A stretch of DNA of 64,000 nucleotides, taken from positions 40,265 through 104,264 of the forward strand of contig JAXDBQ010000032.1 of NCBI GenBank assembly GCA_034678605.1, written 5' to 3'. Within the stretch, counting starts at the first letter, position 1, and the number at the start of each line of letters is the position of its first letter. The notes under the pieces were generated by a model that ran no database searches, was not told where the DNA came from, and saw only the letters and a list, made by a program, of their open reading frames with translations. This document shows, in pieces, positions 1-64,000 of this stretch. Position numbers and translations under genes: made by a program. The DNA is from Patescibacteria group bacterium. Lineage in GTDB: Bacteria; Patescibacteriota; Minisyncoccia; Minisyncoccales; UBA5738.

Positions 1-6
1 TCCCTC

Positions 7-1968
7 TTATGAGGGATTTTTTATGGGTTTGGGCTTTTCGCGGGCGACATTGGCCATGGGCTGGTTGGGCGAAGATCGGGCGGGTGCCGGATCTTCGATT
101 GGTTCGCTATAGGGCGATTCGGGCTGGTCGGCGGGCGGTTGGCCGCGGTTTTGATCTTGCCGGCTTTCCGGGGCCGCCGCCGCGGCTCCCTTTTGGATTT
201 CTTCTTTGGCGCGTTTGATCTTGGCGATCTCTTCGGGATTGGTGGTGATGATCTGGTCTTCGATGTAGGAAGACACCACTTTCATGGCCACGTGTTTTTG
301 GCCGGCAAAAAACAATCCCTCCCCGATCTCGGCTTCCAAAAGCATTCCTTTTTCTCTTTCGGTGAGGTTGAAGGTTTTTTGCACCACGTCGATGGTGGCC
401 GGCGATTGTTTCAGCAAGAATTGGATCGAAGAGTTGGTGATGATCGGCTGGCCGTAATTTGAGCGCATAAAGTCGGCCACGTCCTGGGTGATGGTGGTTA
501 CCCCCAGCCAATACTTGCGGGCGCGCTTGCACAGGCCGTACAAAAACGACGCGCCGTCTTCGCTTTGCATCAGCACCCAGGCCTCATCCACCACCAGGAT
601 CCGTTTGCGCAATTTGGAGCGGACTTTGTTCCAAATGTAGTGCATGATAATATACATCGCCGCGGTGCGCAATTCGTTTTCCATGTCGCGGATGCCAAAC
701 ACCACCAGCGGTTTTTCCATGGAAATGTTGGTGGGTTGATTGAAAAATTCGGCATAGGTGCCTTGGGTGAACTTGCGGATCCGGCGCACCAGCGAATCGG
801 TGCCGTCCATGCCTTCCAGCACCGCCTCAAGGTCGCGCATCAGCGGGACGCGTTCGGCCCATAAATTGGGGTCGGTTTCGGGGGTGATGTCTTTGGCGGC
901 ATAGACCTCGGTGAGCGCCCGATCGATGATCGCGTCCTCTTCGGGGGTCATGCCGCCCAAAAGAATGCGCACTAAGCCCACGATATTGATGATGTTGGAC
1001 CGGATCACATCGGCCGGATTTTCGTCTTCCCGTGGGTCGGGCAAGTCAAACGGGTTGATGTGGTAGGCCGACGACAGCGAAACATTCATAAACGATCCTC
1101 CCGTCGCTTCGGCCAAGGTTTTAAATTCGTTTTCCGGGTCAACCACAATGGCGTCCACGCCCAGCATCATGGAACGCAAGATCTCCAATTTCACCGCGTA
1201 GCTTTTTCCCGAACCGGATTTGGCGAAGATCACGCTGTTGGCGTTTTCCAAACTGAACCGGTCGAACAGGATCAGCGAGTTGTTGTGCAGGTTGGTGCCG
1301 TAAAGGATGCCCTCGTTGGCCGAAAGGTCGAACGATACGAATGGAAAGGTTGATGACAGCGGGCTGGTGTTCATCGGCGTGTAGATTTGGATTTTGTCCA
1401 AGGCGTAAGGGCAGGTGGAAATAAATCCTTCCCGTTGCTGGTACATTGCCGGTTTGATATAGACTAATTTTGATTCCAAGATCGAACGCAGGGTGGTTTC
1501 GATGTCGCGCAGTTTTTCGGCGTTATTCTCATAAGCGGTAAGATAGATTCCCAGGCGGAACATCCGTTCGGTGGAAGTTTGCAGTTTGTCGCGCAAGGAC
1601 TCCAAATCTTGGTAGGCGATGTCCAGCGCCGGGTCGCGCACCAGTCCTTTTTCTTCCCGCTCCATGATTTCGGCTTGCACTTCGGTGAGTTTTTTGCGCA
1701 ATTGTTTGAGAGTGGTGCCGGTGTCGATGGGATTGATGTGAAAAGCCACGTCCATGGGCGTGTCGAGATTAATCACCGGCGTGAACCACCCCGAGTTTAA
1801 ATAGCGCGGGTAGGAAAAAATAAAAAACGATTTGCCGAACCGCTCCCCGATCTTGAAGTTGTCGGCCAGCAGGACGACCGACGACGGCGCGATAATGTCG
1901 CGGATATTGATCGTTTTCATTTGCAATTCCTCGCCGGGAATGGATATTTTTTTGCTCTTTTTAACCAT
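7..1968 (-). CDS. virB4: Type IV secretion VirB4/TrbE-like ATPase, C-terminal ATPase portion (N-terminal ~220 aa encoded separately by 2142..2801)
   Basis: ORF 7..2028; Walker A FAKSGSGKSYAV; conserved VirB4 blocks IRDIIAPSS...FSYPRY..GWF and VVDPENEF; stop TAA at 7-9; the first 20 codons of the track ORF read through a palindromic repeat, so start is placed at ATG 1966-1968 (MVKKSKK). Confidence 0.7.
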   Translation of the reverse strand: MVKKSKKISIPGEELQMKTINIRDIIAPSSVVLLADNFKIGERFGKSFFIFSYPRYLNSGWFTPVINLDTPMDVAFHINPIDTGTTLKQLRKKLTEVQAEIMEREEKGLVRDPALDIAYQDLESLRDKLQTSTERMFRLGIYLTAYENNAEKLRDIETTLRSILESKLVYIKPAMYQQREGFISTCPYALDKIQIYTPMNTSPLSSTFPFVSFDLSANEGILYGTNLHNNSLILFDRFSLENANSVIFAKSGSGKSYAVKLEILRSMMLGVDAIVVDPENEFKTLAEATGGSFMNVSLSSAYHINPFDLPDPREDENPADVIRSNIINIVGLVRILLGGMTPEEDAIIDRALTEVYAAKDITPETDPNLWAERVPLMRDLEAVLEGMDGTDSLVRRIRKFTQGTYAEFFNQPTNISMEKPLVVFGIRDMENELRTAAMYIIMHYIWNKVRSKLRKRILVVDEAWVLMQSEDGASFLYGLCKRARKYWLGVTTITQDVADFMRSNYGQPIITNSSIQFLLKQSPATIDVVQKTFNLTEREKGMLLEAEIGEGLFFAGQKHVAMKVVSSYIEDQIITTNPEEIAKIKRAKEEIQKGAAAAAPESRQDQNRGQPPADQPESPYSEPIEDPAPARSSPNQPMANVAREKPKPIKNPS

Positions 1969-2141
1969 ACGATTTAAATTCAAGCACGAAGCACGAATAT
2001 TCGAAATTCGAAACAATATCAAAATCAAAAATTTTCAAAAATCAAAAAACGAGCGTGCATTTTGTTTTGGAAATTATGATTTTGGAAATTTGATATTATT
2101 TCGGATTTCGAAATTCGATATTCGGATTTCCCGAATTTATC
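1969..2141. repeat. Family-1 palindromic intergenic element (cgaatattcgaaattcgaaacaatatc ... cgaaattcgatattcggatttc) lying between the two virB4 fragments
   Basis: Arms are inverted copies of the motif seen at 8 other loci in this window; 173 bp, not a multiple of 3. Confidence 0.65.
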
Positions 2142-2801
2142 CTATTGGATCAATTCGGGCGGGATTTCCGGATAATATCCCCTTTCCGAGTCCTCCAAGT
2201 GATGCGTGCTCCACAAAAATTCGGCGATCTCCAAACTGTTGAGCGGCACGCATTGCAGGCCGCACCGCCGCAGGCCCAAGGCCACGAATTCCATTCGTTG
2301 CAGCAATTGGGATTTTCCCTGGTTGAATTGGTCGGCCGCCGCTTGGGCGATTTTGGCCCGGTCGGCCGGAGACACTTTCCCCTTTTTTGCTCCGGCCGGC
2401 GCCACGCCGGGCAGGATAATCTGTTGAAACGGCACCGTCACATAGAATGATTTGTTCATGATGGTGCCGCCCGAAACGATTTCGTTGATGAAATTGCGGT
2501 ATTCGATGATTTGGGCGCGCAAAAGATCGTTGCTTTGTTTGGCTTCAAGGTCGCTTAATTTGTCCAGATAGCTGGTGATGTTGAGCCGCCGGCTTTGGAT
2601 GGTGATCTGGATGGGAAAATCCATCGAGTTAAGAAAGTTTTGGAACTGGCCGATGACGGCGTTTTGTTCCTCTTCGGCCATGAGCGCGAAATTGATGGAA
2701 TTGACCATCATTATCCCCCGCAGGCCTTTGTTTTTCAAAACCAAAATCCCCTCTTTGATCTGGTCGATTTCCAAAAATTGTTGAGTCGATAGAATTGCCA
2801 T
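2142..2801 (-). CDS. virB4: VirB4 N-terminal domain fragment (split gene or pseudogene)
   Basis: 219 aa; block ILVLKNKGLRGIMMVNSINFALMAEEEQNAVIGQFQNFLNSMDFPIQI matches the conserved N-terminus of Gram-positive/CPR VirB4 (TraE/PrgJ-like); ends 113 bp upstream of the ATPase ORF. Confidence 0.55.
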   Translation of the reverse strand: MAILSTQQFLEIDQIKEGILVLKNKGLRGIMMVNSINFALMAEEEQNAVIGQFQNFLNSMDFPIQITIQSRRLNITSYLDKLSDLEAKQSNDLLRAQIIEYRNFINEIVSGGTIMNKSFYVTVPFQQIILPGVAPAGAKKGKVSPADRAKIAQAAADQFNQGKSQLLQRMEFVALGLRRCGLQCVPLNSLEIAEFLWSTHHLEDSERGYYPEIPPELIQ

Positions 2802-2913
2802 GATAAAAGTTTAAAGCGTAAAGCGCAAAACTTAAAAGAAAAAATGCGGATTATTAAAAGTGTTAAGCGAATTTGTATTTTACTTTACGCTTTTCGCTTT
2901 ACACTTTACGTTT
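2802..2913. repeat. Family-2 A-rich repeat (AAAGCGTAAAGCG / CGCTTTACGCTTT units)
   Basis: gtttaaagcgtaaagcgcaaaac ... ctttacgcttttcgctttacactttacg. Confidence 0.6.
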
Positions 2914-3330
2914 TTAAGCGGTTTCCAACCAGTCGCGGATCTTTTGGACATTGTTTTTGGCGGGGGCGGCGTTGATGGCCACGGTGGTCGGGGCTTTTTG
3001 GAAAACGATCTTTTCTCGCGCCACCACATGCTGGTTGGGGTTTTGAAAGCTTTGCCACAAAAAAATGCGCGGCGCCATTGAAAAAACAAAAAAATGTTGG
3101 ATTACTTTGACAATGTCGATGCCGTCGATCTTCACGAAGGCCAGGGCGCAACAGCCGCCCATGACGATGGCGATCAGCGCCAAGGCCAGCGGCATCACCG
3201 CTTTGCCCAGGGAAAAATAAATGGAAAACGACAGCACCGTGCCCACCGCCACGAACACGAATTGCTTGAAAGTGAGCGGCCCCACCACCTTGGACTCCAT
3301 CTCGATGAATTGCGGAATGGTGAAATTCAT
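2914..3330 (-). CDS. PrgI/VirB3-like small two-TM membrane protein
   Basis: 138 aa, two hydrophobic helices (VFVAVGTVLSFSIYF, LALALIAIVMGGCCALAF), lies immediately upstream of VirB4 as PrgI/VirB3 does in Gram-positive T4SS. Confidence 0.5.
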   Translation of the reverse strand: MNFTIPQFIEMESKVVGPLTFKQFVFVAVGTVLSFSIYFSLGKAVMPLALALIAIVMGGCCALAFVKIDGIDIVKVIQHFFVFSMAPRIFLWQSFQNPNQHVVAREKIVFQKAPTTVAINAAPAKNNVQKIRDWLETA

Positions 3331-3334
3331 AAAA

Positions 3335-3500
3335 GCGTAAAGCGTAAAGTGAAAAGCGCAAAGTAAGAAATACGGGAAGCGTAAAGCGTAAAGTGAAAAG
3401 CGTAAAGTAAGAAATACGGGAAGCGTGAAGCGTAAAAATTAAAGCGTAAAGCAAGAAACGCAAAGCGAAAAACGAAAAGTAAAATGCGGGCGCGAAAGGC
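3335..3500. repeat. Family-2 repeat with 59-bp tandem duplication (gcgtaaagcgtaaagtgaaaagcgYaaagtaagaaatacgggaa x2.3)
   Basis: Direct reading; the 185-aa track ORF 2906..3463 is a translation of this repeat. Confidence 0.7.
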
Positions 3501-3663
3501 GAAAAAATAAAATCACAAATAAGAATACCAAAGTTGGGGCGCGCTATTTTTTGATTTGAATTTATGTTTTGCGCTTTTCGCTTTACGTTTTTATTATATC
3601 ATCGCCCGCCAAAACCGCAAAACCGCCTTGCGGCGGTTGCGAGCGAGAAGCAACGCGGGATCG

Positions 3664-4002
3664 TCAAACCTCAATGCCGAATTTTTTGATTTGCGCCGGC
3701 AAAGAAAACCAGCGGTTGGCAAGGTCATTTTCGCTCAAGAAATGCGGCTCGATCTTTATTTCGATCTCTTTGGCCCACCAAGCGCTGCGGTCGATTTTGG
3801 CGCGGTTGAAATCCTGGCTTGAATCCAAAACCACCGCCACGTCGATGTCGCTGTCGACGCGCGGTTTGCCTTTGGCGTAGGACCCGAACAAGATCATTTG
3901 TTTCACCGGCAGCCCTTCGGCCAGCAGTTTTTGCTTGAATTTATTGACCGCTTTTTTAACTTGGCCGGCGCTTAATTTTTTTCTTATCGCTTTGTTAGCC
4001 AT
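3664..4002 (-). CDS. Minimal nucleotidyltransferase (MNT) antitoxin-type protein
   Basis: GSYAKG....DSDIDVAV nucleotidyltransferase signature; 112 aa; overlaps the HEPN ORF by 19 bp. Confidence 0.8.
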   Translation of the reverse strand: MANKAIRKKLSAGQVKKAVNKFKQKLLAEGLPVKQMILFGSYAKGKPRVDSDIDVAVVLDSSQDFNRAKIDRSAWWAKEIEIKIEPHFLSENDLANRWFSLPAQIKKFGIEV

Positions 4003-4253
4003 GAATAAAATTTATTGATTTTTCCCAGCCAGGCCGCGGCGTATTTGGCGGTGGCGGTTTTGTGGAATTCCATTTTTTCCTCCGGATACCGGCCCTGGAT
4101 GTTGAATTTGTTGACGCTCGCCAAGAATTCCTGCTGATCCGGTTCCAATTGGATTTTGGCCAATCCGGCCAAATACAGCAAATCATGGGAATGGGGCGCG
4201 TGGCTGTCGGTGCTTTTCACGATTATGTGTTTGAAATATTTTTCCAAGGCCAC
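3984..4253 (-). CDS. HEPN domain protein (toxin partner of MNT)
   Basis: HSHDLLYL ... GRYPEE motifs of PF05168-type HEPN; operonic overlap with the MNT gene. Confidence 0.6.
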   Translation of the reverse strand: MALEKYFKHIIVKSTDSHAPHSHDLLYLAGLAKIQLEPDQQEFLASVNKFNIQGRYPEEKMEFHKTATAKYAAAWLGKINKFYSWLTKR

Positions 4254-4695
4254 ATGGCCGCAAAAAAGTGCGTGGTCGTAATATTTTTTTGCGAAAACAT
4301 CGTTGGCCAGTTTTAGCGACTTTTTTGATCCTTTGAGCTAAAAATCCGCGATTTTTTCCTTTGAAAATTCCATAATTTTGATGGTTTTAATATACAACAA
4401 TCGGCGCAAAAATAAAAGCCGCAAGATCTCGCTTCGCGCTTTTGGCCGGTTCCGGTCGAGAATGTGAAACTCTTCCCCATTTGAACAAAGAAGCCGGGGG
4501 TCGTCGGTTTTTTGTTTGAATTTAAAATCCATTGCAATGGTTAGAGCGTTGCAGAAGATTAAATCCGCCATTATCCCCGCCCCGCCCGCCCGCTCCCTGT
4601 TTTTTACCCCCGCTTTCGTGTAAAAACTGCCGAGGTCAGACCTCGGCAATTTTAAACCAAGTTGCATTTAGAATGAGAATTTAGTTCGGTTAACA

Positions 4696-4724
4696 TTGAC
4701 AAAATCACCAAAATATGCTATAAT
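4696..4724 (+). promoter_or_regulatory. Consensus sigma70 promoter TTGACA-17 nt-TATAAT
   Basis: ttgacaaaatcaccaaaatatgctataat; followed by a 5'-UTR hairpin agcgcactaatttgcgct and RBS GGGAGG at 4794-4799. Confidence 0.7.
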
Positions 4725-4805
4725 CCAACCATGATCTTTGCAAAATAGCGCACTAATTTGCGCTCATAATGTATCGATTAGTTGAATGAAAAAGGGAGGT
4801 ATGAT

Positions 4806-5168
4806 ATGGGAATGTATTGGTTAAAATTAAGAGCTGATCTTGCATTAATTATTTGTTGGGTAGCTACGCCGCTGATTACATGGTGGTTGATCGCCAATTA
4901 CTGTTGGCCATGGATGTATGAGGATGATTTGAATTTTATAGAGTCGATCATTCTTTTTGTTCTTGCGATAATCATCATGAGTTATTCATGGCATTATCGG
5001 AAAATCATGCTGGCCGAGTATCGCAGATCAATGGTTAATGCGGGATTGATGTCAGATTGGCGGCCACCCGCACCAACGCAAAAATCAAAGTCGGCCAAAG
5101 AAGCGTTCATCGAAGAAATAATTGCAGAAGTTAAGGAAGAAATTAGCCCAGAAGGAGGTAAAAAGTAA
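4806..5168 (+). CDS. Small two-TM membrane protein, hypothetical
   Basis: Track ORF 4782..5168; ATG at 4806 is 6 nt after GGGAGG; W-rich helices; stop overlaps the next start (TAATG). Confidence 0.5.
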   Translation: MGMYWLKLRADLALIICWVATPLITWWLIANYCWPWMYEDDLNFIESIILFVLAIIIMSYSWHYRKIMLAEYRRSMVNAGLMSDWRPPAPTQKSKSAKEAFIEEIIAEVKEEISPEGGKK

Positions 5169-6340
5169 TGCCATTGCCGATTCCTTCGATCCCATGGTGG
5201 GCAGTTGTTCCATCGGCTGGGGTTGGGGTTGCCGGATTATCCGCTTGGATGGTATGGGACTGGATTCCCAATAAAAGAAAAACTCCCCTTTTCCGCGGAC
5301 AAGATGGTCGTTTCTATTTTATTGCAAGAGGTCAGAATAATTTTAATCCTGTAAGAAAGAATGAGGTTGGCAATGCGGCTGGCCTTGAAACTGACGGGCC
5401 GGTTATTGGTGGCTTTCTTGTTTATAAAGGGTTCCAATATCGGAAACAAGCGGATACAGATGATTCCGATATGATTATTGCCAAGGGATTGGATGATCGC
5501 GGGGTGTTTAATTCTGGTTTGTATTGGATTGGATTATTGGGCGTGGTAAAGATCCATACCAATAAGTGGGAGGAATTCGTAGAAAAAGAAGGCAAACGAG
5601 AATTGGTAACTTTTGTCCGGCGAGAATATGGATTTTCCGCCCAAGTAACAAATATGGGCGGCAGAACGGCTCCGAGCGAAGATAAGGGTAATGTGCCGAT
5701 TGAGATCGATTATGAGATATATTGGCGCATAGAGTGTCCCGACAAAGCGAAGCGCGAAGTTGATGATGCCAACTACAAAGCTATTGGGCTTATAGATGGC
5801 GAAATCGTTGCTTGGATTAACTCGCAAGCTATTTATCGGTTTGAGACCGATACGACGGGCAAGATTGTTGCGGCGAGTATGGATAAGGAGGCGATAAAAG
5901 CAGAATTAATCAAGCATCTTCAAAACAGCAAAGTTTATGCTAGAGTCAGGGAAACATATGGATATCAGATAACGGAGTTTGTGGTCCACGATATTGTTCC
6001 GTTGGGTGAATTCGCCGAATTATTGGCATTAGGGGCGAAAACCGATTTACAAGAAAGCGCAAAATTGAGAAAACTTCAATGGCAGCAAACCCAAGCCGTT
6101 ATTGAAGTTGGTATCCAGGAGCAGTGGGCGCTTTTGTATCGCAACAATCCTGAAGCGGTTGTTAGAGGAATTATTGTTGCGGCAGAGAAACATGGCTTGC
6201 CAATAGTATCTAACACGGTTGAAACACTGTTGAGAGGCGCGGCAAAAGGAGGAGAAGTAATTCCGGCAGAGGATATTGCCAAGATTGCGGCAATGGTTAT
6301 GGGGATGATTGATGAAAGAAACAAAAAACAAATTAAATAA
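5168..6340 (+). CDS. Hypothetical protein with N-terminal membrane anchor (possibly SPFH-like), translationally coupled to 4806..5168
   Basis: 390 aa; N-terminal hydrophobic segment WWAVVPSAGVGVAGLSAWMVW; RBS GGAGG 7 nt upstream; no confident family match. Confidence 0.55.
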   Translation: MPLPIPSIPWWAVVPSAGVGVAGLSAWMVWDWIPNKRKTPLFRGQDGRFYFIARGQNNFNPVRKNEVGNAAGLETDGPVIGGFLVYKGFQYRKQADTDDSDMIIAKGLDDRGVFNSGLYWIGLLGVVKIHTNKWEEFVEKEGKRELVTFVRREYGFSAQVTNMGGRTAPSEDKGNVPIEIDYEIYWRIECPDKAKREVDDANYKAIGLIDGEIVAWINSQAIYRFETDTTGKIVAASMDKEAIKAELIKHLQNSKVYARVRETYGYQITEFVVHDIVPLGEFAELLALGAKTDLQESAKLRKLQWQQTQAVIEVGIQEQWALLYRNNPEAVVRGIIVAAEKHGLPIVSNTVETLLRGAAKGGEVIPAEDIAKIAAMVMGMIDERNKKQIK

Positions 6341-6370
6341 ATACCCCTGATAAGGGTAAAATAATCCAAA

Positions 6371-6400
6371 AACCACTTTTTATTAAGTGGTTTCTTTTTT
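6371..6400. terminator. Bidirectional rho-independent terminator between convergent genes
   Basis: aaaaaccactt-ttttatt-aagtggtttctttttt. Confidence 0.6.
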
Positions 6401-6408
6401 GGCTATAT

Positions 6409-7680
6409 TTATTTGCTTCTTAAATCTTCTGAAGGTGCTCTTGTGCTGTAAATTTCTTGCCGGACGCCGTAATCAAAGCTTTTTGATTTTGATTCTATTC
6501 CTTGTTCCAGCCCTTGTTTAAATCCGGGATTTTTTCTGTTTCCGGAAAGTCCTTTGCCGAGGGCGCCTCCCACTCCTCCGAGGCTGCCGGAAACTTTATC
6601 GCTTATTTGTCCGCTGAGAGCAGGAATCATCCCGGCGCAAATCGCTTCTACGGCCATCATGTAAATTGCGATCGCAAGCCAATAAAAATGGCGATCAGTG
6701 ATTGTGGAAACCACGTAAGTGCTAAATGTTAGCGGGGTATATTGGATATTCGCCGGCATTATCATTTTTGCCGAACTTAATCCCAGTGTTAGTAAAAACA
6801 GCATCACAATCCCTCCCAATGTCCAGCCGGTAAGCCAGCTCATCCAAGTGCGGAAATGAGATTCTGTTTTTTGCAAAACGCTGGCCAAAATTGCCAATGG
6901 CGCGAGAACGGCGAGTAATTGGATCATAAACACCCTGGTTAGGAAAAACATTGCATAGGAAAACAGAATGCCGGTAATCGTGCCCATCACCATTATTTGG
7001 ATTAAAATGTTTGGCAAAGTGGTGAGCATTAATAAAAACATACCACCAACCAATGCCAAACCGGCAAGAATGTTCACTCCAAGGATTGCCGAAGAAGTTG
7101 CGCCGGCAAGATAAATCCCAAATAATGTGGCGGCGCTTTTGGCGATATCCCAAGCAAAAACATTGAAAACTGAAGAAAAAATATCTCCACTGCCAACCAT
7201 TAAGCCAGTAGTTATTATGTTGGAAATATCCAATAACATGCCCACAAATAAGGGGGCAAAATGAATTAGCAGCGCGGCAAAAAAGAATTTTACCAGATTT
7301 TTTTTCGCGTTTATCGATTCTATGTTAAAAACTGTTCCCAATGCGATGGCGATAAAAACAACGATTAATAAAATGTCGGCCAAAGTGGTGGTGATGTTGA
7401 GGCCGGTTTTAACAAATACGCTGTTGTTTAGATCAAGCATTTGCGGAGTTTGGTCCAGCGAGACCTTGAGCAAGGTAGTGGCGGCTAATAAATATATCAA
7501 CCCGGTGGATAGTTGCTTGAACAAATCAAAAATATACTGCGTTACTGGTTTTACGTAATTTGAAAGCATTACTTCCATGCTGGCGGATTGGGCAATTGCG
7601 TGTTGCGGAATAATGCAAAGGGCTATTATTGATAATATACTTACGGATATTATTAATAAAATTTTTGTTGTTGTTTTCAT
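6409..7680 (-). CDS. VirB6/TrbL-like polytopic membrane protein with signal peptide
   Basis: Track ORF 6409..7710; likely start MKTTTKILLIIS at 7680; at least 7 predicted TM helices; size and topology fit VirB6-like channel proteins of Gram-positive/CPR T4SS loci. Confidence 0.5.
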   Translation of the reverse strand: MKTTTKILLIISVSILSIIALCIIPQHAIAQSASMEVMLSNYVKPVTQYIFDLFKQLSTGLIYLLAATTLLKVSLDQTPQMLDLNNSVFVKTGLNITTTLADILLIVVFIAIALGTVFNIESINAKKNLVKFFFAALLIHFAPLFVGMLLDISNIITTGLMVGSGDIFSSVFNVFAWDIAKSAATLFGIYLAGATSSAILGVNILAGLALVGGMFLLMLTTLPNILIQIMVMGTITGILFSYAMFFLTRVFMIQLLAVLAPLAILASVLQKTESHFRTWMSWLTGWTLGGIVMLFLLTLGLSSAKMIMPANIQYTPLTFSTYVVSTITDRHFYWLAIAIYMMAVEAICAGMIPALSGQISDKVSGSLGGVGGALGKGLSGNRKNPGFKQGLEQGIESKSKSFDYGVRQEIYSTRAPSEDLRSK

Positions 7681-7690
7681 TATTTCAATT

Positions 7691-8956
7691 TTATAATCCA
7701 AATAATCCAAGAAGATCTCTAAACGCGCCGATTATATTTTGGCCTGTGTTTTTAATTTTAGTCACTGCGCTTTGCTTTGTTTTATCCTTAACCATAACTC
7801 CGGTGACATATTCAAGATTGTTTTCGCTATATGCCCATTCTAAAAATTCTTTGGAATTTTTATCGCTTGTTTGATTTACGCAATCGTCGCCGGCGCCTCT
7901 GGTGTTATCCAGACAGCGGTTAATTTGGCATCCGCATGCCAAAAATCCGCATCGCTGAAGATCGGAGGTTGGATTGCCTTTTGCGTCCTTCACTTTGCTG
8001 AATGCTTCGTATGATCTTGGCTGGTTAACTGATCCTTGAGGGAAATAAATCCAGTTGCTATTTATCGCGCTGGCATCCATATCCCATGAGCTGCCTGTGA
8101 AATTTGGCTGGCTGTAAAATCTAACAACATCACAACCCATTTCTGGCGCGCCGGAAGTGGCCACGCACATTTTTGGATTTGGCAGACATATCTTTTTCCA
8201 AGTAGTTTTCTCGCCGGTGCTTGGATCGATACCATAATTGCAACCGCAATTCATATTTTGGCAGTCGGTATTTTTAGAACATTCAGCCCAATCCGCATTT
8301 GTACCCGCGGTTACTATTACGCCTTTAGCTAACGTTATTGAATCTGTCCCTTTTTCTATGCAACCGGTATCGTTTCCCCGGCAGCAATACCAATTTTTGG
8401 GAATGCAGGTTTGATCAAAATTTCCAGAAGCATCATTGCAACAATCGATTGCTTGCTCGCACTCTTTGTCTCCGAGCAAGAAATTCCTATTTTGGTTTTG
8501 TGGAATTGATGGCAAGGTTGAAGTTAGTTTGGTGAGATTGGGATTAAGCAAACGGAATATTGCCCAACTTGAAAGCAAAAGCACTAAACCGATGAGCGAT
8601 GATTTGATGCGTTTTTTTGCGTCGTTAACTTTATTCGGGTCAGCAACTGAAGTGATATATTCTACGCCGGCGATGATTAATGCGATAAAAACCGCTAATC
8701 CGCCCAGCCCTATTCCCCAGCCGAAAAAATAGCCCACAAGATCGGCAATCGTAGATTCTGGCTTAAGCTGGTACCCTCCGATTGGCGCATTCGGCCAGTC
8801 AATTTGCAGGGATTTGATCATTGGCTTGGGTGCTATACATTCTGTTTCGGCAAGATTTGCGGACGCAATTGGTATGGCCAAACAAAAACTTGACGCAATA
8901 ATTATTGGTAAGAAAAAAAGTTTGCCGGTATTGTTTTTTTGCTTTGGTTTATCCAT
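7691..8956 (-). CDS. VirB2/TrbC-like (PF18895-type) pilin domain protein with large Cys-rich C-terminal extracellular domain
   Basis: Signal peptide, then two-helix module GYFFGWGIGLGGLAVFIALIIAGVEYITS...KKRIKSSLIGLVLLLSSWAIF; C-terminal 260 aa contain about 22 Cys (CCNDASGNFDQTC, CCRGNDTGC, CQNMNCGCNYG). Confidence 0.5.
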   Translation of the reverse strand: MDKPKQKNNTGKLFFLPIIIASSFCLAIPIASANLAETECIAPKPMIKSLQIDWPNAPIGGYQLKPESTIADLVGYFFGWGIGLGGLAVFIALIIAGVEYITSVADPNKVNDAKKRIKSSLIGLVLLLSSWAIFRLLNPNLTKLTSTLPSIPQNQNRNFLLGDKECEQAIDCCNDASGNFDQTCIPKNWYCCRGNDTGCIEKGTDSITLAKGVIVTAGTNADWAECSKNTDCQNMNCGCNYGIDPSTGEKTTWKKICLPNPKMCVATSGAPEMGCDVVRFYSQPNFTGSSWDMDASAINSNWIYFPQGSVNQPRSYEAFSKVKDAKGNPTSDLQRCGFLACGCQINRCLDNTRGAGDDCVNQTSDKNSKEFLEWAYSENNLEYVTGVMVKDKTKQSAVTKIKNTGQNIIGAFRDLLGLFGL

Positions 8957-8965
8957 TTTTTTATG

Positions 8966-9724
8966 TTACCGTTTTTCGATTGGTCTTTCGGTTGTAGCCA
9001 GCGATATTGATTCCATTATTTTATCGACTTCCTGTAAAATTAATGAATCGCTGTTTTGCAAAATTGTGGTAATAATATATATATTATTACCGTTTGTGAT
9101 GATTGCGCTTTTTAATATTAAATTCGTGGCAATATTAGGCGATAACTCAACCAAATCATATTTTATTTCGATCGTTGGGATTATTTGTTCCCCTTTTATT
9201 AACTCTGATTGGGTGATTTTAGCGGCAACGCCTTTTTCTTGGATGTTTTTTTTGTATTGTTCAATAATCGCTTCAGTGCTTGTTGAGTACGATTCTTCCA
9301 CTGTTAAATAATTGATTGCAATTGATGCTGATGAGAGGATGTTTATTTTTTGCGCTGAAAAAAATAATTTGCCGTTGTTGTTGCTTATTTCGGCTTGATT
9401 TGCAATTTCCTGCCAGTCGGAGGGGTAGTCGAAGGAGAAAGAGCTGTCCGGGGCGGTGTAGGTTTTGGTGGAGGTGGCGGCGGAGTCGTTGGCGGCGGCG
9501 GAGTTTTGCTGGTTTTGGGTTTGATTTTGCAATTGGCCTTGGATTTGGCCCATCATTTGGCTCAATTGGTCGTTGGCGTTGGGCATGTTAGTCAATTCTT
9601 GGGGCAGGCCGAATTGCAGGTTTTTCACGTTGGTCTGGAATTGCTGATATTGCCACATCGTGGAGCCCACCAAAAAGGCGATCATTACGAACACGCCGAT
9701 AAGATATAGTTGAACCAATTTCAT
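8966..9724 (-). CDS. Bitopic membrane protein with Q/N-rich linker and C-terminal globular domain (VirB8-like position), hypothetical
   Basis: 252 aa; TM LYLIGVFVMIAFLVGSTMW, then QNQTQNQQNSAAANDSAATST low-complexity, then about 150-aa domain. Confidence 0.45.
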   Translation of the reverse strand: MKLVQLYLIGVFVMIAFLVGSTMWQYQQFQTNVKNLQFGLPQELTNMPNANDQLSQMMGQIQGQLQNQTQNQQNSAAANDSAATSTKTYTAPDSSFSFDYPSDWQEIANQAEISNNNGKLFFSAQKINILSSASIAINYLTVEESYSTSTEAIIEQYKKNIQEKGVAAKITQSELIKGEQIIPTIEIKYDLVELSPNIATNLILKSAIITNGNNIYIITTILQNSDSLILQEVDKIMESISLATTERPIEKR

Positions 9725-9960
9725 AGTAGTAAAATCAATATCGAATGTCGAATATCGAAATCCGAAACAATATCGAATATCAAAATTTTCAATATCAAAG
9801 GGAAAACAGGGGGCGAAATTTTATTTGCGAAAATCAAACAGCCAAATCAATATCGAATGTCGAATATCGAAATCCGAAACAATATCGAATATCAAAATTT
9901 TCAATATCAAAACGAAAACGGGATTTTAATTCAATACAATTAACGCAAAATTAACGCGGA
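9725..9960. repeat. Family-1 palindromic element containing an internal 65-bp direct duplication (period about 116 bp)
   Basis: caatatcgaatgtcgaatatcgaaatccgaaacaatatcgaatatcaaaattttcaatatcaaa occurs twice; only 2 long copies, so not CRISPR. Confidence 0.7.
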
Positions 9961-9972
9961 ATCAATACAAAA

Positions 9973-10335
9973 TCAGTCGGATTTTCTGACGATTGAACCA
10001 AAAATTTTCATCAATTCTTCGGCTTCTCGCAAAAGAATATTTTGTTCTTTTGCCAATTCTTGATTATTGCCATTATCGATCAATTTCAACCAATAACAAG
10101 TTTCTTTGGCTTCTTTGCGGCTGATTTTAACGCGCATATTGAAATCTTTTTTGCTCAACGCTTCGTTGGCTTCGATGTAATTGGCCCCGATTGATCCGGA
10201 AGATCGAGCGAGCTGTTTGATGTCTTCCAAATTTGAAACCGTGCGCGGCAATTTTTTCAAAAACAATCTTGTGTTTTTCGCGAACAAATAAGTTCTTTTT
10301 TCCAAGTTGTATGGTTTTGAATTTGTTTCAGTCAT
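9973..10335 (-). CDS. Four-helix-bundle protein (23S rRNA intervening-sequence protein family)
   Basis: GSIGANYIEANEALSKKDF...ISRKEAKETCYWLKL hallmark; 120 aa; flanked on both sides by family-1 repeats. Confidence 0.8.
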   Translation of the reverse strand: MTETNSKPYNLEKRTYLFAKNTRLFLKKLPRTVSNLEDIKQLARSSGSIGANYIEANEALSKKDFNMRVKISRKEAKETCYWLKLIDNGNNQELAKEQNILLREAEELMKIFGSIVRKSD

Positions 10336-10395
10336 TTGATATTTGAAAATTCGATATTGTTTCGATATTCGAAATTCGATATTCGGATTTGTGTT
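10336..10395. repeat. Family-1 repeat fragment
   Basis: aaaattcgatattgtttcgatattcgaaattcgatattcggattt. Confidence 0.6.
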
Positions 10396-12924
10396 TTAGA
10401 TTTGCCACCATGTTCCCGAGTAGCCGAACAGCGACAGGAATACGCCCACGATCAGCCAGGCAAAGAACAGCAGGCCGTAGCCGATGCCGATTAGTTTCCA
10501 CCAGGAGATGACTTTTTGCTTTAAATCGGGCGTGGAAAAATTGGTGAAAAATATTCCGGCGGTGGCAAGCCCCAAAATGGGCAAAAGCCAAAACGACATT
10601 TGGAACAAGAATAAATTAATGATCTGCATCGCGTTGAGCAAAAGGTGCTTTGCGCCGCATTTTTCGCGGTCATCCCATTCGGTGTTGGGGTTGTCGTTGG
10701 TCATGCCGCACACGGCCATCACTGCCTGCCCTTTTTTGATTTCTTGGCCGCCGGCCACAAAATCAAAGCTCCAAATTTCGGGCGTGGCGCCCGCGTCTTT
10801 GCATTGCGCGTCCAAGCAGGCCAGCACGCTCCATTGGTATTTGCCCAAGCAGAACATCTGGTCGATGTCGTTGTCCACCATTATCGAAGTGTCTTTGACG
10901 ATCTTTTCCACTTTGGGCCCGGGAGCGCAATCTTTATTGGTTTCCTTTTCCGAAACCTCTTTGTATTCCAAGGCGACTTTGTAATAATGCGCGCCGGCCA
11001 CCGGCTGCCACGATAGGTTGTAAGCGATTTGGCTGTTGTCCAGCGTGCTGCTGGCATTGGCCGGCGTTTTGGAGGCACCCAGGGCCGCGGTGGCAAACGA
11101 AAATTCCGGGCCGGCCGGGCCGCAAAGCGCGGCGCTGGCGTCGGCGCAGGTTTGCACTTTCCATTTATAGGATTGTTTTTGGTTGATGGTCGGATAGTCC
11201 AGGGTGTATTGGTTGGTAGCAGTTGTGATCTTTTGGCCGCCAAAATCCAAAATATAGGCCTTGGCGCCGGCAACCGCTTCCCATTGCAATTCAACCGGCA
11301 TGGCTACATCTTTGGCATTGTTGGTCGGTTGCATGGACGCGGTTTTGGGCGCGCGGCCGGTGGTGCGAAAATACCACCAGTCCGACCACGGCTCGTTGCA
11401 CACCTCGCCCACCGGAATTGCCGGCCAGCAGGACTTGGCGCGCCATTTGTAGGCCGTGTCCAATTCCAGTTCGATGTTTTGTTCTTCGCCTTTGGAATTA
11501 TTGGCGTTGCCTTTGGTGAAAAGCACTTGCGAAGTGGTCACGCGGCGTTCGCCGTTGACCAATGAGGTCGCGCCGGCGCCGGAAATTTTTTGAATGTCAT
11601 AGCCATAGGAATTGGCGCCGTTGGGCGCTTGCCATTGCAGGCGGCCGGGAAGTTCGGTGAGCTTGGCGTTTTGGTTGTCGGCATAATTGTTGTCGTTTCC
11701 CGGCGACAAAAGCGCGGGCGCGGGAACGGTTTCGTTTTTATCGGTGAAGGTCCACAACTGCCCCCAATATTTGTCGCTTTGGGTGTTGCAGTTTTCGTCG
11801 CCGGCATTGGTATTGTTGAAACAGCGCCGCAATTGCCAGTAATAGGTGTTGTTTTTGGTGAACAGCGCCCGGTCGGTGTTGGGCAATTGAAGGTGCGACC
11901 ACCAATAGCAATCGATAGCGGGGTTGTTGGCCAAGCATTTAACGTTTCTTGGGGTTTTGGCCTTGATGGGATTGACTACGTCGGCCTTGCAGGTGTTGTT
12001 GGTTTGTTTTTCCAGATAATGGCAGGCCAGCGGGTTTTTCAGCGCCGGCGTGTCTTTTTTGAGCCAATTGGCCAAGTCGCTGAATTTGGCCGGGATTTGC
12101 GCGCCGGTGAGCACCAATTGGTTTTCGTTGGTGTAGACGCGCATTTGGTATGACAGCGAATAGGGCTCGTTTTCGTTATAGGGCTGTTTTTCTTTTGAGA
12201 CCTGCGCGTGGCACCAATCCAGCCGCAGGTTTTTGTAGGAAATATTTTTGGCGCCGGCCGGGCCGTTCCAATCGGGATCGTCAAAATTTATCGGTTCGGG
12301 CGCCGGGCTGGTGCGAAAGGTCCACCAAGTGGCGTTTTCTTCGGGCTGGCAATAGGAGCCGTTTTCCTTGCAACACGGCCGCACGCGCCAACGGATGGTT
12401 TTGTCGGAGTTGTAAAAGCAGGGGTAATACAAATCCCGAGCGTTGAACTCGTTGGTGGTGAGGATTCGGCGGAAAATGCCGCCTTTGCTTTCGTCGTCGT
12501 TTAGTTCGCCGTTTTTGTTTTCGATCTCCAAAAGATAGGAGCGCGCGCCATAGGCCTTGGAGGTGGCGGCTTGGTTGCCCTGGCGGCCGTCCCATTCCCA
12601 ATGGTATTGGCCGTTTTCCAATTGCCACAAGGCGATGTGATCCCAGGCCAGCACCACCGGCAAAGTAACTTCGTTTTCGTTGGCTTGTTTGGTTTTGTTC
12701 ACCGGATCATCCAAGTAATAATGGCCGGGCGGGGTTTTTAAACAAGCGTTGGCGCAAATGCAGGTGGTCACGTCAACTTCCACCACATTGGTCATGGATT
12801 GTTTTTGTTCGGGCTGGCATTGAATGCCGCCGGCGATTGTGGCGCCGCAACCGCTTTCGGCGATCGCCGCCGCCGGCGCGATCAACGCCAGCGCCAGCGC
12901 GAGTTTGAAAAAATTGGTTTTCAT
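10396..12924 (-). CDS. Giant secreted surface protein: signal peptide, tandem FN3-like disulfide-containing repeats, C-terminal VirB2/TrbC-like two-TM pilin domain
   Basis: 842 aa; signal MKTNFFKLALALALIAPAAAIA; about 6 repeats with Y.W.V..C....C....W.F.T signature; C-terminus LLPILGLATAGIFF...KLIGIGYGLLFFAWLIVGVF is paralogous to the C-terminus of 13136..16084. Confidence 0.7.
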   Translation of the reverse strand: MKTNFFKLALALALIAPAAAIAESGCGATIAGGIQCQPEQKQSMTNVVEVDVTTCICANACLKTPPGHYYLDDPVNKTKQANENEVTLPVVLAWDHIALWQLENGQYHWEWDGRQGNQAATSKAYGARSYLLEIENKNGELNDDESKGGIFRRILTTNEFNARDLYYPCFYNSDKTIRWRVRPCCKENGSYCQPEENATWWTFRTSPAPEPINFDDPDWNGPAGAKNISYKNLRLDWCHAQVSKEKQPYNENEPYSLSYQMRVYTNENQLVLTGAQIPAKFSDLANWLKKDTPALKNPLACHYLEKQTNNTCKADVVNPIKAKTPRNVKCLANNPAIDCYWWSHLQLPNTDRALFTKNNTYYWQLRRCFNNTNAGDENCNTQSDKYWGQLWTFTDKNETVPAPALLSPGNDNNYADNQNAKLTELPGRLQWQAPNGANSYGYDIQKISGAGATSLVNGERRVTTSQVLFTKGNANNSKGEEQNIELELDTAYKWRAKSCWPAIPVGEVCNEPWSDWWYFRTTGRAPKTASMQPTNNAKDVAMPVELQWEAVAGAKAYILDFGGQKITTATNQYTLDYPTINQKQSYKWKVQTCADASAALCGPAGPEFSFATAALGASKTPANASSTLDNSQIAYNLSWQPVAGAHYYKVALEYKEVSEKETNKDCAPGPKVEKIVKDTSIMVDNDIDQMFCLGKYQWSVLACLDAQCKDAGATPEIWSFDFVAGGQEIKKGQAVMAVCGMTNDNPNTEWDDREKCGAKHLLLNAMQIINLFLFQMSFWLLPILGLATAGIFFTNFSTPDLKQKVISWWKLIGIGYGLLFFAWLIVGVFLSLFGYSGTWWQI

Positions 12925-13049
12925 TTTATTTTTGTTTTTTGTTTCAATTTAATTATATCGCTTAAAAATCAAAACCGCAATTTTGAAACAAATTTAATCA
13001 ATTGCCGGGACAAGACGAACGTTAGTATTTGGATTCAAATGCTGTTGAC

Positions 13050-13088
13050 GGGGTCTAACCGCCCGCGAGTACTCGGGGGTTAGACCCC
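13050..13088. other. GGGGTCTAACC...GGTTAGACCCC hairpin element (family 5), reverse orientation
   Basis: 11-bp perfect stem with palindromic loop; related copies at 31381 and 60383. Confidence 0.55.
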
Positions 13089-13135
13089 AAAAAATGCTAA
13101 TACTCGGTTTGCTTTGACAAGCTATTGCTATAAAA

Positions 13136-16084
13136 TCACAATAGCGCGTTCCAGCTGGCGGCGGCGCTGTAGCCGGCAAATTGCATTAATAGTGAAACGA
13201 TGATCCAGGCGAAGATCAAGATCAAATAGCCGATGCCGATCTTGCGCCAGGTGTCTTTAATTTCGGCCAAAAGCTTTGATTTGTCTTGTGCCAGATAAAA
13301 AATTCCGCCGGTGATCGCGCCGGCGATTGGCAACAGCATCAACGCCAATTTGAAGATCACAAAATTAATGATCACCTTGGCCAGCAAAAACAAATGTTTT
13401 ATTTGGCAGGGCTCTTTTTCGTTGTATTCGGGCGTGTTGATTTTGTCGTCATAGTTTTGGCCGCAAACCATCAAGCCGGCGGTTTGTTTTTTTTCGATGA
13501 TCGAAAATGTTTGGGTGGCTTTTTTCGCGCCCGAACTCAATGATTTGCATTGGGAATCAAACGCCGGCTGAACCGAAAAGGAATATTGGCCGCCGCAATA
13601 TTGCGAGCTGCCGGTCTCTTTTGATTTGATCGCCAAACTGGTGCCGGCAACGCATTTTTCTTTATACTCATCGTTGAACCATTTTGGATCGCAACTGGTG
13701 CTGTCTTCGCCGCCGGCCACTTGAACGCTCACTTGATAATATTTGGCCGCGCCGCTCCAGCTCAAGCTTGGCGGAAGCTGGTTGATTTGATCTTCTGGCG
13801 CCAATCCCGTTGGCTTGTCAAAGTCCGCGGTTTTGAACGGCAGGATGTTGGTTTTGGCCGCACCGCAAATTTGTCCGGCCGCGTCGGCGCAAGTTTTCAC
13901 CGTCCAGTCGTATTTTTGATCAAAGGCCGAATAGTTAAACGAATATTGCGCGGCGGTGAGTACCAATTCGTTTTTGGGCGCGTCCGGGCCGGTGATCTTG
14001 ACGCGATAAGAACCGGCGCCGGGAACGCTTTCCCATTCGAGCGCGGCCGTGGGTGCGCTGGTTTTGGCGGTGGCGGTGAGCGGCGGACGGCCGGTGGTGT
14101 AAAAATAATTTGCCGGGCTCAACGACTTGCTGCAAATTTCATCGATCTTTTTGTTGGCCATGGGTATTGACGGCCAGCAGGATTTGACTTGCCATTGGTA
14201 GAGCGTGTCGAGTTTTAATTTTACCCGTCCGGGGTCGTTTTCTTGCGCCGGATCTTTGTCGGTTGTTAATGATATTAAAATTTGCGACACGGTCGCGCGC
14301 CGGCCTTGGTCGGCGGTATAAGTTTTATCTTTCTCAAAGATGCTGGCGCCGGTCTTGGCGTCTTTGATGTCGTAAAGGAAAGAGTTGGCGCCGCAGGGGG
14401 CCGTCCATTGAATGCTTCCGCCCTCTCCCACCAATCCCACCGGATCGCGGTTGCTTTTGTTTTTGTTGTTTGGCGGCGCCAACGGCGCGGGCGCGGTCAA
14501 ATTGGTGTCGGTGAACTTTTCGCCGGAGAATTTCCATTTTTGGCCGTAATCTTCATTATTGTAAGTGGCGCAAAACGGGAATTGCTTTTCGTCACCTTTT
14601 TTACCGGAAATGACATCAAAGCAAACTTTGGTTTGCCAAGAATAGATAAGATTCCCGTCGGCGTTGCCGGAAAAAAGGTTGCGGATCTTTTCTTGGTCAA
14701 AATACGGATGGAAATTCTGGTTTGGCTCAATAATCTCTTTTAAGTAGCTTGTGAACGGCACGCTTTCCGGTCTGCAGGTGCCGTCGTTTTGCAGTTCCAA
14801 ATAGTGGCACGACTCGCCGTCGCGTTGGCTTTCGGGCTGGTTGAAGGCGTTGAGGGCTTTGTTTTTCACTCCGGCCAATGATTTTGAAAGGTAATCGGAA
14901 AAGGCCTGGCTCAAATTGTTTGACCAAGAGCTGCTTGATAGCGTTTTTTGCATTATTGATTGGTAGTCCGACGGGCTTGTCCCGCCGATACTTCCCAAAA
15001 GATCCATCAGCGACCATGTTTCATTGAATTTAACGCGCATCTGATAATTGGCGGCATAATCAGCTTGGCTGGCATTATATTTTTTTGAGAAACGCGCGTT
15101 GTCGTCGGTCATCAATTTGGCTTTGCACCAATAGGGCTTGGCACTGCAAAAATGAACATCGGTTAATTTATCCGGGCCGTTCCAATCGGGGTCTTGGGTT
15201 GGATTCTTTTTGTTCGGGTGATTGTTGTCAACAATTCCCAGCGGTTCGGGTCCCGGGCCGGTGGTGAATGTCCACCACCCTTCGTCGTTTCCCATGGGTT
15301 TGCAGGTTGATTCTTCGCCGTTGGCGTCGCAGCAAGGTCGCACGCGCCATTGGTAGGCGGTGTTGGTGTTAAAAAAACATGCTCCCCCGTCCTCGCGGGA
15401 ATTAAACCCATCATTGATGCCGTCGTTATTTTTGTCGGCGATCACTTTGAAAAATATTTTGCCGCCGCCCAGCGCCTCGATGTTGTTGGGGTTGATGGTT
15501 TTGTCAATGTGCAGATTCGCGTCGCCGTTTTTGTATTCCTCATATTTGATCTCCACCCGGTAGCTTTGCGGGCCGCTGTCCACTTTTGTCGGTCCGTTTT
15601 TATATATCGGCGTTTTGTAAGGGTCTTTGTTTTTCCAACCGGCAATATCGTTCCATGCCAAAACCACCGGCAAAGTGATTTGGTTTGATTTTGTTTGCCG
15701 GGTATGATTTTTGGGATCGTCATAATACAAGGGGTTGGCGCTTGAATCAAACGGGGCTTCCAAGCATTCTTTTTCGCATTTGCACACGCCATAGTCGCTG
15801 CCGGTTTTGGCGACTTGCCAATCTTTGCAATATTGCATTGGTGGCCGGATGATCTTGCATTCTCCCGGCTTGCCTCCGGGAACTTCTCTTAATTCTTTTA
15901 TGAGCGAGCTTTTTCCATTTTGGTTGTGGCATTTACTATCATTGATTTGCTCTTCGTAATATTTTATATGTCCCGAACATGCTTTAGCTTCATTGCTAAA
16001 ACCAAAAATTATTACTGTTGAAAACAGCATAATCGAAAACGCGCGGAAAAAAATAGTTTGATTGCTTTTTAAAAATCGGGTCAT
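13136..16084 (-). CDS. Giant secreted surface protein, paralog of 10396..12924 (FN3-like Cys repeats plus C-terminal VirB2-like pilin domain)
   Basis: Track ORF 13136..16120; likely start MTRFLK at 16084; shared motifs RVRPCC...WWTFTTGPGPEP, DPDWNGP; C-terminus KHLFLLAKVIINF...LLPIAGAITGGIFY...KIGIGYLILIFAWIIVSLL. Confidence 0.7.
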   Translation of the reverse strand: MTRFLKSNQTIFFRAFSIMLFSTVIIFGFSNEAKACSGHIKYYEEQINDSKCHNQNGKSSLIKELREVPGGKPGECKIIRPPMQYCKDWQVAKTGSDYGVCKCEKECLEAPFDSSANPLYYDDPKNHTRQTKSNQITLPVVLAWNDIAGWKNKDPYKTPIYKNGPTKVDSGPQSYRVEIKYEEYKNGDANLHIDKTINPNNIEALGGGKIFFKVIADKNNDGINDGFNSREDGGACFFNTNTAYQWRVRPCCDANGEESTCKPMGNDEGWWTFTTGPGPEPLGIVDNNHPNKKNPTQDPDWNGPDKLTDVHFCSAKPYWCKAKLMTDDNARFSKKYNASQADYAANYQMRVKFNETWSLMDLLGSIGGTSPSDYQSIMQKTLSSSSWSNNLSQAFSDYLSKSLAGVKNKALNAFNQPESQRDGESCHYLELQNDGTCRPESVPFTSYLKEIIEPNQNFHPYFDQEKIRNLFSGNADGNLIYSWQTKVCFDVISGKKGDEKQFPFCATYNNEDYGQKWKFSGEKFTDTNLTAPAPLAPPNNKNKSNRDPVGLVGEGGSIQWTAPCGANSFLYDIKDAKTGASIFEKDKTYTADQGRRATVSQILISLTTDKDPAQENDPGRVKLKLDTLYQWQVKSCWPSIPMANKKIDEICSKSLSPANYFYTTGRPPLTATAKTSAPTAALEWESVPGAGSYRVKITGPDAPKNELVLTAAQYSFNYSAFDQKYDWTVKTCADAAGQICGAAKTNILPFKTADFDKPTGLAPEDQINQLPPSLSWSGAAKYYQVSVQVAGGEDSTSCDPKWFNDEYKEKCVAGTSLAIKSKETGSSQYCGGQYSFSVQPAFDSQCKSLSSGAKKATQTFSIIEKKQTAGLMVCGQNYDDKINTPEYNEKEPCQIKHLFLLAKVIINFVIFKLALMLLPIAGAITGGIFYLAQDKSKLLAEIKDTWRKIGIGYLILIFAWIIVSLLMQFAGYSAAASWNALL

Positions 16085-16091
16085 TAGATAA

Positions 16092-16910
16092 TTATAATTC
16101 AAAAGAGCGGGCAAGGCCAATCCAATTTTCCACGGCCAGGTCTTGCGCCCGGCAATTTCGCGGCAGATCGTTTTTGGCCAGCCATTCGATTGCTCGTTCG
16201 CGGCTGATATTCAAGCCGCCGGCCAGATTGCCGGCCAATTGTTTGCGCGGGTGGGCAAAGCCGGCTTTGGCGATCTTAAAGAACCGATCGATGAATTCTT
16301 TTTTGCACCCCTCCCCTGCTTTCGGAAACAGGTCGAGGCGCAGGATCGCGCTGTCGACTTTGGGCACGGGCCAAAAACAGCCGCGCGAAATTTGGCCGAT
16401 GATATTTGGCGCGGCATAGAACTGCACCGACAATGCCAACAAGTTCATTCGCGGCGGCTGGGCGCAAATTCTTTGCGCCACTTCTTTTTGCGCGATCACC
16501 GCCATTGATCGCGGCGGATTGCCGCTTTCCAAGAATTTGCGGATCATGGGCGCGGCGGCGTAGAAAGGCAAATTGGCAACGATCTTATAAGGCGGGATGA
16601 TCTTGCTTTCGTTGAATTTGAGCGCGTCGGCATTGATGATCTCGACATTTATCGCGTCGGCGAATTCTTTTCCGAGGATTGCGGCCAGCTCGCGGTCTTT
16701 TTCCACGGCAATCACGCGGTTGCCGGTTTTGGCCAATTCCCGCGTCAAATTGCCGGTGCCCGGGCCGATCTCCAAAATCGTTTGGTTATCTCCAAGCTCG
16801 GCGGCGGCGATCAATTTTTTGATCACGCCGATTTGGTTCAAAAAATTTTGCCCCAGCCGTTTTTTGGGTTTGACGGATGGTTTTTGGTCGTTTGTGTTTA
16901 TCATGATCAT
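16092..16910 (-). CDS. rsmA: 16S rRNA (adenine1518/1519-N6)-dimethyltransferase
   Basis: KKRLGQNFL, LEIGPGTGNLT SAM-binding motif; 272 aa. Confidence 0.9.
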   Translation of the reverse strand: MIMINTNDQKPSVKPKKRLGQNFLNQIGVIKKLIAAAELGDNQTILEIGPGTGNLTRELAKTGNRVIAVEKDRELAAILGKEFADAINVEIINADALKFNESKIIPPYKIVANLPFYAAAPMIRKFLESGNPPRSMAVIAQKEVAQRICAQPPRMNLLALSVQFYAAPNIIGQISRGCFWPVPKVDSAILRLDLFPKAGEGCKKEFIDRFFKIAKAGFAHPRKQLAGNLAGGLNISRERAIEWLAKNDLPRNCRAQDLAVENWIGLARSFEL

Positions 16911-17027
16911 GCGTATATGTTTATTCTATCATAATTGCAAAAAATCATGGGTCTGTTGCCAAATAGGGTTTGTAGCGAAATTTAAAGATTTCGTCTTTGG
17001 TAACAGACCCATCATTGACCCGGCAGT

Positions 17028-17098
17028 GAATTTTTGGCGGGATTTTTTTAAAAAATCAATTATCGCCAAGCGAGCCGAAAATCTACTGCCGGGTTGAC
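17028..17098. repeat. Family-4 75-bp palindromic element (cccggcagtgaatttttggc-hairpin-aattatcgccaagcgagccgaaaatctactgccggg)
   Basis: Second copy in opposite orientation at 49091..49176. Confidence 0.65.
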
Positions 17099-17133
17099 AA
17101 ATATCGCCGATCTTATAACATTATTAATGTAAA

Positions 17134-18204
17134 ATGGATATTAAGCTTCAATTAAGGAATTTTGCCAAACTTCTCCTCATCGGAGCGGTTTTGTTTACCG
17201 GATTTTTTGCCGCCTCTCATCAGGCGGTTCGTTGCGTGTCGGCCAAAAGCGAGCCGGTTTGCCAAGCCGACACCGTCGAAAGGATGTTTGCCAAGGCCGA
17301 CGATCAGCCCAAACCCGAGTCCCCGGGCTATTTGATGGCCGGCGACGCGTGCGTCAAGGCGGTTTTGCCGCCCGCGGCCATCACGCCCAAAATTTTGGGC
17401 GCGATCGTGGGCGATTCCCAGGGATATGTTCAAGAAGAGGATTCTCAAAATACCATCGTTGAATATGAAATTCAACCGGATGATACCATCGCCGGCGTGG
17501 CCCAAAAATTCGGCGTGAGTTCCGAAACCGTGGCTTGGGCCAACGATTTGGCCAAAACCGCGCCGTTAAAACCGGGGCAAAAATTGATCGTTCCGCCGGT
17601 TTCGGGCGTGATCCATTATGTGGTTTTTGGCGACACCATGGACAAAATCGCCCAATCATACAAAGCCGAAGCTGAGGAGATCGTGGCGTTCAACGAGTTG
17701 GCCGGTCAAGATGATATTTTCGTGGGTGATGTTTTGGTGGTGCCCGGCGGCCGGATCGCGCCGCCGCCGGTGGCCAAAAAGCCGGTGGCGTCAAATGCCA
17801 AATCAAGCCCGTCAAAAATCGCGTCGGCGCCGATTGGGCAAGCATTGCCGCAGAATTATTTCCTTTGCCCGGTGGGCCCGGCTTGCAAAAAAACTCAAGG
17901 GTTGCATTTTCGCAACGCGGTTGATTTGACCGGCGGTTATTGCGGCGCGCCGATCTACGCGGCGGCTTCCGGCACCGTCGCCAAAGCCAAAACCGGCTGG
18001 AACGGCGGCGCGGGCAATAACATCGCGGTCTCCCATATGGGCGGCGCGGTGATCACTCATTATTATCATTTGCAATCATTTAACGTGGCCTCCGGCCAGG
18101 AAGTCAAAAAGGGCGATGTTATCGGGTTTATGGGAAGCACCGGCAAATCGACCGGTTGCCATCTTCACTTTGAAGTGATCGGCGGAACCAATCCCTTCAA
18201 TTAA
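17134..18204 (+). CDS. LysM-repeat M23 family metallopeptidase (peptidoglycan hydrolase)
   Basis: Two LysM motifs (DTIAGVAQKFGVS, DTMDKIAQSYK); C-terminal M23 motifs HYYHLQS and HLHFEV; N-terminal TM. Confidence 0.85.
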   Translation: MDIKLQLRNFAKLLLIGAVLFTGFFAASHQAVRCVSAKSEPVCQADTVERMFAKADDQPKPESPGYLMAGDACVKAVLPPAAITPKILGAIVGDSQGYVQEEDSQNTIVEYEIQPDDTIAGVAQKFGVSSETVAWANDLAKTAPLKPGQKLIVPPVSGVIHYVVFGDTMDKIAQSYKAEAEEIVAFNELAGQDDIFVGDVLVVPGGRIAPPPVAKKPVASNAKSSPSKIASAPIGQALPQNYFLCPVGPACKKTQGLHFRNAVDLTGGYCGAPIYAAASGTVAKAKTGWNGGAGNNIAVSHMGGAVITHYYHLQSFNVASGQEVKKGDVIGFMGSTGKSTGCHLHFEVIGGTNPFN

Positions 18205-18414
18205 GGAATGTTCGAATATCGAAATCCGAATGTTCGAAATAAGCACAAATTTTCTCCGCCAAAGGACGGATCCGCCTCCGGCGGAAAATTTAAAATATCA
18301 AAACAAAAATAAGAATTTATTTTGAACTTTTGAAAATTTGAATTTCGATATTGTTTCGATATTTGAGATTCGATATTCGGATTTCCAGTTTAAAACCGCC
18401 GTTATTCGGCGGTT
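18205..18414. repeat. Family-1 composite palindromic element with central ccgccaaaggacggatccgcctccggcggaaaat core
   Basis: Left arm cgaatatcgaaatccgaat, right arm tttcgatattgtttcgatatttgagattcgatattcggattt. Confidence 0.65.
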
Positions 18415-19938
18415 TTAAACTGGTTCGGCGGGTCGATACGCCAGCGCTTCGGAGACATGGTTTAATCGGATTTCCTCGGAACCGTCCAGATCGGCGATGG
18501 TGCGGCTCACTTTCAGCACCCGGTGGTAGCCGCGGGCCGATATTTTAGCCGAATCCACGGCATTTTTGAGCAGCCGCTGGGACGCGTCGTCGGTTTGGCA
18601 GTATTGTTTTATTTGAGCGATGTCCATTTCCGAATTGGTTTGGCCGTTGCCGAAGCGCCGTTGTTGGATTTGCCGGCAAAGCCGCACCTTATCTTTAACT
18701 TGATCGCTGGTGGTTTTGATTTCAACATCGCGGCCGGCTAACTTTTCGTATTTTATCGCCGGAACATTAATGAAAAGATCGATCCGGTCCATCAGCGGCC
18801 CGGAAAGTTTTTTGCGATACATTCGAATTTGCGATTGCGAACAAACGCAGATTTTTTCCGGATTGCCGAAGTTGCCGCACGGGCAAGGATTCGAGGCGAT
18901 TACCAAGGTGAAGCGCGCCGGCAGAGACAGGGTGTTTTTCGCCCGCGCGATATTGATCGCGCCTTCTTCTATCGGTTGGCGCATTGCTTCCAGGGTGTCG
19001 CGATGGAATTCGGGAAATTCGTCCAAAAATAATATTCCCCGATGGGCAAGGGTGATTTCCCCCGGCCGGGGCGGATTGCCGCCGCCGATGAGCGCGGCGT
19101 CGGAGGTGGTGTGGTGCGGGGCGCGAAACGGCCGCCGCGAGATTAAAATTTGGTCGTTGAGCAAGCCGCAAACGCTGTAAATTTTTGTGACCTCCAATGA
19201 TTCTTCGAAAGAAAGTTCGGGCAGGATTGTGGGCAAAGTTTTAGCCAGCAAGGTCTTGCCGGTGCCGGGAGGCCCCCACATCGAAAGATTATGGCCGCCG
19301 CCGGCCACGATTTCAAGCGCCCGCTTTGCCGACTCTTGGCCGGAGATCAATCCCAAATCGTTTCCCCTTTCGTTTTTTTGAGAAATTGGTCGCGAATCGG
19401 CGGTTGCCGGCTCGATGACGATTTTGCCTTCCAAAAAATCAACGGCTTGCTTTAATGTTTCCACGCCGATGGCGCGCACTCCGGCAATCAGGCCGGCTTC
19501 GGCGGCGTTTTCTCGGGGAAGGATAATCTCTTTGATCCCCTTCTGCCGGCAAGCGATCGCGAAACAAACCGCGCCTTTCGCGGGCCGAAGGCGGCCGTCA
19601 AGCGCCAGTTCCCCCAAAAAAATGCGATCGGCCGGATCGAAATTGGTTTTTTTGCTTGCCGCCAGATAACCAAGAGCAATCGGCAGATCATAGAGCGCGC
19701 CTTCTTTTTTAAGATCGGCGGGCGCCAGCGAAACCAGCACTTTTACCGGTTCATGGTGCGGCGGTTTGAATCCGGCGCTTTCGATGGCCGTGCTCACTCT
19801 TTCTTTGGCTTCCTGAACGGCTTTATCGGGCAAGCCGACAATGTCAAACCGCCGCAAACCATAAGAGGCGTCAACTTCGACTTCGATGATTTGGGCATCC
19901 AGGCCGGTGATCGCCGCGGAAAATATTTTGGAAAGCAT
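18415..19938 (-). CDS. comM: YifB/ComM family Mg-chelatase-like AAA+ ATPase
   Basis: 507 aa; N-terminal Lon-like domain, Walker A GPPGTGKT; ChlI-type C-terminus. Confidence 0.9.
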   Translation of the reverse strand: MLSKIFSAAITGLDAQIIEVEVDASYGLRRFDIVGLPDKAVQEAKERVSTAIESAGFKPPHHEPVKVLVSLAPADLKKEGALYDLPIALGYLAASKKTNFDPADRIFLGELALDGRLRPAKGAVCFAIACRQKGIKEIILPRENAAEAGLIAGVRAIGVETLKQAVDFLEGKIVIEPATADSRPISQKNERGNDLGLISGQESAKRALEIVAGGGHNLSMWGPPGTGKTLLAKTLPTILPELSFEESLEVTKIYSVCGLLNDQILISRRPFRAPHHTTSDAALIGGGNPPRPGEITLAHRGILFLDEFPEFHRDTLEAMRQPIEEGAINIARAKNTLSLPARFTLVIASNPCPCGNFGNPEKICVCSQSQIRMYRKKLSGPLMDRIDLFINVPAIKYEKLAGRDVEIKTTSDQVKDKVRLCRQIQQRRFGNGQTNSEMDIAQIKQYCQTDDASQRLLKNAVDSAKISARGYHRVLKVSRTIADLDGSEEIRLNHVSEALAYRPAEPV

Positions 19939-20016
19939 GGAAGCGTAAAGCGTGAAGCGAAAAATACGGCGCCGCGTTTTTGTTTTATGTTTTACGTTTT
20001 TAGTTTCGCGCTTTTT
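19939..20016. repeat. Family-2 repeat (ggaagcgtaaagcgtgaagcgaaaaatacgg ... tttacgtttttagtttcgcg)
   Basis: Direct reading. Confidence 0.55.
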
Positions 20017-20424
20017 TTACTTTTGGCAGTCAACGCAAAACCGAGCTTCGGGAAATATTTCCAGCCTTTGGCGCGGAATATTTTGGCCGCATTTTTCGCA
20101 TTTGCCGTAATCGCCTTTTTCGATTTTAGCAAGGGCCGCGTTGATGGCGGCAAGCTTTTCTTCGTGCTGGCGTTCTTCGGCCAAGCGCGTGGCGTATTCT
20201 TCGACCTCGTCGGCCTGCCGTTCAAGAGAAGCGGTGCCGGAATCGCCATTGCCGTACGGGAACTTGCTTTGCCAGTCCCCCGGGACGCTTTTGTTGGGAA
20301 CCGCGATTTTCGACAGTTCGGATTCGATCGCTTTTCGATCGGCTTCAAGTTTTTTTGAAATCTCTTTAAGATTATTTTCGTTTCGCGTTGTCCTGTTCAT
20401 GTTCTTTTTAAAATTATTAAGCAA
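20017..20424 (-). CDS. DksA/TraR family C4-type zinc-finger protein
   Basis: CEKCGQNIPRQRLEIFPEARFCVDCQ C4 finger after a coiled-coil region. Confidence 0.7.
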   Translation of the reverse strand: MLNNFKKNMNRTTRNENNLKEISKKLEADRKAIESELSKIAVPNKSVPGDWQSKFPYGNGDSGTASLERQADEVEEYATRLAEERQHEEKLAAINAALAKIEKGDYGKCEKCGQNIPRQRLEIFPEARFCVDCQK

Positions 20425-20613
20425 CCATCAAATCCGGCAAAAGATCAATTATTCAACCTTCTTGGTTTTAAAGAAAAATCGCTTTTGGCGGTTAATGTTA
20501 TTTTACATTTTTTTGCCAATTGGCGCAATCGCGCAAACTGGCGCAAACCGGCAATCGCGCTTTGAAGCGCGTATTAAGCGTTTTATCCGGCCGGCGGAAT
20601 GTTTCAAGACGGT

Positions 20614-23583
20614 TCAATTCGGCAATTGATCGAAAAGCTTCACCAAAGAATCGTTTGAAGTTGAAAACGCGAAATATTTTTGTTCGTAAATCGCCCATGC
20701 CAGGGCGAAATTATCGCCGGCCGGCTTGAAGTCGACCGATTTGTATTCGATTCCTTTGGCGGTTTGCGAAATTTCAAATTTTAAAATTTCTTTTTCGTCT
20801 TGGGGCTTACGATCAAGGCGGCTGAAAAAGTAATTCGTGTCGGCAATTGCGGTTTTCTCCCAGGCCGAAAGAGCGGTTTTCAATGTTCCGGGATTGGCGG
20901 CGGCGGCCACGAACCCAAGTCGGTTTTTGCCGTTTTTGGCGTAAATGAAAAGATTGATTTCATCGCCCGTCGAGTTGTAAAAAGCGGCCGGCGGGTTGAT
21001 TTTGTACGCGCTTAAAAATTGCCTCACTCCGATTTTGGCGCCGGTAACCTTGTTTTTTATTTCAACTCCATGATAGCCATCTTCCATTTTTTTGAGCAGA
21101 TTCGGGTACAGCAAATTCGGGATATTGGAAACATCGTCCAGATAAATGGTTATCAATGAAATTGTTGAGACCGGTGATGTGTTTGCCGGCTCGGGTTCTT
21201 TTTCGGCGGGAGTTTTTTTGATCGCGGTTGTTTTTGCCGGCGGTTCGGCCTTTTTGGTCGCCGAGGGGGCGCTGTTTTTGCTCAATATCATCACAAGAAT
21301 AACCCCGAATAGTCCGGCCAAGACCAAAATAACCATCATTCTTGCCAGCAGTTTATTGTCGCCGGATTTTTTTTGAACCGGCAAGGGATCGATTTCGATT
21401 TTTTTGCCATATTCCCTAACGGCGGCCGGGTTTGCCGAGGGGACGGTGGTTTTTTTGATTTGTTGCCATCGATTTTCCAAATTCCGCGCCAATTCCGGCG
21501 GCTGCTCCAAGGATTTAAATTCCGGCGCGGCCGTTTTTTCATTTATTCCGTTTGATATCGTTTCTTTTTTAACATTTTGAGTTTCCGGAGCCGCCGTTGG
21601 TTTTTCTTTGGGCAAATTGAGCCGGTCGAGCGAAGGAATGTTTTTGGTCGGCTGGGATTCGATTTTTTCCCGATAAAAAGCCGAAGCGTCCGATGCCAAA
21701 CTTTTTTTATCGAGCGGTTTTTCTTTCGAAGAATTATTTGCCGCGACCGCCGCCGGAGTTGCTTTTTGGATTTCGTTTTGAATGTTTTTTATCGCAAGAC
21801 CGTCGGTTCCGTCTGTTTTCGCGGCCGTTTTTTGTTGCGGTTCGCTTTTTGCCGTATCGCGCGGTTTCAAAAGATCGTTTGCCATTGGGACATTTTTTTT
21901 GGCTTCAATGGCGGTTTCATGGGTCTCGTTATCTCGCGGTAGCGGATCATTTTTTTTCGCCGTTTCTTTTTTTGTTTGATCGGGAACCGCTTGCTTTACG
22001 GGATCTTCAAGTTCGGACGCGGTTTGCTTTTCTTCGGGTTGAGTTTGGATGATGTCTTTTAGGACATCTTTTTCGTATTTTATTTGATTTTCATCCAAAA
22101 GGCCGCCGATTAGATCGCGGATTTGGCGTACCGGCAAGTTTTCTTTTTCGAGCGCGGCTTCTTTTGTCGCGATTTCATTTTGGACGCGGTCTATTTTCGC
22201 GTCGAGAATGCCGATTTTATTTCGCAATGATTCGCTTTTAGCGGCAATTTCCTTTAGACTTTTTTGATTTTCCCATTTGAGGCGGACGATGGATTTCAAT
22301 TTTTCGCCGATATCCCAGCGCTGCCGTTCGGCGGCTCTTTTTTCGGCGGGATCGGCGGCCGTTTTTTCCATGTTTTCGGCTTTTTCAAGTTCTATGTTTA
22401 TTTCGTTTTCTTCTTTCGCGGCTTTGGCGAGGTCGGCTTCTTTTTCTTTTTGGGAATTTTTTGCCGATTCAAAATCCGGCAGCAGCGCCTCTTTTTCTTC
22501 GATGATTTTTAATATTTCTTCTTCAAGCCGGTTTTTTTCCGCGGCGAAATTCGCGATTTTTTCTTTTCCGCCAATGTCTTTTATTTTTGATTTTATGAAT
22601 TCCGCTTGGCTGTCTTTGGCCATTATTTCGGCAACGATGTTTTCCGTTTCGGCGGCGATCTTGAAAACGCGGTCTTCCACGTCCCAGCGTTGCTTTTCGA
22701 TTTTTTTACGTTGTTCTTCGTTTTCCCATATTTTTTCTTTTACCGTTTTTTCCTGTTCAGTCGGCTGGTTTTCTTTGACCTTTGTTTTTTCCGCCTCGAT
22801 TTTGCTTTCGATTTCTTTTTCCAATTCTTCAATGGCGGCCAATTCGCTTTTTTTTATCATCTCGATCTTGCTTTCCAGCGCGGTCCTTTTTTGTTCCAAA
22901 GGCGCTTTTTGAGCGGGGATTTCCAAAAGCTGTTTTTCAAGATCGCTTTTTTTTTGCTTTAGTTTGGCGGCAAGCTCTTTTAAAATCGCGGGAAGGTCGC
23001 GGTGGGCGTCAACGATAATCTCCGGAGCGGCGGAGTCGAAGGGATTGACGGCAAACGCTTCCTTTTTTTGCCGCGCCAAATCCTGGAGTTTCTTTTTTTC
23101 GCGCTCTTCTTCCAGCAGGATCAACCGTTGGCGCGTTTCTTCCTGGATTCGATTTTTTTCCGCTTCTTGGCGTTTTTTTTCTTCCGCGATCTTTTCTTGC
23201 CGTTTTGTTTCTTTTTTTTGTTCTTCGGCCAAAAGCGCCGCCGCTTCCCGTTTTTTTTGTTCTTCGGCGCGCGCTTGTTCTTCGGCCGCGGTTTTTTCTT
23301 TTTGGGCGGCATCCTTTTCGATGTTTTCAAGCGCTTTTTCCAGGGATCGCGATTTTTCGGCCGCGACGGTTTCTGTTTTTTTTGGCGTTGGCGCGGCGGT
23401 CGTTTTTTGTACGATTGGCGATAGCCCTTTTCGGGCCGGGTTTATTGGAAGCCCCAACGACTCGCGCAGGGAATCGTTTAATCCTTGTATGTCAAAATCA
23501 ACCGCCTCCGGTTTTTCGGAGTCTTTGCTTTTGGCAACCGCCTTTGCCAAAGTTTGGATGGCGTTTTTTTTGAATTTCAGCAT
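20614..23583 (-). CDS. Large membrane protein: N-terminal about 640-aa K/E-rich coiled coil, single TM, about 300-aa C-terminal domain; hypothetical
   Basis: 989-aa uninterrupted ORF; TM MMVILVLAGLFGVILVMIL; plus-strand ORFs over the same DNA are F/S-rich antisense artefacts. Confidence 0.6.
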   Translation of the reverse strand: MLKFKKNAIQTLAKAVAKSKDSEKPEAVDFDIQGLNDSLRESLGLPINPARKGLSPIVQKTTAAPTPKKTETVAAEKSRSLEKALENIEKDAAQKEKTAAEEQARAEEQKKREAAALLAEEQKKETKRQEKIAEEKKRQEAEKNRIQEETRQRLILLEEEREKKKLQDLARQKKEAFAVNPFDSAAPEIIVDAHRDLPAILKELAAKLKQKKSDLEKQLLEIPAQKAPLEQKRTALESKIEMIKKSELAAIEELEKEIESKIEAEKTKVKENQPTEQEKTVKEKIWENEEQRKKIEKQRWDVEDRVFKIAAETENIVAEIMAKDSQAEFIKSKIKDIGGKEKIANFAAEKNRLEEEILKIIEEKEALLPDFESAKNSQKEKEADLAKAAKEENEINIELEKAENMEKTAADPAEKRAAERQRWDIGEKLKSIVRLKWENQKSLKEIAAKSESLRNKIGILDAKIDRVQNEIATKEAALEKENLPVRQIRDLIGGLLDENQIKYEKDVLKDIIQTQPEEKQTASELEDPVKQAVPDQTKKETAKKNDPLPRDNETHETAIEAKKNVPMANDLLKPRDTAKSEPQQKTAAKTDGTDGLAIKNIQNEIQKATPAAVAANNSSKEKPLDKKSLASDASAFYREKIESQPTKNIPSLDRLNLPKEKPTAAPETQNVKKETISNGINEKTAAPEFKSLEQPPELARNLENRWQQIKKTTVPSANPAAVREYGKKIEIDPLPVQKKSGDNKLLARMMVILVLAGLFGVILVMILSKNSAPSATKKAEPPAKTTAIKKTPAEKEPEPANTSPVSTISLITIYLDDVSNIPNLLYPNLLKKMEDGYHGVEIKNKVTGAKIGVRQFLSAYKINPPAAFYNSTGDEINLFIYAKNGKNRLGFVAAAANPGTLKTALSAWEKTAIADTNYFFSRLDRKPQDEKEILKFEISQTAKGIEYKSVDFKPAGDNFALAWAIYEQKYFAFSTSNDSLVKLFDQLPN

Positions 23584-23739
23584 GCTGTTTCACTTATTTT
23601 AGCATATGATTTTTTGCAATAAAAGGTTTTTAATTAAAAATAAAATTGGTCATTTTTGTTCAAGCGTTAAAAACCCCGAAGTCGCCGTTCGGAGTTTTTT
23701 AACGCTTGGCGCCGTCGCCGCGCGGACATTATTGCTTTA

Positions 23740-25845
23740 TCAGTTGTTTTTGATGTCTTTTAAAGACAAATTTATTCGTCCTTGTTGGTCGATTTCCACC
23801 ACTTTCACCGCCACCATATCGCCGATATGGACAACATCTTCCACTTTATTAACGCGCCGGTCGGCCAATTTTGATATATGGATCATGCCTTCCTGTCCGG
23901 GGAGGATTTCCACGAACGCGCCGAAATTCATTATTCGTTTGACTTTGCCCTGGAATATTTCCCCCACTTTTACCTCGCGGGTGATGTTTTGGATCCATTC
24001 CACGGCTTTTTTGCCGGCTTCGGGTTTTTCGGCGGTGACAAAGATTGTGCCGTCTTCTTCGATATCGATTAAAACGCCGGTGTTCTCGATAATTTCGTTG
24101 ATTACTTTTCCTCCGGGCCCGATAACTTCGCGGATTTTTTCCGGGTTTATTTTGATGATGATAATGCGAGGGGCGTAGGGAGATAATTCCGGCCGCGGCG
24201 AACTCAATGTGCCTTCGATCACATCCAATATTTGGTGGCGCGCTTTTTTACCCTGCTCCAAGGCGTCGGCCATCATTTTTTCGGTGATGCCGTCGATTTT
24301 AACATCCATTTGGATGGCATTGATGCCTTTACGGGTGCCGGCCACTTTGAAATCCATATCGCCGTGATGATCTTCGGGGCCTTGAATGTCGGTGAGAATT
24401 TTATAGTTGTTCAATCCTTTCGCGATCATTCCCATTGAAATACCGGTCGCGGGCGCTTTGATGGGCACGCCGGCATCCATAAGCGCCAAGGTCGCGGCCG
24501 ACAAGGCGGCCATCGAAGTTGACCCGTTGGAGGAAACGATTTCGGAAGTTACCCTGATAGTGTAAGGAAAATCCTCCACCGACGGAATAAGCGGCAAAAG
24601 CGTTTTTTCGGCCAGCATTCCGTGTCCGATTTCCCGGCGGCCGGGCGCGCGCAAAAATCGCACTTCCCCGCAGGAATAGGGCGGAAAGTTGTAATGATGC
24701 AAAAATCGTTTCTTGCCGGTGATTTCCATTCCGTCCAGCAGTTGCTGATCGCCGGGCGCGCCCAATGTGGCGGTGGAGAGCGCCTTGGTTTCGCCTCTTT
24801 GAAAAAGACCGGAGCCATGGGTGCGCGGGATGATTGCCACGCGCGCGCTCAACGATCGCAATTGGTCGGTGGTTCGCCCGTCGGGCCGCAAACCGGTCGC
24901 CAGCACCGTTTCGTGCAAGACATTATCGATTTCTTTTTCAAAAAAGTTTTTCGCGAATTTCATTCTTTCCGAATCTTGCGGGTAAGTCAAATTGACGAAT
25001 TCTTCAATTTTTAATTTGGCCGCGTCCATCGCTTCTTGGCGGGCGGTTTTTTCTTTTTGGTACAAGGCGTTTTTTAAATCGCTTCCCAATTGAGCGCGCA
25101 ATTCATTTTCATAATCTTTGCCGAAAGCCGGTTCCTTGAGCGCCATTTTGGTTTTTCCGGCAGTTTTGGCGATTTCCAATTGAAAATCGATCAGTTGCTT
25201 GATATAAGGTTTAGCGAAACGAAACGCGCCCAAAATCATTTCTTCTCGGGCTTCGTCAAATCCCCCTTCGATCATATTGGCGATTACCTCTCCGTCGCGG
25301 ATAATTCCCGCGAAAACCACATCCATGCCGCTTTTCGCTCTTTGTTCGTAGGTTGGGTTTAAAATATAATTACCTTCCAAAAAGCCCACGCGCACCGACG
25401 CGGCCGGTCCGTTCCATGGAATATCCGACACCGTAAGCGAGCAAGAAATGCCAAACATGCTCAAGATGTCGGGCTCGTTTTCGGCGTCCCAAGACAACAC
25501 CGTGGCGATGGTTTGAACTTCGTTTTTGAGCCGATCATCGAAAAGCGGCCGGATTGCCCGGTCGATCTGGCGTGCGTTGCAAACCGCCTCATCGCTCGGG
25601 CGGGTTTCGCGCTTGATAAACCGCGGTCCCTTGATCTTTCCGGCGGCATAGTATTTTTCTTCGTAATCCACCATCAACGGGAAAAATCCCATATCGGGTT
25701 TTTCTTTTTTTGCCATCACCGCGGTGGTGAGCACCATTGTATCGCCATAGCGCACGAGCGCCGATCCGTTGGCTTGTTGGGCCAGTCCATTGATCTCAAC
25801 GGACAATTCTTTGTTCCCGAGCGTTAGGGAAAACTTGTTTTCCAT
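23740..25845 (-). CDS. pnp: Polyribonucleotide nucleotidyltransferase (PNPase)
   Basis: 701 aa; two RNase PH domains, KH and S1 domains (GQEGMIHISKLADRRV...). Confidence 0.95.
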   Translation of the reverse strand: MENKFSLTLGNKELSVEINGLAQQANGSALVRYGDTMVLTTAVMAKKEKPDMGFFPLMVDYEEKYYAAGKIKGPRFIKRETRPSDEAVCNARQIDRAIRPLFDDRLKNEVQTIATVLSWDAENEPDILSMFGISCSLTVSDIPWNGPAASVRVGFLEGNYILNPTYEQRAKSGMDVVFAGIIRDGEVIANMIEGGFDEAREEMILGAFRFAKPYIKQLIDFQLEIAKTAGKTKMALKEPAFGKDYENELRAQLGSDLKNALYQKEKTARQEAMDAAKLKIEEFVNLTYPQDSERMKFAKNFFEKEIDNVLHETVLATGLRPDGRTTDQLRSLSARVAIIPRTHGSGLFQRGETKALSTATLGAPGDQQLLDGMEITGKKRFLHHYNFPPYSCGEVRFLRAPGRREIGHGMLAEKTLLPLIPSVEDFPYTIRVTSEIVSSNGSTSMAALSAATLALMDAGVPIKAPATGISMGMIAKGLNNYKILTDIQGPEDHHGDMDFKVAGTRKGINAIQMDVKIDGITEKMMADALEQGKKARHQILDVIEGTLSSPRPELSPYAPRIIIIKINPEKIREVIGPGGKVINEIIENTGVLIDIEEDGTIFVTAEKPEAGKKAVEWIQNITREVKVGEIFQGKVKRIMNFGAFVEILPGQEGMIHISKLADRRVNKVEDVVHIGDMVAVKVVEIDQQGRINLSLKDIKNN

Positions 25846-26005
25846 GAATTTTTAAAATTCGAATATCGAATTTCGAATATCGAAACAAGGTTCAAATTTT
25901 CAAAATTCAAATGTCAAAAACAAAAACTTGTTTCGAACATTTGATCATTTGAAAATTCTGATTTGTTTCGAATTTCGATATTCGTGCTTCGAATTTGTTT
26001 TAAAA
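25846..26005. repeat. Family-1 palindromic element
   Basis: ttcgaatatcgaatttcgaatatcgaaacaagg ... ttgtttcgaatttcgatattcgtgcttcgaa. Confidence 0.65.
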
Positions 26006-26503
26006 TTATTTGCTCATTAAAAATTTGGCCGGTTCTTTTTCCATGTCGATGAATTCATCGGCGATTTCTTTTAATTTTGACGACGCCGAACGCCCAAAAG
26101 CGATGATTTCCACCCGTTTGCCCTGGTTTTCAAGGTATTCCACCAATTGCTGGAAGTCGCCGTCGCCCGAAGCCAAAACGATCGTGTCCACCGAGGGGCT
26201 GATGCGAATCGCGTCCACGGTGATCCCCACATCCCAATCGGCTTTTTTGAGGCCGTCGAAATATTCCTGCAGGTCGCGGATGCGAGTTTCAATCCCCAGC
26301 TTGACCAGCGCCTCGAAAAAAGGTTTTTCTTCGCCGGTTTTGGTGCGCACCACATAGGCGAACGCCCGAATCAAATTGCGGCGGCCCACGGCGGATTTTA
26401 ACACTTCTCGAAAGTTCACGCGCGCCTGGTAAAGGTTGCGCGCCGAATAATAAAGATTTTGCACGTCGATTAGAACGGCAACTCTTTGAGCGTTTAATTG
26501 CAT
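26006..26503 (-). CDS. NYN/LabA-like domain protein
   Basis: VLIDVQNLYYS ... DVGITVDAI ... LASGDGDFQQLVEYL. Confidence 0.8.
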   Translation of the reverse strand: MQLNAQRVAVLIDVQNLYYSARNLYQARVNFREVLKSAVGRRNLIRAFAYVVRTKTGEEKPFFEALVKLGIETRIRDLQEYFDGLKKADWDVGITVDAIRISPSVDTIVLASGDGDFQQLVEYLENQGKRVEIIAFGRSASSKLKEIADEFIDMEKEPAKFLMSK

Positions 26504-26507
26504 GTTA

Positions 26508-26540
26508 CATTAAGCCAAAACCTCCGCGCGAGCGGAGGCG
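26508..26540 (-). terminator. Rho-independent terminator of rpsO
   Basis: cctccgc-gcga-gcggagg followed on the minus strand by a T-run. Confidence 0.6.
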
Positions 26541-26544
26541 GAAA

Positions 26545-26811
26545 TTATTTTTTCAATCCCAGCTGTTTGGCGATTTGCGCGTATTGGTTCACGTCGGTGT
26601 CGCGCAAATAATTTAAGAATTTGCGGCGCTTGGAAACCATTTTCAGCAGTCCCCTTTTTGAATGGATATCTTTGGCGTGTTTTTTCAAGTGTTTTTGCAG
26701 GCGGTCGATCTCTTCGCTCAGCAAGGCGATTTGCACGTTGGGAGAGCCGGTGTCTTCCTGATGAAGCTTGTATTTTTCGATCAACTTGGCTTTTTCTTCG
26801 GTGGTCAACAT
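26545..26811 (-). CDS. rpsO: 30S ribosomal protein S15
   Basis: 88 aa, LIEKYKLHQEDTGSPNVQIALL...SKRGLLKMVSKRRKFLNYL. Confidence 0.95.
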   Translation of the reverse strand: MLTTEEKAKLIEKYKLHQEDTGSPNVQIALLSEEIDRLQKHLKKHAKDIHSKRGLLKMVSKRRKFLNYLRDTDVNQYAQIAKQLGLKK

Positions 26812-26879
26812 TTTTTTGTATTTTATTATTTTCTGCGGAAAATAAAATTATTGAATTTTTAATTTTGAATTTTGTATTT

Positions 26880-26917
26880 TCTCATTACTCATCAACTCAT
26901 TACTCATCAACTATCCC
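26880..26917. repeat. Family-3 tRNA-associated TCATCAACTCAT tandem motif
   Basis: ctcattactcatcaactcattactcatcaactatccc abutting tRNA-Lys. Confidence 0.6.
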
Positions 26918-26989
26918 AGTGCCCCCAGCAGGATTCGAACCTGCAACGAACTGCTTAAGAGGCAGCTACTCTACCGTTGAGTCATGGGG
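26918..26989 (-). tRNA. tRNA-Lys (anticodon CUU), CCA not encoded
   Basis: GCCCCCATGACTCAACGGTAGAGTAGCTGCCTCTTAAGCAGTTCGTTGCAGGTTCGAATCCTGCTGGGGGCA folds as cloverleaf; loop CTCTTAA. Confidence 0.85.
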
Positions 26990-26998
26990 GCTTCTTTT

Positions 26999-27415
26999 TT
27001 ACGGCCCGGTCGGACAATTCACGCTGTTAAAATCCAACGGGTTATCGACGATGTATCCGGCCCCCTTTAATCCCGTGGTTATTATCGCGAAACTGCCGTA
27101 GATCAACGCCAGCCCGATGATCACCATTAAAATTATTTTTTTGGATTCGGCCAAGACCTCGGAATTGTTTTGGTTGATCAGCATTTTGAAACCGGCGATC
27201 GCGATCACCAATCCGGCGGCCACCGGCACAATCCCCACGATCACCAAAATGATGATATTGTCGATCAATTCGAACAAATGGCATATTCCGCATTGCGGTT
27301 GGCCCGCGCCGCCGCAAGCCGGCAACAATTGCTCGGGGTCTCTTGCCAGCGCTTGGCCGAAAAGCGAAAAAGTCAATAGTGTTCCCAAAATAATCGTTGT
27401 TAATTTTTTTTTCAT
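26999..27415 (-). CDS. Small VirB2/TrbC-like (PF18895-type) pilin
   Basis: 138 aa; signal peptide, CGGAGQPQCGICHLFELIDNIIILVIVGIVPVAAGLVIAIAGF ... SKKIILMVIIGLALIYGSFAIITTGL two-helix module. Confidence 0.6.
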   Translation of the reverse strand: MKKKLTTIILGTLLTFSLFGQALARDPEQLLPACGGAGQPQCGICHLFELIDNIIILVIVGIVPVAAGLVIAIAGFKMLINQNNSEVLAESKKIILMVIIGLALIYGSFAIITTGLKGAGYIVDNPLDFNSVNCPTGP

Positions 27416-27444
27416 TTTGGCGGTCGAAATTTCGAGGCGTCTTG

Positions 27445-27518
27445 GGCGCCTCTGGAGGGAATCGAACCCCCGTCGCCGGTTCCGAAGACCGGCACTTTGT
27501 CCGTTAAGCTACAGAGGC
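27445..27518 (-). tRNA. tRNA-Arg (anticodon UCG), CCA not encoded
   Basis: GCCTCTGTAGCTTAACGGACAAAGTGCCGGTCTTCGGAACCGGCGACGGGGGTTCGATTCCCTCCAGAGGCG; anticodon stem CCGGT/ACCGG, loop CTTCGGA. Confidence 0.8.
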
Positions 27519-27574
27519 CAACGGCCGATAATCACGATCACATTATACCAAAGAATTGAAAAAAAGCAAATATT

Positions 27575-27645
27575 GCGATATAAAAGAAAGCGTAAAGCGT
27601 AAAGTGAAAAGCGCAAAGTGAAAAAATTAAAGCAAGAATAATTAT
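27575..27645. repeat. Family-2 repeat in divergent promoter region (aaagcgtaaagcgtaaagtgaaaagcgcaaagtgaaaaaattaaagc)
   Basis: Direct reading. Confidence 0.6.
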
Positions 27646-27652
27646 ATTTTAA

Positions 27653-29146
27653 ATGCAAGATTTGCTTAATAAAATACCTTTAGGAGTCCGCCAGCTGATC
27701 GAAGCCATGCAAGCCGCCGGATTTGAATGCCATATCGTGGGCGGTTGCGTGCGCGATCTTTTGGCGGGTGTTGAGCCGTCGGATTGGGACGCGGCCACCA
27801 ATGCCGCTCCGGAGCAGATTCGCGCGATTTTTCCCGACAGCTACGCCGACAATGATTTTGGCACGGTGCGGGTGCGCATGCCGCAAAACGCGGCCGGTGA
27901 TTTTTTGGAAATTGAAGCGACCCCCTACCGCGTGGAATCAAAGTACACCGATAAAAGACATCCCGACAAGGTGGAATGGGCGGACAGCATTAAGGATGAT
28001 TTATCGCGGCGCGATTTCACGGTCAATGCCATCGCGATGGGCTATATAAAGGAAGGCGGCAAAATCAACATTGATATAATTGATCTTTTCGGGGGACGAG
28101 ATGATTTAAAAAATAAAATTATTCGCGCGGTGCGCGATCCCGATGAAAGATTTTTGGAGGACGCGTTGCGGATGATGCGGGCGGTGCGGTTTGCGGTTTC
28201 GCTTGGTCCGGATTGGCGCGTCGAAGAAAAAACGATGCGCGCGATCGCCGCCAATTCGCGGTGGCTGAAAATGGTCTCGCAAGAAAGAATTCGCGATGAA
28301 TTCGCGAAAATTGTCATGGCCGATCGCGGCGTTGAAGGCATCGAAATTTTGCGCCAAACCGGATTGTTGGAGCATATCATTCCCGAAATGTTGGAAGGGG
28401 TTGGTTGCGGCCAAAACAAGCATCATATTTATGATTGTTACGCTCACCTGCTTAAATCGTTTGAATTCGCGGTTGCCAAAAAATTCAATTTTCACGTGCG
28501 AATGGCTTCGCTTTTGCATGATATCGGCAAGCCGCGAGCAAAATCCGGCGAGGGGCCAAACGCCACTTTTTATAACCATGAGATCATCGGCGCGCGCCTG
28601 GCCAAAAAAATTTTGGAGCGGATGAAATTTTCCAAAAAAGATATTGCCAAGATCGTTTTGTTGGTGCGCTATCATCTCTTTTACTATAATGTGGGCGAAG
28701 TGAGTGAAGCGTCGGTGCGGCGGCTGGTGCGCAATGTGGGCAGCGAAAATTTGGAAGAGTTGCTGCAGGTGCGCATGGCTGACCGCATCGGTTCGGGCTG
28801 TCCAAAAGCCGAGCCTTATAAATTGCGCCATTTGCGCTATTTAATGGAAAAGACCGCGCTTGATCCCATTGATCCAAAGATGATAAAAGTGAATGGGAAA
28901 GATGTGATGGAAGTTTTAAATATCGCGCCGGGGCCGAAAGTCGGCCAGATTTTGGAAATTTTATTGGCGCGGATTTTAAACGATCCGCGATCAAACGATC
29001 GCGATTATTTGTTGGGCGAGATCAAACGGCTTGGCGGCCTTGGCGACAATGAATTGGCGCGAATCGCGCTTGACGCCAAAAAACAAAAAAACGAAGTTGA
29101 GATCAAGCGGGATCAAATGACGAAGAGGAAGTATTGGATAGTGTGA
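27653..29146 (+). CDS. cca: CCA-adding tRNA nucleotidyltransferase with HD domain
   Basis: GGCVRDLL...DWD PolyA-polymerase head domain; HD motif LLHDIGKP; consistent with tRNA genes lacking CCA. Confidence 0.85.
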   Translation: MQDLLNKIPLGVRQLIEAMQAAGFECHIVGGCVRDLLAGVEPSDWDAATNAAPEQIRAIFPDSYADNDFGTVRVRMPQNAAGDFLEIEATPYRVESKYTDKRHPDKVEWADSIKDDLSRRDFTVNAIAMGYIKEGGKINIDIIDLFGGRDDLKNKIIRAVRDPDERFLEDALRMMRAVRFAVSLGPDWRVEEKTMRAIAANSRWLKMVSQERIRDEFAKIVMADRGVEGIEILRQTGLLEHIIPEMLEGVGCGQNKHHIYDCYAHLLKSFEFAVAKKFNFHVRMASLLHDIGKPRAKSGEGPNATFYNHEIIGARLAKKILERMKFSKKDIAKIVLLVRYHLFYYNVGEVSEASVRRLVRNVGSENLEELLQVRMADRIGSGCPKAEPYKLRHLRYLMEKTALDPIDPKMIKVNGKDVMEVLNIAPGPKVGQILEILLARILNDPRSNDRDYLLGEIKRLGGLGDNELARIALDAKKQKNEVEIKRDQMTKRKYWIV

Positions 29147-29151
29147 TTGTC

Positions 29152-29257
29152 GCCAATCGCAACGATATTGCGGCGCACGGATATTCGCCTGCTGGCGAAT
29201 TCCTCGTGTTCGCGCCGGTCGCGCTCGCAGAGGCGCCGCAATATCGTTGCGATTGGC
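29152..29257. other. Long structured element: perfect 25-bp inverted repeat gccaatcgcaacgatattgcggcgc / gcgccgcaatatcgttgcgattggc enclosing 56 nt; partial third copy near 29375
   Basis: Direct reading; GC-rich; overlapping track ORFs on both strands look non-coding. Confidence 0.55.
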
Positions 29258-29482
29258 TTTTGGTTTTTTGCAAAGCACATAATTTTCTGCTGAAAATTTG
29301 CTTTCGCGCGGCCGTCGCCTGTGCGGCATTGCGCAAGCGAATCGCGAGAATTGGTGCGGTTGGAGTTTGGCGCAGAGGCGCCGCAACACTATTGCGATTA
29401 ACTTTTGATAGTTTGGGAAATGGACAAAAGGAGGATTATGGATTAATATGGTTTTGTCGCGGCTAAAATTAGCGTTGAGACG

Positions 29483-29553
29483 ACGGGGAGGAGTATGCCG
29501 GCAGTACGCACGATTCGGGTTCGTGCAGACAGGGTTCGATTCCCTGCTCCCCG
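29483..29553 (+). tRNA. tRNA-Pro (anticodon CGG), CCA not encoded
   Basis: CGGGGAG-GA-GTAT-GCCGGCA-GTAC-G-CACGA-TTCGGGT-TCGTG-CAGA-CAGGG-TTCGATT-CCCTG-CTCCCCG-A; G37 as expected for Pro; atypical G8 and 4-nt variable loop lower confidence. Confidence 0.6.
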
Positions 29554-29594
29554 AATGTTGCCGCCGAAGCCTTGCGCGCAGGTGGCCAAGTTTA

Positions 29595-29620
29595 AAAATG
29601 GACATTGCTGTCCATTTTTA
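29595..29620. terminator. Bidirectional rho-independent terminator
   Basis: aaaaatggaca-ttgc-tgtccattttt. Confidence 0.65.
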
Positions 29621-29660
29621 ATTATGATGCAGGGAATCGAGGGTTCCCTTAATAGGGAGT

Positions 29661-29676
29661 CATTCCCTGCTCCCCG
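29661..29676 (+). repeat. 16-bp direct duplicate of the tRNA-Pro 3' end (ATTCCCTGCTCCCCGA), att-like
   Basis: Identical to 29538..29553; preceded by a degenerate T-arm-like cagggaa...ttccctg. Confidence 0.6.
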
Positions 29677-29715
29677 ACATCGGCCCGCCGTAGTTTTAAC
29701 GAAGGCGGCCATAAT

Positions 29716-29803
29716 TTGAGAGCGTTGAATAATTGATTTTCTGAACTATTTTAAACTTGGCAAATTCGTAAAATCAATAAAATTCGACAATTATTCAACG
29801 CTC
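29716..29803. repeat. Family-8 TIR-flanked element copy 1 (17-bp perfect IRs GAGAGCGTTGAATAATTG / CAATTATTCAACGCTCT)
   Basis: Direct reading; about 88 bp. Confidence 0.6.
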
Positions 29804-29823
29804 TAAATTTAATAAACATCAAG

Positions 29824-29842
29824 CCCTTGCGGGCTTTTTGTT
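29824..29842 (+). terminator. Rho-independent terminator
   Basis: aagccc-ttgc-gggctttttg. Confidence 0.55.
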
Positions 29843-29954
29843 TTGCCACGCCGGACAACTGCTAACTCCGCAAGACCCGCCTCTCTTGGCAAAAAAATTT
29901 AGATTGTTTAAAATGGGATAAAGCAATCTCGACCATCAATAATAATAAATAAAA

Positions 29955-30042
29955 TTGAGAGCGTTGAATAATTGATTTCGCGAACTATTTTAAACTTGGC
30001 GAATTAATAAAAACAATAAAATTCGACAATTATTCAACGCTC
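29955..30042. repeat. Family-8 TIR-flanked element copy 2, abutting the start codon of 30051..31091
   Basis: About 90% identical to copy 1; right IR ends 8 nt before ATG. Confidence 0.6.
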
Positions 30043-30050
30043 TAAAAATT

Positions 30051-31091
30051 ATGCCGGGCAAACAAATAATTCAATCATTGAACAATAACAGCGACTATTC
30101 AATGACGCTTTATGAAACATGCGAGTATCTCGCGAAAAGCGCGCGCACGATCAGTCGCTATATTCACAAAAATGTTTTGCATCCGCGCGAATTCAGAAGC
30201 CGGCAGGGTTCTTTGGAATATCGTTTCAGCCGCATTGAAGTCGAAAGGTTGCGCGAAAGAGAAATGATTTTGCGGCCTTATGTTTATGAAGGTTCGCCGC
30301 CGGCCGCGCCGTCCTATGCGGCAAATTTCGCGGATTACAATGCCGCCGCGGCATCGCCGGCGCAGCCGCAAACGGCGCCCTATCTCGCTCCCGGAGTTCC
30401 GTTTATCGCGCCGCAAAATCAGGTCCAATTCAAAAATCCGCCCGCGGTTTGGCCGCCGAATTGCGATCCGGCCGTCGCGTCCTCGGCGCAAGGATACGAT
30501 CGGCAATCTTTTCAAGATATGTGTTCGAGGGAAGCCGAAAAACATGAACGCCGCGAATCAAAAATCAAAACCGATGATCCGGCCGTTGAAACCAAAAAAG
30601 AATTGCGATCCGTCCCAAAAGAAACCCGCGACACCGCCAACAAAGAGATTATTTCCCTGTTAAAAGAAACTACCGAAATGTTGCGCGGGCAATTAAAAGC
30701 CAAGGATGATCAAATCAAAAATCTCGACGACAAGATCGGCCAGTTGATCGAGCGCAATCGCGAAACCAATATTTTATTGAAAGGGTTGCAGGACAAAATA
30801 ATGCTTTTGGAAAAACCAAAAACTGAAAGCCATAAAGATTATCATTCCGAACCGGCGCGTGAAACGGAATTTTCAACGCCTGACTCCGGCGCTTCGATTG
30901 ACGAGCGGCAAAAAAACAAAAAGAATTCCGTGCCGATAACAGTTGAAAATGATTTGCCGGTTTCGGAAAACGACAAACAAGACACTATCCAGCCGTCGGC
31001 GCCGCCGATTGCCGATAAACCTGTTTTTTCAAAAGAGGCCAAAATCGAAAAGATCCAAAAAAAAGGATTGTTCGGCAAAATATTTGGCTGA
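30051..31091 (+). CDS. Excisionase/AlpA-type HTH DNA-binding protein with Pro/Ala-rich linker and C-terminal coiled coil
   Basis: MTLYETCEYLAKSARTISRYIHKNVL...YRFSRIEVERL resembles HTH_17 excisionase-family domains; 346 aa. Confidence 0.5.
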   Translation: MPGKQIIQSLNNNSDYSMTLYETCEYLAKSARTISRYIHKNVLHPREFRSRQGSLEYRFSRIEVERLREREMILRPYVYEGSPPAAPSYAANFADYNAAAASPAQPQTAPYLAPGVPFIAPQNQVQFKNPPAVWPPNCDPAVASSAQGYDRQSFQDMCSREAEKHERRESKIKTDDPAVETKKELRSVPKETRDTANKEIISLLKETTEMLRGQLKAKDDQIKNLDDKIGQLIERNRETNILLKGLQDKIMLLEKPKTESHKDYHSEPARETEFSTPDSGASIDERQKNKKNSVPITVENDLPVSENDKQDTIQPSAPPIADKPVFSKEAKIEKIQKKGLFGKIFG

Positions 31092-31344
31092 TAAATTCCG
31101 CCCCTTATCGGGCGGTTTTTGTTGCGGCGGCGCGATTTTGGGATTAGAATAACAATAGCGGTTATTCCATCGCGTTGGAATAAGGCTATTTGTTATTCCA
31201 ATTTACTTTGAATTGCGAAATTAGCTCTCGACAGCCATTGGAAATTTTTCCGCTGAAAAATTTCTTGGTATTTCGCGCCGGTCGCGCGAAATGGCGCTCC
31301 GCGAAAATAGCCGTCTTCGATTAATTTCGTAATTCAAGGTAATT

Positions 31345-31466
31345 TTTTTGAATTACGAAACGCTTTGTATTTTGCATTTTGGGGTCTAACCCCGCGCTTA
31401 TTCTCAATGAATAGGCGCGGCGGTTAGACCCCGACAAAAGTATTTTAATTTATAGTTTCGTAATTC
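31345..31466. mobile_element. Family-5 miniature palindromic element: 12-bp TIRs GAATTACGAAAC/GTTTCGTAATTC around the GGGGTCTAACC...GGTTAGACCCC hairpin, flanked by 19-bp direct repeats tttcgtaattcaaggtaat
   Basis: Direct repeats at about 31326 and 31456; hairpin 31381..31432. Confidence 0.55.
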
Positions 31467-31487
31467 AAGGTAATCTAATAATACAAT

Positions 31488-32573
31488 ATGAAATCAACAG
31501 TTTTATCGCCGTTGCCGCCGGCAATTGATTATGAGCCGCTCATTCGGGTTATCGGGGAAGCGCACCGCGCCATCGGCGAACTCAACGGTTTGTTGCGCAA
31601 AAATATTTTGGCGCCGGAGTTGATGGCAATGCCGTTACTCACTAAAGAAGCGGTGTTGAGTTCGCGCATCGAAGGCACGCAAGCGACTTTGGAAGACGTG
31701 TTCCAATACGAAGCCTCGCCGGTGGTCGGGGAAAAACAAAATCAAGAAATCGCCGAGATCATTAACTATCGCCGAGCGATGAATTTTTCGGTTGAAGAAT
31801 TAAAAACCAAAACGATTGGCCAGTCGTTTTTAAAAAAGATTCATTACCTCCTTCTTGATTCGACTCGCGGATTTCAAAAAGATCGCGGCCAATTTCGAAC
31901 CGGCCGGGTTTATATCGGCATGCCCGGCGCGGCCATCGAAGACGCCAGCTATGTGCCGCCGTCTCCCGAAATGTTGCCGGAATTGTTGGCAAATTGGGAA
32001 AAATACATTAACTCCAACGCCGAAAAAGATCCGCTGGTGCAGATCGCCATCGCCCATTATCAGCTTGAAGCCATCCATCCGTTTCGCGACGGCAACGGCC
32101 GCGTGGGGCGATTGATGATCCCGTTGTTTTTGTATCAGCGCGAATTGCTGTCTTCGCCATTGTTGTATATCAGTGAATATTTCGAGAAAAACCGCCGCGA
32201 CTATTATGATTATTTGCGCGCGGTTACCGAACAAAACGATTGGAATTCGTGGTTGAAATTTTTCCTTTTGGCGCTGATCACCCAATCGCTCAAAACCCAG
32301 AATTCGATCATGAAAATTTTTGATCTCAATTGCCGGATGAAAAACAAAATCGCGGCCGCCAATTCCGCCCACGCGGCCGATCTGTTGGATTTGTTGTTTA
32401 TGTCGCCGATGATCACGTTCGTGAAAATAAAAGATAAATTAAAGACAAAAAACCCGCAAACGATCTATAACCTTTTGGACAAATTCATTAAGCTCGGCAT
32501 TCTCGCCGAAGAACCCGGCCGCCAGCGCAACCGCGTTTTCATCTTCAAAGAATTGCTCGATATTTTGAAATAA
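31488..32573 (+). CDS. Fic family protein (AMPylator-type)
   Basis: Fic motif HPFRDGNGRVGR; 361 aa. Confidence 0.9.
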   Translation: MKSTVLSPLPPAIDYEPLIRVIGEAHRAIGELNGLLRKNILAPELMAMPLLTKEAVLSSRIEGTQATLEDVFQYEASPVVGEKQNQEIAEIINYRRAMNFSVEELKTKTIGQSFLKKIHYLLLDSTRGFQKDRGQFRTGRVYIGMPGAAIEDASYVPPSPEMLPELLANWEKYINSNAEKDPLVQIAIAHYQLEAIHPFRDGNGRVGRLMIPLFLYQRELLSSPLLYISEYFEKNRRDYYDYLRAVTEQNDWNSWLKFFLLALITQSLKTQNSIMKIFDLNCRMKNKIAAANSAHAADLLDLLFMSPMITFVKIKDKLKTKNPQTIYNLLDKFIKLGILAEEPGRQRNRVFIFKELLDILK

Positions 32574-32642
32574 TTTAAATAAAGTTGACCGGAGGTAAAA
32601 TATTTTGACTTAATTGTCGGGTCTGGCGTTTGAGATGTATCA

Positions 32643-32666
32643 AAAAAACCGCGTCGCGGTTTTTTT
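32643..32666. terminator. Bidirectional rho-independent terminator
   Basis: aaaaaaaccgcg-tc-gcggttttttt. Confidence 0.7.
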
Positions 32667-32737
32667 GTTTGTTGTCTGTTTATCGAGACATCAAGCGGCG
32701 TTTAATTCGCCGAAACTCCGCTTCGGCGGAGTGAAGG

Positions 32738-32809
32738 CGGCCCCAGCGGGAATCGAACCCGCGTTTCCGCCTTGAAAGGGCAGCGTCCTGACCATTAGAC
32801 GATGGGGCC
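32738..32809 (-). tRNA. tRNA-Glu (anticodon UUC)
   Basis: GGCCCCATCGTCTAATGGTCAGGACGCTGCCCTTTCAAGGCGGAAACGCGGGTTCGATTCCCGCTGGGGCCG; closely resembles E. coli tRNA-Glu; downstream hairpin ctccgc-ttcg-gcggag. Confidence 0.85.
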
Positions 32810-32909
32810 AAAAAAACGGCATAACGAGAGTATGTTAGCAGAAAGTTTGCCAAAAGTAAATCTTGGAGGTATGTTGAGATTGGATTATGTCTAATTTTAA
32901 TTATGATTT

Positions 32910-34451
32910 ATGGAAAATATCGATTATTTGAATTTGGCGCGGGCCGAGGATTTGGCGGGCGCCAAAAAAAGGGGATACCGGCTGCTGGAAGTTTTTCCGG
33001 GAATTTTGGCGTGGGCCACGTTGCTTTTTGGGTTTGTATTGTCGTGGCGCTGGCCGGTGGCGGTGGCGGTGTTTATCATCGCGTTTGATCTTTATTGGCT
33101 GTGCCGGGTTTTGTATTTGGCGGCGCATCAAATCGCCAGTTATAAAAAAATGAAAAAAGCGATCGTTGCCGATTGGCAAAAAAAACTGCGCGCGGATTTT
33201 GGCGACAGCTGGCGCGAAATTTATCATTTGGTGATTTTGCCGTTTGCCAGCGAGGGGCCGGAAGTGGTGAAAACCACGCTCGATTCGTTGATGGCCGTTG
33301 ACTATCCCAAGGACAAGATCATCGTGCTTTTGGCCGTGGAAGATATCGCTTCGGCGCGCGATTTGGCGCGGGAAATGGAAAGCGAATATAAAAATAAATT
33401 TTTCGCGATTTGGAGCGTGATTCATCCGCGAGGGGTTGCCGGCGAATTAAAAGGCAAGGGCGCCAATGTGAATTGGGCGATCGAGGAGTTGAAAACAAAA
33501 TTGTTGCCGGCATTGGGCGTCGCGGCCGAAAATATCGTGGCGTCGCTTTTTGATATCGACACCAAACCTCATCCGCGGTATTTCTCATGTTTGACCTGGC
33601 ATTATTTGAACGCGCCCGACCGGCTTTTGAAAAGTTATCAGCCCATTCCGGTTTATAACAATAACATTTGGGACGCGCCGTTGGTGAGCCGGATCATCGC
33701 CACCTCATCGACTTTTTGGGAGATGATGCAACAAGAACGGCCCGAACAATTGGTGACATTTTCAAGCCATTCCATGCCGTTAAAAACGCTTTTGGAAGTT
33801 GGTTATCCGCGCAACGTGGTGTCCGACGATTCGCGGATTTTTTGGCGGGCCTATTTTTATTATCGGGGAAATTATAAAGTCGTGCCCATGTATTATCCGG
33901 TGTCGATGGACGCGGTGATCGGTAAAAACGCTTTGCGCACCATGATCAACCAATACAAACAACAGCGGCGCTGGTCGTGGGGAGTGGAGAATTTGCCTTA
34001 TGTGTTTTTTAATTTGTTTTTCGGGCCGGCGCGAAAACAAATAAAGTTGGGCGAAAAAATGTTTCATGTTTTCACGATCATCGAGGGTTTTTGGTCGTGG
34101 GCCACCGGTTCGCTTTTGACCTTTGGTTTGGCATGGCTGCCTTTGTTGCTGGGAAGCGAAAAATTCAAATCCAGTTTGCTTTCCCACAACTTGCCCATGT
34201 TGGCGTCAACGATAATGACCTTGGCCATGGTGGGCATGGTGGTGTCGGCCATCATCAGCATGCTGCTGTTGCCGCCCCGGCCGGCAAACCACGGCAAATG
34301 GCGACACGCGTCAATGTTGTTGCAGTGGCTGTTTTTACCGATAACCTTGATCTTTTTCGGCTCCCTGCCGGCGCTGGAATCCCAAACCCGTTTGATCATC
34401 AACCGGCCCCTCGGCTTCTGGATCACCGAAAAAGGCAGCAAAAAGGGTTGA
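32910..34451 (+). CDS. Family-2 processive glycosyltransferase (cellulose/chitin/hyaluronan-synthase-like, membrane-embedded)
   Basis: 513 aa; GT2 core; QQRRWSWG (QxxRW) processivity motif; N- and C-terminal TM helices. Confidence 0.8.
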   Translation: MENIDYLNLARAEDLAGAKKRGYRLLEVFPGILAWATLLFGFVLSWRWPVAVAVFIIAFDLYWLCRVLYLAAHQIASYKKMKKAIVADWQKKLRADFGDSWREIYHLVILPFASEGPEVVKTTLDSLMAVDYPKDKIIVLLAVEDIASARDLAREMESEYKNKFFAIWSVIHPRGVAGELKGKGANVNWAIEELKTKLLPALGVAAENIVASLFDIDTKPHPRYFSCLTWHYLNAPDRLLKSYQPIPVYNNNIWDAPLVSRIIATSSTFWEMMQQERPEQLVTFSSHSMPLKTLLEVGYPRNVVSDDSRIFWRAYFYYRGNYKVVPMYYPVSMDAVIGKNALRTMINQYKQQRRWSWGVENLPYVFFNLFFGPARKQIKLGEKMFHVFTIIEGFWSWATGSLLTFGLAWLPLLLGSEKFKSSLLSHNLPMLASTIMTLAMVGMVVSAIISMLLLPPRPANHGKWRHASMLLQWLFLPITLIFFGSLPALESQTRLIINRPLGFWITEKGSKKG

Positions 34452-34712
34452 TTTCAATATTAACCTGATAATTGTTAAACTCGACTTTAATGATTATGAG
34501 GTTAACATTAAAACGCAGTTATATTTTTTATCAATTTATTGTTGGAAAATATCAGTCAAAAGAGGCGTGGGTGGTGAATTTGTCGCTGGACGCCGAAATC
34601 AAGATCGGCCAAACCGCGGTGAAATTCCTGCCCTATTGGAAACTGCTGGTTTGAAATTTTTAATTTTGGTGATATGCCAAAATTCCCATTCTGTCGAATG
34701 GGAATTTTTAAT

Positions 34713-34743
34713 TTGACAATTGGGTTGCGGGGGGGGGTATTAT
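34713..34743 (+). promoter_or_regulatory. Promoter module TTGACA-19 nt spacer containing G9 homopolymer-TATTAT, with about 100-nt conserved A-rich leader; paralog at 54290
   Basis: tttgacaattgggttgcgggggggggtattat; leader aaaagtcaaaa..tcaaaagtgaagg..gatttttggaaacaatATG. Confidence 0.55.
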
Positions 34744-34838
34744 GGAGAAAAGTTAAAAGTCAAAAATCAAAATTCAAAAGTGAAGGTTAAAATTTATAAT
34801 TGCCAAAAAATCAAAATCATAAGATTTTTGGAAACAAT

Positions 34839-35126
34839 ATGGAAATACCTATGCCCGCCGATATTACAAATGAAAAAGAGAAAGTGGAGGCGGAGATTAA
34901 TTATTTGGAGCAAAGGGGTTTGTGCGTGCATGAAAAAACAATGGAAATGGAGGAAGATCTTAAAAAAATAACAAGCGCAATAATTGAAACCAATGATCCA
35001 GAAAAAAATCGTGAGAAATTTGATCGATTGATCGCGGAATTGGAGTCGTTGCATAAAGAGCAACACGAGATAAACGATTTGCTTTTGCAAAAAATCAAAG
35101 AAAAAAAGGAGCTTCTTTTTTCGTGA
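34839..35126 (+). CDS. Small charged coiled-coil protein, hypothetical
   Basis: Track ORF 34800..35126; ATG at 34839 aligns with the equivalent ATG position in the paralogous leader at 54441. Confidence 0.4.
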   Translation: MEIPMPADITNEKEKVEAEINYLEQRGLCVHEKTMEMEEDLKKITSAIIETNDPEKNREKFDRLIAELESLHKEQHEINDLLLQKIKEKKELLFS

Positions 35127-35203
35127 TGTTAATTTTGGATTGTTGTTAAAAAATCCGCGGGAATTGATTTTCGCGGATTTTGTATTATTTTATTTTCTGG
35201 TTT

Positions 35204-37345
35204 CTATTCCAAGTGGGCGCGGTCGCGGAAACGGGCGACGCGGGCGCGTAGTTGGGGGTGGCGCGACAGGTCGGGGTCGGTTTGCAAAACGCCTTTGGCC
35301 GCGGCCCGGGATTTTTCCAGCAAAAACACATCGGCAAGCGAAGCCATGGCAAGATCGGGCGCGCCCCATTGTTGGGAGCCAAACACTTCGCCCGGGCCGC
35401 GGATTTCCAGATCTTTTTCGGCCAATTGAAAACCGCTGTCGAATTTGAGCATGGCGTTTAGCCGCCTTGTGGGATAATCGCAAAACAGCAGGCAATATGA
35501 CTGATGCTGGCCGCGGCCCACGCGGCCGCGGAATTGGTGCAGTTGCGCCAGGCCGAATTTGTGGCTGCCTTCGATAGCCATGATCGCGGCGTTGGGAATG
35601 TCGATACCCACTTCGATCACCGAGGTGGACACCAAAATATCAATTTGGCCGGCGTTCATTTTGGCCATGGTCGCTTGCTTTTCTTCGGTTTTCATTTTGC
35701 CGTGCAGCATGGCCACGCGCGTTTCCGGGAATATTTCTTTTGATAATTTTTCATATTCAACTTTCACCGCTTTTACGGCATCGGCGCCGGACCAGTCGGC
35801 CTTGGGGTCAAACAAAATGCCGTCGCGCTTGAATTCGGGTTTATCTTCTTCGGGATCGATGCGCGGGCAGATCACAAACGCTTGCCGGCCGGCGTTTATT
35901 TCCTGGCGAATAAATTCGTAGGCCTTGGCTCTTTCGCCGGGCAAGATGATTTGGGTTTTGATTTTGGCGCGGCCTTCGGGCATTTGGTCGATCAGCGAAA
36001 TATCCAGATCGCCATAAATCGTGAGCGCCAGGGTGCGGGGGATCGGCGTGGCGGTCATGGAAAGCAAATGCGGCGTGGCGGCGTTTGTTTTGCCGGTTTG
36101 ATGGTTGCGCGCCAGCGCGGCGCGTTGATCGATGCCAAAGCGGTGCTGTTCGTCCAAAACGATTAAATTCAAGTTTTTAAACGCTACGCCTTTTTGGATT
36201 AACGCGTTGGTGCCGACAATAATTTTTATTTCGCCGGTTTTTATCAGCTCGAGGAGCGTTTTTTTTGACGCCGCGCCATAACTTGAAGCCGCGCAATTTT
36301 TGGCACAGAGCAAACCGATCTCGATCCCGAACGGCGCCAGCATTTTGGAAAAACCGGCAAAGTGCTGGCGGGCGAGAATTTCGGTGGGAACCATGATCGC
36401 GGTTTGGCCGCCGTTTTTGGCGCACGCCAACGCGGCGATCATTGCCACCACGGTTTTTCCCGAGCCCACATCGCCTTGGAGCAGGCGGTTCATCGGCCGG
36501 GGTTTTTCCATATCTTTTAAAACCTGATAGGCGGTTTTGCGCTGGGCCTCGGTGAGTTTGAAGGGCAACGACCGCACGAATTCTTTTGTTAACTTTGCGT
36601 CAAACAAAATCGAAACGGCCATTTCTTTATTCAAGCGGATCCGTTCGCGCAGCACAGCCAATTGGATGAAGAACAATTCTTCAAACGCGAAACGTTTGCG
36701 GGCCGCCGCCGCCATCTCTTCGGAATCCGGGAAATGAATTTGCTTGATGGCTTCGCTCCATGGCATGAATTCATAGGCGGCCAGAATGTTGTTTGGCAAG
36801 GGGTCGGCAAAGCGGGAAAATCCGGCCAGCAGCGGCTTGATGATGTAGCGCAGCCAGCGGCTGGTGACGCCGGCGGTTTCCGGATAGACCGGCACCAGGC
36901 GGCCGGTGTGGGTGTAATTTTCTTCGGTTTCAAAGCGGTCGCGCACTTTTTCGTACATCGGGTTGGAAAGGTATTTGCCGCCTTTTTTGTCAACCAATTT
37001 GCCGGCTAAGCAAACGATTGTGCCTTTTTTGAGCTGGGCGGCTAAATATGGCTGGTTGAACCACAAAACCTTCACCGATCCGGTGGCGTCTTTTACCATC
37101 GCTTCAATGAGGGTCATATGCCGTTTCCAGATGCGGATGATTTTGATGCTGTCGATTTGGCCTTGAATGCAGGCGGTTTTGTCGACCTCCAAATCGGCGA
37201 TGTCGGCGCGCGCCGAAAAATCTTGATACCGGGTTGGGAAGTGGTACAAAAGATCGCGCATCGTTAAAATCCCCAGGTTTTTTAATCGGGATTTATAGGC
37301 CGGCGAAATCCGGGTGAATTTTTCAATGGGAGTTTCAAGATCCAC
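35204..37345 (-). CDS. recG: ATP-dependent DNA helicase RecG
   Basis: 713 aa; wedge domain, DEQHRFG (DExH), helicase C-terminal motifs. Confidence 0.9.
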   Translation of the reverse strand: MDLETPIEKFTRISPAYKSRLKNLGILTMRDLLYHFPTRYQDFSARADIADLEVDKTACIQGQIDSIKIIRIWKRHMTLIEAMVKDATGSVKVLWFNQPYLAAQLKKGTIVCLAGKLVDKKGGKYLSNPMYEKVRDRFETEENYTHTGRLVPVYPETAGVTSRWLRYIIKPLLAGFSRFADPLPNNILAAYEFMPWSEAIKQIHFPDSEEMAAAARKRFAFEELFFIQLAVLRERIRLNKEMAVSILFDAKLTKEFVRSLPFKLTEAQRKTAYQVLKDMEKPRPMNRLLQGDVGSGKTVVAMIAALACAKNGGQTAIMVPTEILARQHFAGFSKMLAPFGIEIGLLCAKNCAASSYGAASKKTLLELIKTGEIKIIVGTNALIQKGVAFKNLNLIVLDEQHRFGIDQRAALARNHQTGKTNAATPHLLSMTATPIPRTLALTIYGDLDISLIDQMPEGRAKIKTQIILPGERAKAYEFIRQEINAGRQAFVICPRIDPEEDKPEFKRDGILFDPKADWSGADAVKAVKVEYEKLSKEIFPETRVAMLHGKMKTEEKQATMAKMNAGQIDILVSTSVIEVGIDIPNAAIMAIEGSHKFGLAQLHQFRGRVGRGQHQSYCLLFCDYPTRRLNAMLKFDSGFQLAEKDLEIRGPGEVFGSQQWGAPDLAMASLADVFLLEKSRAAAKGVLQTDPDLSRHPQLRARVARFRDRAHLE

Positions 37346-37520
37346 CGAAATAAATCCGAATATCGAATATCGAAATCCGAAACAATATCAAATGACCTAA
37401 ATTAAAATGATCAAAACATGGTTCTTGGCTTGTTTTGTTTTTTTAGATTTTTGAGATTTTGAAATTGTTTCGATATTCGGATTTCGATATTTGGATTTTT
37501 TTGATATTTAATCTTATGCT
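37346..37520. repeat. Family-1 palindromic element
   Basis: ccgaatatcgaatatcgaaatccgaaacaatatcaaat ... ttgtttcgatattcggatttcgatatttggattt. Confidence 0.65.
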
Positions 37521-37554
37521 ATAATAAATAACATAAAAGAAGATTAACTTAAAT

Positions 37555-37626
37555 AATCGATAAAGTCGCGAGCGTTAAAGGCATTTTTATTTTGCGCTTT
37601 ACGCTTTGCGCTTTACGTTTAATTTT
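37555..37626. repeat. Family-2 repeat (tttgcgctttacgctttgcgctttacgttt) upstream of SPFH gene
   Basis: Direct reading. Confidence 0.55.
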
Positions 37627-38478
37627 ATGGCTAATTATCAATCTCAGGAAATCAACGCGGTTTCGGCGCTTTTGTCGCTGATTATCGGCGCGATCGCGTT
37701 GGGGTTTCCGGCCTATGGGATTTGGGGGTGGTTTGGGATCTTTTTGGTGGTGGCGGGATTCGCGTTGATGCTGGTGATCATCGGGTTGCGGGTGATTGAT
37801 CAATATGAGCGGGGAATTGTTTTGACTTTGGGGCAATATTCGGGCACGCGCGGCCCGGGCCTCACCTGGATATTCGTGGGCATTCAACGGATGATCAAAG
37901 TTGATATGCGCATTACCACCGTGGACATTCCGTCGCAGGAAGTGATCACCAAAGATAATGTGCCGGTGGGGATCAACGCGGTGGTTTATTTTCAGGTGGA
38001 GTCGGCCGAGAAATCGATCTTGAATATTAAGGATTACACGTTGGCGGTGGCGCAATACGCGCAAGCGGCGTTGCGCGACGTGATTGGCGGCATCGAGCTT
38101 GATCCGTTGTTGAGCGAGCGGGAAAAAATTTCCGACGCCATCAAACAAATCGTGGATCAGGCCACGACCGGTTGGGGAATAAATGTTACCGATATCAAGA
38201 TTCAAGATATCGAACTGCCCGCGGATATGAAGCGGGTGATGGCCAAACAGGCCGAATCCGAACGCGAGCGCCGGGCAATCATTATCCGCGCCGAAGGCGA
38301 ATTTCAGGCCTCGGCCAAATTGGCCGAAGCCGCCAAGATGCTCACCGAAACCCCGGGGGGATTGTCGATGCGCACTCTGCAAACCATCGAAAAGATTAAT
38401 CCCGATCCGTCAAAGACCGTGATCTTTGCCTTGCCGGTGGAGATCATGGAGGGTTTCAAAAAACTTGCGGGCAAATAA
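37627..38478 (+). CDS. SPFH/band-7 (stomatin/prohibitin-like) membrane protein
   Basis: Track ORF 37606..38478 (its first 7 codons lie in the repeat; start moved to MANYQSQ); SPFH blocks TTVDIPSQEVITKDNVPVGINAVVYF, INVTDIKIQDIELP. Confidence 0.85.
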   Translation: MANYQSQEINAVSALLSLIIGAIALGFPAYGIWGWFGIFLVVAGFALMLVIIGLRVIDQYERGIVLTLGQYSGTRGPGLTWIFVGIQRMIKVDMRITTVDIPSQEVITKDNVPVGINAVVYFQVESAEKSILNIKDYTLAVAQYAQAALRDVIGGIELDPLLSEREKISDAIKQIVDQATTGWGINVTDIKIQDIELPADMKRVMAKQAESERERRAIIIRAEGEFQASAKLAEAAKMLTETPGGLSMRTLQTIEKINPDPSKTVIFALPVEIMEGFKKLAGK

Positions 38479-38607
38479 TTTTGGTTTTAAGTATCTAAAC
38501 ATTTAAACACGGGGCGGGCGCGAGGGCTCGCCCTTTTCGCGATTGTTGAAATTTAAGAATTCGGGTTATAATCGTAGTGGACAAGCCGGGGAATAATTCG
38601 GGAAAAT

Positions 38608-39537
38608 ATGTTGAAAAACAAAATTTTTTTGGTGATCGACGGCAATTCGGTGGCGCATCGGGCGTTTCATGCCATGCCCGCCCTCACCAACAAAAAAGGT
38701 CAGGCGGTGGGCGCGGTCCATGGTTTTATGTTGGCGTTATTGCGCGCGGTTGAAGATTTTCGACCCGATTTTTTGGCGGTGTGCTTTGACACCAAAGGCG
38801 GCACTTTTCGCAACGCGGAATTCAAAGATTACAAGGCCCAGCGGCCGGCCACGCCGCCGGATCTCATCTCGCAACTGGCGCTTTTAAAAGATATTTTGCC
38901 AAAAATGGGCGGCGCGGTGTTTGCCCAAGAAGGGTTTGAGGCTGATGATTTGATCGCGGCGGTGATCGCGGCGGCCAAAAAAGAATCGCCGGCGGTTGAT
39001 TTTTTTATTTTAACCGGCGATTACGACAGTTTGCAATTGGTTGACGGCGGCGTCAAAGCTTTTATTGTCAATCGTGGCATAAAAAACGCCGTGCTTTTCG
39101 ACGCGGCCGCGGTGAAAGAAAAATTCGGCGTAGCGCCCCAAAACATCCCGGCGTTGAAAGCGTTGGCCGGCGACAGCTCCGACAATATTCCGGGCGCGGT
39201 TGGTATCGGCCCCAAGGTCGCGGCGGAAGTTTTGGAAAAATACGGCAATTTGGAAAACGCGCTGGCGGCCGCGACTCGCGCGGATGATTATTGTTTCGGC
39301 GCCGGGGACCGCGGTAAAAAGATCAAGCGAATCCTTTTGGAAAACAAGGAGCAGGTCTTGAAATTTCAAAGATTGACCGCGATGCGGACCGACGCGCCGG
39401 TGGGGGAAGTTTTGGATAAATGTTCTTTTTCGGGGTTTGCCGGCGCGGCGGCGCAAGCGCTTTTGGACATCGGTTTGGCCGGCATTGCCAAACGATTGCC
39501 TCGCGAAGGCGCCGGCCGGCCGCAAACTTTGTTCTGA
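38608..39537 (+). CDS. 5'-3' exonuclease (Pol I N-terminal/FEN-like)
   Basis: IDGNSVAHRAFHA ... EADDLIA ... GIGPKVAAEVLEKYG (HhH2) motifs; 309 aa. Confidence 0.85.
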   Translation: MLKNKIFLVIDGNSVAHRAFHAMPALTNKKGQAVGAVHGFMLALLRAVEDFRPDFLAVCFDTKGGTFRNAEFKDYKAQRPATPPDLISQLALLKDILPKMGGAVFAQEGFEADDLIAAVIAAAKKESPAVDFFILTGDYDSLQLVDGGVKAFIVNRGIKNAVLFDAAAVKEKFGVAPQNIPALKALAGDSSDNIPGAVGIGPKVAAEVLEKYGNLENALAAATRADDYCFGAGDRGKKIKRILLENKEQVLKFQRLTAMRTDAPVGEVLDKCSFSGFAGAAAQALLDIGLAGIAKRLPREGAGRPQTLF

Positions 39538-39613
39538 TGTTTTCACGAAAGTTGTGTTATCATAAAAAATGAGGGGTGTTGTTAATTAGCCGATTGTTTA
39601 ATATTCTCAATCT

Positions 39614-40846
39614 ATGGATTTTGTTGATGCCGTCAATATCGCGGGGCTGGCTGACAAAATGTTTGTTTTTTTGATTAACGCGGTTGGACTTGAATTGATT
39701 TTGTGGCTGTATATCGCCAGCCGGCGCGTTTTTTTAGGCCGCTTGCTTTTGTACGGATCTTTTTGTTTTTTGCTGTGGTTCAATCTTGATTTTATCGCCA
39801 CCCAGGCAGTCGAGCTTTTTTCGTTGTCCGCGGCCACAACCTTGGTGCTTTGGTCGTTTCGAGCGATGTACGCGCTTTTGGCGGTGTTTTTTGCTTTATT
39901 TTATGTTTTTTGCTTGAATTTTCCGGCGGCCAATCCGCTTAATGGCCGTCAGCGCCAAAAGAGGCGGGCGGCCGCCGCGGCCGGATCGTTTTTTGCCGCG
40001 GCATCATTATCTTCAATGGTCGTCGAAGGCGCGGTTTTTGACGCGAATTTTCCGGTTTTTTCATGGATAATTCCCGGCGGATTGTTTTGGTTTTATTGCG
40101 GCGCGGCGTTATTGGCATTGTTTTTCTCGTTTCGGGAGCTTTCGCGCAACCGCCGTTTGGCCGACGCGCAAAACCGGCAAAAGTTGAAGTTGGCGGCGGT
40201 TGCCGGCGGATTTTTTGGCGTTTTTAATTTGATCTTCAATGTTATTATGCCGGGCATCGGCCCGATTTCGGGTTATGTTGGTTTTTTCGCGCTTTTTGCC
40301 AATCATGCCATTGTGGCGTTGTTGGGATATGCCGTTTATTTGGCGGCGCGAGATAATCTTTCCGGAATTAAAATAATACTGGTGGAAATATTCGTGGGGT
40401 TGATGGGGGCCAGCTTGGTGGTGATGCCGTTTTTTGTTGATTTTTTGTGGCAAAAAACATTGTTGATTTTGTTATTCTTGCTTTTTTGCGTTTTTGGCTA
40501 TCTTTTGATTAAAAGCGCGGTGAAGGAATACCGGGAAAAAGAAATGCTGGAACAAAAGGTCGTGGAAAGAACGAAAGAATTGGAGTTGGCCAAAAACGAT
40601 CTTGAAGAGACGAATTTGATGTTGGAAGCGCGCGTGCGGTCGCGAACCAAAGAGTTGGAACAATTGAATGAAACCTTGGAAGAAAAGATCGATTCGCGCA
40701 CTAAAGATTTGAAAGAAAAAATTAAAGATCTTGAGACGTTTCAGCGGATCACGGTGGGCCGTGAATTAAAAATGATTGAACTCAAAAAGGAAATTGAAAG
40801 GTTGAGGTTCGCCGCCGGCTTTGAGCGCGCGCGAAAAAGCGTTTAA
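39614..40846 (+). CDS. Polytopic membrane sensor-domain protein with C-terminal coiled-coil/signalling helix; possibly the detached N-terminus of the downstream histidine kinase
   Basis: About 8 TM helices, then heptad repeats ERTKELELAKNDLEE...; 3' end overlaps the next ORF by 26 bp in another frame. Confidence 0.5.
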   Translation: MDFVDAVNIAGLADKMFVFLINAVGLELILWLYIASRRVFLGRLLLYGSFCFLLWFNLDFIATQAVELFSLSAATTLVLWSFRAMYALLAVFFALFYVFCLNFPAANPLNGRQRQKRRAAAAAGSFFAAASLSSMVVEGAVFDANFPVFSWIIPGGLFWFYCGAALLALFFSFRELSRNRRLADAQNRQKLKLAAVAGGFFGVFNLIFNVIMPGIGPISGYVGFFALFANHAIVALLGYAVYLAARDNLSGIKIILVEIFVGLMGASLVVMPFFVDFLWQKTLLILLFLLFCVFGYLLIKSAVKEYREKEMLEQKVVERTKELELAKNDLEETNLMLEARVRSRTKELEQLNETLEEKIDSRTKDLKEKIKDLETFQRITVGRELKMIELKKEIERLRFAAGFERARKSV

Positions 40847-42203
40847 TAAACGCAAATTATCCATGAGCAAAATAACAAATGAATCGGCGCCTGTCGCCGT
40901 TGAAAACGCGCGAAATTTTGCCGATCAAACCAAAGAGGTTGAAATTTTGGAAGCGGATTTGGCCGCGGCAGACGATAAATCGCGTGAAATTGCCGAAAGC
41001 TTTGAAAAACAAATCAAGGAGCAGGCGCGCGAATTAAGGGCAAAAATTAAAGAATCGGAGGATTCGCGCGTGGCGTTGATGAATATGTTGGAAGATATGG
41101 AGGACCTGAGGCGCCGGGCGGAAGAAGAAAAAGAAAAAACATTGGCGATTATCGCTAATTTTTCCGATGGGCTGATGTTTTTCGACGCTGAAGAAAATTT
41201 GGAATTGGTGAATTCGCGAATGGAAGTTTATTTTGAAATTCCAAAGGGGGCGGGGTCCAAAATCGTTGGCAAAAAAATCGCCGATCTTGGCGTCGTTCCC
41301 GCGTTAAAACCGTTAGTTGAATTATTGGCCAAAGAATCCAAACCGGTGTTTCGCAAAGAGCTTTTTATGAGTGAAAAAGCGGTTTTTGAAGTGAGTTTAT
41401 CGGATATCTCGGGTTTTCATGGCAAGATCGGCTCGTTGTTGATAGCTCACGATATCACTCGGGAAAAATCGGTGGAAAGAATGAAAACCGAGTTTGTTTC
41501 CATCGCGGCTCATCAGTTGCGCACGCCGATATCGGCGATCAAGTGGACGTTGAGAATGATATTGGACGGGGATTTGGGGCCGATAAACAGCGAGCAGCGC
41601 GATTTTTTGGAAAAAACCTATAAATCCAACGAGCGGATGATTGTGTTGATCAATGATTTGCTCAATGTGACGCGCATCGAAGAAGGCCGGCTCATATTTG
41701 ATCTTGCTTTGGTTGATATGGGCAAGATCGCGCAATCGCTGGCGGTTTCTTATATCGACATTGCCAAGCAGAAAAATATTAACATTGAGATTGAAGACAG
41801 CCGCGGCGCGGCCTTGCTTGAGGCGAGGGTTGATGTTGAAAAGATCAAATTGGTGATTTCGAATTTAATTGAAAACGCGATAAAATATACTCCGGCCGGA
41901 GGGAAAATAATCGTTGCCGCGGGCGAGATTGGCGGCAATGTGGAGGTGGCGGTGCGCGATACGGGCATGGGAATCCCGGCCAGCCAGTATGAACGTATTT
42001 TTACCAAATATTTTCGCGGCGCCAATGCCGTCAAAATGGAAACCGAAGGCACGGGATTGGGGTTGTTTATCGCCAAAAATATCGTGGAAAGCCACGGCGG
42101 AAAAATATGGTTCGAATCGGTTGAGGGTCGCGGCGCCACGTTTTTTTTCACCATTCCAAAACCGTCCTCGCCGGCCGGCGGGGAAAAAACGAATGTTGCT
42201 TAG
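40821..42203 (+). CDS. Sensor histidine kinase (PAS, HisKA, HATPase_c), no TM segment of its own
   Basis: H-box AAHQLRTPISAIKW; N, G1, G2 boxes (NLIENAIKYT, DTGMGIP, GTGLGLFIAKNIVESHGG). Confidence 0.85.
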   Translation: MSAREKAFNKRKLSMSKITNESAPVAVENARNFADQTKEVEILEADLAAADDKSREIAESFEKQIKEQARELRAKIKESEDSRVALMNMLEDMEDLRRRAEEEKEKTLAIIANFSDGLMFFDAEENLELVNSRMEVYFEIPKGAGSKIVGKKIADLGVVPALKPLVELLAKESKPVFRKELFMSEKAVFEVSLSDISGFHGKIGSLLIAHDITREKSVERMKTEFVSIAAHQLRTPISAIKWTLRMILDGDLGPINSEQRDFLEKTYKSNERMIVLINDLLNVTRIEEGRLIFDLALVDMGKIAQSLAVSYIDIAKQKNINIEIEDSRGAALLEARVDVEKIKLVISNLIENAIKYTPAGGKIIVAAGEIGGNVEVAVRDTGMGIPASQYERIFTKYFRGANAVKMETEGTGLGLFIAKNIVESHGGKIWFESVEGRGATFFFTIPKPSSPAGGEKTNVA

Positions 42204-42289
42204 TAAAAATCGGTTTACCTTGCGTTTGATCCGGTTTTTAGTTAAAATGGCAGTAAATCGCGCCGCGCGAATTATTATTCCATAATCAA

Positions 42290-42658
42290 ATGGCAAAAAA
42301 AATTCTTATTGTTGAAGACGACAAATTTTTGCGGGAATTGATCGTTAGAAAGCTTTCGCACGAAGGATACGACACGATCGAGGCGGCCGATGGCGAAGAA
42401 GGGTTGCGAAAAATCAAAGAGGATAGGCCGGATTTGGTGCTTTTAGATTTGATTTTGCCGGGCATCGACGGGTTTGAAGTTTTGACGCAAAAAAAGGAAG
42501 ATCCTTTTATCGCGATGGTGCCGGTGATCGTTCTTTCCAACCTTGGACAAAAAGAAGACGTGGACAAGGGGCTGAATCTTGGCGCGACCGATTATTTGAT
42601 CAAAGCGCATTTTACGCCGGGCGATATTATTGAAAAAGTTCGCAATATTATTAAATGA
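42290..42658 (+). CDS. Stand-alone response-regulator receiver domain protein
   Basis: KILIVEDD...LVLLDLILPGIDGFEV...LSNL..K; 122 aa. Confidence 0.85.
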   Translation: MAKKILIVEDDKFLRELIVRKLSHEGYDTIEAADGEEGLRKIKEDRPDLVLLDLILPGIDGFEVLTQKKEDPFIAMVPVIVLSNLGQKEDVDKGLNLGATDYLIKAHFTPGDIIEKVRNIIK

Positions 42659-43574
42659 GATGGTGATTTTTCTCTACGGTCCGGACACCTTCCGGCTTAA
42701 TCGGAAGTTGAAGCAAATAATCAATGAATATAAAAATCGCGGCCGCGGAATCAATTTCGCGGTTTTTAACTCGCTTGACGAGCCGGCCAATGATTTTTTT
42801 GCCGAATTGCGCCAAGATTCTCTTTTTGGGGAGAAAAAACTTTTTGTCGTTAAAGCCCCCGTGTCTAACAAAGAATTTAAAGAATCGCTGATCGATGGCA
42901 TCGAAAAAATTGCCGCTTCCGAACACAATATCGTTTTTGTTCAAGAGGGCAAGGTTTTGAAAGCCGATCGCCTGTTGAAGGCGCTGTCAAAACTCGGCCA
43001 AACGCAAGAATTTGATCTTTTGGAAAACGCCGGCGTTGAATCTTGGGCCGCGGCCGAATTCAAGCGGCTTGGAAAACCGGTGTCGCCAAAAGTTGTTCGA
43101 TTGCTGGTTGAACGCGTTGGCAATGATCTTTGGCGATTGGAAAACGAGATTCAAAAATTGGTTCATTTCGCGATTGACAGGGAGATCAATATTGATGATG
43201 TCGCCAAAAATGTGACGCCGGCAATAAGCGCCGGGGTGTTCGATGCCATTGACGCGGTGGCGAGCCGCAGTCGCGAGCGGATGTTTGCTTTAACGCGGGA
43301 ACGACTTGCCGCCGGCGATCACCCAATCTATTTTTTGGCAATGGTTGCCGGGCAATTGAAAAATTTGCTTTTGATAAAATCGTCTCCCGCGGCCGGCGCC
43401 GCCGGGTTGGGGATGCATCCTTTCGTATTTGGCAAATCACGGGCGCAAGCGAATCGGTTTTCCCTTGACGAGTTGAAAGCCGCTTATCGGACGGTTTGCG
43501 GGACGGATTTGGACATCAAAACCGGGCGGGTGAGTCCGGAAGCGGGTTTGGACATGCTTTTGGCGCGAATTTGA
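42630..43574 (+). CDS. holA: DNA polymerase III delta subunit
   Basis: 314 aa; HolA-like N-terminal motif LYGPDTFRL, clamp-loader delta architecture. Confidence 0.75.
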   Translation: MKKFAILLNEMVIFLYGPDTFRLNRKLKQIINEYKNRGRGINFAVFNSLDEPANDFFAELRQDSLFGEKKLFVVKAPVSNKEFKESLIDGIEKIAASEHNIVFVQEGKVLKADRLLKALSKLGQTQEFDLLENAGVESWAAAEFKRLGKPVSPKVVRLLVERVGNDLWRLENEIQKLVHFAIDREINIDDVAKNVTPAISAGVFDAIDAVASRSRERMFALTRERLAAGDHPIYFLAMVAGQLKNLLLIKSSPAAGAAGLGMHPFVFGKSRAQANRFSLDELKAAYRTVCGTDLDIKTGRVSPEAGLDMLLARI

Positions 43575-43596
43575 TTGACTATTGACTATTAATTAA

Positions 43597-43624
43597 AACG
43601 CCCTTTTTAAAGGGCGTTTTTTGC
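43597..43624. terminator. Bidirectional terminator shared by holA and rpsT
   Basis: aaaacgccc-tttttaa-agggcgtttttt; rpsT stop codon lies in the loop. Confidence 0.7.
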
Positions 43625-43873
43625 CAGGAATTTTGCCAACCTTGATTTTTTGCGGCTGGCGGCGTTGGGCTTGATCAAGCCGGTTTTAGCGGCTTTATCC
43701 AACGATTTATAAGCCAGAACCAGATTTTTTTGAGCTTCGGCGGTTTTTTTTGCCGTTGCCATCCCCCGGGTGGCTTTCAGGATCGATTTCAAATTTTGCT
43801 TGGCGGTTTTGTTTTTGGCGCGCCGTTTGGCATTTTGGCGCAAGGCCTTTTTGGCGGATTTGATAATGGGCAT
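43607..43873 (-). CDS. rpsT: 30S ribosomal protein S20
   Basis: MPIIKSAKKALRQNAKRRAKNK... Confidence 0.9.
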   Translation of the reverse strand: MPIIKSAKKALRQNAKRRAKNKTAKQNLKSILKATRGMATAKKTAEAQKNLVLAYKSLDKAAKTGLIKPNAASRKKSRLAKFLAKNAL

Positions 43874-43894
43874 GTTTCAAATTAAAAATTATAT

Positions 43895-43945
43895 GCCGGA
43901 GGCGCATCCGTCCTCTGGCGGAAAAACTAAAAGTTAAAATACGCG
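43895..43945. promoter_or_regulatory. Copy of conserved GCCGGAGGCGCATCCGTCCTCTGGCGGAAAAA motif (family 7) in divergent rpsT/Mur-ligase promoter region
   Basis: Same motif at 54331 and, inverted, inside family-1 elements at 18263 and 53100. Confidence 0.5.
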
Positions 43946-44003
43946 ACAAGGCAAACTATATCACATTTTTTGATTTTTGCAAGAGTGATTGGTATAATGC
44001 GAT

Positions 44004-45281
44004 ATGGCGCCAAAATCAATTGTAAAAAAAATAATTCCGGAATTCGCGATCGGGGGATACCATTATTTGGCGGCGTTTTTGGGGGCGCTGTTTTTTGGGT
44101 TTCCGAGCCGGAAGATAAAGGTGATCGGCGTGACCGGGACCAACGGCAAATCAAGCACGGCCGCGATGATCGATAGGATTTTGAACGAGGCCGGCGTTAA
44201 AACCGCCTTGTCGTCGTCGGTGGAATTCCGGATCGGCGATAAAGCTTGGAAAAATTCGTCGCGCATGACCATGCCGGGAAGGTTCGCGTTGCAAAAATTC
44301 TTGCGGCAAGCGGTTGCCGCCGGCTGCCAATATGCGGTGGTCGAGGTGAGTTCCGAGGGCGTGCGCCAGCACCGGCACCGGTTCATTGATTTTGAAGCGG
44401 CGGTTTTCACCAATCTCGCCCCCGAGCACATTGAATCTCATGGAAGTTTTGAAAAATATCGGGCGGCCAAGGGCGAGTTTTTTAAGGCATGCCGCAAGAT
44501 CCATATTCTTAACGCCGATGACGCCAATTGCGGTTATTTTGCTCAATTTCGGGCTCAGAAAAAATACGGATATGCCATTGAAGGCAAAAACAATAATATC
44601 AGTGAAATGGCGGGCGGAGAAATTGTTTTGGCGCGAAATATTAAATTATCGCCGATCGGATCATCGTTTGAGATTGCCGGCCGCCGGTTTGATTTGAAAA
44701 TTTTGGGCGAATTCAATGTTTATAACGCGCTGGCCGCGATTGCTTGCGCCCGGTCGCAAGGAGTTGATTTGGACATTTGCCGAACCGCGCTGGCGGGAAT
44801 GGAAGCGGTGCCCGGACGGATGGAGCGAGTAATCGGCGCGCCGTTTGAAGTTTTTGTTGACTACGCGGTAACGCCGGACGCGTTGGGAAAGGCCTATCAA
44901 ACCGCCAAGATCGGCCTTGGAAGCGGCAAATTGATTTGCGTGCTGGGCGCGTGCGGCGGCGGGCGCGATAAGTGGAAGAGGCCGGTAATGGGCGGTTTGG
45001 CCAAAAAGTATTGCGATCGGGTTATCCTGGCCAACGAGGACCCTTATGACGAGGATTCTCAAAAGATCATCGACCAGATCGCCGGTGACGGTGCCCCCAA
45101 TATCGAAAAGATCGTCGACCGGCGGAAAGCGATAAAAAGGGCGTTGGCAATGGCCAAGCCCGGCGATCGAGTGCTGGTTACCGGCAAGGGATGCGAGGAT
45201 TCAATGTGCTTGGCCGCCGGCAAAAAGATGCCGTGGAACGACAAAACGGTAATTTTGGAAGAAATGGCCGGGTTGGGATGA
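44004..45281 (+). CDS. Mur ligase family protein (MurE-like UDP-MurNAc-tripeptide synthetase)
   Basis: GVTGTNGKSSTAAMI P-loop; C-terminal GDRVLVTGKGCED resembles MurE GKGHE region; 425 aa, short for MurE so the family member is uncertain. Confidence 0.65.
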   Translation: MAPKSIVKKIIPEFAIGGYHYLAAFLGALFFGFPSRKIKVIGVTGTNGKSSTAAMIDRILNEAGVKTALSSSVEFRIGDKAWKNSSRMTMPGRFALQKFLRQAVAAGCQYAVVEVSSEGVRQHRHRFIDFEAAVFTNLAPEHIESHGSFEKYRAAKGEFFKACRKIHILNADDANCGYFAQFRAQKKYGYAIEGKNNNISEMAGGEIVLARNIKLSPIGSSFEIAGRRFDLKILGEFNVYNALAAIACARSQGVDLDICRTALAGMEAVPGRMERVIGAPFEVFVDYAVTPDALGKAYQTAKIGLGSGKLICVLGACGGGRDKWKRPVMGGLAKKYCDRVILANEDPYDEDSQKIIDQIAGDGAPNIEKIVDRRKAIKRALAMAKPGDRVLVTGKGCEDSMCLAAGKKMPWNDKTVILEEMAGLG

Positions 45282-45302
45282 TAGGGTTTTGGATTTAAGC
45301 AA

Positions 45303-45333
45303 AAAATACGCCGCACGGCGTATTTTTTTGCGT
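45303..45333 (+). terminator. Rho-independent terminator
   Basis: aaaaaatacgccg-cac-ggcgtattttttt. Confidence 0.7.
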
Positions 45334-45561
45334 TAATTTTTCCATTTTGTCAAATTGGAAATGTCAAGCTTTTGTGGGTTTTTAAGGTTGATTTTGCCTT
45401 GACAAAAAGGGCGTTTTGGACTATAATTGATGGCGTTGCAATGATTTTTGGTTTTTTGTCCCGCCTTTGGCTTTGGGCCGAAAATATGGCAAAATCGAGT
45501 TTTTTGCCGGGGAAAAACCTTAATTTGCGCGCCGGAAAGGCATTCGGAAGCGCCGTAATTT

Positions 45562-46131
45562 ATGAGTATTTGCCGTAAATGTTTGATTGCCGGGAAAAGT
45601 TTGCTCGTTTTCATGTTTGGGGTTTCCGGGTTGTGGCTGGGGTTTCGCGTGAGCGCCGTGACGGCGCAGGAGATCGCGGCCAAATCCGCGGTGAAAGCCG
45701 GCCCGGAAGTGGTCTATGCCGACGCGGTGGAGCTTCAATTTTGCGGGCCGATGGTGTCGCAGATTAGCTTTTTGAAGGATATCGGCGGCGAAATTTGCTC
45801 CAAAAACGGCAAAATCGCCGCGCCCAAAGAAGCGGTGCGGCGCATCCGGGTGGTGCTCACGGCCTATTCCAGCACCGTGGCGCAGACCGACAGTACGCCG
45901 TTCATCACGGCCAACGGCACCTATGTCCATGACGGCATCGTGGCCAACAACGGTTTTCCGTTCGGCACCCAGATCCGCATCCCGGAACTGTTCGGCAACA
46001 AGGTGTTCTCGGTGGAGGACCGGATGCACTGGCGCATGGACGATTACCGCTTCGACATCTGGTTTCCGACCTACGAACAAGCCAAAAAATTCGGCGTCAA
46101 ATACGCCTACGTAGAAATCTTGAAAAAGTAA
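45562..46131 (+). CDS. 3D-domain (MltA/YabE-like) cell-wall protein with signal/TM anchor
   Basis: VVLTAYSS...QTDSTPFITANG...GIVANN..PFGTQIRIPE matches 3D domain (PF06725). Confidence 0.75.
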   Translation: MSICRKCLIAGKSLLVFMFGVSGLWLGFRVSAVTAQEIAAKSAVKAGPEVVYADAVELQFCGPMVSQISFLKDIGGEICSKNGKIAAPKEAVRRIRVVLTAYSSTVAQTDSTPFITANGTYVHDGIVANNGFPFGTQIRIPELFGNKVFSVEDRMHWRMDDYRFDIWFPTYEQAKKFGVKYAYVEILKK

Positions 46132-46139
46132 TCTTTGTT

Positions 46140-46209
46140 GGCATAGCCGAGCAGTAAATTGCGACTTTGTATTTTAAACCCCCATTTAATAATGGGGGTT
46201 TGTCGCAAT
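46140..46209. terminator. Terminator hairpin nested in a 70-bp palindrome
   Basis: gcagtaaattgcgac ... aaaccccc-atttaataa-tgggggttt ... gtcgcaattttactgc. Confidence 0.55.
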
Positions 46210-46293
46210 TTTACTGCTTGGTGCCCGGGGTGGGACTTGAACCCACATGAGTTGCCTCGCAACATTTTAAGTGTTGTGCGTATGCCGGTTTCG
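46209..46293 (-). tRNA. tRNA-Leu (anticodon UAA), CCA encoded
   Basis: GCCCGGGTGGCGAAACCGGCATACGCACAACACTTAAAATGTTGCGAGGCAACTCATGTGGGTTCAAGTCCCACCCCGGGCACCA; long variable arm. Confidence 0.85.
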
Positions 46294-46337
46294 CCACCCG
46301 GGCGGGATGGCAATTTTTACTTTTTAACTTTCAGTTT

Positions 46338-46412
46338 TTAACTTTCGTGGAGGCCGCAGTGAGAATCGCACTCACGTATAACAGTTTTGCAGACTGTCGC
46401 CTTACTACTTGG
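46338..46412 (-). tRNA. tRNA-Cys (anticodon GCA), CCA encoded
   Basis: GGCCGCATAGCCAAGTAGTAAGGCGACAGTCTGCAAAACTGTTATACGTGAGTGCGATTCTCACTGCGGCCTCCA. Confidence 0.85.
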
Positions 46413-46465
46413 CTATGCGGCCGGGAATAGTTGATGAGTTGATGAGTTGATGAGTTGATGAGGGA
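46413..46465. repeat. Family-3 tandem repeat (AGTTGATG)x4 directly upstream of tRNA-Cys
   Basis: gggaatagttgatgagttgatgagttgatgagttgatgagggatgagtaaaa. Confidence 0.65.
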
Positions 46466-46487
46466 TGAGTAAAATTCTAATGCAAAT

Positions 46488-46826
46488 TCAGGATTTTTTC
46501 AATTGCTCAAGGAGAGTTTCGACTTGCTGGGCTTGGAAGGGATTTTGGTCGGCGATGAAAATGATCTTGGGCACCGGCCGCATTTTCAGTTTGCGGTCGA
46601 GCGCTTTTTGGAACTCCCAAACCTGGTTTTCCAGCGCGGCCACCACTTGCCTTTGTTTTTGGTCGGGGAGCACGCTCACAAAAACCTTGGCTTCCTGCAG
46701 GTTGCCGCTGGCCTTCACTTTTGTGATCGAGATCAGGGTTTCGCGGTCCGCGCAAAAATCGCGCGCGATCATTTGCGCCAAAACCTCTTTCATCAGTGAT
46801 TCGATTTTTTCAACGCGATGGTCCAT
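46488..46826 (-). CDS. rbfA: Ribosome-binding factor A
   Basis: Track ORF 46488..46871 (its first 15 codons lie in the family-1 repeat; start moved to MDHRVEKIESL); RbfA KH-like domain ETLISITKVKASGNLQEAKVFVSV. Confidence 0.85.
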   Translation of the reverse strand: MDHRVEKIESLMKEVLAQMIARDFCADRETLISITKVKASGNLQEAKVFVSVLPDQKQRQVVAALENQVWEFQKALDRKLKMRPVPKIIFIADQNPFQAQQVETLLEQLKKS

Positions 46827-46980
46827 CTTGGATGCAAATTCGAATGTTCGAATATTCGAAATCCGAAACAATTTTCAAATTCTCAAAATTTTAATTTTCG
46901 AAAAAGAGTCCGTTTAAAAATTTGAACATTTGAAAATTTGGATTTGTTTCGAATATTCGGATATTCGTGCTTCGGATATT
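46827..46980. repeat. Family-1 palindromic element between infB and rbfA
   Basis: aaattcgaatgttcgaatattcgaaatccgaaacaatt ... ttgtttcgaatattcggatattcgtgcttcgg. Confidence 0.65.
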
Positions 46981-48477
46981 TTAGAAATTCTTTTCCTGCA
47001 CATAGAACACCAATTGGTCGCCTTCTTGGACTTTTTGGTCGCCTTCATACAAAATTCCCACTTCATCGCCCTTGCCGGCTTGAGGGATGTCTTTTTTGTT
47101 TTTTTGCAAATTGATCAGCCGGCCCTGGCCGATTAAGTTTTGATTGCGCATGACTTCGATCTTGACGCCTTTCTTAACCTCGCCGTCAATCATTTTCCCG
47201 CCCACGATCTGGCGGTTTTTGTCGGCCCAAAAACTTAACAAAACCTTTAGTTTGCCCAGGTCTTTGCGCGCGATCCGCGGCGTTCTGAATTTTTCCATGT
47301 AGCCGCGGAGCCATTCGATCATTTCATAGATGATTTCAAAATTCATCACGCGGATTTTTTCCCGTTCGACCATGGCTTTGGCGTCGGGGCTGATTTTAAC
47401 CCGAAAGCCAACGATTATGGCGTTGCCGGCGCGAGCGGTTTTGACATCGTTTAAATTGACTTCGCCGGCGCCGGTTTCCAAAATATCCAAAACTACTTCG
47501 GTTTGCGGAATTTGAGAGATGGTTTCTTTGAGCACTTCAATCGATCCCAAGACATCGGCCTTCAAGACGATAGCAAGCGTTTTTTGGCCTTCTTTTGGGG
47601 CCGCGGCAATGGATTGCGGCCGGTTTTTTTTGGCTTCGCGTTGTCGCGCGATCACGAAATCGCGGGCCGCTTCCAAGCTTTCCATTTCTTTGAAAATTTC
47701 GCCCACCACCGGAACCTCGTCCAAGCCGATGGCGATGGCCGGCTGGGAGGAGAAAAGTTTTTCGATCTTACGGCCACGGGTGTCTTCCAGTGATTTGATT
47801 TTTCCCAAAGATGATGTTGTGGCCAAAACTTTGCCGGCAGTTAAAATGCCGTTTTGCAACAAGATGCTGGCGCTGGGGCCGCGGCGGTGGTCAAGCGATG
47901 ATTCAATAATAATCCCTTGCGCGGGCGCGGCCGGATCGGTCTGCAAGTTTTCCATTTCGGCCACCAGCAAGATCATTTCCAGCAAATCATCGATGCCGGC
48001 GCCGGTTTTGGCCGAAACGCTGATCGCGGGCACGTTACCGCCCCAATCCTCCACCAATAAATTTTCTTTTTGCAGATCGCGCTTGACTTTTTCCACATTG
48101 GCTTGCGGCAGATCGGTTTTGTTCATGGCCACAATCACCGGAATGCCGGCATTTTTAATGGCGTTGGCGGCTTCTTTGGTTTGCGGCTTGAAACCCTCTT
48201 CGGCGGCCACCACCAAAACCGCGATATCGGCGATCTTGGCGCCGCGGGCGCGCATTTGCGAAAACGCCTCATGGCCGGGAGTGTCGATGAAGGTGATGGT
48301 CTTGCCGTTGAACTCGGCCACGGACGCGCCGATATGTTGGGTAATGCCGCCGGATTCGCGGTCGGCCACGTGGGTTTTGCGGATATAATCCAAAATCGAG
48401 GTCTTGCCGTGATCGACATGGCCCATTACCACCACCACGGGCGGCCGGGAGATTAAGTTTTTAGCGGAATTATCCAT
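46981..48477 (-). CDS. infB: Translation initiation factor IF-2, short form without N-terminal domain
   Basis: 498 aa; G-domain VMGHVDHGKTS...DTPGHEAF...NKTD, then domains II-IV. Confidence 0.9.
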   Translation of the reverse strand: MDNSAKNLISRPPVVVVMGHVDHGKTSILDYIRKTHVADRESGGITQHIGASVAEFNGKTITFIDTPGHEAFSQMRARGAKIADIAVLVVAAEEGFKPQTKEAANAIKNAGIPVIVAMNKTDLPQANVEKVKRDLQKENLLVEDWGGNVPAISVSAKTGAGIDDLLEMILLVAEMENLQTDPAAPAQGIIIESSLDHRRGPSASILLQNGILTAGKVLATTSSLGKIKSLEDTRGRKIEKLFSSQPAIAIGLDEVPVVGEIFKEMESLEAARDFVIARQREAKKNRPQSIAAAPKEGQKTLAIVLKADVLGSIEVLKETISQIPQTEVVLDILETGAGEVNLNDVKTARAGNAIIVGFRVKISPDAKAMVEREKIRVMNFEIIYEMIEWLRGYMEKFRTPRIARKDLGKLKVLLSFWADKNRQIVGGKMIDGEVKKGVKIEVMRNQNLIGQGRLINLQKNKKDIPQAGKGDEVGILYEGDQKVQEGDQLVFYVQEKNF

Positions 48478-48618
48478 CAGAATTAAATTCGAATATCGAA
48501 TATCGAAATCCGAAACAATATCGAAATTTAAATTTCCAAAACAAAAATTCGAGTTTCGTTTTGGTCATTTGGATTTTGAAAATTCGTGCTTGTTTCGAGT
48601 TTCGACATTCGAGCTTCG
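48478..48618. repeat. Family-1 palindromic element
   Basis: aaattcgaatatcgaatatcgaaatccgaaacaatatcgaaattt ... gtttcgagtttcgacattcgagcttcg. Confidence 0.65.
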
Positions 48619-48987
48619 TTATTTATGTTTTTCTTGGGCGAGTTCGATTGCTTTCTTTTCTTCTTCGGAAAGGGGATAAGTGGAGGCGCCGTTTTCCACC
48701 GGTTTGGCATAGACGCGGTTGCCGTCGCGGGAAAACAAGCTGGTGACTACCGCGCCGTTGCCGTTGCCGTCAAGCATTGCCAAACAAAAACTTTGATTGC
48801 CGCCAAAACCTTCGAATGGGTTAAAGCGGGTGACCGCCACCCGGCTGATATGCTTTTTGTTTTCTTTTTTCAGCGATTTCACTTCCTCGGCCAAGGATTC
48901 GCATTTTTCTTTCACCTCTTTAAACTGCGCCAAGATCTCGGAAATATCCTGCGGCTCTTCATCTTGTTTTTTTTGGAAAAAAGACAT
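48619..48987 (-). CDS. DUF4446-like small protein
   Basis: Track ORF 48619..49278 extends over tRNA-Ser and repeats; plausible start MSFFQKKQ at about 48987; conserved RVAVTRFNPFEGFGGNQSFCLAMLDGNGNGAVV. Confidence 0.55.
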   Translation of the reverse strand: MSFFQKKQDEEPQDISEILAQFKEVKEKCESLAEEVKSLKKENKKHISRVAVTRFNPFEGFGGNQSFCLAMLDGNGNGAVVTSLFSRDGNRVYAKPVENGASTYPLSEEEKKAIELAQEKHK

Positions 48988-48994
48988 CGGGTAG

Positions 48995-49176
48995 TTGATT
49001 AGTTGATGAGTTATGAGTTGATGAGTAAAATGCGAATTCGGAGTTTTTGAATTTTTCTCATTTCTCATCAACTCATTACTCATTTCTATTTCGGGCGGTG
49101 CCCGGTAGTAGATTTTCGGCCGGATTTTTAGCAAAAAATCCGTAATCGCCAAGCGAGCCGAAAATTCACTACCGGG
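48995..49176. repeat. Composite repeat: inverted family-3 TGATGAGT arrays (about 48995..49090) plus family-4 palindrome (49091..49176)
   Basis: agttgatgagttatgagttgatgagt...actcatcaactcattactcat; then cccggtagtagattttcggc-ccggatttttagcaaaaaatccg-taatcgccaagcgagccgaaaattcactaccggg. Confidence 0.65.
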
Positions 49177-49263
49177 CGGTGGGAGGAGGAGTCGAACCTC
49201 CGATACCCTTGCGGGCATAACGGTTTTCGAAACCGTCCCATTCGGCCACTCTGGCATCCCACC
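49177..49263 (-). tRNA. tRNA-Ser (anticodon CGA)
   Basis: GGTGGGATGCCAGAGTGGCCGAATGGGACGGTTTCGAAAACCGTTATGCCCGCAAGGGTATCGGAGGTTCGACTCCTCCTCCCACCG; long variable arm. Confidence 0.85.
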
Positions 49264-49488
49264 AAATTTTGCGAACAAAATTTGGAGTAGTTTGTAATTA
49301 GTATTTAGCAGTTAGCAAAATGCAAAATACAAGCCAAGTCGCAAGCAAAATTTTCCTAATTACAAATTACTCACACTAATTACAGATCCGTTCGCGCAAT
49401 AAAAAAACAACCGGCCGCGACACCGCAACAGGTTATGTATAGCATTTTTTGCGCCCAAACGCAATAAAAAAGAGAATAACTGCGGTTG

Positions 49489-49809
49489 TTATTCTTTGTT
49501 CTCTGGAGCGATCCAAAGAAGACTTTGCCAAATCGTATCGGCTATTCCCGGAAGAAGATCAGCTATTTGTTTTTCATTGCCACCGTGTAATTTTGGTATT
49601 AAATTATAGCTGCTTCCCATACTGCGTAAATTCCATTTGATATTTTCTTGGTCTGTTCGATGGTTTTGCCCGATGGCAATACATATCGCCATTAGTTTTT
49701 CTTGTGCTTTTGTGGGATCTTGGCTGTTTAAAATAACCAGTATCTCTTGGAGTATTTTTTCCGGAACTTCTTCTTTGTATTTTTCGATTAATTCATCGTC
49801 GATCATCAC
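49489..49809 (-). CDS. Hypothetical small protein
   Basis: 106 aa; RBS AAGGAGG 6 nt upstream of ATG. Confidence 0.5.
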   Translation of the reverse strand: MMIDDELIEKYKEEVPEKILQEILVILNSQDPTKAQEKLMAICIAIGQNHRTDQENIKWNLRSMGSSYNLIPKLHGGNEKQIADLLPGIADTIWQSLLWIAPENKE

Positions 49810-49839
49810 AAAATCCTCCTTAATTTTTTAATGGTGCTG

Positions 49840-49913
49840 TGGACGATACAGGATTCGAACCTGTGGCCTACTCGGTGTAAACGAGTCGCTCTGGCCGGCT
49901 GAGCTAATCGTCC
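49840..49913 (-). tRNA. tRNA-Val (anticodon UAC)
   Basis: GGACGATTAGCTCAGCCGGCCAGAGCGACTCGTTTACACCGAGTAGGCCACAGGTTCGAATCCTGTATCGTCCA. Confidence 0.85.
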
Positions 49914-50010
49914 AAGAGTAGTTGATGAGTGATGAGTTGATGAGTGGTGAGCAAATACGAAATCCCGTATTTTCTCATCAACTCATTTCTCATAAACTCA
50001 TCAACTATTC
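49914..50010. repeat. Family-3 inverted TGATGAGT/ACTCATCA arrays between tRNA-Val and tRNA-Leu
   Basis: gagtagttgatgagtgatgagttgatgagtggtgagc ... ctcatcaactcatttctcataaactcatcaactattctc. Confidence 0.65.
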
Positions 50011-50014
50011 TCGG

Positions 50015-50098
50015 TGCCCGGGGCGAGATTTGAACTCGCACGGGGGTGAACCCACTAGCACCTCAAGCTAGCTTGTCTGCCGATTCCAACACCCGGGC
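50015..50098 (-). tRNA. tRNA-Leu (anticodon GAG)
   Basis: GCCCGGGTGTTGGAATCGGCAGACAAGCTAGCTTGAGGTGCTAGTGGGTTCACCCCCGTGCGAGTTCAAATCTCGCCCCGGGCA; resembles E. coli tRNA-Leu; upstream hairpin atcccgcc-ag-ggcgggat. Confidence 0.8.
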
Positions 50099-50174
50099 AA
50101 ATCCCGCCAGGGCGGGATAGCAGATAGTCAATAGTTGATAGTTTATCGGAAAACGATAAAAAAGCAAGAAGCGG

Positions 50175-50543
50175 TTAGGCCTCTTGCTTTGGTTTCGGTT
50201 CCACTCTTTTCAGGCGCGATTTGCGGCCTTTGGCGGTGCGGATATAGAAGATCTTGGCGCGGCGGACTTTGCCCACTTTAATCACTTCGATCCGGTCGAT
50301 GATGGGCGAGTGGATCGGGAAGATTTTTTCCACGCCCACGCCCGAGGCGATCTTGCGCACCGTGATGGCCGCGCCGGTTTCGTTGCCGTGCTTGCGGCAC
50401 AGCACCAGACCCTCAAACATCTGGATTTTGTCCTTGCCTTTGTCTTTATATTTTTGATAGACGCGCACGGTATCGCCGGCCTTGATGGCGGGCAGGTCGG
50501 TTTTCTTGACGGCTTGCGCGAACTCTTCGATTTGCTTTTCCAT
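50175..50543 (-). CDS. rplS: 50S ribosomal protein L19
   Basis: 122 aa; IEVIKVGKVRRAKIFYIR, GDTVRVYQKYKDKGKDKIQMFEGLV. Confidence 0.95.
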   Translation of the reverse strand: MEKQIEEFAQAVKKTDLPAIKAGDTVRVYQKYKDKGKDKIQMFEGLVLCRKHGNETGAAITVRKIASGVGVEKIFPIHSPIIDRIEVIKVGKVRRAKIFYIRTAKGRKSRLKRVEPKPKQEA

Positions 50544-50623
50544 GTTGTTTGATGTTCAAGTATTGGATTTTTACCTTGATAACTATAAACTATAAACTGA
50601 ATTTTTGCAAGAGCAAAAATTTG

Positions 50624-50697
50624 TGGGCGTATCCCGATTCGAACGGGAGACCTTTTCAATGTCAATGAAACGCTCTAACCAGCTGAGCTATACGCCC
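50624..50697 (-). tRNA. tRNA-Val (anticodon GAC), CCA encoded
   Basis: GGGCGTATAGCTCAGCTGGTTAGAGCGTTTCATTGACATTGAAAAGGTCTCCCGTTCGAATCGGGATACGCCCA. Confidence 0.85.
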
Positions 50698-50787
50698 GGT
50701 GAATAGTTGATGAGTTAATGAGAAATGAGCCGGTGAGCGAAGCGCATTCTCTCATAAGCTCATTACCAATTTACTCATTTCTACCTC
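50698..50787. repeat. Family-3 repeat arrays
   Basis: gaatagttgatgagttaatgagaaatgagc ... ctcataagctcattaccaatttactcatttctacc. Confidence 0.6.
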
Positions 50788-51148
50788 TGGTGTGCATGGA
50801 TGGGATCGGACCATCGGCCGCAGCTTTATGAAATTGTTGCTACAATTTCCGCCAAAAATAATAATTAATTTGGGCGGTGGGCGCAGATGGACTCGAACCA
50901 TCGACCCCGGCTTTATGAAACCGTTATAGCGGTTTCCGCCATTATTTTAAAAATTCTGGTAGTGGGCGTGGAAGGGATCGGACCTTCGGCCCCCACTTTA
51001 TAAGAGTGGTGCTCTAACCACTGAGCTACACGCCCAGAATTTTTAAAATAATGTCATAAGAGCCGTGCTCTAACCGACTGAGCTATGCGCCCAAATTAAT
51101 TATTATTTTTGTCATAAGAGCTGTGCTCTACCACTGAGCTACACGCGC
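50788..51148 (-). other. Nested split-tRNA locus: outer tRNA halves (5' half about 51111..51148, 3' half about 50788..50853) enclose a middle tRNA (5' half about 51053..51092, 3' half about 50872..50940), which encloses an intact tRNA (50963..51035); each insert is flanked by a perfect inverted repeat
   Basis: Middle pair: acceptor GGGCGCA/TGCGCCC and anticodon stem CGGCT/AGCCG are complementary across the pieces; outer pair: anticodon stem CAGCT/AGCTG and acceptor 6/7 bp; inner IR ATTATTTTAAAAATTCT/AGAATTTTTAAAATAAT (17 bp); outer IR AAAAATAATAATTAATTTGG/CCAAATTAATTATTATTTTT (20 bp). Confidence 0.55.
50963..51035 (-). tRNA. Intact innermost tRNA, anticodon UAU (Ile-AUA reading), CCA not encoded
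   Basis: GGGCGTGTAGCTCAGTGGTTAGAGCACCACTCTTATAAAGTGGGGGCCGAAGGTCCGATCCCTTCCACGCCCA; anticodon stem CCACT/AGTGG, loop CTTATAA; T-loop TCCGATC slightly atypical. Confidence 0.6.
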
Positions 51149-51240
51149 AAGACGTAGTCAATGAGTTGTGAGAAATGAGTTGATGAAAAAATACGGGATT
51201 TTGCATTTACTCAATACTCATCAACTCGCCACTCATCAAC
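51149..51240. repeat. Family-3 repeat arrays upstream of the nested tRNA locus
   Basis: gtagtcaatgagttgtgagaaatgagttgatg ... actcaatactcatcaactcgccactcatcaactat. Confidence 0.6.
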
Positions 51241-53062
51241 TATTTTTGATTCCTACCAGTTTTTCGTATTCTTCTTTTTCAATGGTTTCTTTTTCGATCA
51301 GGCGATTCGCGATCTTTTCCAATGTGTCGCGTTTTTCGGCCAAGATCTTTTGCGCGGTGGTTTGGCCTTCTTCGATGATTTTGGCGGTTTCGGCGTCGAT
51401 CTTGGCCGCGGTTTGTTCGGAATAATTGCGGTTGGATTCGAATTCCTGGCCCAAAAACGCCAGTTCTTCTTTTTCACCAAAAACGATCGGCCCCAGCGGC
51501 GACATGCCGTATTCTTTCACCATTTTGCGGGCGATCTTGGACGCCACTTTCAGATCGTTTGACGCTCCGGTGGACGATTGGCCAAAGATTATTTTTTCGG
51601 CGGTAAGCCCTCCCAGCAAGGTGGCAATTTCGGCGACAAAGTCGCTTTTCGACCGCAGTTTCTTTTCTTCGGCCGGGGTTTTTAAGGTGTAGCCGGCGGC
51701 CATTCCCCGTGAGATGATGGATATTTTGCGCACCGGCTCGGTTCCCGGTAAAGAAGATGACACCAGCGCGTGGCCGGATTCATGATAGGCGGCGATTTTT
51801 TTTTCTTCAACTGATAACAAATGGCTTTTCTTTTCCGGCCCCAGCATCACTTTTTCGATTGATTCCAAAAATTCTGTCTGAAAGATTTCGCTTTTGTTTT
51901 GTTTGGCCGCCAATAGTGCGGCTTCGTTGACCACATTGGCGATGTCGGCGCCCGAAAATCCGGGGGTTCGTTCGGCTACTTCCCGCAAGTTCACGTCTTT
52001 GGCCAAGGGTTTTTGCCGGCAATGAATGGCCAAGATCGCTTCGCGGTCTTTGGCGTCGGGCAGATCCAAAATGATGCGCCGGTCAAAGCGTCCCGGCCGC
52101 AGCAGCGCCGGATCAAGATATTCGGGCCGGTTGGTGGCGCCCAAAACGATGATGCCCTCGCCGCTTTCAATTCCGTCCATTTCGGCAAGGATCTGATTGA
52201 GGGTTTGTTCGCGTTCTTCGTGGCCGCCGGTGACGCCCACGCCGCGGGTTTTGCCGATGGAATCAATTTCGTCAATGAAAATTATGGCGCGTTTTACTTT
52301 GTGGGCTTGTTCAAACAAGTTGCGCACCCGGCTGGCGCCCACGCCCACGAACAATTCGATGAATTCCGAACCGGAAATGGAAAAGAAAGGCACATTGCCT
52401 TCGTTGGCGATGGCTTTTGCCAGTAGGGTCTTGCCGGTGCCGGGCAAGCCCATCAGCAGTACGCCGCGGGGGATTTTGGCGCCCATTTTCAGGTATTTTT
52501 CGGGATTTTTTAAAAAATCAATGATTTCTTGCAACTCCTCTTTGGCCTCTTTGAGGCCGGCAATATCGTTGAAGGTGGTTTTTTGTTTTGGATTGCCGCC
52601 TAAAAGGCGGGTTTTGGCTTTGGTAAAGTCGAATGCTTGCATGGCGTTGCCTTTGGCCTGGCGAAAGATCAGCGAAAACACGAATAAGATCAGCAGCAAC
52701 GGCAAGAAGCTGTAAAGCAGGGGCGCCAACCAAATCCAGACGCTGTCGTCGTTTTTTGATTCAAAATTCACCGCGGCGATCTTTTCCTTGTCCACTCCCA
52801 AATTGACCAAGGTTTGCGACAGGGATGAGTCGGCTTCTTTTTTGGCGATGGTGGTGGAAGCGGCCGCGTCGTTGTATTCGACGGTTAATTTTTCGCCGGC
52901 GATTTGGACATTCTTGATCTTGCCTTCGTTGATCTCGGCCGCCAAGCGCGAGAGGGAAATTTCCTCGGGTTTTTGGGAGTTTTGCGAAAACAACGAAAAC
53001 AGACCGGCCAAACCGACCAAAAAAATAACTACCATCGCGAAATTTTTGAAAAAGCCCTTCAT
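51236..53062 (-). CDS. ftsH: ATP-dependent zinc metalloprotease FtsH
   Basis: 608 aa; two N-terminal TM; AAA Walker [14 protein letters not shown]; HExxH as HESGHA. Confidence 0.95.
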
Positions 53063-53247
53063 TTAAAATTCAAGCACGAAGCGCGAAGCACGAAATCCGA
53101 AACAAATTCCGCGCCCGAGGCGCGTCCGCTTTCAGCGGAAAATTTTCAAAATTTAAATATCAAAACAAAAATACGAATTTGTTTTTATCATTTGAAAATT
53201 TGAATTTCGATATTGTTTCGATATTCGATATTCGATATTCGACATTC
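53063..53247. repeat. Family-1 composite palindromic element with central cgcccgaggcgcgtccgctttcagcggaaaatttt core
   Basis: cacgaagcacgaaatccgaaacaaattcc ... ttgtttcgatattcgatattcgatattcgacattc. Confidence 0.65.
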
Positions 53248-54078
53248 TTATTCTTGGTTGGTTGGTTCTTTTAACGACAGGAATACTTTGCCGTTGGAAA
53301 TTTCCACGATCCGGGCCGAGATTTTGTTGCCGATCTTGAAGTTTTCCGAAAGATTTTTGGTCATTTCGGCCGGAATTTGCGCGATCGGGATCAGGCCTTC
53401 GACCGCTTCGGCGCCAAAGCGCACGAAAATTCCGAATTCCATGATGCCGGTGATGTCGCCTTCGATTTCTTGGCCGTTTTTGTATTTCCGCAGGCGCTCT
53501 TCGCGCTGTTCCATTTCGGCCATCTTTTCCGACAAAATGATCTCGCCGGTTTTTGGTTTGAGGTTTAATATGCGCACCGAAAGGTCGGCACCCACGAATT
53601 TTTGCAGTTCGCGCAAGATCTTTTCCGGATCGCCGCCCATCACTTTGGGATAATGGCCGCTGGCCAATTGCGACACCGGCAAAAACGCGGGCAATCCCGC
53701 CACTTTGGCGATCAAGCCGCCTTTATTGGCGCCCGTGATCTTGATGCTCACCGGCGCGCGGTTTTCCGCCATTTCACGCAGTTCATCCCATACTAGTTTA
53801 CGCGTGGCGCCGCTCACCGACAATTCGATGTAGCCGTTTTCGTCTTCCAAGCTCACGATCTTGGCCGAGATCGGATCGCCTTCTTTGACGTCTTTGAGCC
53901 GGTCTTTGACTTCGTAGTATTCTTTGCCGCAAACAATACCGGTGCCGATGGCGCCCAAATCCACGTAAAGCGCGGATCGCTCCTGGGTGATCACCGTTCC
54001 TTTTACAATTTCTCCGGTTCGCGGAGGGTTAATTGACGCAACGGAAGCGCCGTTGCTTTTGTTGTTTTCTTTTGTCAT
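53248..54078 (-). CDS. S1 RNA-binding-domain protein (short ribosomal protein S1-like)
   Basis: Track ORF 53248..54114; three S1-like repeats (GEIVKGTVITQERSALYVDLG, GDPISAKIVSLED, GQEIEGDITGIMEFGIFVRFG); start moved to MTKENNKS. Confidence 0.7.
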   Translation of the reverse strand: MTKENNKSNGASVASINPPRTGEIVKGTVITQERSALYVDLGAIGTGIVCGKEYYEVKDRLKDVKEGDPISAKIVSLEDENGYIELSVSGATRKLVWDELREMAENRAPVSIKITGANKGGLIAKVAGLPAFLPVSQLASGHYPKVMGGDPEKILRELQKFVGADLSVRILNLKPKTGEIILSEKMAEMEQREERLRKYKNGQEIEGDITGIMEFGIFVRFGAEAVEGLIPIAQIPAEMTKNLSENFKIGNKISARIVEISNGKVFLSLKEPTNQE

Positions 54079-54119
54079 AGTTATCACCCTACAACATTTT
54101 GAGCCAAATTTCAAGAGGG

Positions 54120-54290
54120 CGCACCCGTGTTTCGCATTCGCATTTTGTATTCGTAGGGGCGAAACTATGTTTTCGCCCGAATTGTATTTTTGCGTTGCAT
54201 CCGTAGGGGCGGCCTTTATGGCCGCCTTTTTACATAGGCGGAAAATCGGGCAACCACAAGGGTTGCCCTTACGAATGCAAATGCCGGATT
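54120..54290. repeat. Family-6 GC-hairpin repeats (GTAGGGGCGaaac..GCCCC; GGCGGCCtttaTGGCCGCC; caaGGGTTGCCCtt)
   Basis: Re-occur at 55490..55610 (inverted) and 56085..56180. Confidence 0.6.
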
Positions 54291-54320
54291 TGACTTTTGG
54301 GCTGCGGGGGGGGGTATTAT
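54290..54320 (+). promoter_or_regulatory. Promoter module TTGACT-19 nt spacer containing G9-TATTAT with conserved leader (paralog of 34713)
   Basis: atttgacttttgggctgcgggggggggtattat; leader carries gcgccggaggcgcattcgtcctttggcggaaaaaatcaaaagtcaaaagtgaaag ... gatttttgaaaaaatATG. Confidence 0.55.
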
Positions 54321-54440
54321 TAAGTCAAAAGTCTGCGCCGGAGGCGCATTCGTCCTTTGGCGGAAAAAATCAAAAGTCAAAAGTGAAAGTCAAAAGTAAT
54401 AACCGTCAAAAATCAAAACCCTAAAGATTTTTGAAAAAAT

Positions 54441-54791
54441 ATGTTTGAAAGGCCAAATGAATCGGAAAATGATCAAAGCAATCAAGAAGCAGGCGGCGAA
54501 AAATTTGAGCTGACGCCCGAAAAGGAAAAAGAGTTAAGCGATTTAGCTTATGTTTTTATAGACAAAGTTAGGGGCGATGCCGAAGGATTTAACGGGATGG
54601 ATGGTGCGGATGCCAGCATTTATCTGTTGAATGGCTATAGAGAAAATGGTATGGCGGGTGTTGAAGAAGCGATTTTAAATCTTTTGGATCGGGCAAAATC
54701 CAATCCGGCTTATAAGGGAACGCAATTTGAAACCGGCAAACATAATGAAGATTTGGCAAAAGCGATAGTTAGGGAAGGGATAAAGGGATAG
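54441..54791 (+). CDS. Hypothetical small acidic protein
   Basis: 116 aa; ATG placed exactly as in the paralogous leader at 34839. Confidence 0.45.
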   Translation: MFERPNESENDQSNQEAGGEKFELTPEKEKELSDLAYVFIDKVRGDAEGFNGMDGADASIYLLNGYRENGMAGVEEAILNLLDRAKSNPAYKGTQFETGKHNEDLAKAIVREGIKG

Positions 54792-54929
54792 AGTAATAAA
54801 ACAATAAATTAATATTACGGGGGTTGAACCCCTGTAATTTTTTGGTTGGGCGGGGGCGGGGCGGTAAAAGAGGTGATTTTTGCGTTTTTGGAAAATTTAT
54901 GTTATAATTTTTCTATTATCGTTTGACTT

Positions 54930-54995
54930 GATTGGCTAAATTTACGTGCAATGGTCTAACCATTGCATTAACAATGGATAGACCATTGCTTTTAA
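54930..54995 (+). promoter_or_regulatory. Tandem operator-like palindromes CAATGGTCTAACCATTG and CAATGGATAGACCATTG upstream of the hicB-like gene, downstream of a TATAAT box at about 54903
   Basis: Direct reading. Confidence 0.5.
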
Positions 54996-55035
54996 CCAAT
55001 TGCGTAAGTTGAGTCCTCAATAAAGAAGTGATAAG

Positions 55036-55323
55036 GTGATGAAAAAAATAAAAAACACCAAACAATACGGGTTGGCGCGGGTTTTTATTTTTCCGGCCGC
55101 GGGCAAATTCACGGCGGTTTGTTTGGATTTGGATTTGATCGAAGAAGCGGATTCGAAAAGCGAGGCGCTGGCGCAGATAAAAGAGGCGGTGAGCGGATAT
55201 CTTGCCAACGCGGTTAAAAACAATTTGGACTACGATATTTTGAATCGGCCCGCGCCGAAAAAATATTGGGATTTGTATCGAATTGATAGTTGCGCGGAAA
55301 GCGCCAATTTGTGTTTTGCTTAA
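55036..55323 (+). CDS. HicB-like (UPF0150) antitoxin-family protein
   Basis: YGLARVFIFPAAGKFTAVCLDLDLIEEADSKSEALAQIKEAVSGYL resembles HicB N-terminal RNase-H-like domain; no adjacent hicA found. Confidence 0.45.
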   Translation: MMKKIKNTKQYGLARVFIFPAAGKFTAVCLDLDLIEEADSKSEALAQIKEAVSGYLANAVKNNLDYDILNRPAPKKYWDLYRIDSCAESANLCFA

Positions 55324-55451
55324 CGCAAGGATTTAGTGCAAAATCAGCCGTCGCAAGGCAAAGCGCATAAGCACCTCCTGATTAAGTTCGCCGCAAGGCC
55401 GCGGGGGTTATGGCGGAGAGAATAAAAGGCGCACCACTCTTAATCCTTGTA

Positions 55452-55484
55452 AAAGCGTCCGGATATTGAATGTCCGGGCGCTTT
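55452..55484 (+). terminator. Rho-independent terminator
   Basis: agcgtccgg-atattgaatgt-ccgggcgcttttt. Confidence 0.55.
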
Positions 55485-55489
55485 TTCGT

Positions 55490-55610
55490 TCTGCGTTTGT
55501 ATTTTGTATTTGTAGGGGCGATTCTATGTAATCGCCCAGTTTGCGGTTGTTTTTTATTCGTGATGCGGGCGAAAACATAGTTTCGCCCCTACAAATGCGA
55601 ATGCGAAGGG
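55490..55610. repeat. Family-6 repeat copy, inverted orientation
   Basis: tttgtatttgtaggggcgattctatgtaatcgccc ... gggcgaaaacatagtttcgcccctacaaatgcgaatgcg. Confidence 0.55.
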
Positions 55611-56084
55611 TTGACAATCGGCGGGCGGCCGGTTTACTATCAAAGCAGACTCGCAAGAGTTGAGTTTGCGCGAAGGGCGCATCCTGCCATTGGCGGGTAA
55701 AAACAAAAAATTGAAATTTTTGCGCCAAACCGCCCATTTCGGCGGAAAAATTGAGATTTTTGCACAAATACCATGATGATGGACGAAGGTACCCAAACAG
55801 GAACCCCTGTTGCCGAACCGGCCGCTACAACTCCGGAACCGGCGACAACTCAAGATGCTCCGGCGACCGAAGCTCCGGCGCAACCGGAACAAACGCCGGC
55901 CGCCTAACGATCGGGCCAAAAAAAACATATCGCGCGCGGTATGTTTCGTAAAAGTTGGATAATTCCAATTTTTTGTTTTCAATCGTTTGTTTTGCCATTT
56001 TTCGTGCCTCGGCGCATGGGCGAGCCGATCACGGCGCGAAAGCAAATCAAATAGCGTTAAAGCGGGTCATTCCCGCTTTTTTGC

Positions 56085-56180
56085 TTGCGTTTTTTGTATT
56101 GCACCCGTAGGGGCGGCCTTTATGGCCGCCCTTTTAAAATGCGGGCGACCACAAGGGTTGCCCCTAAAATGCGAATACGG
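56085..56180. repeat. Family-6 repeat copy
   Basis: ttgtattgcacccgtaggggcggcctttatggccgccc ... ccacaagggttgcccctaaaatgcgaatacgggg. Confidence 0.55.
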
Positions 56181-56242
56181 GGATTCGGCAAACCATTGAC
56201 AAGTAGCAAAAAATTATCTATGCTTTCGCCAGCTGTTTTGTA

Positions 56243-56725
56243 TTGATGGATGGAGGAATCTTTATAAAAATTTCGACATTTAAAGATGTAAGGTTTAAGG
56301 CTCGCGGCGGTCCGTGGGCTACAAAATCGGGTGGGAAACTTGAAGTGCTGGTGCGGTTTGATTTTTTTGGTGCGATGGATTTCTTGAATTTTTATCAAAA
56401 TTCGGGGATTCGCGGACTGCGGTTGTATATCGTAAAAGAGTTGCCTGATGGCGAAGTCGGCGGCGGCGAGTTTCATAAAGTCCGTCAAGAAATATTGATG
56501 GTAACCCAAGGCGAGGTTCTTTTTATTATCGAGGATTTGCACGGTGTTAAAAAAGAAATTACTTTAACGCCTGAAACCGGTGTGTTGTTTATCCCGATTT
56601 GGATTTTGCACACATATGTCGCAAAAAGACCAGGAAGCGAAATTTTGGTTCTCGCCAACACCGATTTTGATCCGCAAGATCCGGCTACGTATGATTCTTA
56701 TCCAAAAGAAGAATTCCATTTGTAA
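56243..56725 (+). CDS. WxcM/FdtA-like cupin domain protein (sugar 3,4-ketoisomerase-like)
   Basis: FKDVRF...RGLRLYIV...H...EILMVTQGEVLFIIEDLHG...LFIPIWILHTYV...LVLANTDFDPQD matches the FdtA/WxcM C-terminal cupin pattern. Confidence 0.6.
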   Translation: MMDGGIFIKISTFKDVRFKARGGPWATKSGGKLEVLVRFDFFGAMDFLNFYQNSGIRGLRLYIVKELPDGEVGGGEFHKVRQEILMVTQGEVLFIIEDLHGVKKEITLTPETGVLFIPIWILHTYVAKRPGSEILVLANTDFDPQDPATYDSYPKEEFHL

Positions 56726-56823
56726 CCTGATCTTCCGGTTCTTTTTTTATATAAACGCGCGAAGGGCTTCAATTATTCGCCAAATTTGCTACATTCAAAG
56801 TGTGTAAAATCTTATTTATTGTT

Positions 56824-59800
56824 ATGGAACAAAATTTCAATCAAAGAGAGGAAAGGACAATTAAATTTTGGAAGGAAAATAAAATTTTTGAAAAGTCGGT
56901 GAAGCGTGCCCCTAAACGCAAAAAAGAATTCGTTTTTTACGAGGGGCCGCCCACGGCCAATGCCAAGCCGGGGATCCATCATGTGGAGACGCGGGTGTTT
57001 AAGGACATGGTTTGCCGCTACAAAAACATGGCCGGTTTTCGCGTGCCGCGGCGCGCCGGCTGGGACACGCATGGCCTGCCCGTGGAACTGCAGATCGAGA
57101 AGAAATTGAATTTGCGCAACAAAAAAGAGATCGAAAAATTCGGCATCAAGGAATTCAACAAAGAATGCCGGGATTCGGTGTTCGAGCAGATCGGCGAGTG
57201 GCGCAATTTAACCGAGCGCATCGGCTATTGGCTGGATTTGGACAATCCCTATATCACCTACGACGCCCGTTATATGGAGTCGGTGTGGTTTATTTTGAAG
57301 CGGGCTTGGGAAAAGAAGTTGTTGTTCCAGGATTACAAAGTGATCCCTTATTGTTCGCGGTGCGGCACCGCGCTTTCCAGCCATGAAGTGGCGCAGGGTT
57401 ACCAAAAAGTAAAAGACCCGTCAGTGTTTGTCAAGTTCCGGATATTGAACCCGGAGGTCAAGAACGCGGCGCTGCTGGTGTGGACCACCACGCCTTGGAC
57501 TTTGCCGGCCAACGTGGCCGCGGCCGTGAATTCGGAAATGGATTATGTGAAAGCCAAGCCGAAAGAAGGAAGCGGCGAAGCGCTGATCCTGGCCAAAAGC
57601 CGATTGGAAATATTGGGCGAGGACTATGAGGTTGTTGAGGAAATGAAAGGCCAAAAACTGGTTGGTTTGCGCTACCAGGCGGTTTTTCCGGTCGAGCGCG
57701 AATCCGAAAAAACGATCTACAAAGTGATCGCCGCGGATTTTGTGTCGGCGGTCGACGGCAGCGGCATCGTGCATATCGCGCCGGCATTCGGCGCCGAGGA
57801 CATGGAGGTGATCCGCGGCCAAAACAAGCAGCTGCGGGAAAGCGGCCAACCGGAGTTTCCGGTGATCTTGAATGTTGCCGAAGACGGCGGCTTCACTTTG
57901 GAGGTGGCCAAGTGGGCGGGGATGTTTGTGAAAGATGCCGATCCGTTAATAATCAAGGATCTGGAAGCGCGCGGCTTGCTGTTCAAGACCGAGCCCTATG
58001 AGCACGATTATCCTTTTTGTTGGCGGTGCAAGACACCGCTATTGTACTATGCCAAAAAGAGCTGGTTCATCAAGATGACCGCGTTGCGCCAAAATTTGCT
58101 GGAAAACAACCAAAAGATCAATTGGGTGCCGGCGCATTTAAAGGAAGGGCGCTTTGGCGAATGGCTGCGCGAAGTGAAGGATTGGGCCATCTCGCGCGAC
58201 CGCTATTGGGGCACGCCTTTGCCGGTGTGGAATTGCGCTTGCGGCAACATTGAAGTCGCCGGTTCTTTGGGCGACCTGCTGGCCAAAAAATATTCGGCAA
58301 ACCGCTATTTCATCATGCGCCACGGCGAATCGCGCCGCCAGATTAAAAAGGTCTCTTCGTGCTGGCCCGAGGCCGAGCCGCTGCCGCTCACGGAAAAGGG
58401 CAAAAAAGAAGTTGCCGCGGCGGCCAAAAAATTGGCCAAGGAAAAGATCGATCTGATCATTGCCTCGGATATCTTGCGGACAAAGGAAACCGCGCAAATT
58501 GCGGCGCAGGCAACCGGCGCTAAAGTTGTTTTTGACAAGCGCTTGCGCGAGCACAATGTGGGCGAATTCAATGGCACCGATCCCAAGAATTTTTGGGAAT
58601 TCGCCAACGCGAAAATTGACCGGTACGCGGCCAAGCCCAAGGGAGGGGAAAGCTTGGTGATGGTGCGCAAGCGGATGTATGAATTTTTGGCCGAGATCGA
58701 CAAAAAATACCAAGGCAAAACAATTTTGCTGGTGGGGCATGAATTGCCGTTCACGGTTTTGGAGCATACTCTGAAGGGGATATCGCTGCCGGAGATCATC
58801 GAAAGCCGCTATTCGGGCAAGATCAAAAGAATTGTCACGGCCGCGGCCAAAAAGATCGAATTCAAGCAGCTGCCATTGAACGATGACGCTGAAATCGATC
58901 TGCATCGGCCGTTCATTGATGGCGTCAAGCCGGTTTGCGCCAAATGCGGCGGGCAAATGGCGCGCGCGCCCGAAGTGCTTGATTGCTGGCTGGATTCGGG
59001 TTCGATGCCCTTGGCCCAGGCCTATTGGCCCTTTAAAAAAGGCGATTCGCCGGCCAAGCCGGTAAAATTGTTCCCCGCGGATTTTATTTCCGAAGCCATC
59101 GATCAGACGCGCGGCTGGTTCTATACTTTGCTGGCCGTGTCCACCACCATGGGGTTTGGCGCGCCCTACAAGAATGTGGTGTCGTTGGGGCATGTTTTGG
59201 ATCAAAACGGCGAGAAAATGTCCAAATCAAAGGGCAATGTGGTCAATCCATGGGAGATGGTGCAAAAATACGGCGCCGACGCGGTGCGCTGGTATTTTTA
59301 CACGGTCAATGATCCGGGCGACCCCAAGCTTTATAACGAAAAGGATTTGGAGTTGGCGCAAAAGAAATTTCTGCTCACTTTTTGGAATTGCTATGTGTTC
59401 TTGAAAACCTACGCGCCCGCAATAAAAGCGCCGGCGACGATCGCGCCGGTCAATGTGCTGGACAAATGGATCGTGTTGCGGCTTCATTCGGCGTTGGCCG
59501 AAATCACCGATTGTTTAGAAAGATATGATATCACCCGTGCCGCCCGCAAAATAGAGGATTTTACGATCAATGATTTGTCGCTGTGGTATGTGCGCCGGTC
59601 GCGCCGGCGGCTGCAGCAGCCGCAAAGCCCGGCCGAACTAAATCAGGCGGCCAAGGTTTTTGCCTATATTTTGGCGAATTTGGCCAAAACCAGCGCGCCG
59701 TTTGTTCCGTTTTTGAGTGAGGAGATTTGGCAGGGATTGTCGGGAAATGGTTTTTCCAAATCCAAGTCAGTGCATTTGGAACCATGGCCCGCGGCAAATA

Positions 59801-60360
59801 AAAAAATGATCGATTCGGAATTGGAAAAGCAGATGACGCGGGTGCGCGAACTCACCGCGCTGGTTTTGGCCGAGCGGGCCAAGCATGGCGTGAAAGTGCG
59901 CCAGCCGCTGGCCAAGCTTGCGGTCGGCGGCCCTACCTTCGCCAAGGCTACGGCGGGCGAAGAAATAAAATTGGGCGATGAGTTGCGCGATCTATTGGCT
60001 GGCGAAGTGAATGTCAAAATCATTGAATTTGATCCGGAGCAAAAAACCGCGGTCGAGATCGATTGGAATATTACGTCTGAATTGAAAGAAGAAGGCAATA
60101 TGCGCGAAGTGATGCGCCAGATCCAGGAATTGCGCAAAACCGCCAAATTCACCCCGCAAGACAAGATCACCATTTACGTCCAAGCCGAAAGTGAGTTAAG
60201 GGCCGCGATCGAAAAACATCGGAAAATGATCGTCAAAGAAACCAAGGCCGCCGCGATTAAATTCGAAAAGCCGGCCAAGCCCGCGGCGCAAATCGAAGTC
60301 AAAATTGACGGTGTCTCTTTATGTCTGGGAATTAAGAAATTGTCATCAAAGTTGTTTTAA
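56824..60360 (+). CDS. ileS: Isoleucine--tRNA ligase (type-2) carrying an inserted histidine-phosphatase (PGAM-like) domain
   Basis: Track ORF 56800..60360; editing domain TTTPWTLPAN; WAISRDRYWGTPLPVWNC; DCWLDSG; KMSKS; the about 210-aa insert (about 58290..58910) has RHGESRR and LLVGHELPF catalytic-His motifs. Confidence 0.9.
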   Translation: MEQNFNQREERTIKFWKENKIFEKSVKRAPKRKKEFVFYEGPPTANAKPGIHHVETRVFKDMVCRYKNMAGFRVPRRAGWDTHGLPVELQIEKKLNLRNKKEIEKFGIKEFNKECRDSVFEQIGEWRNLTERIGYWLDLDNPYITYDARYMESVWFILKRAWEKKLLFQDYKVIPYCSRCGTALSSHEVAQGYQKVKDPSVFVKFRILNPEVKNAALLVWTTTPWTLPANVAAAVNSEMDYVKAKPKEGSGEALILAKSRLEILGEDYEVVEEMKGQKLVGLRYQAVFPVERESEKTIYKVIAADFVSAVDGSGIVHIAPAFGAEDMEVIRGQNKQLRESGQPEFPVILNVAEDGGFTLEVAKWAGMFVKDADPLIIKDLEARGLLFKTEPYEHDYPFCWRCKTPLLYYAKKSWFIKMTALRQNLLENNQKINWVPAHLKEGRFGEWLREVKDWAISRDRYWGTPLPVWNCACGNIEVAGSLGDLLAKKYSANRYFIMRHGESRRQIKKVSSCWPEAEPLPLTEKGKKEVAAAAKKLAKEKIDLIIASDILRTKETAQIAAQATGAKVVFDKRLREHNVGEFNGTDPKNFWEFANAKIDRYAAKPKGGESLVMVRKRMYEFLAEIDKKYQGKTILLVGHELPFTVLEHTLKGISLPEIIESRYSGKIKRIVTAAAKKIEFKQLPLNDDAEIDLHRPFIDGVKPVCAKCGGQMARAPEVLDCWLDSGSMPLAQAYWPFKKGDSPAKPVKLFPADFISEAIDQTRGWFYTLLAVSTTMGFGAPYKNVVSLGHVLDQNGEKMSKSKGNVVNPWEMVQKYGADAVRWYFYTVNDPGDPKLYNEKDLELAQKKFLLTFWNCYVFLKTYAPAIKAPATIAPVNVLDKWIVLRLHSALAEITDCLERYDITRAARKIEDFTINDLSLWYVRRSRRRLQQPQSPAELNQAAKVFAYILANLAKTSAPFVPFLSEEIWQGLSGNGFSKSKSVHLEPWPAANKKMIDSELEKQMTRVRELTALVLAERAKHGVKVRQPLAKLAVGGPTFAKATAGEEIKLGDELRDLLAGEVNVKIIEFDPEQKTAVEIDWNITSELKEEGNMREVMRQIQELRKTAKFTPQDKITIYVQAESELRAAIEKHRKMIVKETKAAAIKFEKPAKPAAQIEVKIDGVSLCLGIKKLSSKLF

Positions 60361-60382
60361 ATTTTGAAACGCTTTGCATTTT

Positions 60383-60420
60383 GGGGTCTATCCCCGGCGT
60401 AATCGCAGGAGTTAGACCCC
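60383..60420. other. GGGGTCTA...TAGACCCC hairpin element (family 5) immediately after ileS, preceded by gaaacgctttgcatttt as at 31360
   Basis: Direct reading. Confidence 0.55.
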
Positions 60421-60476
60421 TTCAATAGCATTTGGATTTGATGATTTCGTAATTATATGGCGAGCGGCATAAATTA

Positions 60477-61028
60477 TTGATAGATAATTTATCTGCCAGG
60501 ATAACTGAAGGCCTTGAAGAAGAGGATAGAGTTAGCGCGCAGAATAAATTGGTCGGACTTCAAAAAGAAGCGATTGAATTTTTAAAAACCAAAGTTGAGC
60601 TTGCGGGTTTAATCGGTGTTAAAGGGGGTGAATATAAATTGCCCGAAAACCAGCCAAACCATATGAATTTGCCGATTCCGGAAGATATGATATCAAGAGA
60701 AGAAATCGATTCGATAAATGACGAGATAAACCGCAAAACTGCAGAATTGGTTAATTTACAAGAAAGATTGAAGCAAGAAAAACCCGATAAAGTACAAGAT
60801 TATATTAAAAAATATGTCGAGCCGATAAAGAGAAATGCACAAGAACAATTGATTAAAAAAAGTAAAAACAAGGACGATATTTTTGCGAATCATAGAAAAA
60901 CAAATGCGCTTTATGATGGCGCGATTGATTTTTTAAAAAAAATATTATCGCAATCCGGGGATGATGTCGCTAAACCTGATAAAAATAAAGGGCGCTTGGC
61001 GGGCTTGAGGAAAGCGATATCCAGATGA
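60477..61028 (+). CDS. Hypothetical charged protein
   Basis: 183 aa, lower GC than neighbours, no recognisable motif. Confidence 0.5.
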   Translation: MIDNLSARITEGLEEEDRVSAQNKLVGLQKEAIEFLKTKVELAGLIGVKGGEYKLPENQPNHMNLPIPEDMISREEIDSINDEINRKTAELVNLQERLKQEKPDKVQDYIKKYVEPIKRNAQEQLIKKSKNKDDIFANHRKTNALYDGAIDFLKKILSQSGDDVAKPDKNKGRLAGLRKAISR

Positions 61029-61150
61029 TTAAGCTATTGGTAAAATGCGGGCAAAAGGCGCTTGCGGCAAGCCGCGGGCGCTTTTTGAATTTTTGATGGG
61101 AAATGCTATTATAAAAATACTGAAAAATTTGGTAAAATCAAAATAAGAAG

Positions 61151-61375
61151 GTGATAATTTTTACCAAGCATTCGCTGTTAAAGTTGCGGCACCGCGGCAT
61201 ATCGAAAGATTTGGTTGTCGCGGCGTTGGCAAGCCCGGATTTTATTTCGGATTCTCGTTGTGGCCGCGCGATATGTTTTAAAAAATTCCGCAAACTTTAT
61301 TTGAAAGTCGTGTTTAAAAGAGAAGCGGGCGACACCGTTGTTATCACTCAATATTGGGTTGATAAAATCAATTAA
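61151..61375 (+). CDS. DUF4258-family small protein (putative toxin)
   Basis: 74 aa; C-terminal VVITQYWVDK pattern typical of DUF4258. Confidence 0.55.
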   Translation: MIIFTKHSLLKLRHRGISKDLVVAALASPDFISDSRCGRAICFKKFRKLYLKVVFKREAGDTVVITQYWVDKIN

Positions 61376-61384
61376 ATTACTTCC

Positions 61385-61597
61385 ATGAAAATAAATTACG
61401 ATCCTGTTGCCGACGCTTTGTCAATCACGATAAAAAAAGGCAGGGCGGTCAAAACAATCGAAATCGCGCCCGAAGTTAATCTGGATGTGGATAAATCCGG
61501 CAATTTTCTTTATTTGGAAATCATCGGCGCCGGTGAAAAAATCGGCGCAAAACAAGCAAAAGAAATTTTGGCCAAAAATTTGGCTTTGGCCGGTTAA
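61385..61597 (+). CDS. DUF2283-family small protein (putative antitoxin partner)
   Basis: MKINYDPVADALSI...DKSGNFLYLEIIGA matches the DUF2283 consensus; 9-bp gap after the DUF4258 gene. Confidence 0.6.
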   Translation: MKINYDPVADALSITIKKGRAVKTIEIAPEVNLDVDKSGNFLYLEIIGAGEKIGAKQAKEILAKNLALAG

Positions 61598-61726
61598 TAA
61601 ACTACCCGGGGCAAAGCCCCGAGGTATTCCGGCGCTCCGCTACGCTGCGCGATCGGAAAAGTTTGATTCCCCGCCATTAATCCTCGGGGCAAATCCCAGG
61701 ATATTCTGGCGGATGAATAACAAAAT

Positions 61727-62734
61727 ATGGAACTTTTTATTTGGTTGGTTATTTTTATTGTTTCCCTCACGGCGCTATTGAAGGCCGCAGGGTGGTTTTC
61801 CGCGGGCGCGGTGAAGCTTTTGGGCTACAACGCCAATTCCGGTTTTACCGCGGCGTCGATCGCAGCGGCATTGCCGGAATTGGCGCTGGCGCTGGCGGCG
61901 GTGTTGATCGGGCGGGCCGAATTGGCGGTGCCCATCGTGATCGGTTCGTCGATTGCCAATATTTTTTTGGTGGTGGGCGCCAGCGCGGTGGCGGCCAAAA
62001 ATCTGGCCATCAAGCCCGATTATGTCGATCTGGACGCGCCGCTTTTGGCCGCGGCCTTGGCGATGTTTTGGTTTTGCGGCCGCGACGGTCAGATAGTTTT
62101 TAGCGAGGGAATTTTGATGATCGCGGCGTTTTTTTCCTGCGCGGCCTATGTGATTTTCCGCGCTGGCGTCAAGATTTTCACGCCGCGCGACATCGTCACG
62201 CCCGGGTTTTTCGTTTCGGCGCGGCGCAATTTGGCCGAATTGGTGGGGGCGCGTTTTAGCCGGGGATTTGTCAAGATTGGCAGCAATAATTTTTTGATTT
62301 CATTGGCGGCGGTATTTTTTTCCGCGGCGCTTTTGGCGATAGCCGCGGGCATCGCTTTGGAATCGATAGATGGAATTTCTCAAAAGACCGGAATATTAGC
62401 CGTGGTTTTGGCGATGTCGGCGGTGAGCGTGGCCGGCGCGCTGCCGGAGATGCTGTCGAGTTTGCGGATCATCGCGCGAAAACGCTATGAGATTTTGCTG
62501 GGCAATGTTTTTGCCGGCACCACGGCCAATATTTTGCTGGTGGCCGGGATCGCGGCTTTGTTCGGGGATTTGCCGCTGGGAGCCGAGGCGCTGGATTTGG
62601 GTTTGCCGTTTTTGGTCGCGGCCGCCGGAGTGTTGACAGTGTCGAGCTTTTCGCGCAAAATCAATGCTGGCGAAGGCATGATCTATTTGTTTTTGTATTT
62701 ATTGTTTTTGGCCAAATTATTTAATTTATTCTAA
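61727..62734 (+). CDS. Ca2+/Na+ antiporter (CaCA family, YrbG-like)
   Basis: Two alpha-repeats (GFTAASIAAALPELA...GSSIANIFLVVG and ALPEMLSSL...GNVFAGTTANILLVAG); about 10 TM. Confidence 0.85.
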   Translation: MELFIWLVIFIVSLTALLKAAGWFSAGAVKLLGYNANSGFTAASIAAALPELALALAAVLIGRAELAVPIVIGSSIANIFLVVGASAVAAKNLAIKPDYVDLDAPLLAAALAMFWFCGRDGQIVFSEGILMIAAFFSCAAYVIFRAGVKIFTPRDIVTPGFFVSARRNLAELVGARFSRGFVKIGSNNFLISLAAVFFSAALLAIAAGIALESIDGISQKTGILAVVLAMSAVSVAGALPEMLSSLRIIARKRYEILLGNVFAGTTANILLVAGIAALFGDLPLGAEALDLGLPFLVAAAGVLTVSSFSRKINAGEGMIYLFLYLLFLAKLFNLF

Positions 62735-62745
62735 TTATAAAAAAT

Positions 62746-63264
62746 ATGAACAACGGAACATCTGTCGGCGGGGAATCGCCCACCGGCCCCACAAATTTGA
62801 ACCAAGGGTCAAAACCCGGGTTTACGCCGCGTTCCAGTTATGGTGAAAAGCCCAGAGGATTTTTTGAAAGTTTTTTCGGAAGCCGGAGGCAATCCGATAT
62901 TAAAGCCGGGAAATTCCAAACCGCAGCCAAGAAAATGGAAGCTGAAAAAGCAAAAAAGTATTTTGATGGCGGCGTGACTAAATTAAAAACAATCGGCCCG
63001 GCGCTTGGTCCGACTTTTGGGAAAATATCAGGAGCGGATTCCCGCGAAGCGATTGGCAAGGGTTTGGGGCAGATGTTCGGCGTGAGGCAGTCTGATGAAA
63101 AAATAAAATTGGAAACAGTAAAAGAGGTTTATAAAGCCTTGGATAGAGGCGATTGGGGACGCTTCAAAGACCAAAAATTGGCAAAAACATTAAGAACCGA
63201 TTCCGGCAGAAGAGAAGCATTTAAGCGGTCATTAAGAGATCTTGATCCAAGAATTAAGGGTTAG
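62746..63264 (+). CDS. Hypothetical Gly/Lys-rich protein
   Basis: 172 aa, no TM, low complexity. Confidence 0.45.
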   Translation: MNNGTSVGGESPTGPTNLNQGSKPGFTPRSSYGEKPRGFFESFFGSRRQSDIKAGKFQTAAKKMEAEKAKKYFDGGVTKLKTIGPALGPTFGKISGADSREAIGKGLGQMFGVRQSDEKIKLETVKEVYKALDRGDWGRFKDQKLAKTLRTDSGRREAFKRSLRDLDPRIKG

Positions 63265-63284
63265 CTAATTTTTAAAAAGCGATA

Positions 63285-64000
63285 ATGAGCAAATTCGTTA
63301 AAATTTTAATTGTTTTCACTTTGGTGCTGGCCGCGGTGGGCTATGGTTTTTGGCGCAAAAACATCTATTCCAAAGAAGAGTTGAAGTTGGAAATCATCGG
63401 TCCCAAGGAAGCGCAGTTGGGCCAAGAGGTGGAATATGTGGTCAAATACAAGAACAACGGCGAATTCCGTTTGGAAAATCCCAATTTAATGTTTGAGGCG
63501 CCGGAATTTTCCATTAAAGACGATAAAATTTACGCCAAGGAAGCCATTGAATCCGACAAGCTGGGCGGCACAATCTACCCGGGCGAAGAGCGAAGTTTTT
63601 CCTTTAAGTTCCGGATGGTGGGCAAAGCCGGCGACGCCAAGATCGCCAAGGCGACGCTCACCTATCAGCCCAAAAATTTGAGCGCGCGTTATGAATCAAA
63701 CACCACGGCCACCACGGTGATGCAAGAGGTGCCGCTGGATTTGGACATGGATTTGGCATCGACCGTGGAGGCGGACAAAAGTTTTCACTTTAAAATTAAT
63801 TATTTTTCCAACGTTGACTGGCTGCTCACCGATTTGCGGGTGAATGTTGATTATCCGGCCGGCTACGCGTTTTTTGAATCCAGTCCGAAATCATTTGACA
63901 AAAACGAATGGAATGTGCCGGTGTTGAACAAAAATCAATCCGGCATCATTGACATTACGGGCCAGCTTTCCGGCGAATTGGGCGAGGGCAAAGTTTTTCG
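63285..64000 (+). CDS. Membrane-anchored hypothetical protein, 3'-truncated by the window edge
   Basis: ATG at about 63285; open frame to the end of the window (not in the ORF track because it has no stop); N-terminal TM ILIVFTLVLAAVGYGFW. Confidence 0.5.
   Translation, partial: MSKFVKILIVFTLVLAAVGYGFWRKNIYSKEELKLEIIGPKEAQLGQEVEYVVKYKNNGEFRLENPNLMFEAPEFSIKDDKIYAKEAIESDKLGGTIYPGEERSFSFKFRMVGKAGDAKIAKATLTYQPKNLSARYESNTTATTVMQEVPLDLDMDLASTVEADKSFHFKINYFSNVDWLLTDLRVNVDYPAGYAFFESSPKSFDKNEWNVPVLNKNQSGIIDITGQLSGELGEGKVF

What the first reader, a model, noticed from the sequence alone, without database searches (positions are those of the whole stretch)
10396..16084. Two paralogous giant proteins: FN3-like disulfide repeats fused to a C-terminal VirB2/TrbC-type pilin module
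The 842-aa and about 980-aa proteins both have a signal peptide. Each has 6-8 repeats of roughly 90-100 aa with the signature Y.W.V..C(C)....C....WW.F.T (for example IRWRVRPCCKENGSYCQPEENATWWTFRTSPAPEP and YQWRVRPCCDANGEESTCKPMGNDEGWWTFTTGPGPEP). Both end in the same two-helix hydrophobic module (LLPI.G...GIF......W..IGIGY..L.FAW.IV). That module is also found alone in the 138-aa pilin at 26999..27415 and at the N-terminus of the Cys-rich protein at 7691..8956. If the C-terminal module polymerises as a pilin, the proteins would be adhesin-tipped or adhesin-decorated pilus subunits.
Basis: partly seen in the sequence, partly recalled or inferred. Interest (0 to 1): 0.7.

Follow-up and report, generated by a model that had tools for sequence, protein, structure and literature searches.

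The report
Giant FN3-stalk proteins ending in T4SS pilin
Two neighbouring genes of an uncultured ultra-small (CPR/Patescibacteria) bacterium encode large surface proteins, each a stalk of five disulfide-braced fibronectin-like domains ending in the small two-helix unit that normally builds type IV secretion pili, which makes them the best candidates so far for the missing host-contact adhesins of this secretion system.

Summary
ORF A (10396-12924, 842 aa) and ORF B (13136-16084, 982 aa) are real paralogs (32% identity, E 1e-117). Each has an N-terminal signal-like segment and five, not 6-8, homologous Cys-containing repeats of 85-177 aa. AlphaFold models the repeats confidently (pLDDT 86) as a string of FN3/Ig-like domains.

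Each protein ends in a two-helix hairpin. This hairpin is not a generic anchor. A profile of it matches the small stand-alone pilin family (window 26999-27415) at hhalign probability 97%. Orthologs of that small pilin hit Pfam T4SS_pilin and TrbC/VirB2.

The genes sit in a strictly conserved chromosomal T4SS cluster: KsgA-B-A-PsbP-like-pilin-VirB6-like...PrgI-VirB4. In one relative the same slot holds a 144-aa protein consisting only of a signal peptide plus this module.

The superfamily has at least 444 clusters at 50% identity, and 197 of the 198 proteins retrieved end in this module. A few members carry M23, GH5 or C39 hydrolase domains.

Best reading: these are T4SS-associated adhesin or stalk proteins built on a VirB2-type pilin. 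Incorporation into a pilus is plausible but untested. This is a new variant of a known kind.

The parts
10396..12924 (-). ORF A, 842 aa: signal peptide, Cys-rich cap, five FN3-like repeats, linker, pilin-type helical hairpin
12859..12924 (-). A residues 1-22: signal-peptide-like segment (MKTNFFKLALALALIAPAAAIA)
   Evidence: hydropathy scan; pLDDT below 50
12688..12858 (-). A residues 23-79: N-terminal Cys-rich beta cap (5 Cys), the membrane-distal end
12295..12687 (-). A repeat R1 (residues 80-210), FN3-like. In relative P0050 a Peptidase_M23 domain is inserted in this repeat
11731..12261 (-). A repeat R2 (residues 222-398), a divergent FN3-like unit with a helix-containing insertion
11344..11712 (-). 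A repeat R3 (residues 405-527), FN3-like. A stretch of homologs that appears to correspond to it hits Pfam fn3 / Ig_Rha78A_N
11071..11328 (-). A repeat R4 (residues 533-618), FN3-like
10744..11061 (-). A repeat R5 (residues 622-727), FN3-like
10399..10722 (-). A residues 735-842: T4SS_pilin-type module. It comprises a conserved Cys...Cys loop (C739, C756), helix 758-793, a short Lys-rich loop and helix 799-832
13136..16084 (-). ORF B, 982 aa from the ATG (994 aa from the TTG at 16120), paralog of A with the same architecture
13499..15697 (-). B repeats R1-R5, in 994-aa numbering: 142-292, 317-532, 548-680, 684-770, 778-874
13139..13477 (-). B C-terminal T4SS_pilin-type module (residues 882-994 in 994-aa numbering)
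7691..8956 (-). ORF C, 421 aa: signal peptide, T4SS_pilin module (residues 71-137, 40 bits, above threshold) and a C-terminal 21-Cys domain. It also hits NCBIfam NF045849, the Mbov_0395 pilin-like conjugal transfer protein
26999..27415 (-). ORF D, 138 aa: stand-alone small pilin and candidate major pilin. T4SS_pilin 23.4 bits and TrbC 20.9 bits, both below threshold, but orthologs carry both Pfam families
6409..7710 (-). Polytopic 433-aa membrane protein with about 6-7 hydrophobic segments, VirB6-like by position and topology only
8966..9724 (-). PsbP_2-like exported protein, conserved between the giant genes and pilin C
2914..3330 (-). PrgI (VirB3-like), 45.7 bits
2142..2801 (-). TraC-like / TrsD-like protein that resembles the N-terminal part of VirB4
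7..2028 (-). VirB4-type ATPase (TraG P-loop, AAA_10)
16092..16910 (-). KsgA (RrnaAD), the conserved upstream neighbour that marks the slot
17134..18204 (+). LysM + Peptidase_M23 protein, a divergently oriented conserved neighbour

Best explanation
A and B are surface components of the chromosomal, monoderm-type (MPF-FATA-like) type IV secretion system of a Paceibacteria/Minisyncoccales-type CPR bacterium.

Proposed mechanism:
1. Each protein is exported through Sec by its N-terminal signal peptide.
2. About 700 aa then fold outside the cell into a stalk estimated at about 20 nm. The stalk is a Cys-rich cap followed by five FN3-like domains, each probably stapled by a disulfide between the strand carrying Y.W.V..C and the following loop.
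3. The C-terminal VirB2-type helical hairpin inserts with both ends outside and its Lys-rich loop in the cytoplasm. This is the topology of a pro-pilin waiting in the membrane.
4. From there the module either is fed by the VirB4/PrgI/VirB6-like machinery into a short pilus built mainly from the small pilin D, or docks laterally to that machinery.

In either case the FN3 stalk projects outward and makes the contact with the host cell envelope. It would do the job that PrgB-type adhesins or VirB5 tip proteins do in other T4SSs.

Shown here: the domain architecture, homology of the module to small T4SS pilins, conserved linkage to T4SS genes, and orthologous replacement by a bare pilin.

Inferred: export, disulfide formation, topology, adhesion, and incorporation into a filament.
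For: Architecture and fold:
- AF2 of A gives pLDDT 86.2, beta-rich over residues 28-723, disordered over 729-754, and a helical hairpin at 758-793 and 799-832.
- Foldseek hits are tandem FN3 arrays.
- Five internally homologous repeats are found in each protein.

Pilin module:
- hhalign of 42 modules against 17 small pilins gives probability 97.2%, E 2.8e-11 over 84 columns, from the second Cys to the GY motif after helix 2.
- PF18895 is hit in 21 of 43 members, and above the gathering threshold in P0042.
- Of the 198 proteins retrieved by the two searches, 197 end in the module within 0-10 residues of the C-terminus.
- The two helices are the best-conserved stretches of the protein: 0.48-0.49 mean pairwise identity against 0.39 for the ectodomain. 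That is atypical for a passive anchor.

Context:
- Every related locus with enough flank shows the order M23/LysM(-)-KsgA-B-A-PsbP-like-pilin C-VirB6-like...PrgI-TraC-like-VirB4.
- In L020 the same slot after KsgA holds P0262, 144 aa. It is a signal peptide directly followed by the same module, 60% identical to the module of P0050, and is followed by the same PsbP-like and pilin C genes.

Literature:
- Patescibacterial T4SSs carry VirB2-like pilins near virB4, and no PrgB-like adhesin was detected in them (PMC12102498).
- T4SS and pilin genes are essential for epibiotic growth in Southlakia (PMC10633639).
- T4SS pilins are among the most highly expressed unknown surface proteins of Patescibacteria that parasitise methanogens (PMC10936435).
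- An ortholog (UMX47909.1) occurs in Ca. Nealsonbacteria DGGOD1a, an epibiont of Methanothrix.
Against: - A and B score below the Pfam gathering threshold for T4SS_pilin and give no hit at all to TrbC/VirB2.
- A sequence-profile search of the PDB found no pilin.
- No VirB2-family pilin with a large fused ectodomain has been shown to polymerise. An 80-kDa appendage on every subunit would crowd a filament.
- Adhesion is inferred only from the fold class.
- No binding domain with a known ligand was identified in A or B.
- Signal-peptide cleavage was judged from hydropathy alone.
Confidence: 0.55

Rival explanations
1. A and B are static membrane-anchored surface adhesins or an envelope layer. The pilin-derived hairpin serves only as a two-helix membrane anchor, perhaps also as a docking tag for the T4SS. 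The proteins never leave the membrane or enter a filament.
For: - The same module occurs at either end of large Cys-rich ectodomains: C-terminal in A and B, N-terminal in C. This looks like a portable anchor.
- The ectodomain is very large relative to the pilin unit.
- Structure searches cannot tell the hairpin apart from any other helical hairpin.
- CPR genomes in this lineage show no LPXTG or lipobox alternative in these proteins, so a helical anchor would be needed.
Against: - The helices are more conserved than the ectodomain, with invariant Gly, Trp, His and Cys positions.
- The slot is occupied by a bare pilin in L020. This argues that the module has a function of its own.
- Both termini of a VirB2 hairpin face outward in the membrane and on a pilus (general knowledge from F- and T-pilus structures). 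N- or C-terminal fusions are therefore geometrically compatible with assembly.
Confidence: 0.3
2. A and B are envelope-spanning structural or wall-remodelling parts of the T4SS itself. The FN3 stalk would cross the CPR cell wall and S-layer to scaffold the channel or to position hydrolases, a role comparable to VirB1/PrgK or VirB8/PrgL, rather than binding the host.
For: - Some superfamily members carry Peptidase_M23 (3 of 53), a GH5 cellulase or C39/C70-like peptidase domains.
- In P0050 the M23 domain is inserted in repeat R1.
- A LysM-M23 gene is a fixed neighbour.
- Most Patescibacteria with VirB2 homologs lack VirB1 (PMC12102498).
Against: - A and B themselves have no enzyme domain.
- The hydrolase in P0050 sits at the membrane-distal end of the stalk, estimated at about 20 nm from the membrane. 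This fits action on the partner cell better than on the bacterium's own wall.
- Two diverged paralogs are retained in tandem across the clade, which is more typical of surface-recognition proteins.
Confidence: 0.12
3. The C-terminal segment is a generic double transmembrane anchor with only compositional resemblance to pilins, and the proteins are unrelated to the T4SS.
For: - Pfam hits are below threshold in A and B, with an equally weak TctB hit.
- There are no hits in the PDB.
Against: - hhalign to the small-pilin family gives 97.2%, and the match includes the non-hydrophobic Cys..KH / C.ICHLF segment before helix 1.
- The module HMM picks only the four pilin-type ORFs out of 656 in the window.
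- Synteny with VirB4, PrgI and the VirB6-like gene is strict.
- The orthologous slot is filled by a bare pilin in one relative.
Confidence: 0.03

Closest known systems
CPR/Patescibacteria VirB2-like pilins (Pfam PF18895 T4SS_pilin; arrays described by Wang et al. 2023, PMC10633639, and Quinonero-Coronel et al. 2025, PMC12102498)
   Same: The module has the same layout: a Cys-containing segment, a long helix, a short Lys-rich loop and a second helix with a small-residue motif. It shows profile-profile homology to these pilins and lies in the T4SS cluster with VirB4, PrgI and a VirB6-like gene.
   Different: Described members are treated as small stand-alone pilins. Here about 700-870 aa of FN3-like ectodomain lie between the signal peptide and the module. 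A scores E 0.003 against PF18895, which would fail the i-E<0.001 cut-off used in that survey, so proteins of this type were probably not counted. I found no mention of such fusions in the papers read.
TrbC/VirB2/TraA conjugative pilins of diderm T4SSs (PF04956; F-, T- and pKM101-type pili)
   Same: They share a signal peptide, a two-helix hairpin with both termini outside, and genetic linkage to VirB4, VirB3 and VirB6. Small pilin D and its orthologs hit PF04956.
   Different: A and B give no direct PF04956 hit. These pilins have no known ectodomain fusion. The host here is a monoderm with an MPF-FATA-like machine. Cyclisation and other processing are unknown.
Two-domain adhesin-pilins of other pilus classes (FimH/PapG of chaperone-usher pili; CofB/TcpB minor pilins of type IVb pili; sortase-pilus tip adhesins). 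This comparison rests on my own knowledge and was not tested here.
   Same: The design principle is the same: one pilin module for incorporation plus beta-rich binding or stalk domains that project from the filament.
   Different: The pilin folds and assembly machines are unrelated. In those systems the adhesin is a proven tip or minor subunit, whereas here incorporation is hypothetical.
PrgB-type adhesins of Gram-positive conjugative T4SSs and VirB5 tip proteins
   Same: The proposed role is the same: a T4SS-encoded surface protein that mediates contact with the target cell.
   Different: No sequence similarity was found. A and B have no LPXTG sorting signal and are anchored by a pilin-type hairpin instead. 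No PrgB-like adhesin was found in Patescibacteria (PMC12102498).
Mycoplasma ICE pilin-like protein family (NCBIfam NF045849, Mbov_0395)
   Same: Neighbouring pilin C passes this model (45.2 bits, cut-off 40). This links the locus to MPF-FATA-type systems that do carry a pilin-like protein.
   Different: A and B do not hit this model.

Membership tests
Pfam PF18895 T4SS_pilin | Score at or above the Pfam gathering threshold (26.6 bits) | tested here: not met
   A scores 18.0 bits (E 0.0031) and B 12.5 bits (E 0.16). B ortholog P0042 scores 27.1 bits and passes. 21 of 43 family members hit at E<=0.01.
Pfam PF18895 T4SS_pilin | Homology to bona fide small members shown by profile-profile comparison | tested here: met
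   hhalign of A2 (42 modules) against A3 (17 small pilins whose orthologs carry PF18895 and PF04956) gives probability 97.2%, E 2.8e-11 over 84 columns. Against the module of C alone it gives probability 58%, E 1e-4.
Pfam PF18895 T4SS_pilin | Signal peptide followed by two long hydrophobic helices joined by a short polar, basic loop | tested here: met
   Hydropathy scan. AF2 helices at 758-793 and 799-832, and at 26-61 and 66-99 in the isolated module. The loops are Lys-rich in A, B, C and D.
Pfam PF18895 T4SS_pilin | Gene linked to VirB4, VirB3 (PrgI) and VirB6 | tested here: met
   for the window. The order is conserved in the 19 loci L001-L019 wherever the flank suffices.
VirB2/TrbC pilins (PF04956) in the strict sense | Direct match to the TrbC/VirB2 profile | tested here: not met
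   A and B give no PF04956 hit at E<=1. D scores 20.9 bits, below the cut-off of 27.9. Several D orthologs carry PF04956 in the precomputed annotation.
VirB2/TrbC pilins (PF04956) in the strict sense | Small single-domain protein (mature form about 70-130 aa) | tested here: not met
   A is 842 aa and B 982 aa, and the module is only the last 110 aa or so. A bare 144-aa version exists in the orthologous slot of L020.
VirB2/TrbC pilins (PF04956) in the strict sense | Polymerises into a helical pilus with bound phospholipid | not testable with these tools
   No multimer prediction or experiment was available. Fold searches with the hairpin were non-specific.
FN3 / Ig-like beta-sandwich repeats | Seven-stranded beta-sandwich fold | tested here: met
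   The AF2 model has pLDDT 86.2 with 7-8 strands per repeat. Foldseek against the PDB gives tandem FN3 arrays as top hits, with E down to 4.5e-13.
FN3 / Ig-like beta-sandwich repeats | Sequence-profile match to fn3 or related Pfam models | tested here: inconclusive
   A and B themselves give no hit. In homologs, a stretch that appears to correspond to R3 passes Ig_Rha78A_N (36.8 bits against 27.4), fn3 (28.8 against 25) and Pur_ac_phosph_N. R1, R4 and R5 are tied to R3 by hhalign at 78-98%.
Gram-positive T4SS adhesins (PrgB-like, sortase-anchored) | LPXTG sorting signal and PrgB-type adhesin domains | tested here: not met
   No LPXTG sorting signal: the only LP.[TSA]G match, LPIAG at B 930, lies inside helix 1. 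No adhesin families were found by Pfam or NCBIfam.

The most novel reading that the evidence does not exclude
The VirB2-type module of these proteins really is incorporated into a T4SS filament. Monoderm CPR bacteria would then build modular conjugative-type pili whose subunits, either minor or tip subunits or a whole bottle-brush coat, each carry an FN3 stalk of about 80 kDa. In some lineages the stalk carries a wall hydrolase (M23, GH5 or C39) that is presented to the host cell. This would be the first adhesin- or enzyme-fused VirB2 pilin class. It would also identify the host-recognition determinant of the essential patescibacterial T4SS.
Probability: 0.25. Interest if true: 0.8.

Novelty: new variant of a known kind. 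Interest (0 to 1): 0.6.

Why it matters
Patescibacteria depend on host cells, and their T4SS is essential in the one genetically tractable species. What that system touches on the host is unknown, and the published survey found no adhesin.

This family supplies a concrete, widespread candidate. It has at least 444 clusters at 50% identity and is hard-wired into the T4SS locus. It couples a VirB2-type pilin unit to a long FN3 stalk and, in some lineages, to cell-wall hydrolases.

The family also shows that pilin counts based on fixed thresholds on the small-pilin profiles probably miss these large fusion proteins.

An ortholog exists in Ca. Nealsonbacteria DGGOD1a, which grows in a maintained enrichment culture attached to Methanothrix. 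The hypothesis is therefore experimentally approachable.

Tried and rejected
- A sequence-profile search of all PDB chains with the module alignment gave no pilin, only weak transmembrane-helix noise.
- NCBIfam has no model that matches A or B.
- The search for related loci with the broad alignment A1 failed for lack of conserved stretches. The narrower A5 gave only 13 loci, so the taxonomic breadth is under-sampled.
- The profile search with the module alignment returned mostly C-terminal fragments of giant proteins on short contigs. Only P0262 and P0267 look like genuine small proteins.
- I tried to check whether the highly expressed adjacent 'T4SS pilins' PMX.50_00607/00608 of Kuroda et al. 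are members of this family. The stored supplement is truncated and does not contain them.
- I considered a sortase or lipoprotein anchor. No LPXTG signal or lipobox is present.
- I considered a DNA-level tandem repeat or an assembly artefact. This is rejected because the repeats are diverged at the protein level and the full architecture is conserved in dozens of independent assemblies.
Full report
**What is in the sequence.** On the minus strand, ORF A runs from 10396 to 12924 (842 aa, ATG start). ORF B runs from 13136 to 16120 as the longest ORF (994 aa, TTG start). BLASTP of A against B gives 32% identity over nearly the full length, E 1e-117, so they are true paralogs. A has 26 Cys and 33 Trp; B has 28 Cys and 22 Trp. 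A hydropathy scan finds one N-terminal hydrophobic segment and two C-terminal hydrophobic segments in each. Neither has an LPXTG sorting signal or a lipobox.

**Repeats.** I cut the family alignment (A1: A plus 42 homologs) into candidate units and compared them.
- HMMs of each unit cross-hit the others in both proteins.
- hhalign probabilities are 96-98% for most pairs among R1, R3, R4 and R5, and 78% for R3 against R5.
- Only the C-terminal half of R2 matches the other units, at 44-89%.

Each protein therefore has five units, not 6-8. In A they are R1 80-210, R2 222-398, R3 405-527, R4 533-618 and R5 622-727. Lengths range from 85 to 177 aa because of insertions. C ... W.F.T) marks the last two strands of each unit, and it occurs five times in A and five times in B.

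**Fold.** AlphaFold2 on A with alignment A1 gave mean pLDDT 86.2 and pTM 0.64. The model is beta-rich from residue 28 to 723 with 7-8 strands per unit, and R2 carries extra helices. A disordered linker spans 729-754, followed by two long helices at 758-793 and 799-832. Foldseek against the PDB returns tandem FN3 arrays as top hits: gp130 ectodomain (E 4.5e-13), the neck of grappling-hook protein GhpA, the IL-12, leptin and OSM receptors, LAR FN3 1-4, titin and fibronectin. A and B themselves have no Pfam fn3 hit. In homologs, however, a stretch that appears to correspond to R3 passes Ig_Rha78A_N, fn3 and Pur_ac_phosph_N. The FN3-like assignment is therefore supported both by predicted structure and, transitively, by sequence.

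**The C-terminal module.**
- Pfam T4SS_pilin (PF18895) hits A at 18 bits and B at 12.5 bits, both below the 26.6-bit threshold. It hits neighbouring ORF C (7691-8956) at 40 bits and ORF D (26999-27415) at 23.4 bits, and D also hits TrbC/VirB2 at 20.9 bits.
- Across the family, 21 of 43 members hit PF18895 at E<=0.01, and the B ortholog P0042 passes the threshold.
- An HMM of the module, searched against all 656 six-frame ORFs of the window, finds only A, B, D (E 2.3e-6) and C (E 1.2e-3).
- The decisive test compared an alignment of 42 diverse modules (A2) with an alignment of 17 small pilins of the D family (A3), whose members carry PF18895 and PF04956. This gave hhalign probability 97.2%, E 2.8e-11 over 84 columns.
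- The match starts in the non-hydrophobic segment before helix 1 (C-x-x-K-H-L in the giants, C-x-I-C-[HN]-L-F in the small pilins) and ends at the G-Y after helix 2. It is therefore not merely shared hydrophobicity.
- The module is the best-conserved part of the proteins. Its helices show 0.48-0.49 mean pairwise identity against 0.39 for the ectodomain, with invariant Cys, Gly and near-invariant His and Trp positions.
- Structure searches with the isolated hairpin (AF2 pLDDT 83) were uninformative, and no PDB sequence matched.

**Family.**
- A word-indexed search with A found 51 clusters, all from metagenomes or CPR MAGs. NCBI already calls a few of them 'pilin' (Ca. Pacebacteria, Minisyncoccales, Ca. 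Nealsonbacteria DGGOD1a).
- An exhaustive phmmer search with B against 1.84 billion representatives found 444 proteins at E<=1e-3 and 112 at E<=1e-30. The 150 listed range from 108 to 1668 aa, the shortest probably being fragments.
- Of the 198 proteins retrieved by these two searches, 197 end in the module within 0-10 residues of the C-terminus, and most show 4-6 detectable repeats.
- A minority carry enzymes: Peptidase_M23 in 3 of 53 sampled, one GH5 cellulase, and C39- and C70-like peptidases.
- In P0050 the M23 domain is inserted in repeat R1, at the membrane-distal end.

**Genomic context.** The window is chromosomal CPR DNA containing PNPase, KsgA, RecG, FtsH, IF-2, IleRS and a Mur ligase. 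The genes form a T4SS cluster on the minus strand:
- VirB4 P-loop ATPase (7-2028)
- TraC/TrsD-like protein resembling the N-terminal part of VirB4 (2142-2801)
- PrgI (2914-3330)
- a HEPN/nucleotidyltransferase pair and two other ORFs
- a polytopic VirB6-like protein (6409-7710)
- pilin C with a Cys-rich C-terminal domain
- a PsbP-like protein
- a 23S-rRNA-IVP protein
- A, then B, then KsgA

Nineteen related loci were fetched (L001-L019). Every one with enough flank, spanning relatives at 25-65% identity, keeps the order p989-ChlI-M23/LysM(-)-KsgA-B-A-(IVP)-PsbP-like-pilin C-VirB6-like...PrgI-TraC-like-VirB4. In three of them (L001, L005, L006) this is followed by R3H/YidC, and in two of those also RnpA, which places the cluster next to the origin region. 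More distant relatives have one giant gene instead of two (L005, L006).

The most telling case is L020. There the slot directly after KsgA holds P0262, a 144-aa protein consisting of a signal peptide followed immediately by the same module (G-F-V-P-C...), which is 60% identical to the module of P0050. It is followed by the same PsbP-like and pilin C genes. The giant proteins are therefore positional counterparts, and most likely orthologs, of a T4SS-locus pilin, with the FN3 ectodomain lying between signal peptide and pilin.

**How it most likely works.** I propose the following steps.
1. Sec export and signal-peptide cleavage (inferred from hydropathy).
2. Oxidative folding of a Cys-rich cap plus a five-domain FN3 stalk outside the cell. 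The fold is predicted with high confidence. The disulfides are inferred from invariant Cys pairs.
3. Insertion of the hairpin with both ends outside and the Lys-rich loop inside. This follows the positive-inside rule and is the same topology as VirB2 pro-pilin.
4. Engagement of the module with the VirB4/PrgI/VirB6-like machine.
5. The stalk contacts the host envelope. In relatives it also presents a hydrolase there.

Because both termini of a VirB2 hairpin face outward on F- and T-type pili (established structures, my own knowledge), an N-terminal fusion (A, B) or a C-terminal fusion (C) would decorate the outside of a filament whose bulk could be the small, highly conserved pilin D. Whether A and B are actually extracted into a filament or stay in the membrane beside the channel cannot be decided here. 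I put about 0.25-0.3 on true incorporation and about 0.55 on the broader statement that they are T4SS-associated host-contact proteins built on a pilin module.

**Comparison with what is known.** Patescibacterial T4SSs of MPF-FATA ancestry, with VirB2-like pilins and arrays of 2-11 pilin genes, have been described. The same survey reports that no PrgB-like adhesins were found (PMC12102498). T4SS and pilin genes are essential in Southlakia (PMC10633639). A 2025 review calls these systems unique among monoderms for their potential to make conjugative pili (PMC12857230). None of the papers I could search mentions pilin modules fused to large ectodomains. A's PF18895 E-value (0.003) would also fail the i-E<0.001 cut-off used in the survey. 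The domain hit itself is already in databases, since NCBI names some orthologs 'pilin'. This is therefore a new variant of a known kind, not a new kind.

**Caveats.**
- There is no experimental evidence for expression, localisation, disulfides or binding.
- Signal peptides were judged only by hydropathy.
- The VirB6-like assignment rests on topology and position alone.
- The taxonomic spread is under-sampled.

Noticed in passing
L020 7137-7571 (protein P0262): This 144-aa stand-alone protein (signal peptide plus the giant-type pilin module) occupies exactly the KsgA-downstream slot that holds A and B in other genomes. It acts as a natural minimal version of the gene.
   Followed up: yes
L005 10001-13285 (P0050); also members of alignment A4: Some family members carry hydrolase domains on the FN3 stalk. 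Peptidase_M23 is inserted in repeat R1 of P0050, and other members carry a GH5 cellulase or C39/C70-like peptidases.
   Followed up: partly
window 7-2028 and 2142-2801: A TraC/TrsD-like ORF that resembles the N-terminal part of VirB4 lies directly upstream of the P-loop ATPase ORF. The same two-gene arrangement recurs in all related loci.
   Followed up: partly
window 9973-10335: A 23S-rRNA-intervening-sequence-type four-helix-bundle gene sits inside the T4SS cluster. In related loci it sits either between A and the PsbP-like gene or between PrgI and the TraC-like gene, so it appears to move within the cluster.
   Followed up: partly
window 3664-4253: An overlapping HEPN (3984-4253) and minimal nucleotidyltransferase (3664-4002) pair, which looks like a toxin-antitoxin module, is inserted between PrgI and the VirB6-like gene. 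This stretch of the window (about 4-10 kb) has 40-43% GC, against about 50% for A and B.
   Followed up: partly
window 20614-23583: This 989-aa ORF has no Cys and no Pfam hit. It has a Lys/Glu/Ala-rich N-terminus and a single hydrophobic segment at residues 743-772. It is conserved upstream of ChlI in nearly all related loci.
   Followed up: partly
window 56800-60360: The isoleucyl-tRNA-synthetase-like class I synthetase (1186 aa) has a histidine-phosphatase (His_Phos_1) domain inserted at residues 504-666, splitting the catalytic domain.
   Followed up: no
window 13050-13088: A GC-rich 14-bp inverted repeat (GGGGTCTAACCGCC / GGGGGTTAGACCCC, 11-nt loop) lies in the 211-bp spacer between B and A. 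It could be a transcript-processing or attenuation hairpin.
   Followed up: no
window 7691-8956: Pilin C has the opposite arrangement to A and B, with the pilin module at the N-terminus followed by a C-terminal domain of about 280 aa (the protein has 21 Cys in all). It also passes the NCBIfam model for the Mycoplasma ICE pilin-like protein (Mbov_0395 family).
   Followed up: partly
L016, L017, L019 (one MAG, SO_2016_LW1_25): Three separate contigs of the same MAG each carry a member of the giant family, so some genomes may hold three paralogs or mixed strains.
   Followed up: no

Follow-up and report, generated by a model that had tools for sequence, protein, structure and literature searches.

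The window, by which we mean the whole 64,000-nucleotide stretch of DNA that was analysed, contains two short loci on the forward strand, here called locus A and locus B, at which a promoter-like core is followed by an A-rich leader and a small open reading frame. The original prediction had described TTGAC(A/T), a 19-nt spacer ending in nine consecutive G residues, TATTAT and an A-rich leader at both loci, and this description is correct; only the end of module A, given as position 34840, was off by one, since the start codon lies at 34839. The features of the two loci are as follows.

34681-34709, + strand: terminator-like hairpin AATTCCCATTC / GAATGGGAATT followed by a T run, seen by direct inspection, closing the unit upstream of promoter A
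34713-34718, + strand: -35 hexamer TTGACA of locus A, by direct sequence inspection
34719-34737, + strand: 19-nt spacer of locus A, ATTGGGTTGC plus G9, by direct sequence inspection
34729-34737, + strand: G9 homopolymer of locus A, abutting the -10; polymorphic site (G8 in 4 of 11 assemblies)
34738-34743, + strand: -10 hexamer TATTAT of locus A; putative start site near 34750
34745-34796, + strand: tandem array in leader A of about 7 copies of the heptamer YAAAAGT, from a tandem-repeat search
34803-34831, + strand: A/U-rich hairpin CCAAAAAAUC / GAUUUUUGG in leader A, from RNA folding, ending 7 nt before the AUG
34839-35126, + strand: ORF A, 95 aa, predicted to fold as a helical hairpin, without a family match
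35150-35191, + strand: intrinsic-terminator-like hairpin and T run ending the ORF A unit
54248-54268, + strand: GC hairpin GGGCAACC / GGGTTGCCC upstream of promoter B, by direct inspection
54290-54295, + strand: -35 hexamer TTGACT of locus B, by direct sequence inspection
54296-54314, + strand: 19-nt spacer of locus B, TTTGGGCTGC plus G9, by direct sequence inspection
54306-54314, + strand: G9 homopolymer of locus B, abutting the -10, by direct sequence inspection
54315-54320, + strand: -10 hexamer TATTAT of locus B; putative start site near 54327
54333-54363, + strand: GC-rich stem-loop with a 26-nt insert, in leader B only, from alignment and folding
54365-54418, + strand: tandem array in leader B of about 7.6 copies of the heptamer AAAAGTC, from a tandem-repeat search
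54406-54435, + strand: A/U-rich hairpin UCAAAAAUC / GAUUUUUGA in leader B, from RNA folding, ending 5 nt before the AUG
54441-54791, + strand: ORF B, 116 aa, predicted all-helical orphan
54814-54848, + strand: intrinsic-terminator-like hairpin and T run ending the ORF B unit

The two 31-nt cores (34713-34743 and 54290-54320) are identical at 29 of 31 positions, a match that was recovered in 0 of 100 shuffled sequences, and the pattern TTGACW-N17-21-TATTAT had no site in the 64-kb window besides loci A and B. The 19-nt spacer is out of the ordinary here. Consensus-like hexamer pairs in the window are separated by 17 bp at six sites, including TTGACA-17-TATAAT at 4696 and 45399 and another pair upstream of a tRNA cluster, and by 19 bp only at loci A and B. 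Counted together, the window's G and C runs numbered 49 at length 5, one at length 6 and two at length 9, with lengths 7-8 absent. Because a Markov model leads one to expect 8.2 runs of at least 7, and the only two seen were both G9, long G/C runs are avoided in the window except at loci A and B. G9 had also been called the longest homopolymer noticed in the window; it is indeed the longest G/C run, but three T9 runs equal it in length. Both loci carry a homopolymer of about 8 nt or more between the -35 and the -10, the arrangement known from porA and tp0126. Since TTGAC is invariant in all eight related modules, which come from five or more genomes, the view that the hexamers behave as a real sigma-70-type promoter is supported. 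Two other candidates for initiation were rejected: a start site within the G tract (reiterative transcription), as nothing resembling a -10 is found at a suitable distance upstream of it, and an internal promoter, TTCAAA-16-TATAAT at 34773-34800, which is not conserved in locus B, in L005 or in L150, two of the related contigs described below.

Because a hairpin lies upstream of each promoter and a terminator-like hairpin of its own, at 35150-35181 for A and 54814-54838 for B, lies downstream of each ORF, loci A and B look like single-gene units. An equivalent GC hairpin and T run precede the module in L005, L001 and L150. That each module is followed by a different small ORF held true: the 95-aa and 116-aa products are non-homologous, both are hydrophilic and without a signal peptide, and the coding overlap between the modules is confined to the first 3-4 codons. 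Searches of Pfam, PHROGs and NCBIfam with both ORFs and with seven further cargo ORFs from the candidate phyla radiation (CPR) returned no credible family, and all-against-all BLASTP of the cargo proteins detected no relationship except among ORF A orthologues. ORF A was predicted to form a helical hairpin (pLDDT 90) and ORF B a helical structure (pLDDT 71); comparison of the latter with the PDB yielded no fold match at E below 0.9.

Several other features of the window deserve a brief record. A 95-aa ORF downstream of locus B (55036-55323, + strand) has weak HicB-like antitoxin matches in PHROGs, at E 2e-7 to an unnamed family and 8.5e-4 to a HicB-like family. Between the S1 gene and promoter B (54140-54270) lie three successive GC hairpins with GTAGGGGCG / TTACGAATGC-like flanks. 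The isoleucyl-tRNA synthetase ORF (56800-60360, + strand) has two tRNA-synt_1 matches, and residues 504-666 between them carry a histidine-phosphatase domain, His_Phos_1. The window holds eleven tRNA genes in scattered positions; next to one of them, tRNA-Ile(TAT) at 50962-51035, a 56-nt unit with tRNA-like sequence (GAGCCGTGCTCTAACCACTGAGCTACACGCCC) is repeated 2.6 times at 51000-51146, which suggests partial tRNA duplications.

The A-rich leaders measure 95 nt at locus A and 120 nt at locus B. Their aligned identity is 77%, with a 26-nt GC-rich insert in B, and the modules as a whole are 69% identical. Both leaders end in GATTTTTG(G)AAA(C/A)AATATG, just as described earlier, and repeats are present in them as well, but what had been read as "TCAAAAGT units" is really a 7-nt tandem repeat, YAAAAGT, and part of a genome-wide habit of intergenic DNA; in leader A the repeat search counted 7.1 copies at 34748-34796. 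The A/U hairpin before the AUG is kept in all five close modules, and its outer pair, compared by eye, is C-G in locus A and L005 and U-A in locus B and both L150 modules. Leader B as a whole folds with z = -2.7; leaders A and L005 folded no better than shuffles (z about 0). At the gathering score, Rfam reported only tRNAs in the window, and at E of 1 or better its matches in the leader regions had E of 0.06 or worse, with scores far under threshold. A motif like the Shine-Dalgarno (SD) ribosome-binding sequence precedes only about a third of the long ORFs in the window, with A/T-rich DNA before most starts. Since most genes of the window lack an SD, leaders without one are normal for this genome.

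The heptamer arrays extend well beyond the two leaders. With a cutoff of at least 4 copies, the window contained 12 period-7 arrays (2097-2125, 2882-2910, 3331-3458, 9737-9893, 10334-10385, 19977-20006, 25855-25886, 26847-26883, 27586-27632, 37590-37622, 48488-48516 and 53206-53250, plus leaders A and B) versus 0 in shuffles. Other periods served as a control: 6 and 9-12 gave 0 arrays and period 8 gave 1. The units vary (AAAGCGT, TTCGATA/TCGAATA and relatives, AATTTTG, AAAAGTY). By position the arrays are intergenic, and several lie in the sense direction immediately upstream of genes. Similar arrays occur in L005, L007, L001, L056 and L133, and they recall the STRR heptamer repeats of cyanobacteria.

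We then compared eight related modules from five or more genomes: locus A, locus B, L005, L150A, L150B, L001, L056 and L087. The spacer is 19 bp in six of the eight (locus A, locus B, L005, L150A, L056 and L087); L001 and L150B alone have 18 bp. In the species represented by L005, an ORF A orthologue (P0004, 70% amino-acid identity) sits in matching surroundings, with recG on one side and a gene of about 511-513 aa on the other, behind the promoter TTGACA-TTTGTCGGCT-G9-TATTAT with its 19-bp spacer. Identity between the window and that species is 82% for the core and 81% for the leader; the corresponding values for ORF A, recG and the 513-aa gene are 79%, 77% and 74%, and the intergenic DNA just upstream, at 43%, is effectively unalignable. 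Because core and leader are conserved like genes while the upstream intergenic DNA stands at 43%, the core, the uninterrupted tract and the leader are under constraint. Two related species with genes about 75-84% identical both retain the G tract without interruption.

The contig L150 carries an ORF A homologue (P0006, 90% identity) and two modules 1.9 kb apart, TTGACA-TTGGCGGCT-G9-TATAAA and its G10 counterpart. The G9 module (L150B) has an 18-bp spacer, and the G10 module (L150A), whose non-G part is 9 nt, has one of 19 bp. The two are 92% identical to each other, 73-76% identical to locus A and L005A, and 64-66% identical to locus B. The non-G part of the spacer, the -10 variant and the heptamer unit are common within a genome and different between genomes, and this sharing within genomes indicates concerted evolution or recent copying. 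More distant relatives have the core TTGACTTTTGGGTTGC-G8-TATTAT (L001) and, in two Staskawiczbacteria contigs (L056 and L087), TTGACTTTTGGC[GA]TCT-G9-TATTAT; in each of these three, a long A/T-rich leader precedes a hydrophilic orphan ORF. The strict core TTGACNNTTGGGYTGCGGGGG...TAT had no match in species-representative genomes, which places this species outside that set, and matched one locus, L001, in metagenome contigs.

An apparent cassette swap was also seen in L150, where positions 962-1640, beside the S1 gene, correspond to 54267-54880 of the window. The leader end and ATGTTTGAAA, taking in the first codons, are 92% identical to locus B and the terminator region 85%, while the enclosed ORF encodes 140 aa rather than 116 aa and has no similarity to ORF B. 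The ORF A cassette in L150 lies 1.9 kb from this S1-adjacent module, not 20 kb away as in the window.

To follow tract length at a single locus we used assembly consensus sequences, which for locus A meant 11 assemblies. The tract was G9 in seven of them (the window, L015 (GCA_964551425.1), L016, L018, L019, L020 and L152) and G8 in the other four (L017, L021, L147 and L151); G8 was found in both PRJEB14051 samples and in two of the three ERZ272506xx samples. Within the orthologue set L005-L014, nine contigs had G9 and L011 had G8. In the short contigs (L016-L021 and L008-L014) the tract is the sole indel, among strains that differ by up to 33 SNPs. Locus B has G9 in the window and in L003. 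In L002 a T-to-G change at 54315 makes it G10, probably a miscall after the homopolymer, as a base change directly after such a run is a typical miscall. The L150 paralogues, G9 versus G10, differ as well, and two contigs, L148 and L149, stop 10-40 nt before the tract. At the level of assembly consensus, length variation among near-identical genomes, the trait expected of a porA- or tp0126-like promoter, was thus found, and the differences in G number could partly be sequencing or assembly error.

How widespread the design is was assessed by scanning one genome per species for TTGACW-N8-13-G8-TATTAT (G8 or longer), with spacers of 16-21 bp allowed. The scan returned at least 118 stretches with at least 119 sites, and because the design occurs at so many sites across many phyla it appears to be a general bacterial device. 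The matches listed include Treponema, Helicobacter, many Firmicutes, Mollicutes-like bacteria and Elusimicrobiota, together with Saccharibacteria and at least six other CPR groups. Among them, spacers of 16 to 21 bp were represented 14, 18, 38, 34, 8 and 7 times, a peak at 18-19 bp that departs from uniform (chi-square p = 2e-8; 7e-8 with duplicate families collapsed), and G runs ranged from 8 to 16 with a mode of 9. Some matches listed share identical flanks and differ in G number: 13, 13, 14 and 16 in Helicobacter, 9, 9, 9, 10 and 11 in a Bacilli family, and a difference of one in three further same-flank pairs. An ORF of at least 60 aa starts within 150 nt at 90 of the 119 sites listed, and 55 of those 90 ORFs have a hydrophobic, often lipoprotein-like, N-terminus. 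Many of the CPR matches listed have hydrophilic cargo without a Pfam match, the proteins being mutually unrelated. Versions of the motif with G5-G7 were absent from about 1 Mb of collected loci. A spacing control on viral contigs with N8-13, N18-23 and N1-6 gave only 1, 1 and 0 matches, too few for a comparison. Multi-copy promoter-leader families with G9-G16 tracts were encountered as well, in an uncultured Bacilli genome (L026, L044, L060, L065, L072 and L110), in Helicobacter (L073, L094, L112 and L129) and in Elusimicrobiota (L068 and L127). The genes behind them encode secreted or membrane proteins (pilin-like in Elusimicrobiota), and copies vary in G number.

Promoters of this general build are known, and the closest that have been studied are phase-variable. 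In porA of N. meningitidis, a poly-G tract in the -35/-10 spacer sets promoter activity; the 17-bp optimum is reached with G11, and the spacing shifts whenever a single G is gained or lost (PMC3899988; PMC7864442). Loci A and B likewise have a G homopolymer inside the spacer of a putative sigma-70-type promoter, but porA encodes an outer-membrane porin and has its optimum at 17 bp, whereas here 19 bp is the commonest spacing, the tract lies directly against the -10 and each cargo gene encodes a small hydrophilic orphan. T. pallidum tp0126 and the tpr genes E, G, J and L have G tracts of about 8-11 in or beside the promoter; the tp0126 optimum is the tract that brings the spacer to 17 bp, and the tprL tract is mostly G9, varies from G7 to G11 within isolates, and in a reporter gave higher expression as G8 than as G10 (PMC7864442). 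The likeness lies in tract lengths near G9 and in the TTGACW-Gn-TATTAT design itself, which is present in many Treponema genomes among the matches listed. However, tp0126 and the tpr genes encode outer-membrane proteins of a pathogen, and the tprL tract overlaps the -10 instead of setting the spacer. Judged by their architecture, loci A and B are candidate members of this known porA and T. pallidum kind of poly-G promoter.

A further parallel is provided by the vlp genes of Mycoplasma hyorhinis, in which a poly-A tract occupies the promoter spacer and a conserved 5' block is common to paralogues that each carry a different gene; a lipoprotein signal peptide forms part of the block, and the products are surface lipoproteins. 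Loci A and B are similar in having paralogous promoter-leader blocks that are near-identical within the genome, a homopolymer in the spacer and different genes behind it. They differ in that the vlp tract is poly-A and its block extends through the signal peptide, whereas loci A and B share 3-4 codons and no signal peptide. The uncultured Bacilli genome mentioned above offers a vlp-like analogue with the core TTGACAATACCACCCT-G9-11-TATTAT.

We consider it probable, at roughly 0.6, that loci A and B are sigma-70-type promoters in which a slippage-prone G tract tunes expression. Each locus would be a self-contained single-gene unit in which the promoter is followed by a 5' UTR (about 90-115 nt), a small orphan ORF and, at the end, a terminator; heptamer repeats and, just before the AUG, the conserved A/U hairpin lie in the UTR, which has no SD. 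G9 fills the -10-proximal half of the spacer and extends it to 19 bp, two more than the 17 bp of the other consensus-like promoters. Slipped-strand mispairing at replication would add or remove G residues, and a change of one G would reset the distance between -35 and -10, to 18 bp with G8 and to 17 bp with G7. Such a change in spacing may cause a heritable and reversible shift in promoter strength, and the population would then mix cells with different expression of ORF A or ORF B. The two modules of the genome would be kept alike by gene conversion or recent copying. We infer the start site, the effect of length on transcription, the "on" length and any benefit from the DNA sequence. The phase-variable reading put forward in the original prediction gains from the differing tract lengths of independent assemblies and from the wide distribution of the design, but not from the fact that 19 bp is the commonest spacing; these 19 bp, in six of eight modules, could equally be the selected working length. 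Selection for 19 bp rather than switching is suspected because L150A pairs its 9-nt non-G part with G10. Phase variation usually acts on surface proteins, and because the cargo here is hydrophilic and lacks a signal peptide, unlike the usual surface proteins, it counts against the switching reading.

The suspicion of a selected length leads to the main rival explanation, in which the G tract has a constant structural or recognition role, 19 bp together with a G9-10 block is the working geometry and the variants are mildly harmful noise. We regard this as unlikely. The geometry might be set by an unusual oligo(dG).oligo(dC) helix or by a factor that binds the spacer, and the rarity of 18 bp in the family (only L001 and L150B), the compensating G10 of L150A and a mode at 18-19 bp, not 17, among the 119 sites listed all fit it. 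A non-G spacer that is the same within a genome and differs between genomes is what co-evolution with a factor would give, but gene conversion accounts for the similarity within genomes without one. Nor does the G9-10 mode demand a fixed geometry, since mutational bias alone can produce it, as is known from Campylobacter tracts. Moreover, G8 in four of the 11 locus A assemblies is a high frequency for a harmful variant, and in several lineages paralogues or orthologues with identical flanks vary in G number. The promoters that have been studied, porA and tp0126, work best at 17 bp despite their G tracts (PMC7864442). A more deflationary account, that the modules are left over from a recent duplication, that the length differences are assembly errors and that G9 has no role, we hold to be highly improbable. 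Long G runs are the weakest spot of Illumina assemblies, and the contig ends of L148 and L149 and the likely miscall beside the run in L002 speak for this account. However, the core is still identical at 29 of 31 positions although leaders A and B have drifted apart (module identity 69%, with the 26-nt indel). The uninterrupted tract also persists at about 77% gene identity, where neighbouring intergenic DNA can no longer be aligned, and the window has hardly any other G/C runs of 6 or more. That G8 recurs in both samples of one project likewise speaks against error.

Good hexamers set 19-20 bp apart are the defining trait of MerR-family promoters, in which a regulator binds the over-long 19-bp spacer and twists the DNA to align the -35 and the -10. 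Loci A and B have the spacer length and the hexamers, but they lack a dyad-symmetric operator, and the variation in their spacer length presumably reflects slippage in a homopolymer. A search for inverted repeats found just two, CAATTG in A and a pair, TGACTT/AAGTCA, on either side of B, so that none is common to both spacers; for want of the dyad this explanation was rejected, and we find it scarcely credible. The non-G spacer also differs between related genomes, 18-bp family members exist, and no MerR-like gene was seen among the neighbours scanned. Control could instead reside mainly in the leader RNA, the heptamer array and A/U hairpin acting perhaps through an RNA-binding protein behind a strong, constitutive promoter. 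As the main mode of control this seems very unlikely to us, although it can coexist with switching by the G tract. The leader is conserved to the level of coding DNA, the hairpin is kept in five modules with one double change from C-G to U-A, and, SDs being mostly missing in this genome, leaders may carry initiation signals. On the other hand, leaders A and L005 fold like shuffles, Rfam gave no match, heptamer arrays with other units stand in many intergenic regions and are therefore not gene-specific, and the G tract would be left unexplained.

Returning to slippage-tuned promoters as the preferred reading, a broader picture can be sketched, tentatively and with considerable doubt: CPR bacteria with tiny genomes may possess a dedicated family of homogenised expression cassettes, each composed of a G-tract promoter, a heptamer-repeat leader, an A/U hairpin and a terminator, whose coding insert is freely exchanged and stochastically switched. 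The notion of an exchangeable insert arises because the S1-adjacent locus of L150 keeps the leader and terminator and has a non-homologous 140-aa ORF in place of ORF B. As an alternative, the near-constant 19-bp spacing may represent a distinct promoter geometry. Our searches of the literature on phase variation in CPR, Patescibacteria or Saccharibacteria found no relevant paper. The kind of promoter was already known; new here are its presence in this lineage, the hydrophilic orphan cargo and the homogenised modules.

Homopolymer-switched promoters are textbook examples from host-adapted pathogens, where they drive surface-antigen variation. The bacterium considered here is uncultivated, environmental and probably ultra-small, and the genes under control in this lineage are small hydrophilic orphans, not surface proteins. 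Its affinity to the CPR is suggested by the near-identical promoter cores of the Staskawiczbacteria contigs L056 and L087, by heptamer repeats that CPR loci also have, and by the scarcity of SDs. If the cassette picture is true, small, non-secreted orphan proteins, a set with rapid turnover, would be switched stochastically by the cassettes, and contingency-locus logic would reach the intracellular proteins of environmental symbionts, beyond the surface antigens of pathogens. CPR organisms are not culturable for genetics, and the design occurs in several of their lineages. If confirmed, the tract would offer an easy way to recognise bet-hedging genes of uncultivated bacteria from sequencing reads alone, and would point to orphan genes that matter for their lifestyle.

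What the first reader, a model, noticed from the sequence alone, without database searches (positions are those of the whole stretch)
50788..51148. Three tRNA genes nested in one another's anticodon loops, each insert bounded by a perfect inverted repeat
On the minus strand the order is: 5' half A, 20-bp IR, 5' half B, 17-bp IR, complete tRNA (anticodon UAU), 17-bp IR', 3' half B, 20-bp IR', 3' half A. Halves B are complementary in both the acceptor stem (GGGCGCA/TGCGCCC) and the anticodon stem (CGGCT/AGCCG). Halves A pair in the anticodon stem (CAGCT/AGCTG) and in 6 of 7 acceptor positions. Every break lies inside the anticodon loop (CTCTTAT|GAC ... TTTCATAA|AGC). So either each tRNA carries an anticodon-loop 'intron' that itself contains a tRNA gene, or an anticodon-loop-targeting TIR element has inserted twice in succession. 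Bacteria are not known to use BHB-type tRNA introns, and group I introns are far larger. Neither explanation matches a described bacterial arrangement. All three tRNAs would read AUA (UAU), which is unusual in itself.
Basis: seen in the sequence. Interest (0 to 1): 0.85.

Follow-up and report, generated by a model that had tools for sequence, protein, structure and literature searches.

The report
Russian-doll nested tRNA-Ile genes
In a Patescibacteria (CPR) bacterium, one isoleucine tRNA gene is split in its anticodon loop by a small stem-flanked insert carrying a complete copy of the same kind of tRNA, which is itself split the same way; relatives show 0 to 3 such inserts, an arrangement that fits no described bacterial intron or transposon.

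Summary
On the minus strand, 50788-51148 tiles exactly into 5' half A, arm, 5' half B, arm, intact tRNA-Ile(UAU) C, arm', hairpin module, 3' half B, arm', hairpin module, 3' half A. The window is bacterial (Patescibacteria, near Nealsonbacteria/Minisyncoccales). Independent assemblies of relatives show, directly downstream of ftsH, an uninterrupted tRNA-Ile(UAU) (four lineages), one insert (two lineages), two (window, L082) or three (L113). So inserts were added stepwise between U36 and A37.

Eight insert frames share a three-way junction. The arms co-vary (96% paired against 36-47% in controls), while TTATGAC, GAAA and TTTCATAA never vary. Rfam finds only tRNA. The frame is not a BHB, group I, group II or hammerhead element.

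Every insert carries a complete same-anticodon tRNA. Interrupted copies accumulate defects, including two at conserved D-arm positions (G10A, A14C) within one population.

My best reading (0.5) is a cargo-rescued insertion cassette: only the innermost tRNA works, and nests grow, shrink and replace the resident gene by recombination. A true spliced intron remains possible (about 0.2). The insertion mechanism is unknown. I found no description in the literature.

The parts
51114..51148 (-). 5' half of outermost tRNA-Ile(UAU) 'A' (acceptor GCGCGTG ... ends CUCUUAU, position 36)
   Evidence: It is orthologous to the intact A-type tRNA-Ile of L100 and L102.
51111..51113 (-). Invariant junction triplet GAC of insert level A. 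G and A are unpaired at the junction; C pairs with the first G of the module.
   Evidence: It is invariant in the 8 aligned frames; L110/L113 level A, not in that alignment, reads GAT.
51093..51110 (-). 5' arm of the level-A stem (AAAAATAATAATTAATTT)
   Evidence: It is perfectly complementary to 50854-50871.
51056..51092 (-). 5' half of middle tRNA-Ile(UAU) 'B' (GGGCGCA ...CUCUUAU)
   Evidence: It differs at 1 of 74 positions from the intact tRNA B of L101.
51053..51055 (-). Invariant junction triplet GAC of insert level B
51036..51052 (-). 5' arm of the level-B stem (ATTATTTTAAAAATTCT)
   Evidence: It is perfectly complementary to 50941-50957.
50963..51035 (-). Innermost, uninterrupted tRNA-Ile(UAU) 'C', the only intact gene of the three
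   Evidence: ARAGORN. Rfam tRNA, 71.8 bits. No stem mismatches.
50958..50962 (-). Trailer of C (CTACC), partly complementary to the 5' end of C
   Evidence: I3.
50941..50957 (-). 3' arm of the level-B stem
50915..50940 (-). Conserved hairpin module of level B (GGCG GAAACCG CTATAA CGGTTTC AT)
   Evidence: GAAA and TTTCAT never vary, and the stem middle co-varies (CCG/CGG against TTG/CAA).
50878..50914 (-). 3' half of tRNA B (AA AGCCG ... TGCGCCC A)
50872..50877 (-). Trailer of B (CCGCCC). CGCCC (50872-50876) pairs with the first five bases of B and extends the level-A stem to 24 bp.
   Evidence: I1.
50854..50871 (-). 3' arm of the level-A stem
50828..50853 (-). Conserved hairpin module of level A (GGCG GAAATTGT AGCA ACAATTTC AT)
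50788..50827 (-). 3' half of tRNA A (AA AGCTG ... CATGCAC A) plus encoded CCA
   Evidence: C2.A71 mismatch and G5.U68 wobble.
50623..50697 (-). Downstream tRNA-Val(GAC), context only. The same locus partner is itself nested in two shells in L114/L115.
51236..53062 (-). ftsH, the upstream gene on the same strand. It was used as the synteny anchor.

Best explanation
The locus is a stack of insertions. Each insert is about 150-175 bp of non-coding DNA: GAC, a 17-23-nt AT-rich arm, a complete tRNA-Ile(UAU) gene with a short C-rich trailer, the complementary arm, and a 26-27-nt hairpin module ending in TTTCAT. It sits exactly between U36 and A37 of a tRNA-Ile(UAU) gene (a 2-bp AT duplication cannot be told apart from no duplication). 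The host tolerates the disruption because the insert brings a working copy of the same tRNA. That cargo copy offers the same target, so it can be hit again, which gives nests two to four tRNAs deep. The whole nest is probably one transcript. The arms and the paired outer halves close each level into a three-way junction, so the innermost cloverleaf folds on its own and can be released by RNase P and 3' processing. The outer halves are not rejoined and decay slowly. Nest depth probably changes by homologous recombination or gene conversion between shell halves and cargo, which share about 35 nt of homology on each side. This can duplicate a level, remove one precisely, or, after shell loss, leave the incoming tRNA in place of the resident one. 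What is shown: the anatomy, the insertion series, the co-variation, the decay of interrupted copies and the turnover of tRNA types. What is inferred: co-transcription, non-splicing, the recombination mechanism, and the insulating role of the arms. What is unknown: the activity that made the first insertion, and the function of the invariant junction motif TTATGAC / GAAA / TTTCATAA.
For: (1) An insertion series exists at one orthologous site (ftsH, Ile, Val-GAC, rplS). L100, L102, L104-106 and L111/112 have an intact tRNA-Ile(UAU). L101 and L108 have one insert. The window and L082 have two, and L113 has three. (2) The outermost shell in W, L101, L074 and L113 is the A-type gene (GCGCGTG), which is intact in L100 and L102. 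The closest relative, L101 (FtsH 90% identical), has B intact where the window has it split. (3) All 8 aligned frames, and the further L110/L113 level seen only from its 5' side, enclose a complete same-anticodon tRNA; no cargo-less frame was found. (4) Interrupted copies carry defects that no intact copy has. These are W_A C2.A71; L101_A and L074_A C27.A43; L108 outer A32, G73 and an 85-nt D-loop insert; and a destroyed L082 outer 5' half. The parsed intact copies have 0 stem mismatches (L082 read; L074 units read by eye because the parser mis-registered them). (5) Within one population (L110 against L113) there are 4 substitutions in about 4820 flanking nt, but 2 in the 37-nt B shell, at the conserved positions G10 and A14. 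(6) A's 3' half is 70% identical between W and L101, close to the 65% at four-fold ftsH sites. (7) Nested and empty lineages are interleaved in FtsH similarity. Consecutive levels are identical in L074 and L113. At least three Val(GAC) types and three Ile(UAU) types occupy the same locus in close relatives. (8) In L114 the neighbouring tRNA-Val(GAC) sits inside two tRNA-like shells that have no anticodon loop at all, so splicing could not make them decoders. (9) G.U and A.C mismatches in the helices are about equal (read; low power), and a 3-nt indel is mirrored in both arms. Both hint at DNA-level maintenance. (10) There are no promoter-like or terminator-like sites inside the nest on the tRNA strand.
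Against: No enzyme or mechanism for the insertion has been identified. The arms are sub-terminal and differ between copies, which is unlike transposase-binding ends. The frame motif occurs nowhere else in the window or in two whole-collection scans, so there is no sign of a dispersed mobile family. Nineteen junction positions are invariant across frames whose arms are only 43-76% identical, even where the shell is destroyed (L082-A). That means some sequence-specific function acts in place, and this model does not explain it. Middle shells (W_B, L074_B, L082_B) are still perfect, and tRNA B is 99% identical between W and L101. Some stem changes in A are compensatory (28:42, 51:63). Copy numbers in lineages with identical levels (L074/L078/L092, L113/L077) may be distorted by short-read assembly. 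There are no RNA data at all.
Confidence: 0.5

Rival explanations
1. These are true introns of a new bacterial class. The three-way junction (anticodon stem extended by UUAU/AUAA, the long arm helix, and the GAAA...UUUC hairpin) is a splicing signal. It would be cut after U36 and before A37, either by an unknown protein endonuclease with re-ligation (for example by an RtcB-type ligase) or by a new small ribozyme. One transcript would then yield three functional tRNA-Ile(UAU), with the inner tRNAs released from the excised introns by RNase P and RNase Z.
For: The insertion point is precise and constant. In-silico splicing gives canonical CUUAUAA loops, and ARAGORN calls every spliced copy tRNA-Ile(tat). 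The junction nucleotides TTATGAC, GAAA and TTTCATAA are invariant while the helices co-vary strongly. The nest is probably co-transcribed. Middle shells are perfect. Some compensatory changes occur in shell stems. Patescibacteria are unusually rich in tRNA introns (PMC13011429).
Against: There is no BHB motif (my reading). There is no group I, group II or ribozyme hit. No splice register leaves a terminal intron G. Every intron would have to contain a same-anticodon tRNA, which a spliced intron does not need. Shells accumulate defects at conserved tRNA positions at about the neutral rate. The junction motif is retained in L082-A, where no functional tRNA could be produced. The Val shells in L114 lack anticodon loops. 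No ligase or endonuclease was seen in the window proteins scanned, although only about half of the window's roughly 59 ORFs were scanned.
Confidence: 0.2
2. The shells are functional tRNA-like scaffolds rather than decoders or junk. They are kept because they help processing, stability or folding of the essential inner tRNA, or because they act as decoys for tRNA-gene-targeting integrases or anticodon nucleases.
For: Acceptor, D and T arms of most shells stay paired. The Val shells in L114 have perfect acceptor, D and T arms but a continuous helix in place of the anticodon arm. The junction motif is conserved independently of decoding capacity.
Against: Many close relatives manage with a plain single gene. 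Shells carry defects at G10, A14, A32 and G73, and one 5' half is destroyed. No specific benefit can be named or tested here.
Confidence: 0.1
3. Splicing uses alternative registers (cut after U33 and before the C of ...UUUCAUAA). The outer genes would then yield a CAU anticodon (tRNA-Met, or tRNA-Ile2 after lysidine modification) on an Ile-type body, so the nest would encode different decoders.
For: Every frame ends in the invariant TTTCATAA, which would supply CAUAA. CU + CAUAA gives the canonical loop CUCAUAA (sequence reading).
Against: The invariance is also explained by pairing (GAAA/UUUC and UUAU/AUAA). U34-A35-U36 of interrupted 5' halves also stay invariant, which this model does not need. 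All the arguments against splicing apply here too.
Confidence: 0.05
4. The nesting is an assembly artefact: a chimeric or repeat-collapsed contig.
For: Several related contigs break inside the locus (L029, L077, L092, L110, L113). L074 and L078 show two 5' halves but only one 3' half, which suggests repeat collapse where levels are identical.
Against: In the window the three levels differ in sequence and have unrelated arms, so there is no repeat to mis-join. L101, L108/L109 and L082 show complete nests in independent assemblies from different samples and pipelines. Each helix is exactly complementary to its own partner only.
Confidence: 0.02

Closest known systems
Group I introns in bacterial tRNA anticodon loops (cyanobacterial tRNA-Leu(UAA); Patescibacteria tRNA-Asn/Asp at 35/36, PMC13011429)
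   Same: The host is bacterial and from the same phylum. The interruption lies inside the anticodon loop, and standard tRNA finders miss the interrupted gene.
   Different: The frame is only about 65-75 nt without its cargo (about 150 nt with it). There is no group I core (no Rfam hit) and no terminal G. It always contains a whole tRNA gene. Interrupted copies decay.
Archaeal and eukaryal BHB tRNA introns cut by the EndA endonuclease and joined by RtcB
   Same: It is a short insert in the anticodon loop whose ends pair with loop nucleotides. The exons would join to a normal loop.
   Different: The host is bacterial and the position is 36/37. The junction is a three-way junction with no bulge-helix-bulge. 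No splicing endonuclease is known or was seen.
Split, tri-split and permuted tRNA genes (Nanoarchaeum equitans, Caldivirga maquilingensis, Cyanidioschyzon merolae) - comparison from my own knowledge
   Same: tRNA halves are brought together by a long helix formed from complementary flanking sequences next to the anticodon loop.
   Different: Here the halves lie in cis around another complete tRNA. The host is bacterial, there is no BHB, and the evidence points to non-functional halves.
Integrative elements that target tRNA genes and carry a replacement tRNA segment (phage and ICE integration at the anticodon loop or T-loop) - from my own knowledge
   Same: A tRNA gene is the target, and the incoming DNA supplies tRNA sequence that keeps the function intact.
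   Different: Those elements are kilobases long and encode an integrase. They rebuild a hybrid gene and leave one partial direct repeat. Here a roughly 170-bp non-coding insert carries a whole tRNA and leaves both halves of the target around it, recursively.
Processing stalks of rRNA operons and RNase III-excised intervening sequences in 23S rRNA - from my own knowledge
   Same: A long inverted repeat flanks a structured RNA and closes it into a stem on the precursor.
   Different: Those flank rRNA and are not insertions into another gene of the same kind. No tRNA example with recursive nesting is known to me.
MITEs and other non-autonomous inverted-repeat elements
   Same: Small, non-coding, with inverted repeats, and present or absent among close relatives.
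   Different: The repeats are sub-terminal and differ in sequence between copies. There is one locus per genome rather than dispersed copies. It carries an essential-gene cargo. Any target duplication is at most 2 bp.

Membership tests
BHB (bulge-helix-bulge) tRNA intron | Two 3-nt bulges on opposite strands separated by a 4-bp helix, with the cuts at symmetric positions in the bulges | tested here: not met
   With cuts at U36|G and U|A37, the required 4-nt strands (U31-U34 and UUUC) cannot pair. The consensus is a three-way junction with 2 unpaired nt (GA) on one side and 3-4 on another (manual reading).
BHB (bulge-helix-bulge) tRNA intron | Host encodes an EndA-type splicing endonuclease | not testable with these tools
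   Only 64 kb of the genome is available. None was seen among the roughly 27 window proteins scanned. No paper links this enzyme to Patescibacteria.
Group I intron | Conserved P3-P9 catalytic core detectable by the Rfam model | tested here: not met
   cmscan at gathering and at E<=10 thresholds finds only tRNA in 50500-51400.
Group I intron | Terminal G at the intron 3' end, and a length of about 200 nt or more | tested here: not met
   The three equivalent splice registers end in U, A or C (GAC...TTTCAT, TGAC...TTTCA, ATGAC...TTTC). The frame without cargo is about 65-75 nt.
Group II intron | Six-domain structure, usually with a reverse-transcriptase ORF | tested here: not met
   No Rfam hit. 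There is no ORF and it is far too short.
Hammerhead or other known small self-cleaving ribozymes | Family core motifs (hammerhead: CUGAUGA, helix II, GAA, helix III, H, then the cut) | tested here: not met
   There are no Rfam hits, but the long cargo insert could hide a match from the models. In a manual mapping, CUUAUGA lacks the essential G5, 3-4 extra nt precede GAA, and 7 nt replace the single H17.
Inverted-repeat transposon or MITE | Inverted repeats at the very ends, conserved in sequence among copies | tested here: not met
   The left arm starts 3 nt inside the insert, and the right arm ends 26-27 nt inside. 5' arms are 43-76% identical between frames, yet each pairs only with its own partner.
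Inverted-repeat transposon or MITE | Target-site duplication | tested here: inconclusive
   The junctions CTT[AT]GAC...TTTC[AT]AAAG allow either a 2-bp AT duplication or none. A TA duplication is excluded by the sequence.
Inverted-repeat transposon or MITE | Multiple dispersed copies in a genome | tested here: not met
   The motif and the arms occur only at this locus in the 64-kb window. All true hits in the genome and metagenome scans lie at the same ftsH-Val-rplS locus.
IS200/IS605-type (hairpin-end, HUH transposase) element | Similar sub-terminal hairpins at both ends, with insertion 3' of a fixed tetranucleotide | tested here: not met
   Only the right end has the small hairpin. It abuts the end (2 nt) rather than lying about 10 nt inside. 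No matching left-end hairpin exists. No transposase was seen in the window proteins scanned.
tRNA (each interrupted copy, after in-silico joining at 36|37) | Cloverleaf with a 7-nt anticodon loop, recognised by a tRNA finder | tested here: met
   ARAGORN calls all joined copies tRNA-Ile(tat). W_B has 0 stem mismatches. W_A has 1 mismatch and 1 G.U.
tRNA (each interrupted copy) as a functional gene | Purifying selection on conserved positions and stems | tested here: not met
   Defects are confined to interrupted copies. G10A and A14C are polymorphic within one population. A's 3' half diverges at about the neutral rate.

The most novel reading that the evidence does not exclude
This is a third, previously unknown kind of bacterial tRNA intron. 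It would be a small three-way-junction intron at position 36/37 that encodes another tRNA and is removed by an unknown protein endonuclease with a ligase, or by a new small ribozyme. One transcript would yield up to four tRNAs from genes nested inside each other's anticodon loops, and the intron would spread by homing into its own cargo.
Probability: 0.2. Interest if true: 0.95.

Novelty: categorically new. Interest (0 to 1): 0.85.

Why it matters
Either outcome would be new. If the outer genes are spliced, bacteria have a tRNA intron type beyond group I and II, with intron-encoded tRNAs and an unknown splicing activity. If they are not, this is a new way for a DNA insert to be tolerated in an essential single-copy gene: by bringing its own replacement rather than by splicing itself out. 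That gives recursive nests and a route for horizontal replacement of tRNA genes, with conserved tRNA halves acting as homology arms. There is also a practical point. Standard tRNA finders report only the innermost gene, and short-read assemblers break or collapse at these loci, so such structures are probably under-counted in CPR genomes. The locus is small (361 nt) and directly testable by in vitro transcription and small-RNA sequencing.

Tried and rejected
1. Rfam at gathering and permissive thresholds found only tRNA, with no intron or ribozyme family.
2. I tested BHB geometry, the hammerhead core and K-turn/box C/D likeness by hand. None fits.
3. I considered whether the conserved TTATGAC acts as a -35 box for the cargo tRNA. 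The spacing to the tRNA start is wrong, and the scan found no promoter on the tRNA strand. The hairpin module has no T-run, so it is not a terminator.
4. IS200/IS605-like ends (target TTAT, right end TCAT) were rejected because there is no left-end hairpin and the spacing is wrong.
5. A TA target duplication (IS630/mariner type) is excluded by the junction sequences.
6. I asked whether the module's 3' strand is a diverged duplicate of the exon end (CGGTTTCAT against CGGCTCTTAT), meaning a longer target duplication. This is not consistent across frames.
7. The 204-aa ORF between ftsH and tRNA-Ile in L102 (GLYWGEG motif) was a candidate homing endonuclease. It has no Pfam, PDB or meaningful PHROG hit and no homologue in the window or the nest-bearing loci.
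8. The viral-contig scan with the motif gave chance hits only.
9. The exact-protein look-up of the window's FtsH found nothing on record.
10. G.U against A.C asymmetry, used to separate RNA-level from DNA-level constraint, came out about equal, but the numbers are too small to decide.
11. Copy number in L074/L078/L092 and L113/L077 could not be settled, because the contigs disagree or end inside identical repeats.
Full report
**1. The observation**

Read on the minus strand, 50788-51148 divides without gaps into 16 parts:
- 5' half A (35 nt, ending CUCUUAU), then GAC, then an 18-nt arm.
- 5' half B (37 nt, ending CUCUUAU), then GAC, then a 17-nt arm.
- The complete tRNA-Ile(UAU) C (73 nt) and a 5-nt trailer.
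- The 17-nt complementary arm, a 26-nt hairpin module ending TTTCAT, and 3' half B.
- A 6-nt trailer, the 18-nt complementary arm, a second 26-nt module, and 3' half A with an encoded CCA.

ARAGORN and Rfam see only C.

The outer inverted repeat is perfect over 24 bp because it runs into the first five bases of B. The inner repeat is perfect over 17 bp and reaches 25 bp with two mismatches. The longest perfect inverted repeat in 300 first-order Markov resamples of the region was 12 bp. The 376-nt RNA folds into nested cloverleaves with z = -7.7.

Two points need adjusting. The 3' exon starts at the AA before AGC, so the join is CUUAU+AA.

**2. The organism**

The window is bacterial. It encodes FtsH, a Mur ligase, RecG, PNPase, bacterial IF-2 and ribosomal protein L19. 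Sources name the closest FtsH relatives Minisyncoccales, Candidatus Nealsonbacteria and Candidatus Pacebacteria, which are Patescibacteria/CPR. The window also encodes a CCA-adding enzyme. That fits the absence of an encoded CCA in most tRNA genes at this locus.

**3. The structure is not an artefact and not unique**

A scan of 185,579 species genomes with the module motif gave 31 hits, and one is real (L029). A scan of JGI metagenomes gave 43 hits, of which five are real: L074, L077, L078, L082 and L092. All lie at the same locus: ftsH, tRNA-Ile, tRNA-Val(GAC), rplS. Fetching contigs that encode close FtsH relatives added L101, L108/L109, L110 and L113. These come from different samples and different assembly pipelines. 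In the window the three levels differ in sequence, so there is no repeat that could be mis-joined.

**4. The insertion series**

| State at the orthologous site | Loci |
|---|---|
| Single uninterrupted tRNA-Ile(UAU), loop CTTATAA | L100 (complete Nealsonbacteria DGGOD1a genome), L102, L104-106, L111/112 |
| One insert | L101, L108 |
| Two inserts | the window, L082 |
| Three inserts, A(B(C(D))) | L113 |

- In L101, whose FtsH is 90% identical to the window's, tRNA B is intact and differs at 1 of 74 positions from the window's split B.
- The outermost shell of W, L101, L074 and L113 is the A-type gene (acceptor GCGCGTG/CACGCGC). That type is intact in L100 and L102.
- Joining each interrupted copy at U36|A37 gives a sequence that ARAGORN calls tRNA-Ile(tat).
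- The junctions CTT[AT]GAC...TTTC[AT]AAAG allow either no target duplication or a 2-bp AT duplication.
- By FtsH similarity, nested and empty lineages are interleaved: L110 is closest to the empty L111 (89%), and L074 to the empty L104 (86%). Inserts have therefore been gained or lost repeatedly.

**5. Anatomy of the frame**

I aligned eight insert frames with the cargo core replaced by a GAAA linker. RNAalifold gives a three-way junction:
- Helix 1 is the anticodon stem plus UUAU/AUAA.
- Helix 2 is a C-G pair plus the arms.
- Helix 3 is the hairpin GAAAnnG...CnnUUUC.

The co-variation evidence is strong:
- Twenty-two of the 45 pairs show changes on both sides.
- 96.2% of cells are paired, against 36-47% when partners are slid by 1-3 columns.
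- None of 500 shuffles reaches the observed values.
- Each 5' arm pairs far better with its own 3' arm than with any other (mean -18.2 against -3.4 kcal/mol), although 5' arms are only 43-76% identical to each other.
- Between the window and L101, the level-A arms differ by two substitutions and a 3-nt indel, and every change is mirrored in the partner arm.

In contrast, TTATGAC, GAAA and TTTCATAA are invariant in all eight frames. That includes L082-A, where the 5' half of the shell is destroyed.

**6. What it is not**

- Rfam finds no group I, group II or ribozyme family, even at E<=10.
- No splice register leaves a terminal G, and the frame without cargo is about 65-75 nt.
- The junction cannot form a bulge-helix-bulge.
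- A hammerhead mapping fails at G5, in the helix II-III linker and at the cleavage strand.
- The arms are sub-terminal and variable, unlike transposase-binding ends.
- The motif and the arms are not dispersed in the window.
[quoted passage not shown] Six full-text searches found no description of tRNA genes nested in tRNA genes.

**7. Are the outer genes functional?**

Several observations argue that they are not.

a. All 8 aligned frames, and the further L110/L113 level seen only from its 5' side, enclose a complete tRNA with the same anticodon. A spliced intron has no need of that. An insert that kills an essential single-copy gene does.

b. Defects occur only in interrupted copies, whereas the intact copies have no stem mismatch:

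| Interrupted copy | Defect |
|---|---|
| W_A | C2.A71 |
| L101_A and L074_A | C27.A43 |
| L108 outer | A32, G73 and an 85-nt hairpin inserted in the D-loop |
| L082 outer 5' half | unrecognisable in the acceptor stem |

c. L110 and L113 are one population sampled twice. They differ at 4 positions in about 4820 nt of flanking genes. They also differ at 2 positions within the 37-nt 5' half of shell B, at G10 and A14, both conserved tRNA positions.

d. Between the window and L101, four-fold degenerate ftsH sites are 65% identical and A's 3' half is 70% identical.

e. In L114/L115 the neighbouring tRNA-Val(GAC) lies inside two tRNA-like shells whose anticodon arm is a continuous helix. No 7-nt loop containing U33 can be built from them.

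f. G.U and A.C mismatches in the helices are about equal, which gives no sign of filtering at the RNA level, though the numbers are small.

Other observations point the other way. Middle shells are still perfect. B is 99% conserved between the window and L101. Some stem changes in A are compensatory (28:42 A-U against G-C; 51:63 U-A against A-U). The invariant junction motif shows that a sequence-specific function acts in place.

**8. Most likely mechanism (confidence 0.5)**

I read the locus as a cargo-rescued insertion cassette.
- An insert interrupts tRNA-Ile(UAU) at 36/37 and is tolerated because it carries a working copy of the same tRNA.
- The cargo presents the same target and about 35 nt of homology on each side to the shell halves. 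Ectopic gene conversion or a site-specific activity can therefore add another level. This would explain the identical consecutive levels, arms included, in L074 and L113.
- The reverse event removes a level precisely. That would account for B being intact in L101 although it is split in the window and in the more distant L110/L113 lineage (FtsH 84% identical to the window).
- Loss of the shells would leave the incomer as the resident gene. This fits the three or more Ile types and three or more Val types found at this one locus among close relatives.
- On the RNA, which is probably a single transcript since the nest has no internal promoter-like or terminator-like sites, the arms and paired halves close each level. 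The innermost cloverleaf can then fold and be released by RNase P and 3' processing.

The anatomy, the series, the co-variation, the decay and the turnover are shown. The rest is inferred. How the first insertion arose, and what the invariant junction motif does, are unknown.

**9. Rivals**

- A true spliced intron of a new class: 0.2.
- Shells kept as functional tRNA-like scaffolds or decoys: 0.1.
- Alternative splicing to a CAU anticodon: 0.05.
- Assembly artefact: 0.02.

The remainder is for mechanisms I have not thought of.

**10. Verdict**

The finding is real, reproducible across independent assemblies, evolutionarily dynamic, and outside every intron and mobile-element family I could test. 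Whichever model is right, it appears to be undescribed. The locus is small enough for direct experimental resolution.

Noticed in passing
L114 3335-3600 (+); identical in L115: A second, different nest. The tRNA-Ile is intact, but tRNA-Val(GAC) sits inside two tRNA-like shells (X, orthologous to the window's tRNA-Val body, and Y). Their acceptor, D and T arms are perfect, and their anticodon arms are continuous helices sharing CACCTT / GAAA-AAGGTG. The fold z-score is -5.6.
   Followed up: partly
window 56800-60360 (+): The isoleucyl-tRNA synthetase carries a histidine-phosphatase (His_Phos_1) domain inserted at residues 504-666, inside the catalytic domain. The same architecture is recorded for the IleRS of relatives (L099, L102, L104, L110, L113). 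The gene lies about 3.7 kb upstream of ftsH on the opposite strand, close to the nested tRNA-Ile locus.
   Followed up: no
L108 about 2815-2900; L082 about 2955-3030 (minus strand); L114 about 3105-3275: A separate hairpin repeat family (arms GTAGTGAATTTTCGR ... YCGAAAATCTACTAC, or CATTGAATTTTGGA in L082). It is inserted in the D-loop of the outer tRNA shell in two lineages and occurs twice upstream of tRNA-Ile in L114. It looks like a REP/MITE-like element.
   Followed up: no
window 50963-51035 and 50791-50827 (-); also L104, L111, L114: The T-loop of several tRNA-Ile(UAU) genes in this clade reads TCCGATC, meaning C at position 55 where U (pseudouridine 55) is nearly universal. It occurs in intact genes, so it is not a decay feature.
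   Followed up: no
window 50623-50697 compared with L101, L100 and others: The tRNA-Val(GAC) gene at the same syntenic position exists in at least three clearly different sequence types among close relatives. Type X is in W, L082, L077 and L102. V2 is in L101, L108, L074 and L114. V3 is in L100, L104 and L111. This implies repeated gene replacement.
   Followed up: partly
window 50872-50876 with 51088-51092; 50958-50964 with 51029-51035: The trailer after each cargo tRNA (CGCCC; CACTACC) is complementary to the first 5-7 bases of that tRNA. The arm helix can therefore extend into the acceptor stem and compete with it.
   Followed up: no
window 50702-50782 and 51169-51246: Imperfect hairpins built from repeated TGATGAGT/ACTCATCA-like words flank the nest on both sides, between A and tRNA-Val and between ftsH and A. 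The ftsH-to-tRNA leader is 87 nt here, against about 20 nt in relatives.
   Followed up: no
L029 (DAOSDI010000038.1): This record is labelled 'Candidatus Pacearchaeota archaeon', but it is syntenic with the bacterial locus (same seven tRNAs and rplS) and matches L074 where I compared them (the 3' module, 3' half and flank). The taxonomic label is probably wrong.
   Followed up: partly
L074 5040-5335; L078 14330-14617; L092 7080-7216; L077 1-180 with L113: Contigs from the same or related populations disagree on the number of 3' halves. L074 and L078 show two 5' halves plus tRNA but one 3' half, while L092 shows two 3' halves. This is either repeat collapse in short-read assembly or real unequal recombination.
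   Followed up: partly
L102 4954-5568 (+): A 204-aa ORF is inserted between ftsH and an intact tRNA-Ile and overlaps the tRNA start by 10 nt. It has an N-terminal DNA-binding-like region (weak PHROG hits) and a GLYWGEG motif. No family was assigned, and there is no homologue in the window.
   Followed up: partly
window 7-2028 (-), 7691-8956 (-), 10396-16120 (-), 20614-23583 (-): There is a VirB4-like conjugal-transfer ATPase and a pilin-like conjugal-transfer protein at the start of the window. They are followed by three very large ORFs (842, 994 and 989 aa) with no Pfam match.
   Followed up: no
L082 2895-2945 (minus strand): Between the decayed outer 5' half and the level-A junction lies an extra 35-nt segment. 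It contains its own hairpin (AAGAACTC-GCAA-GAGTTCTT) and ends in a second copy of CTTATGAC. It may be the remnant of a further level.
   Followed up: no
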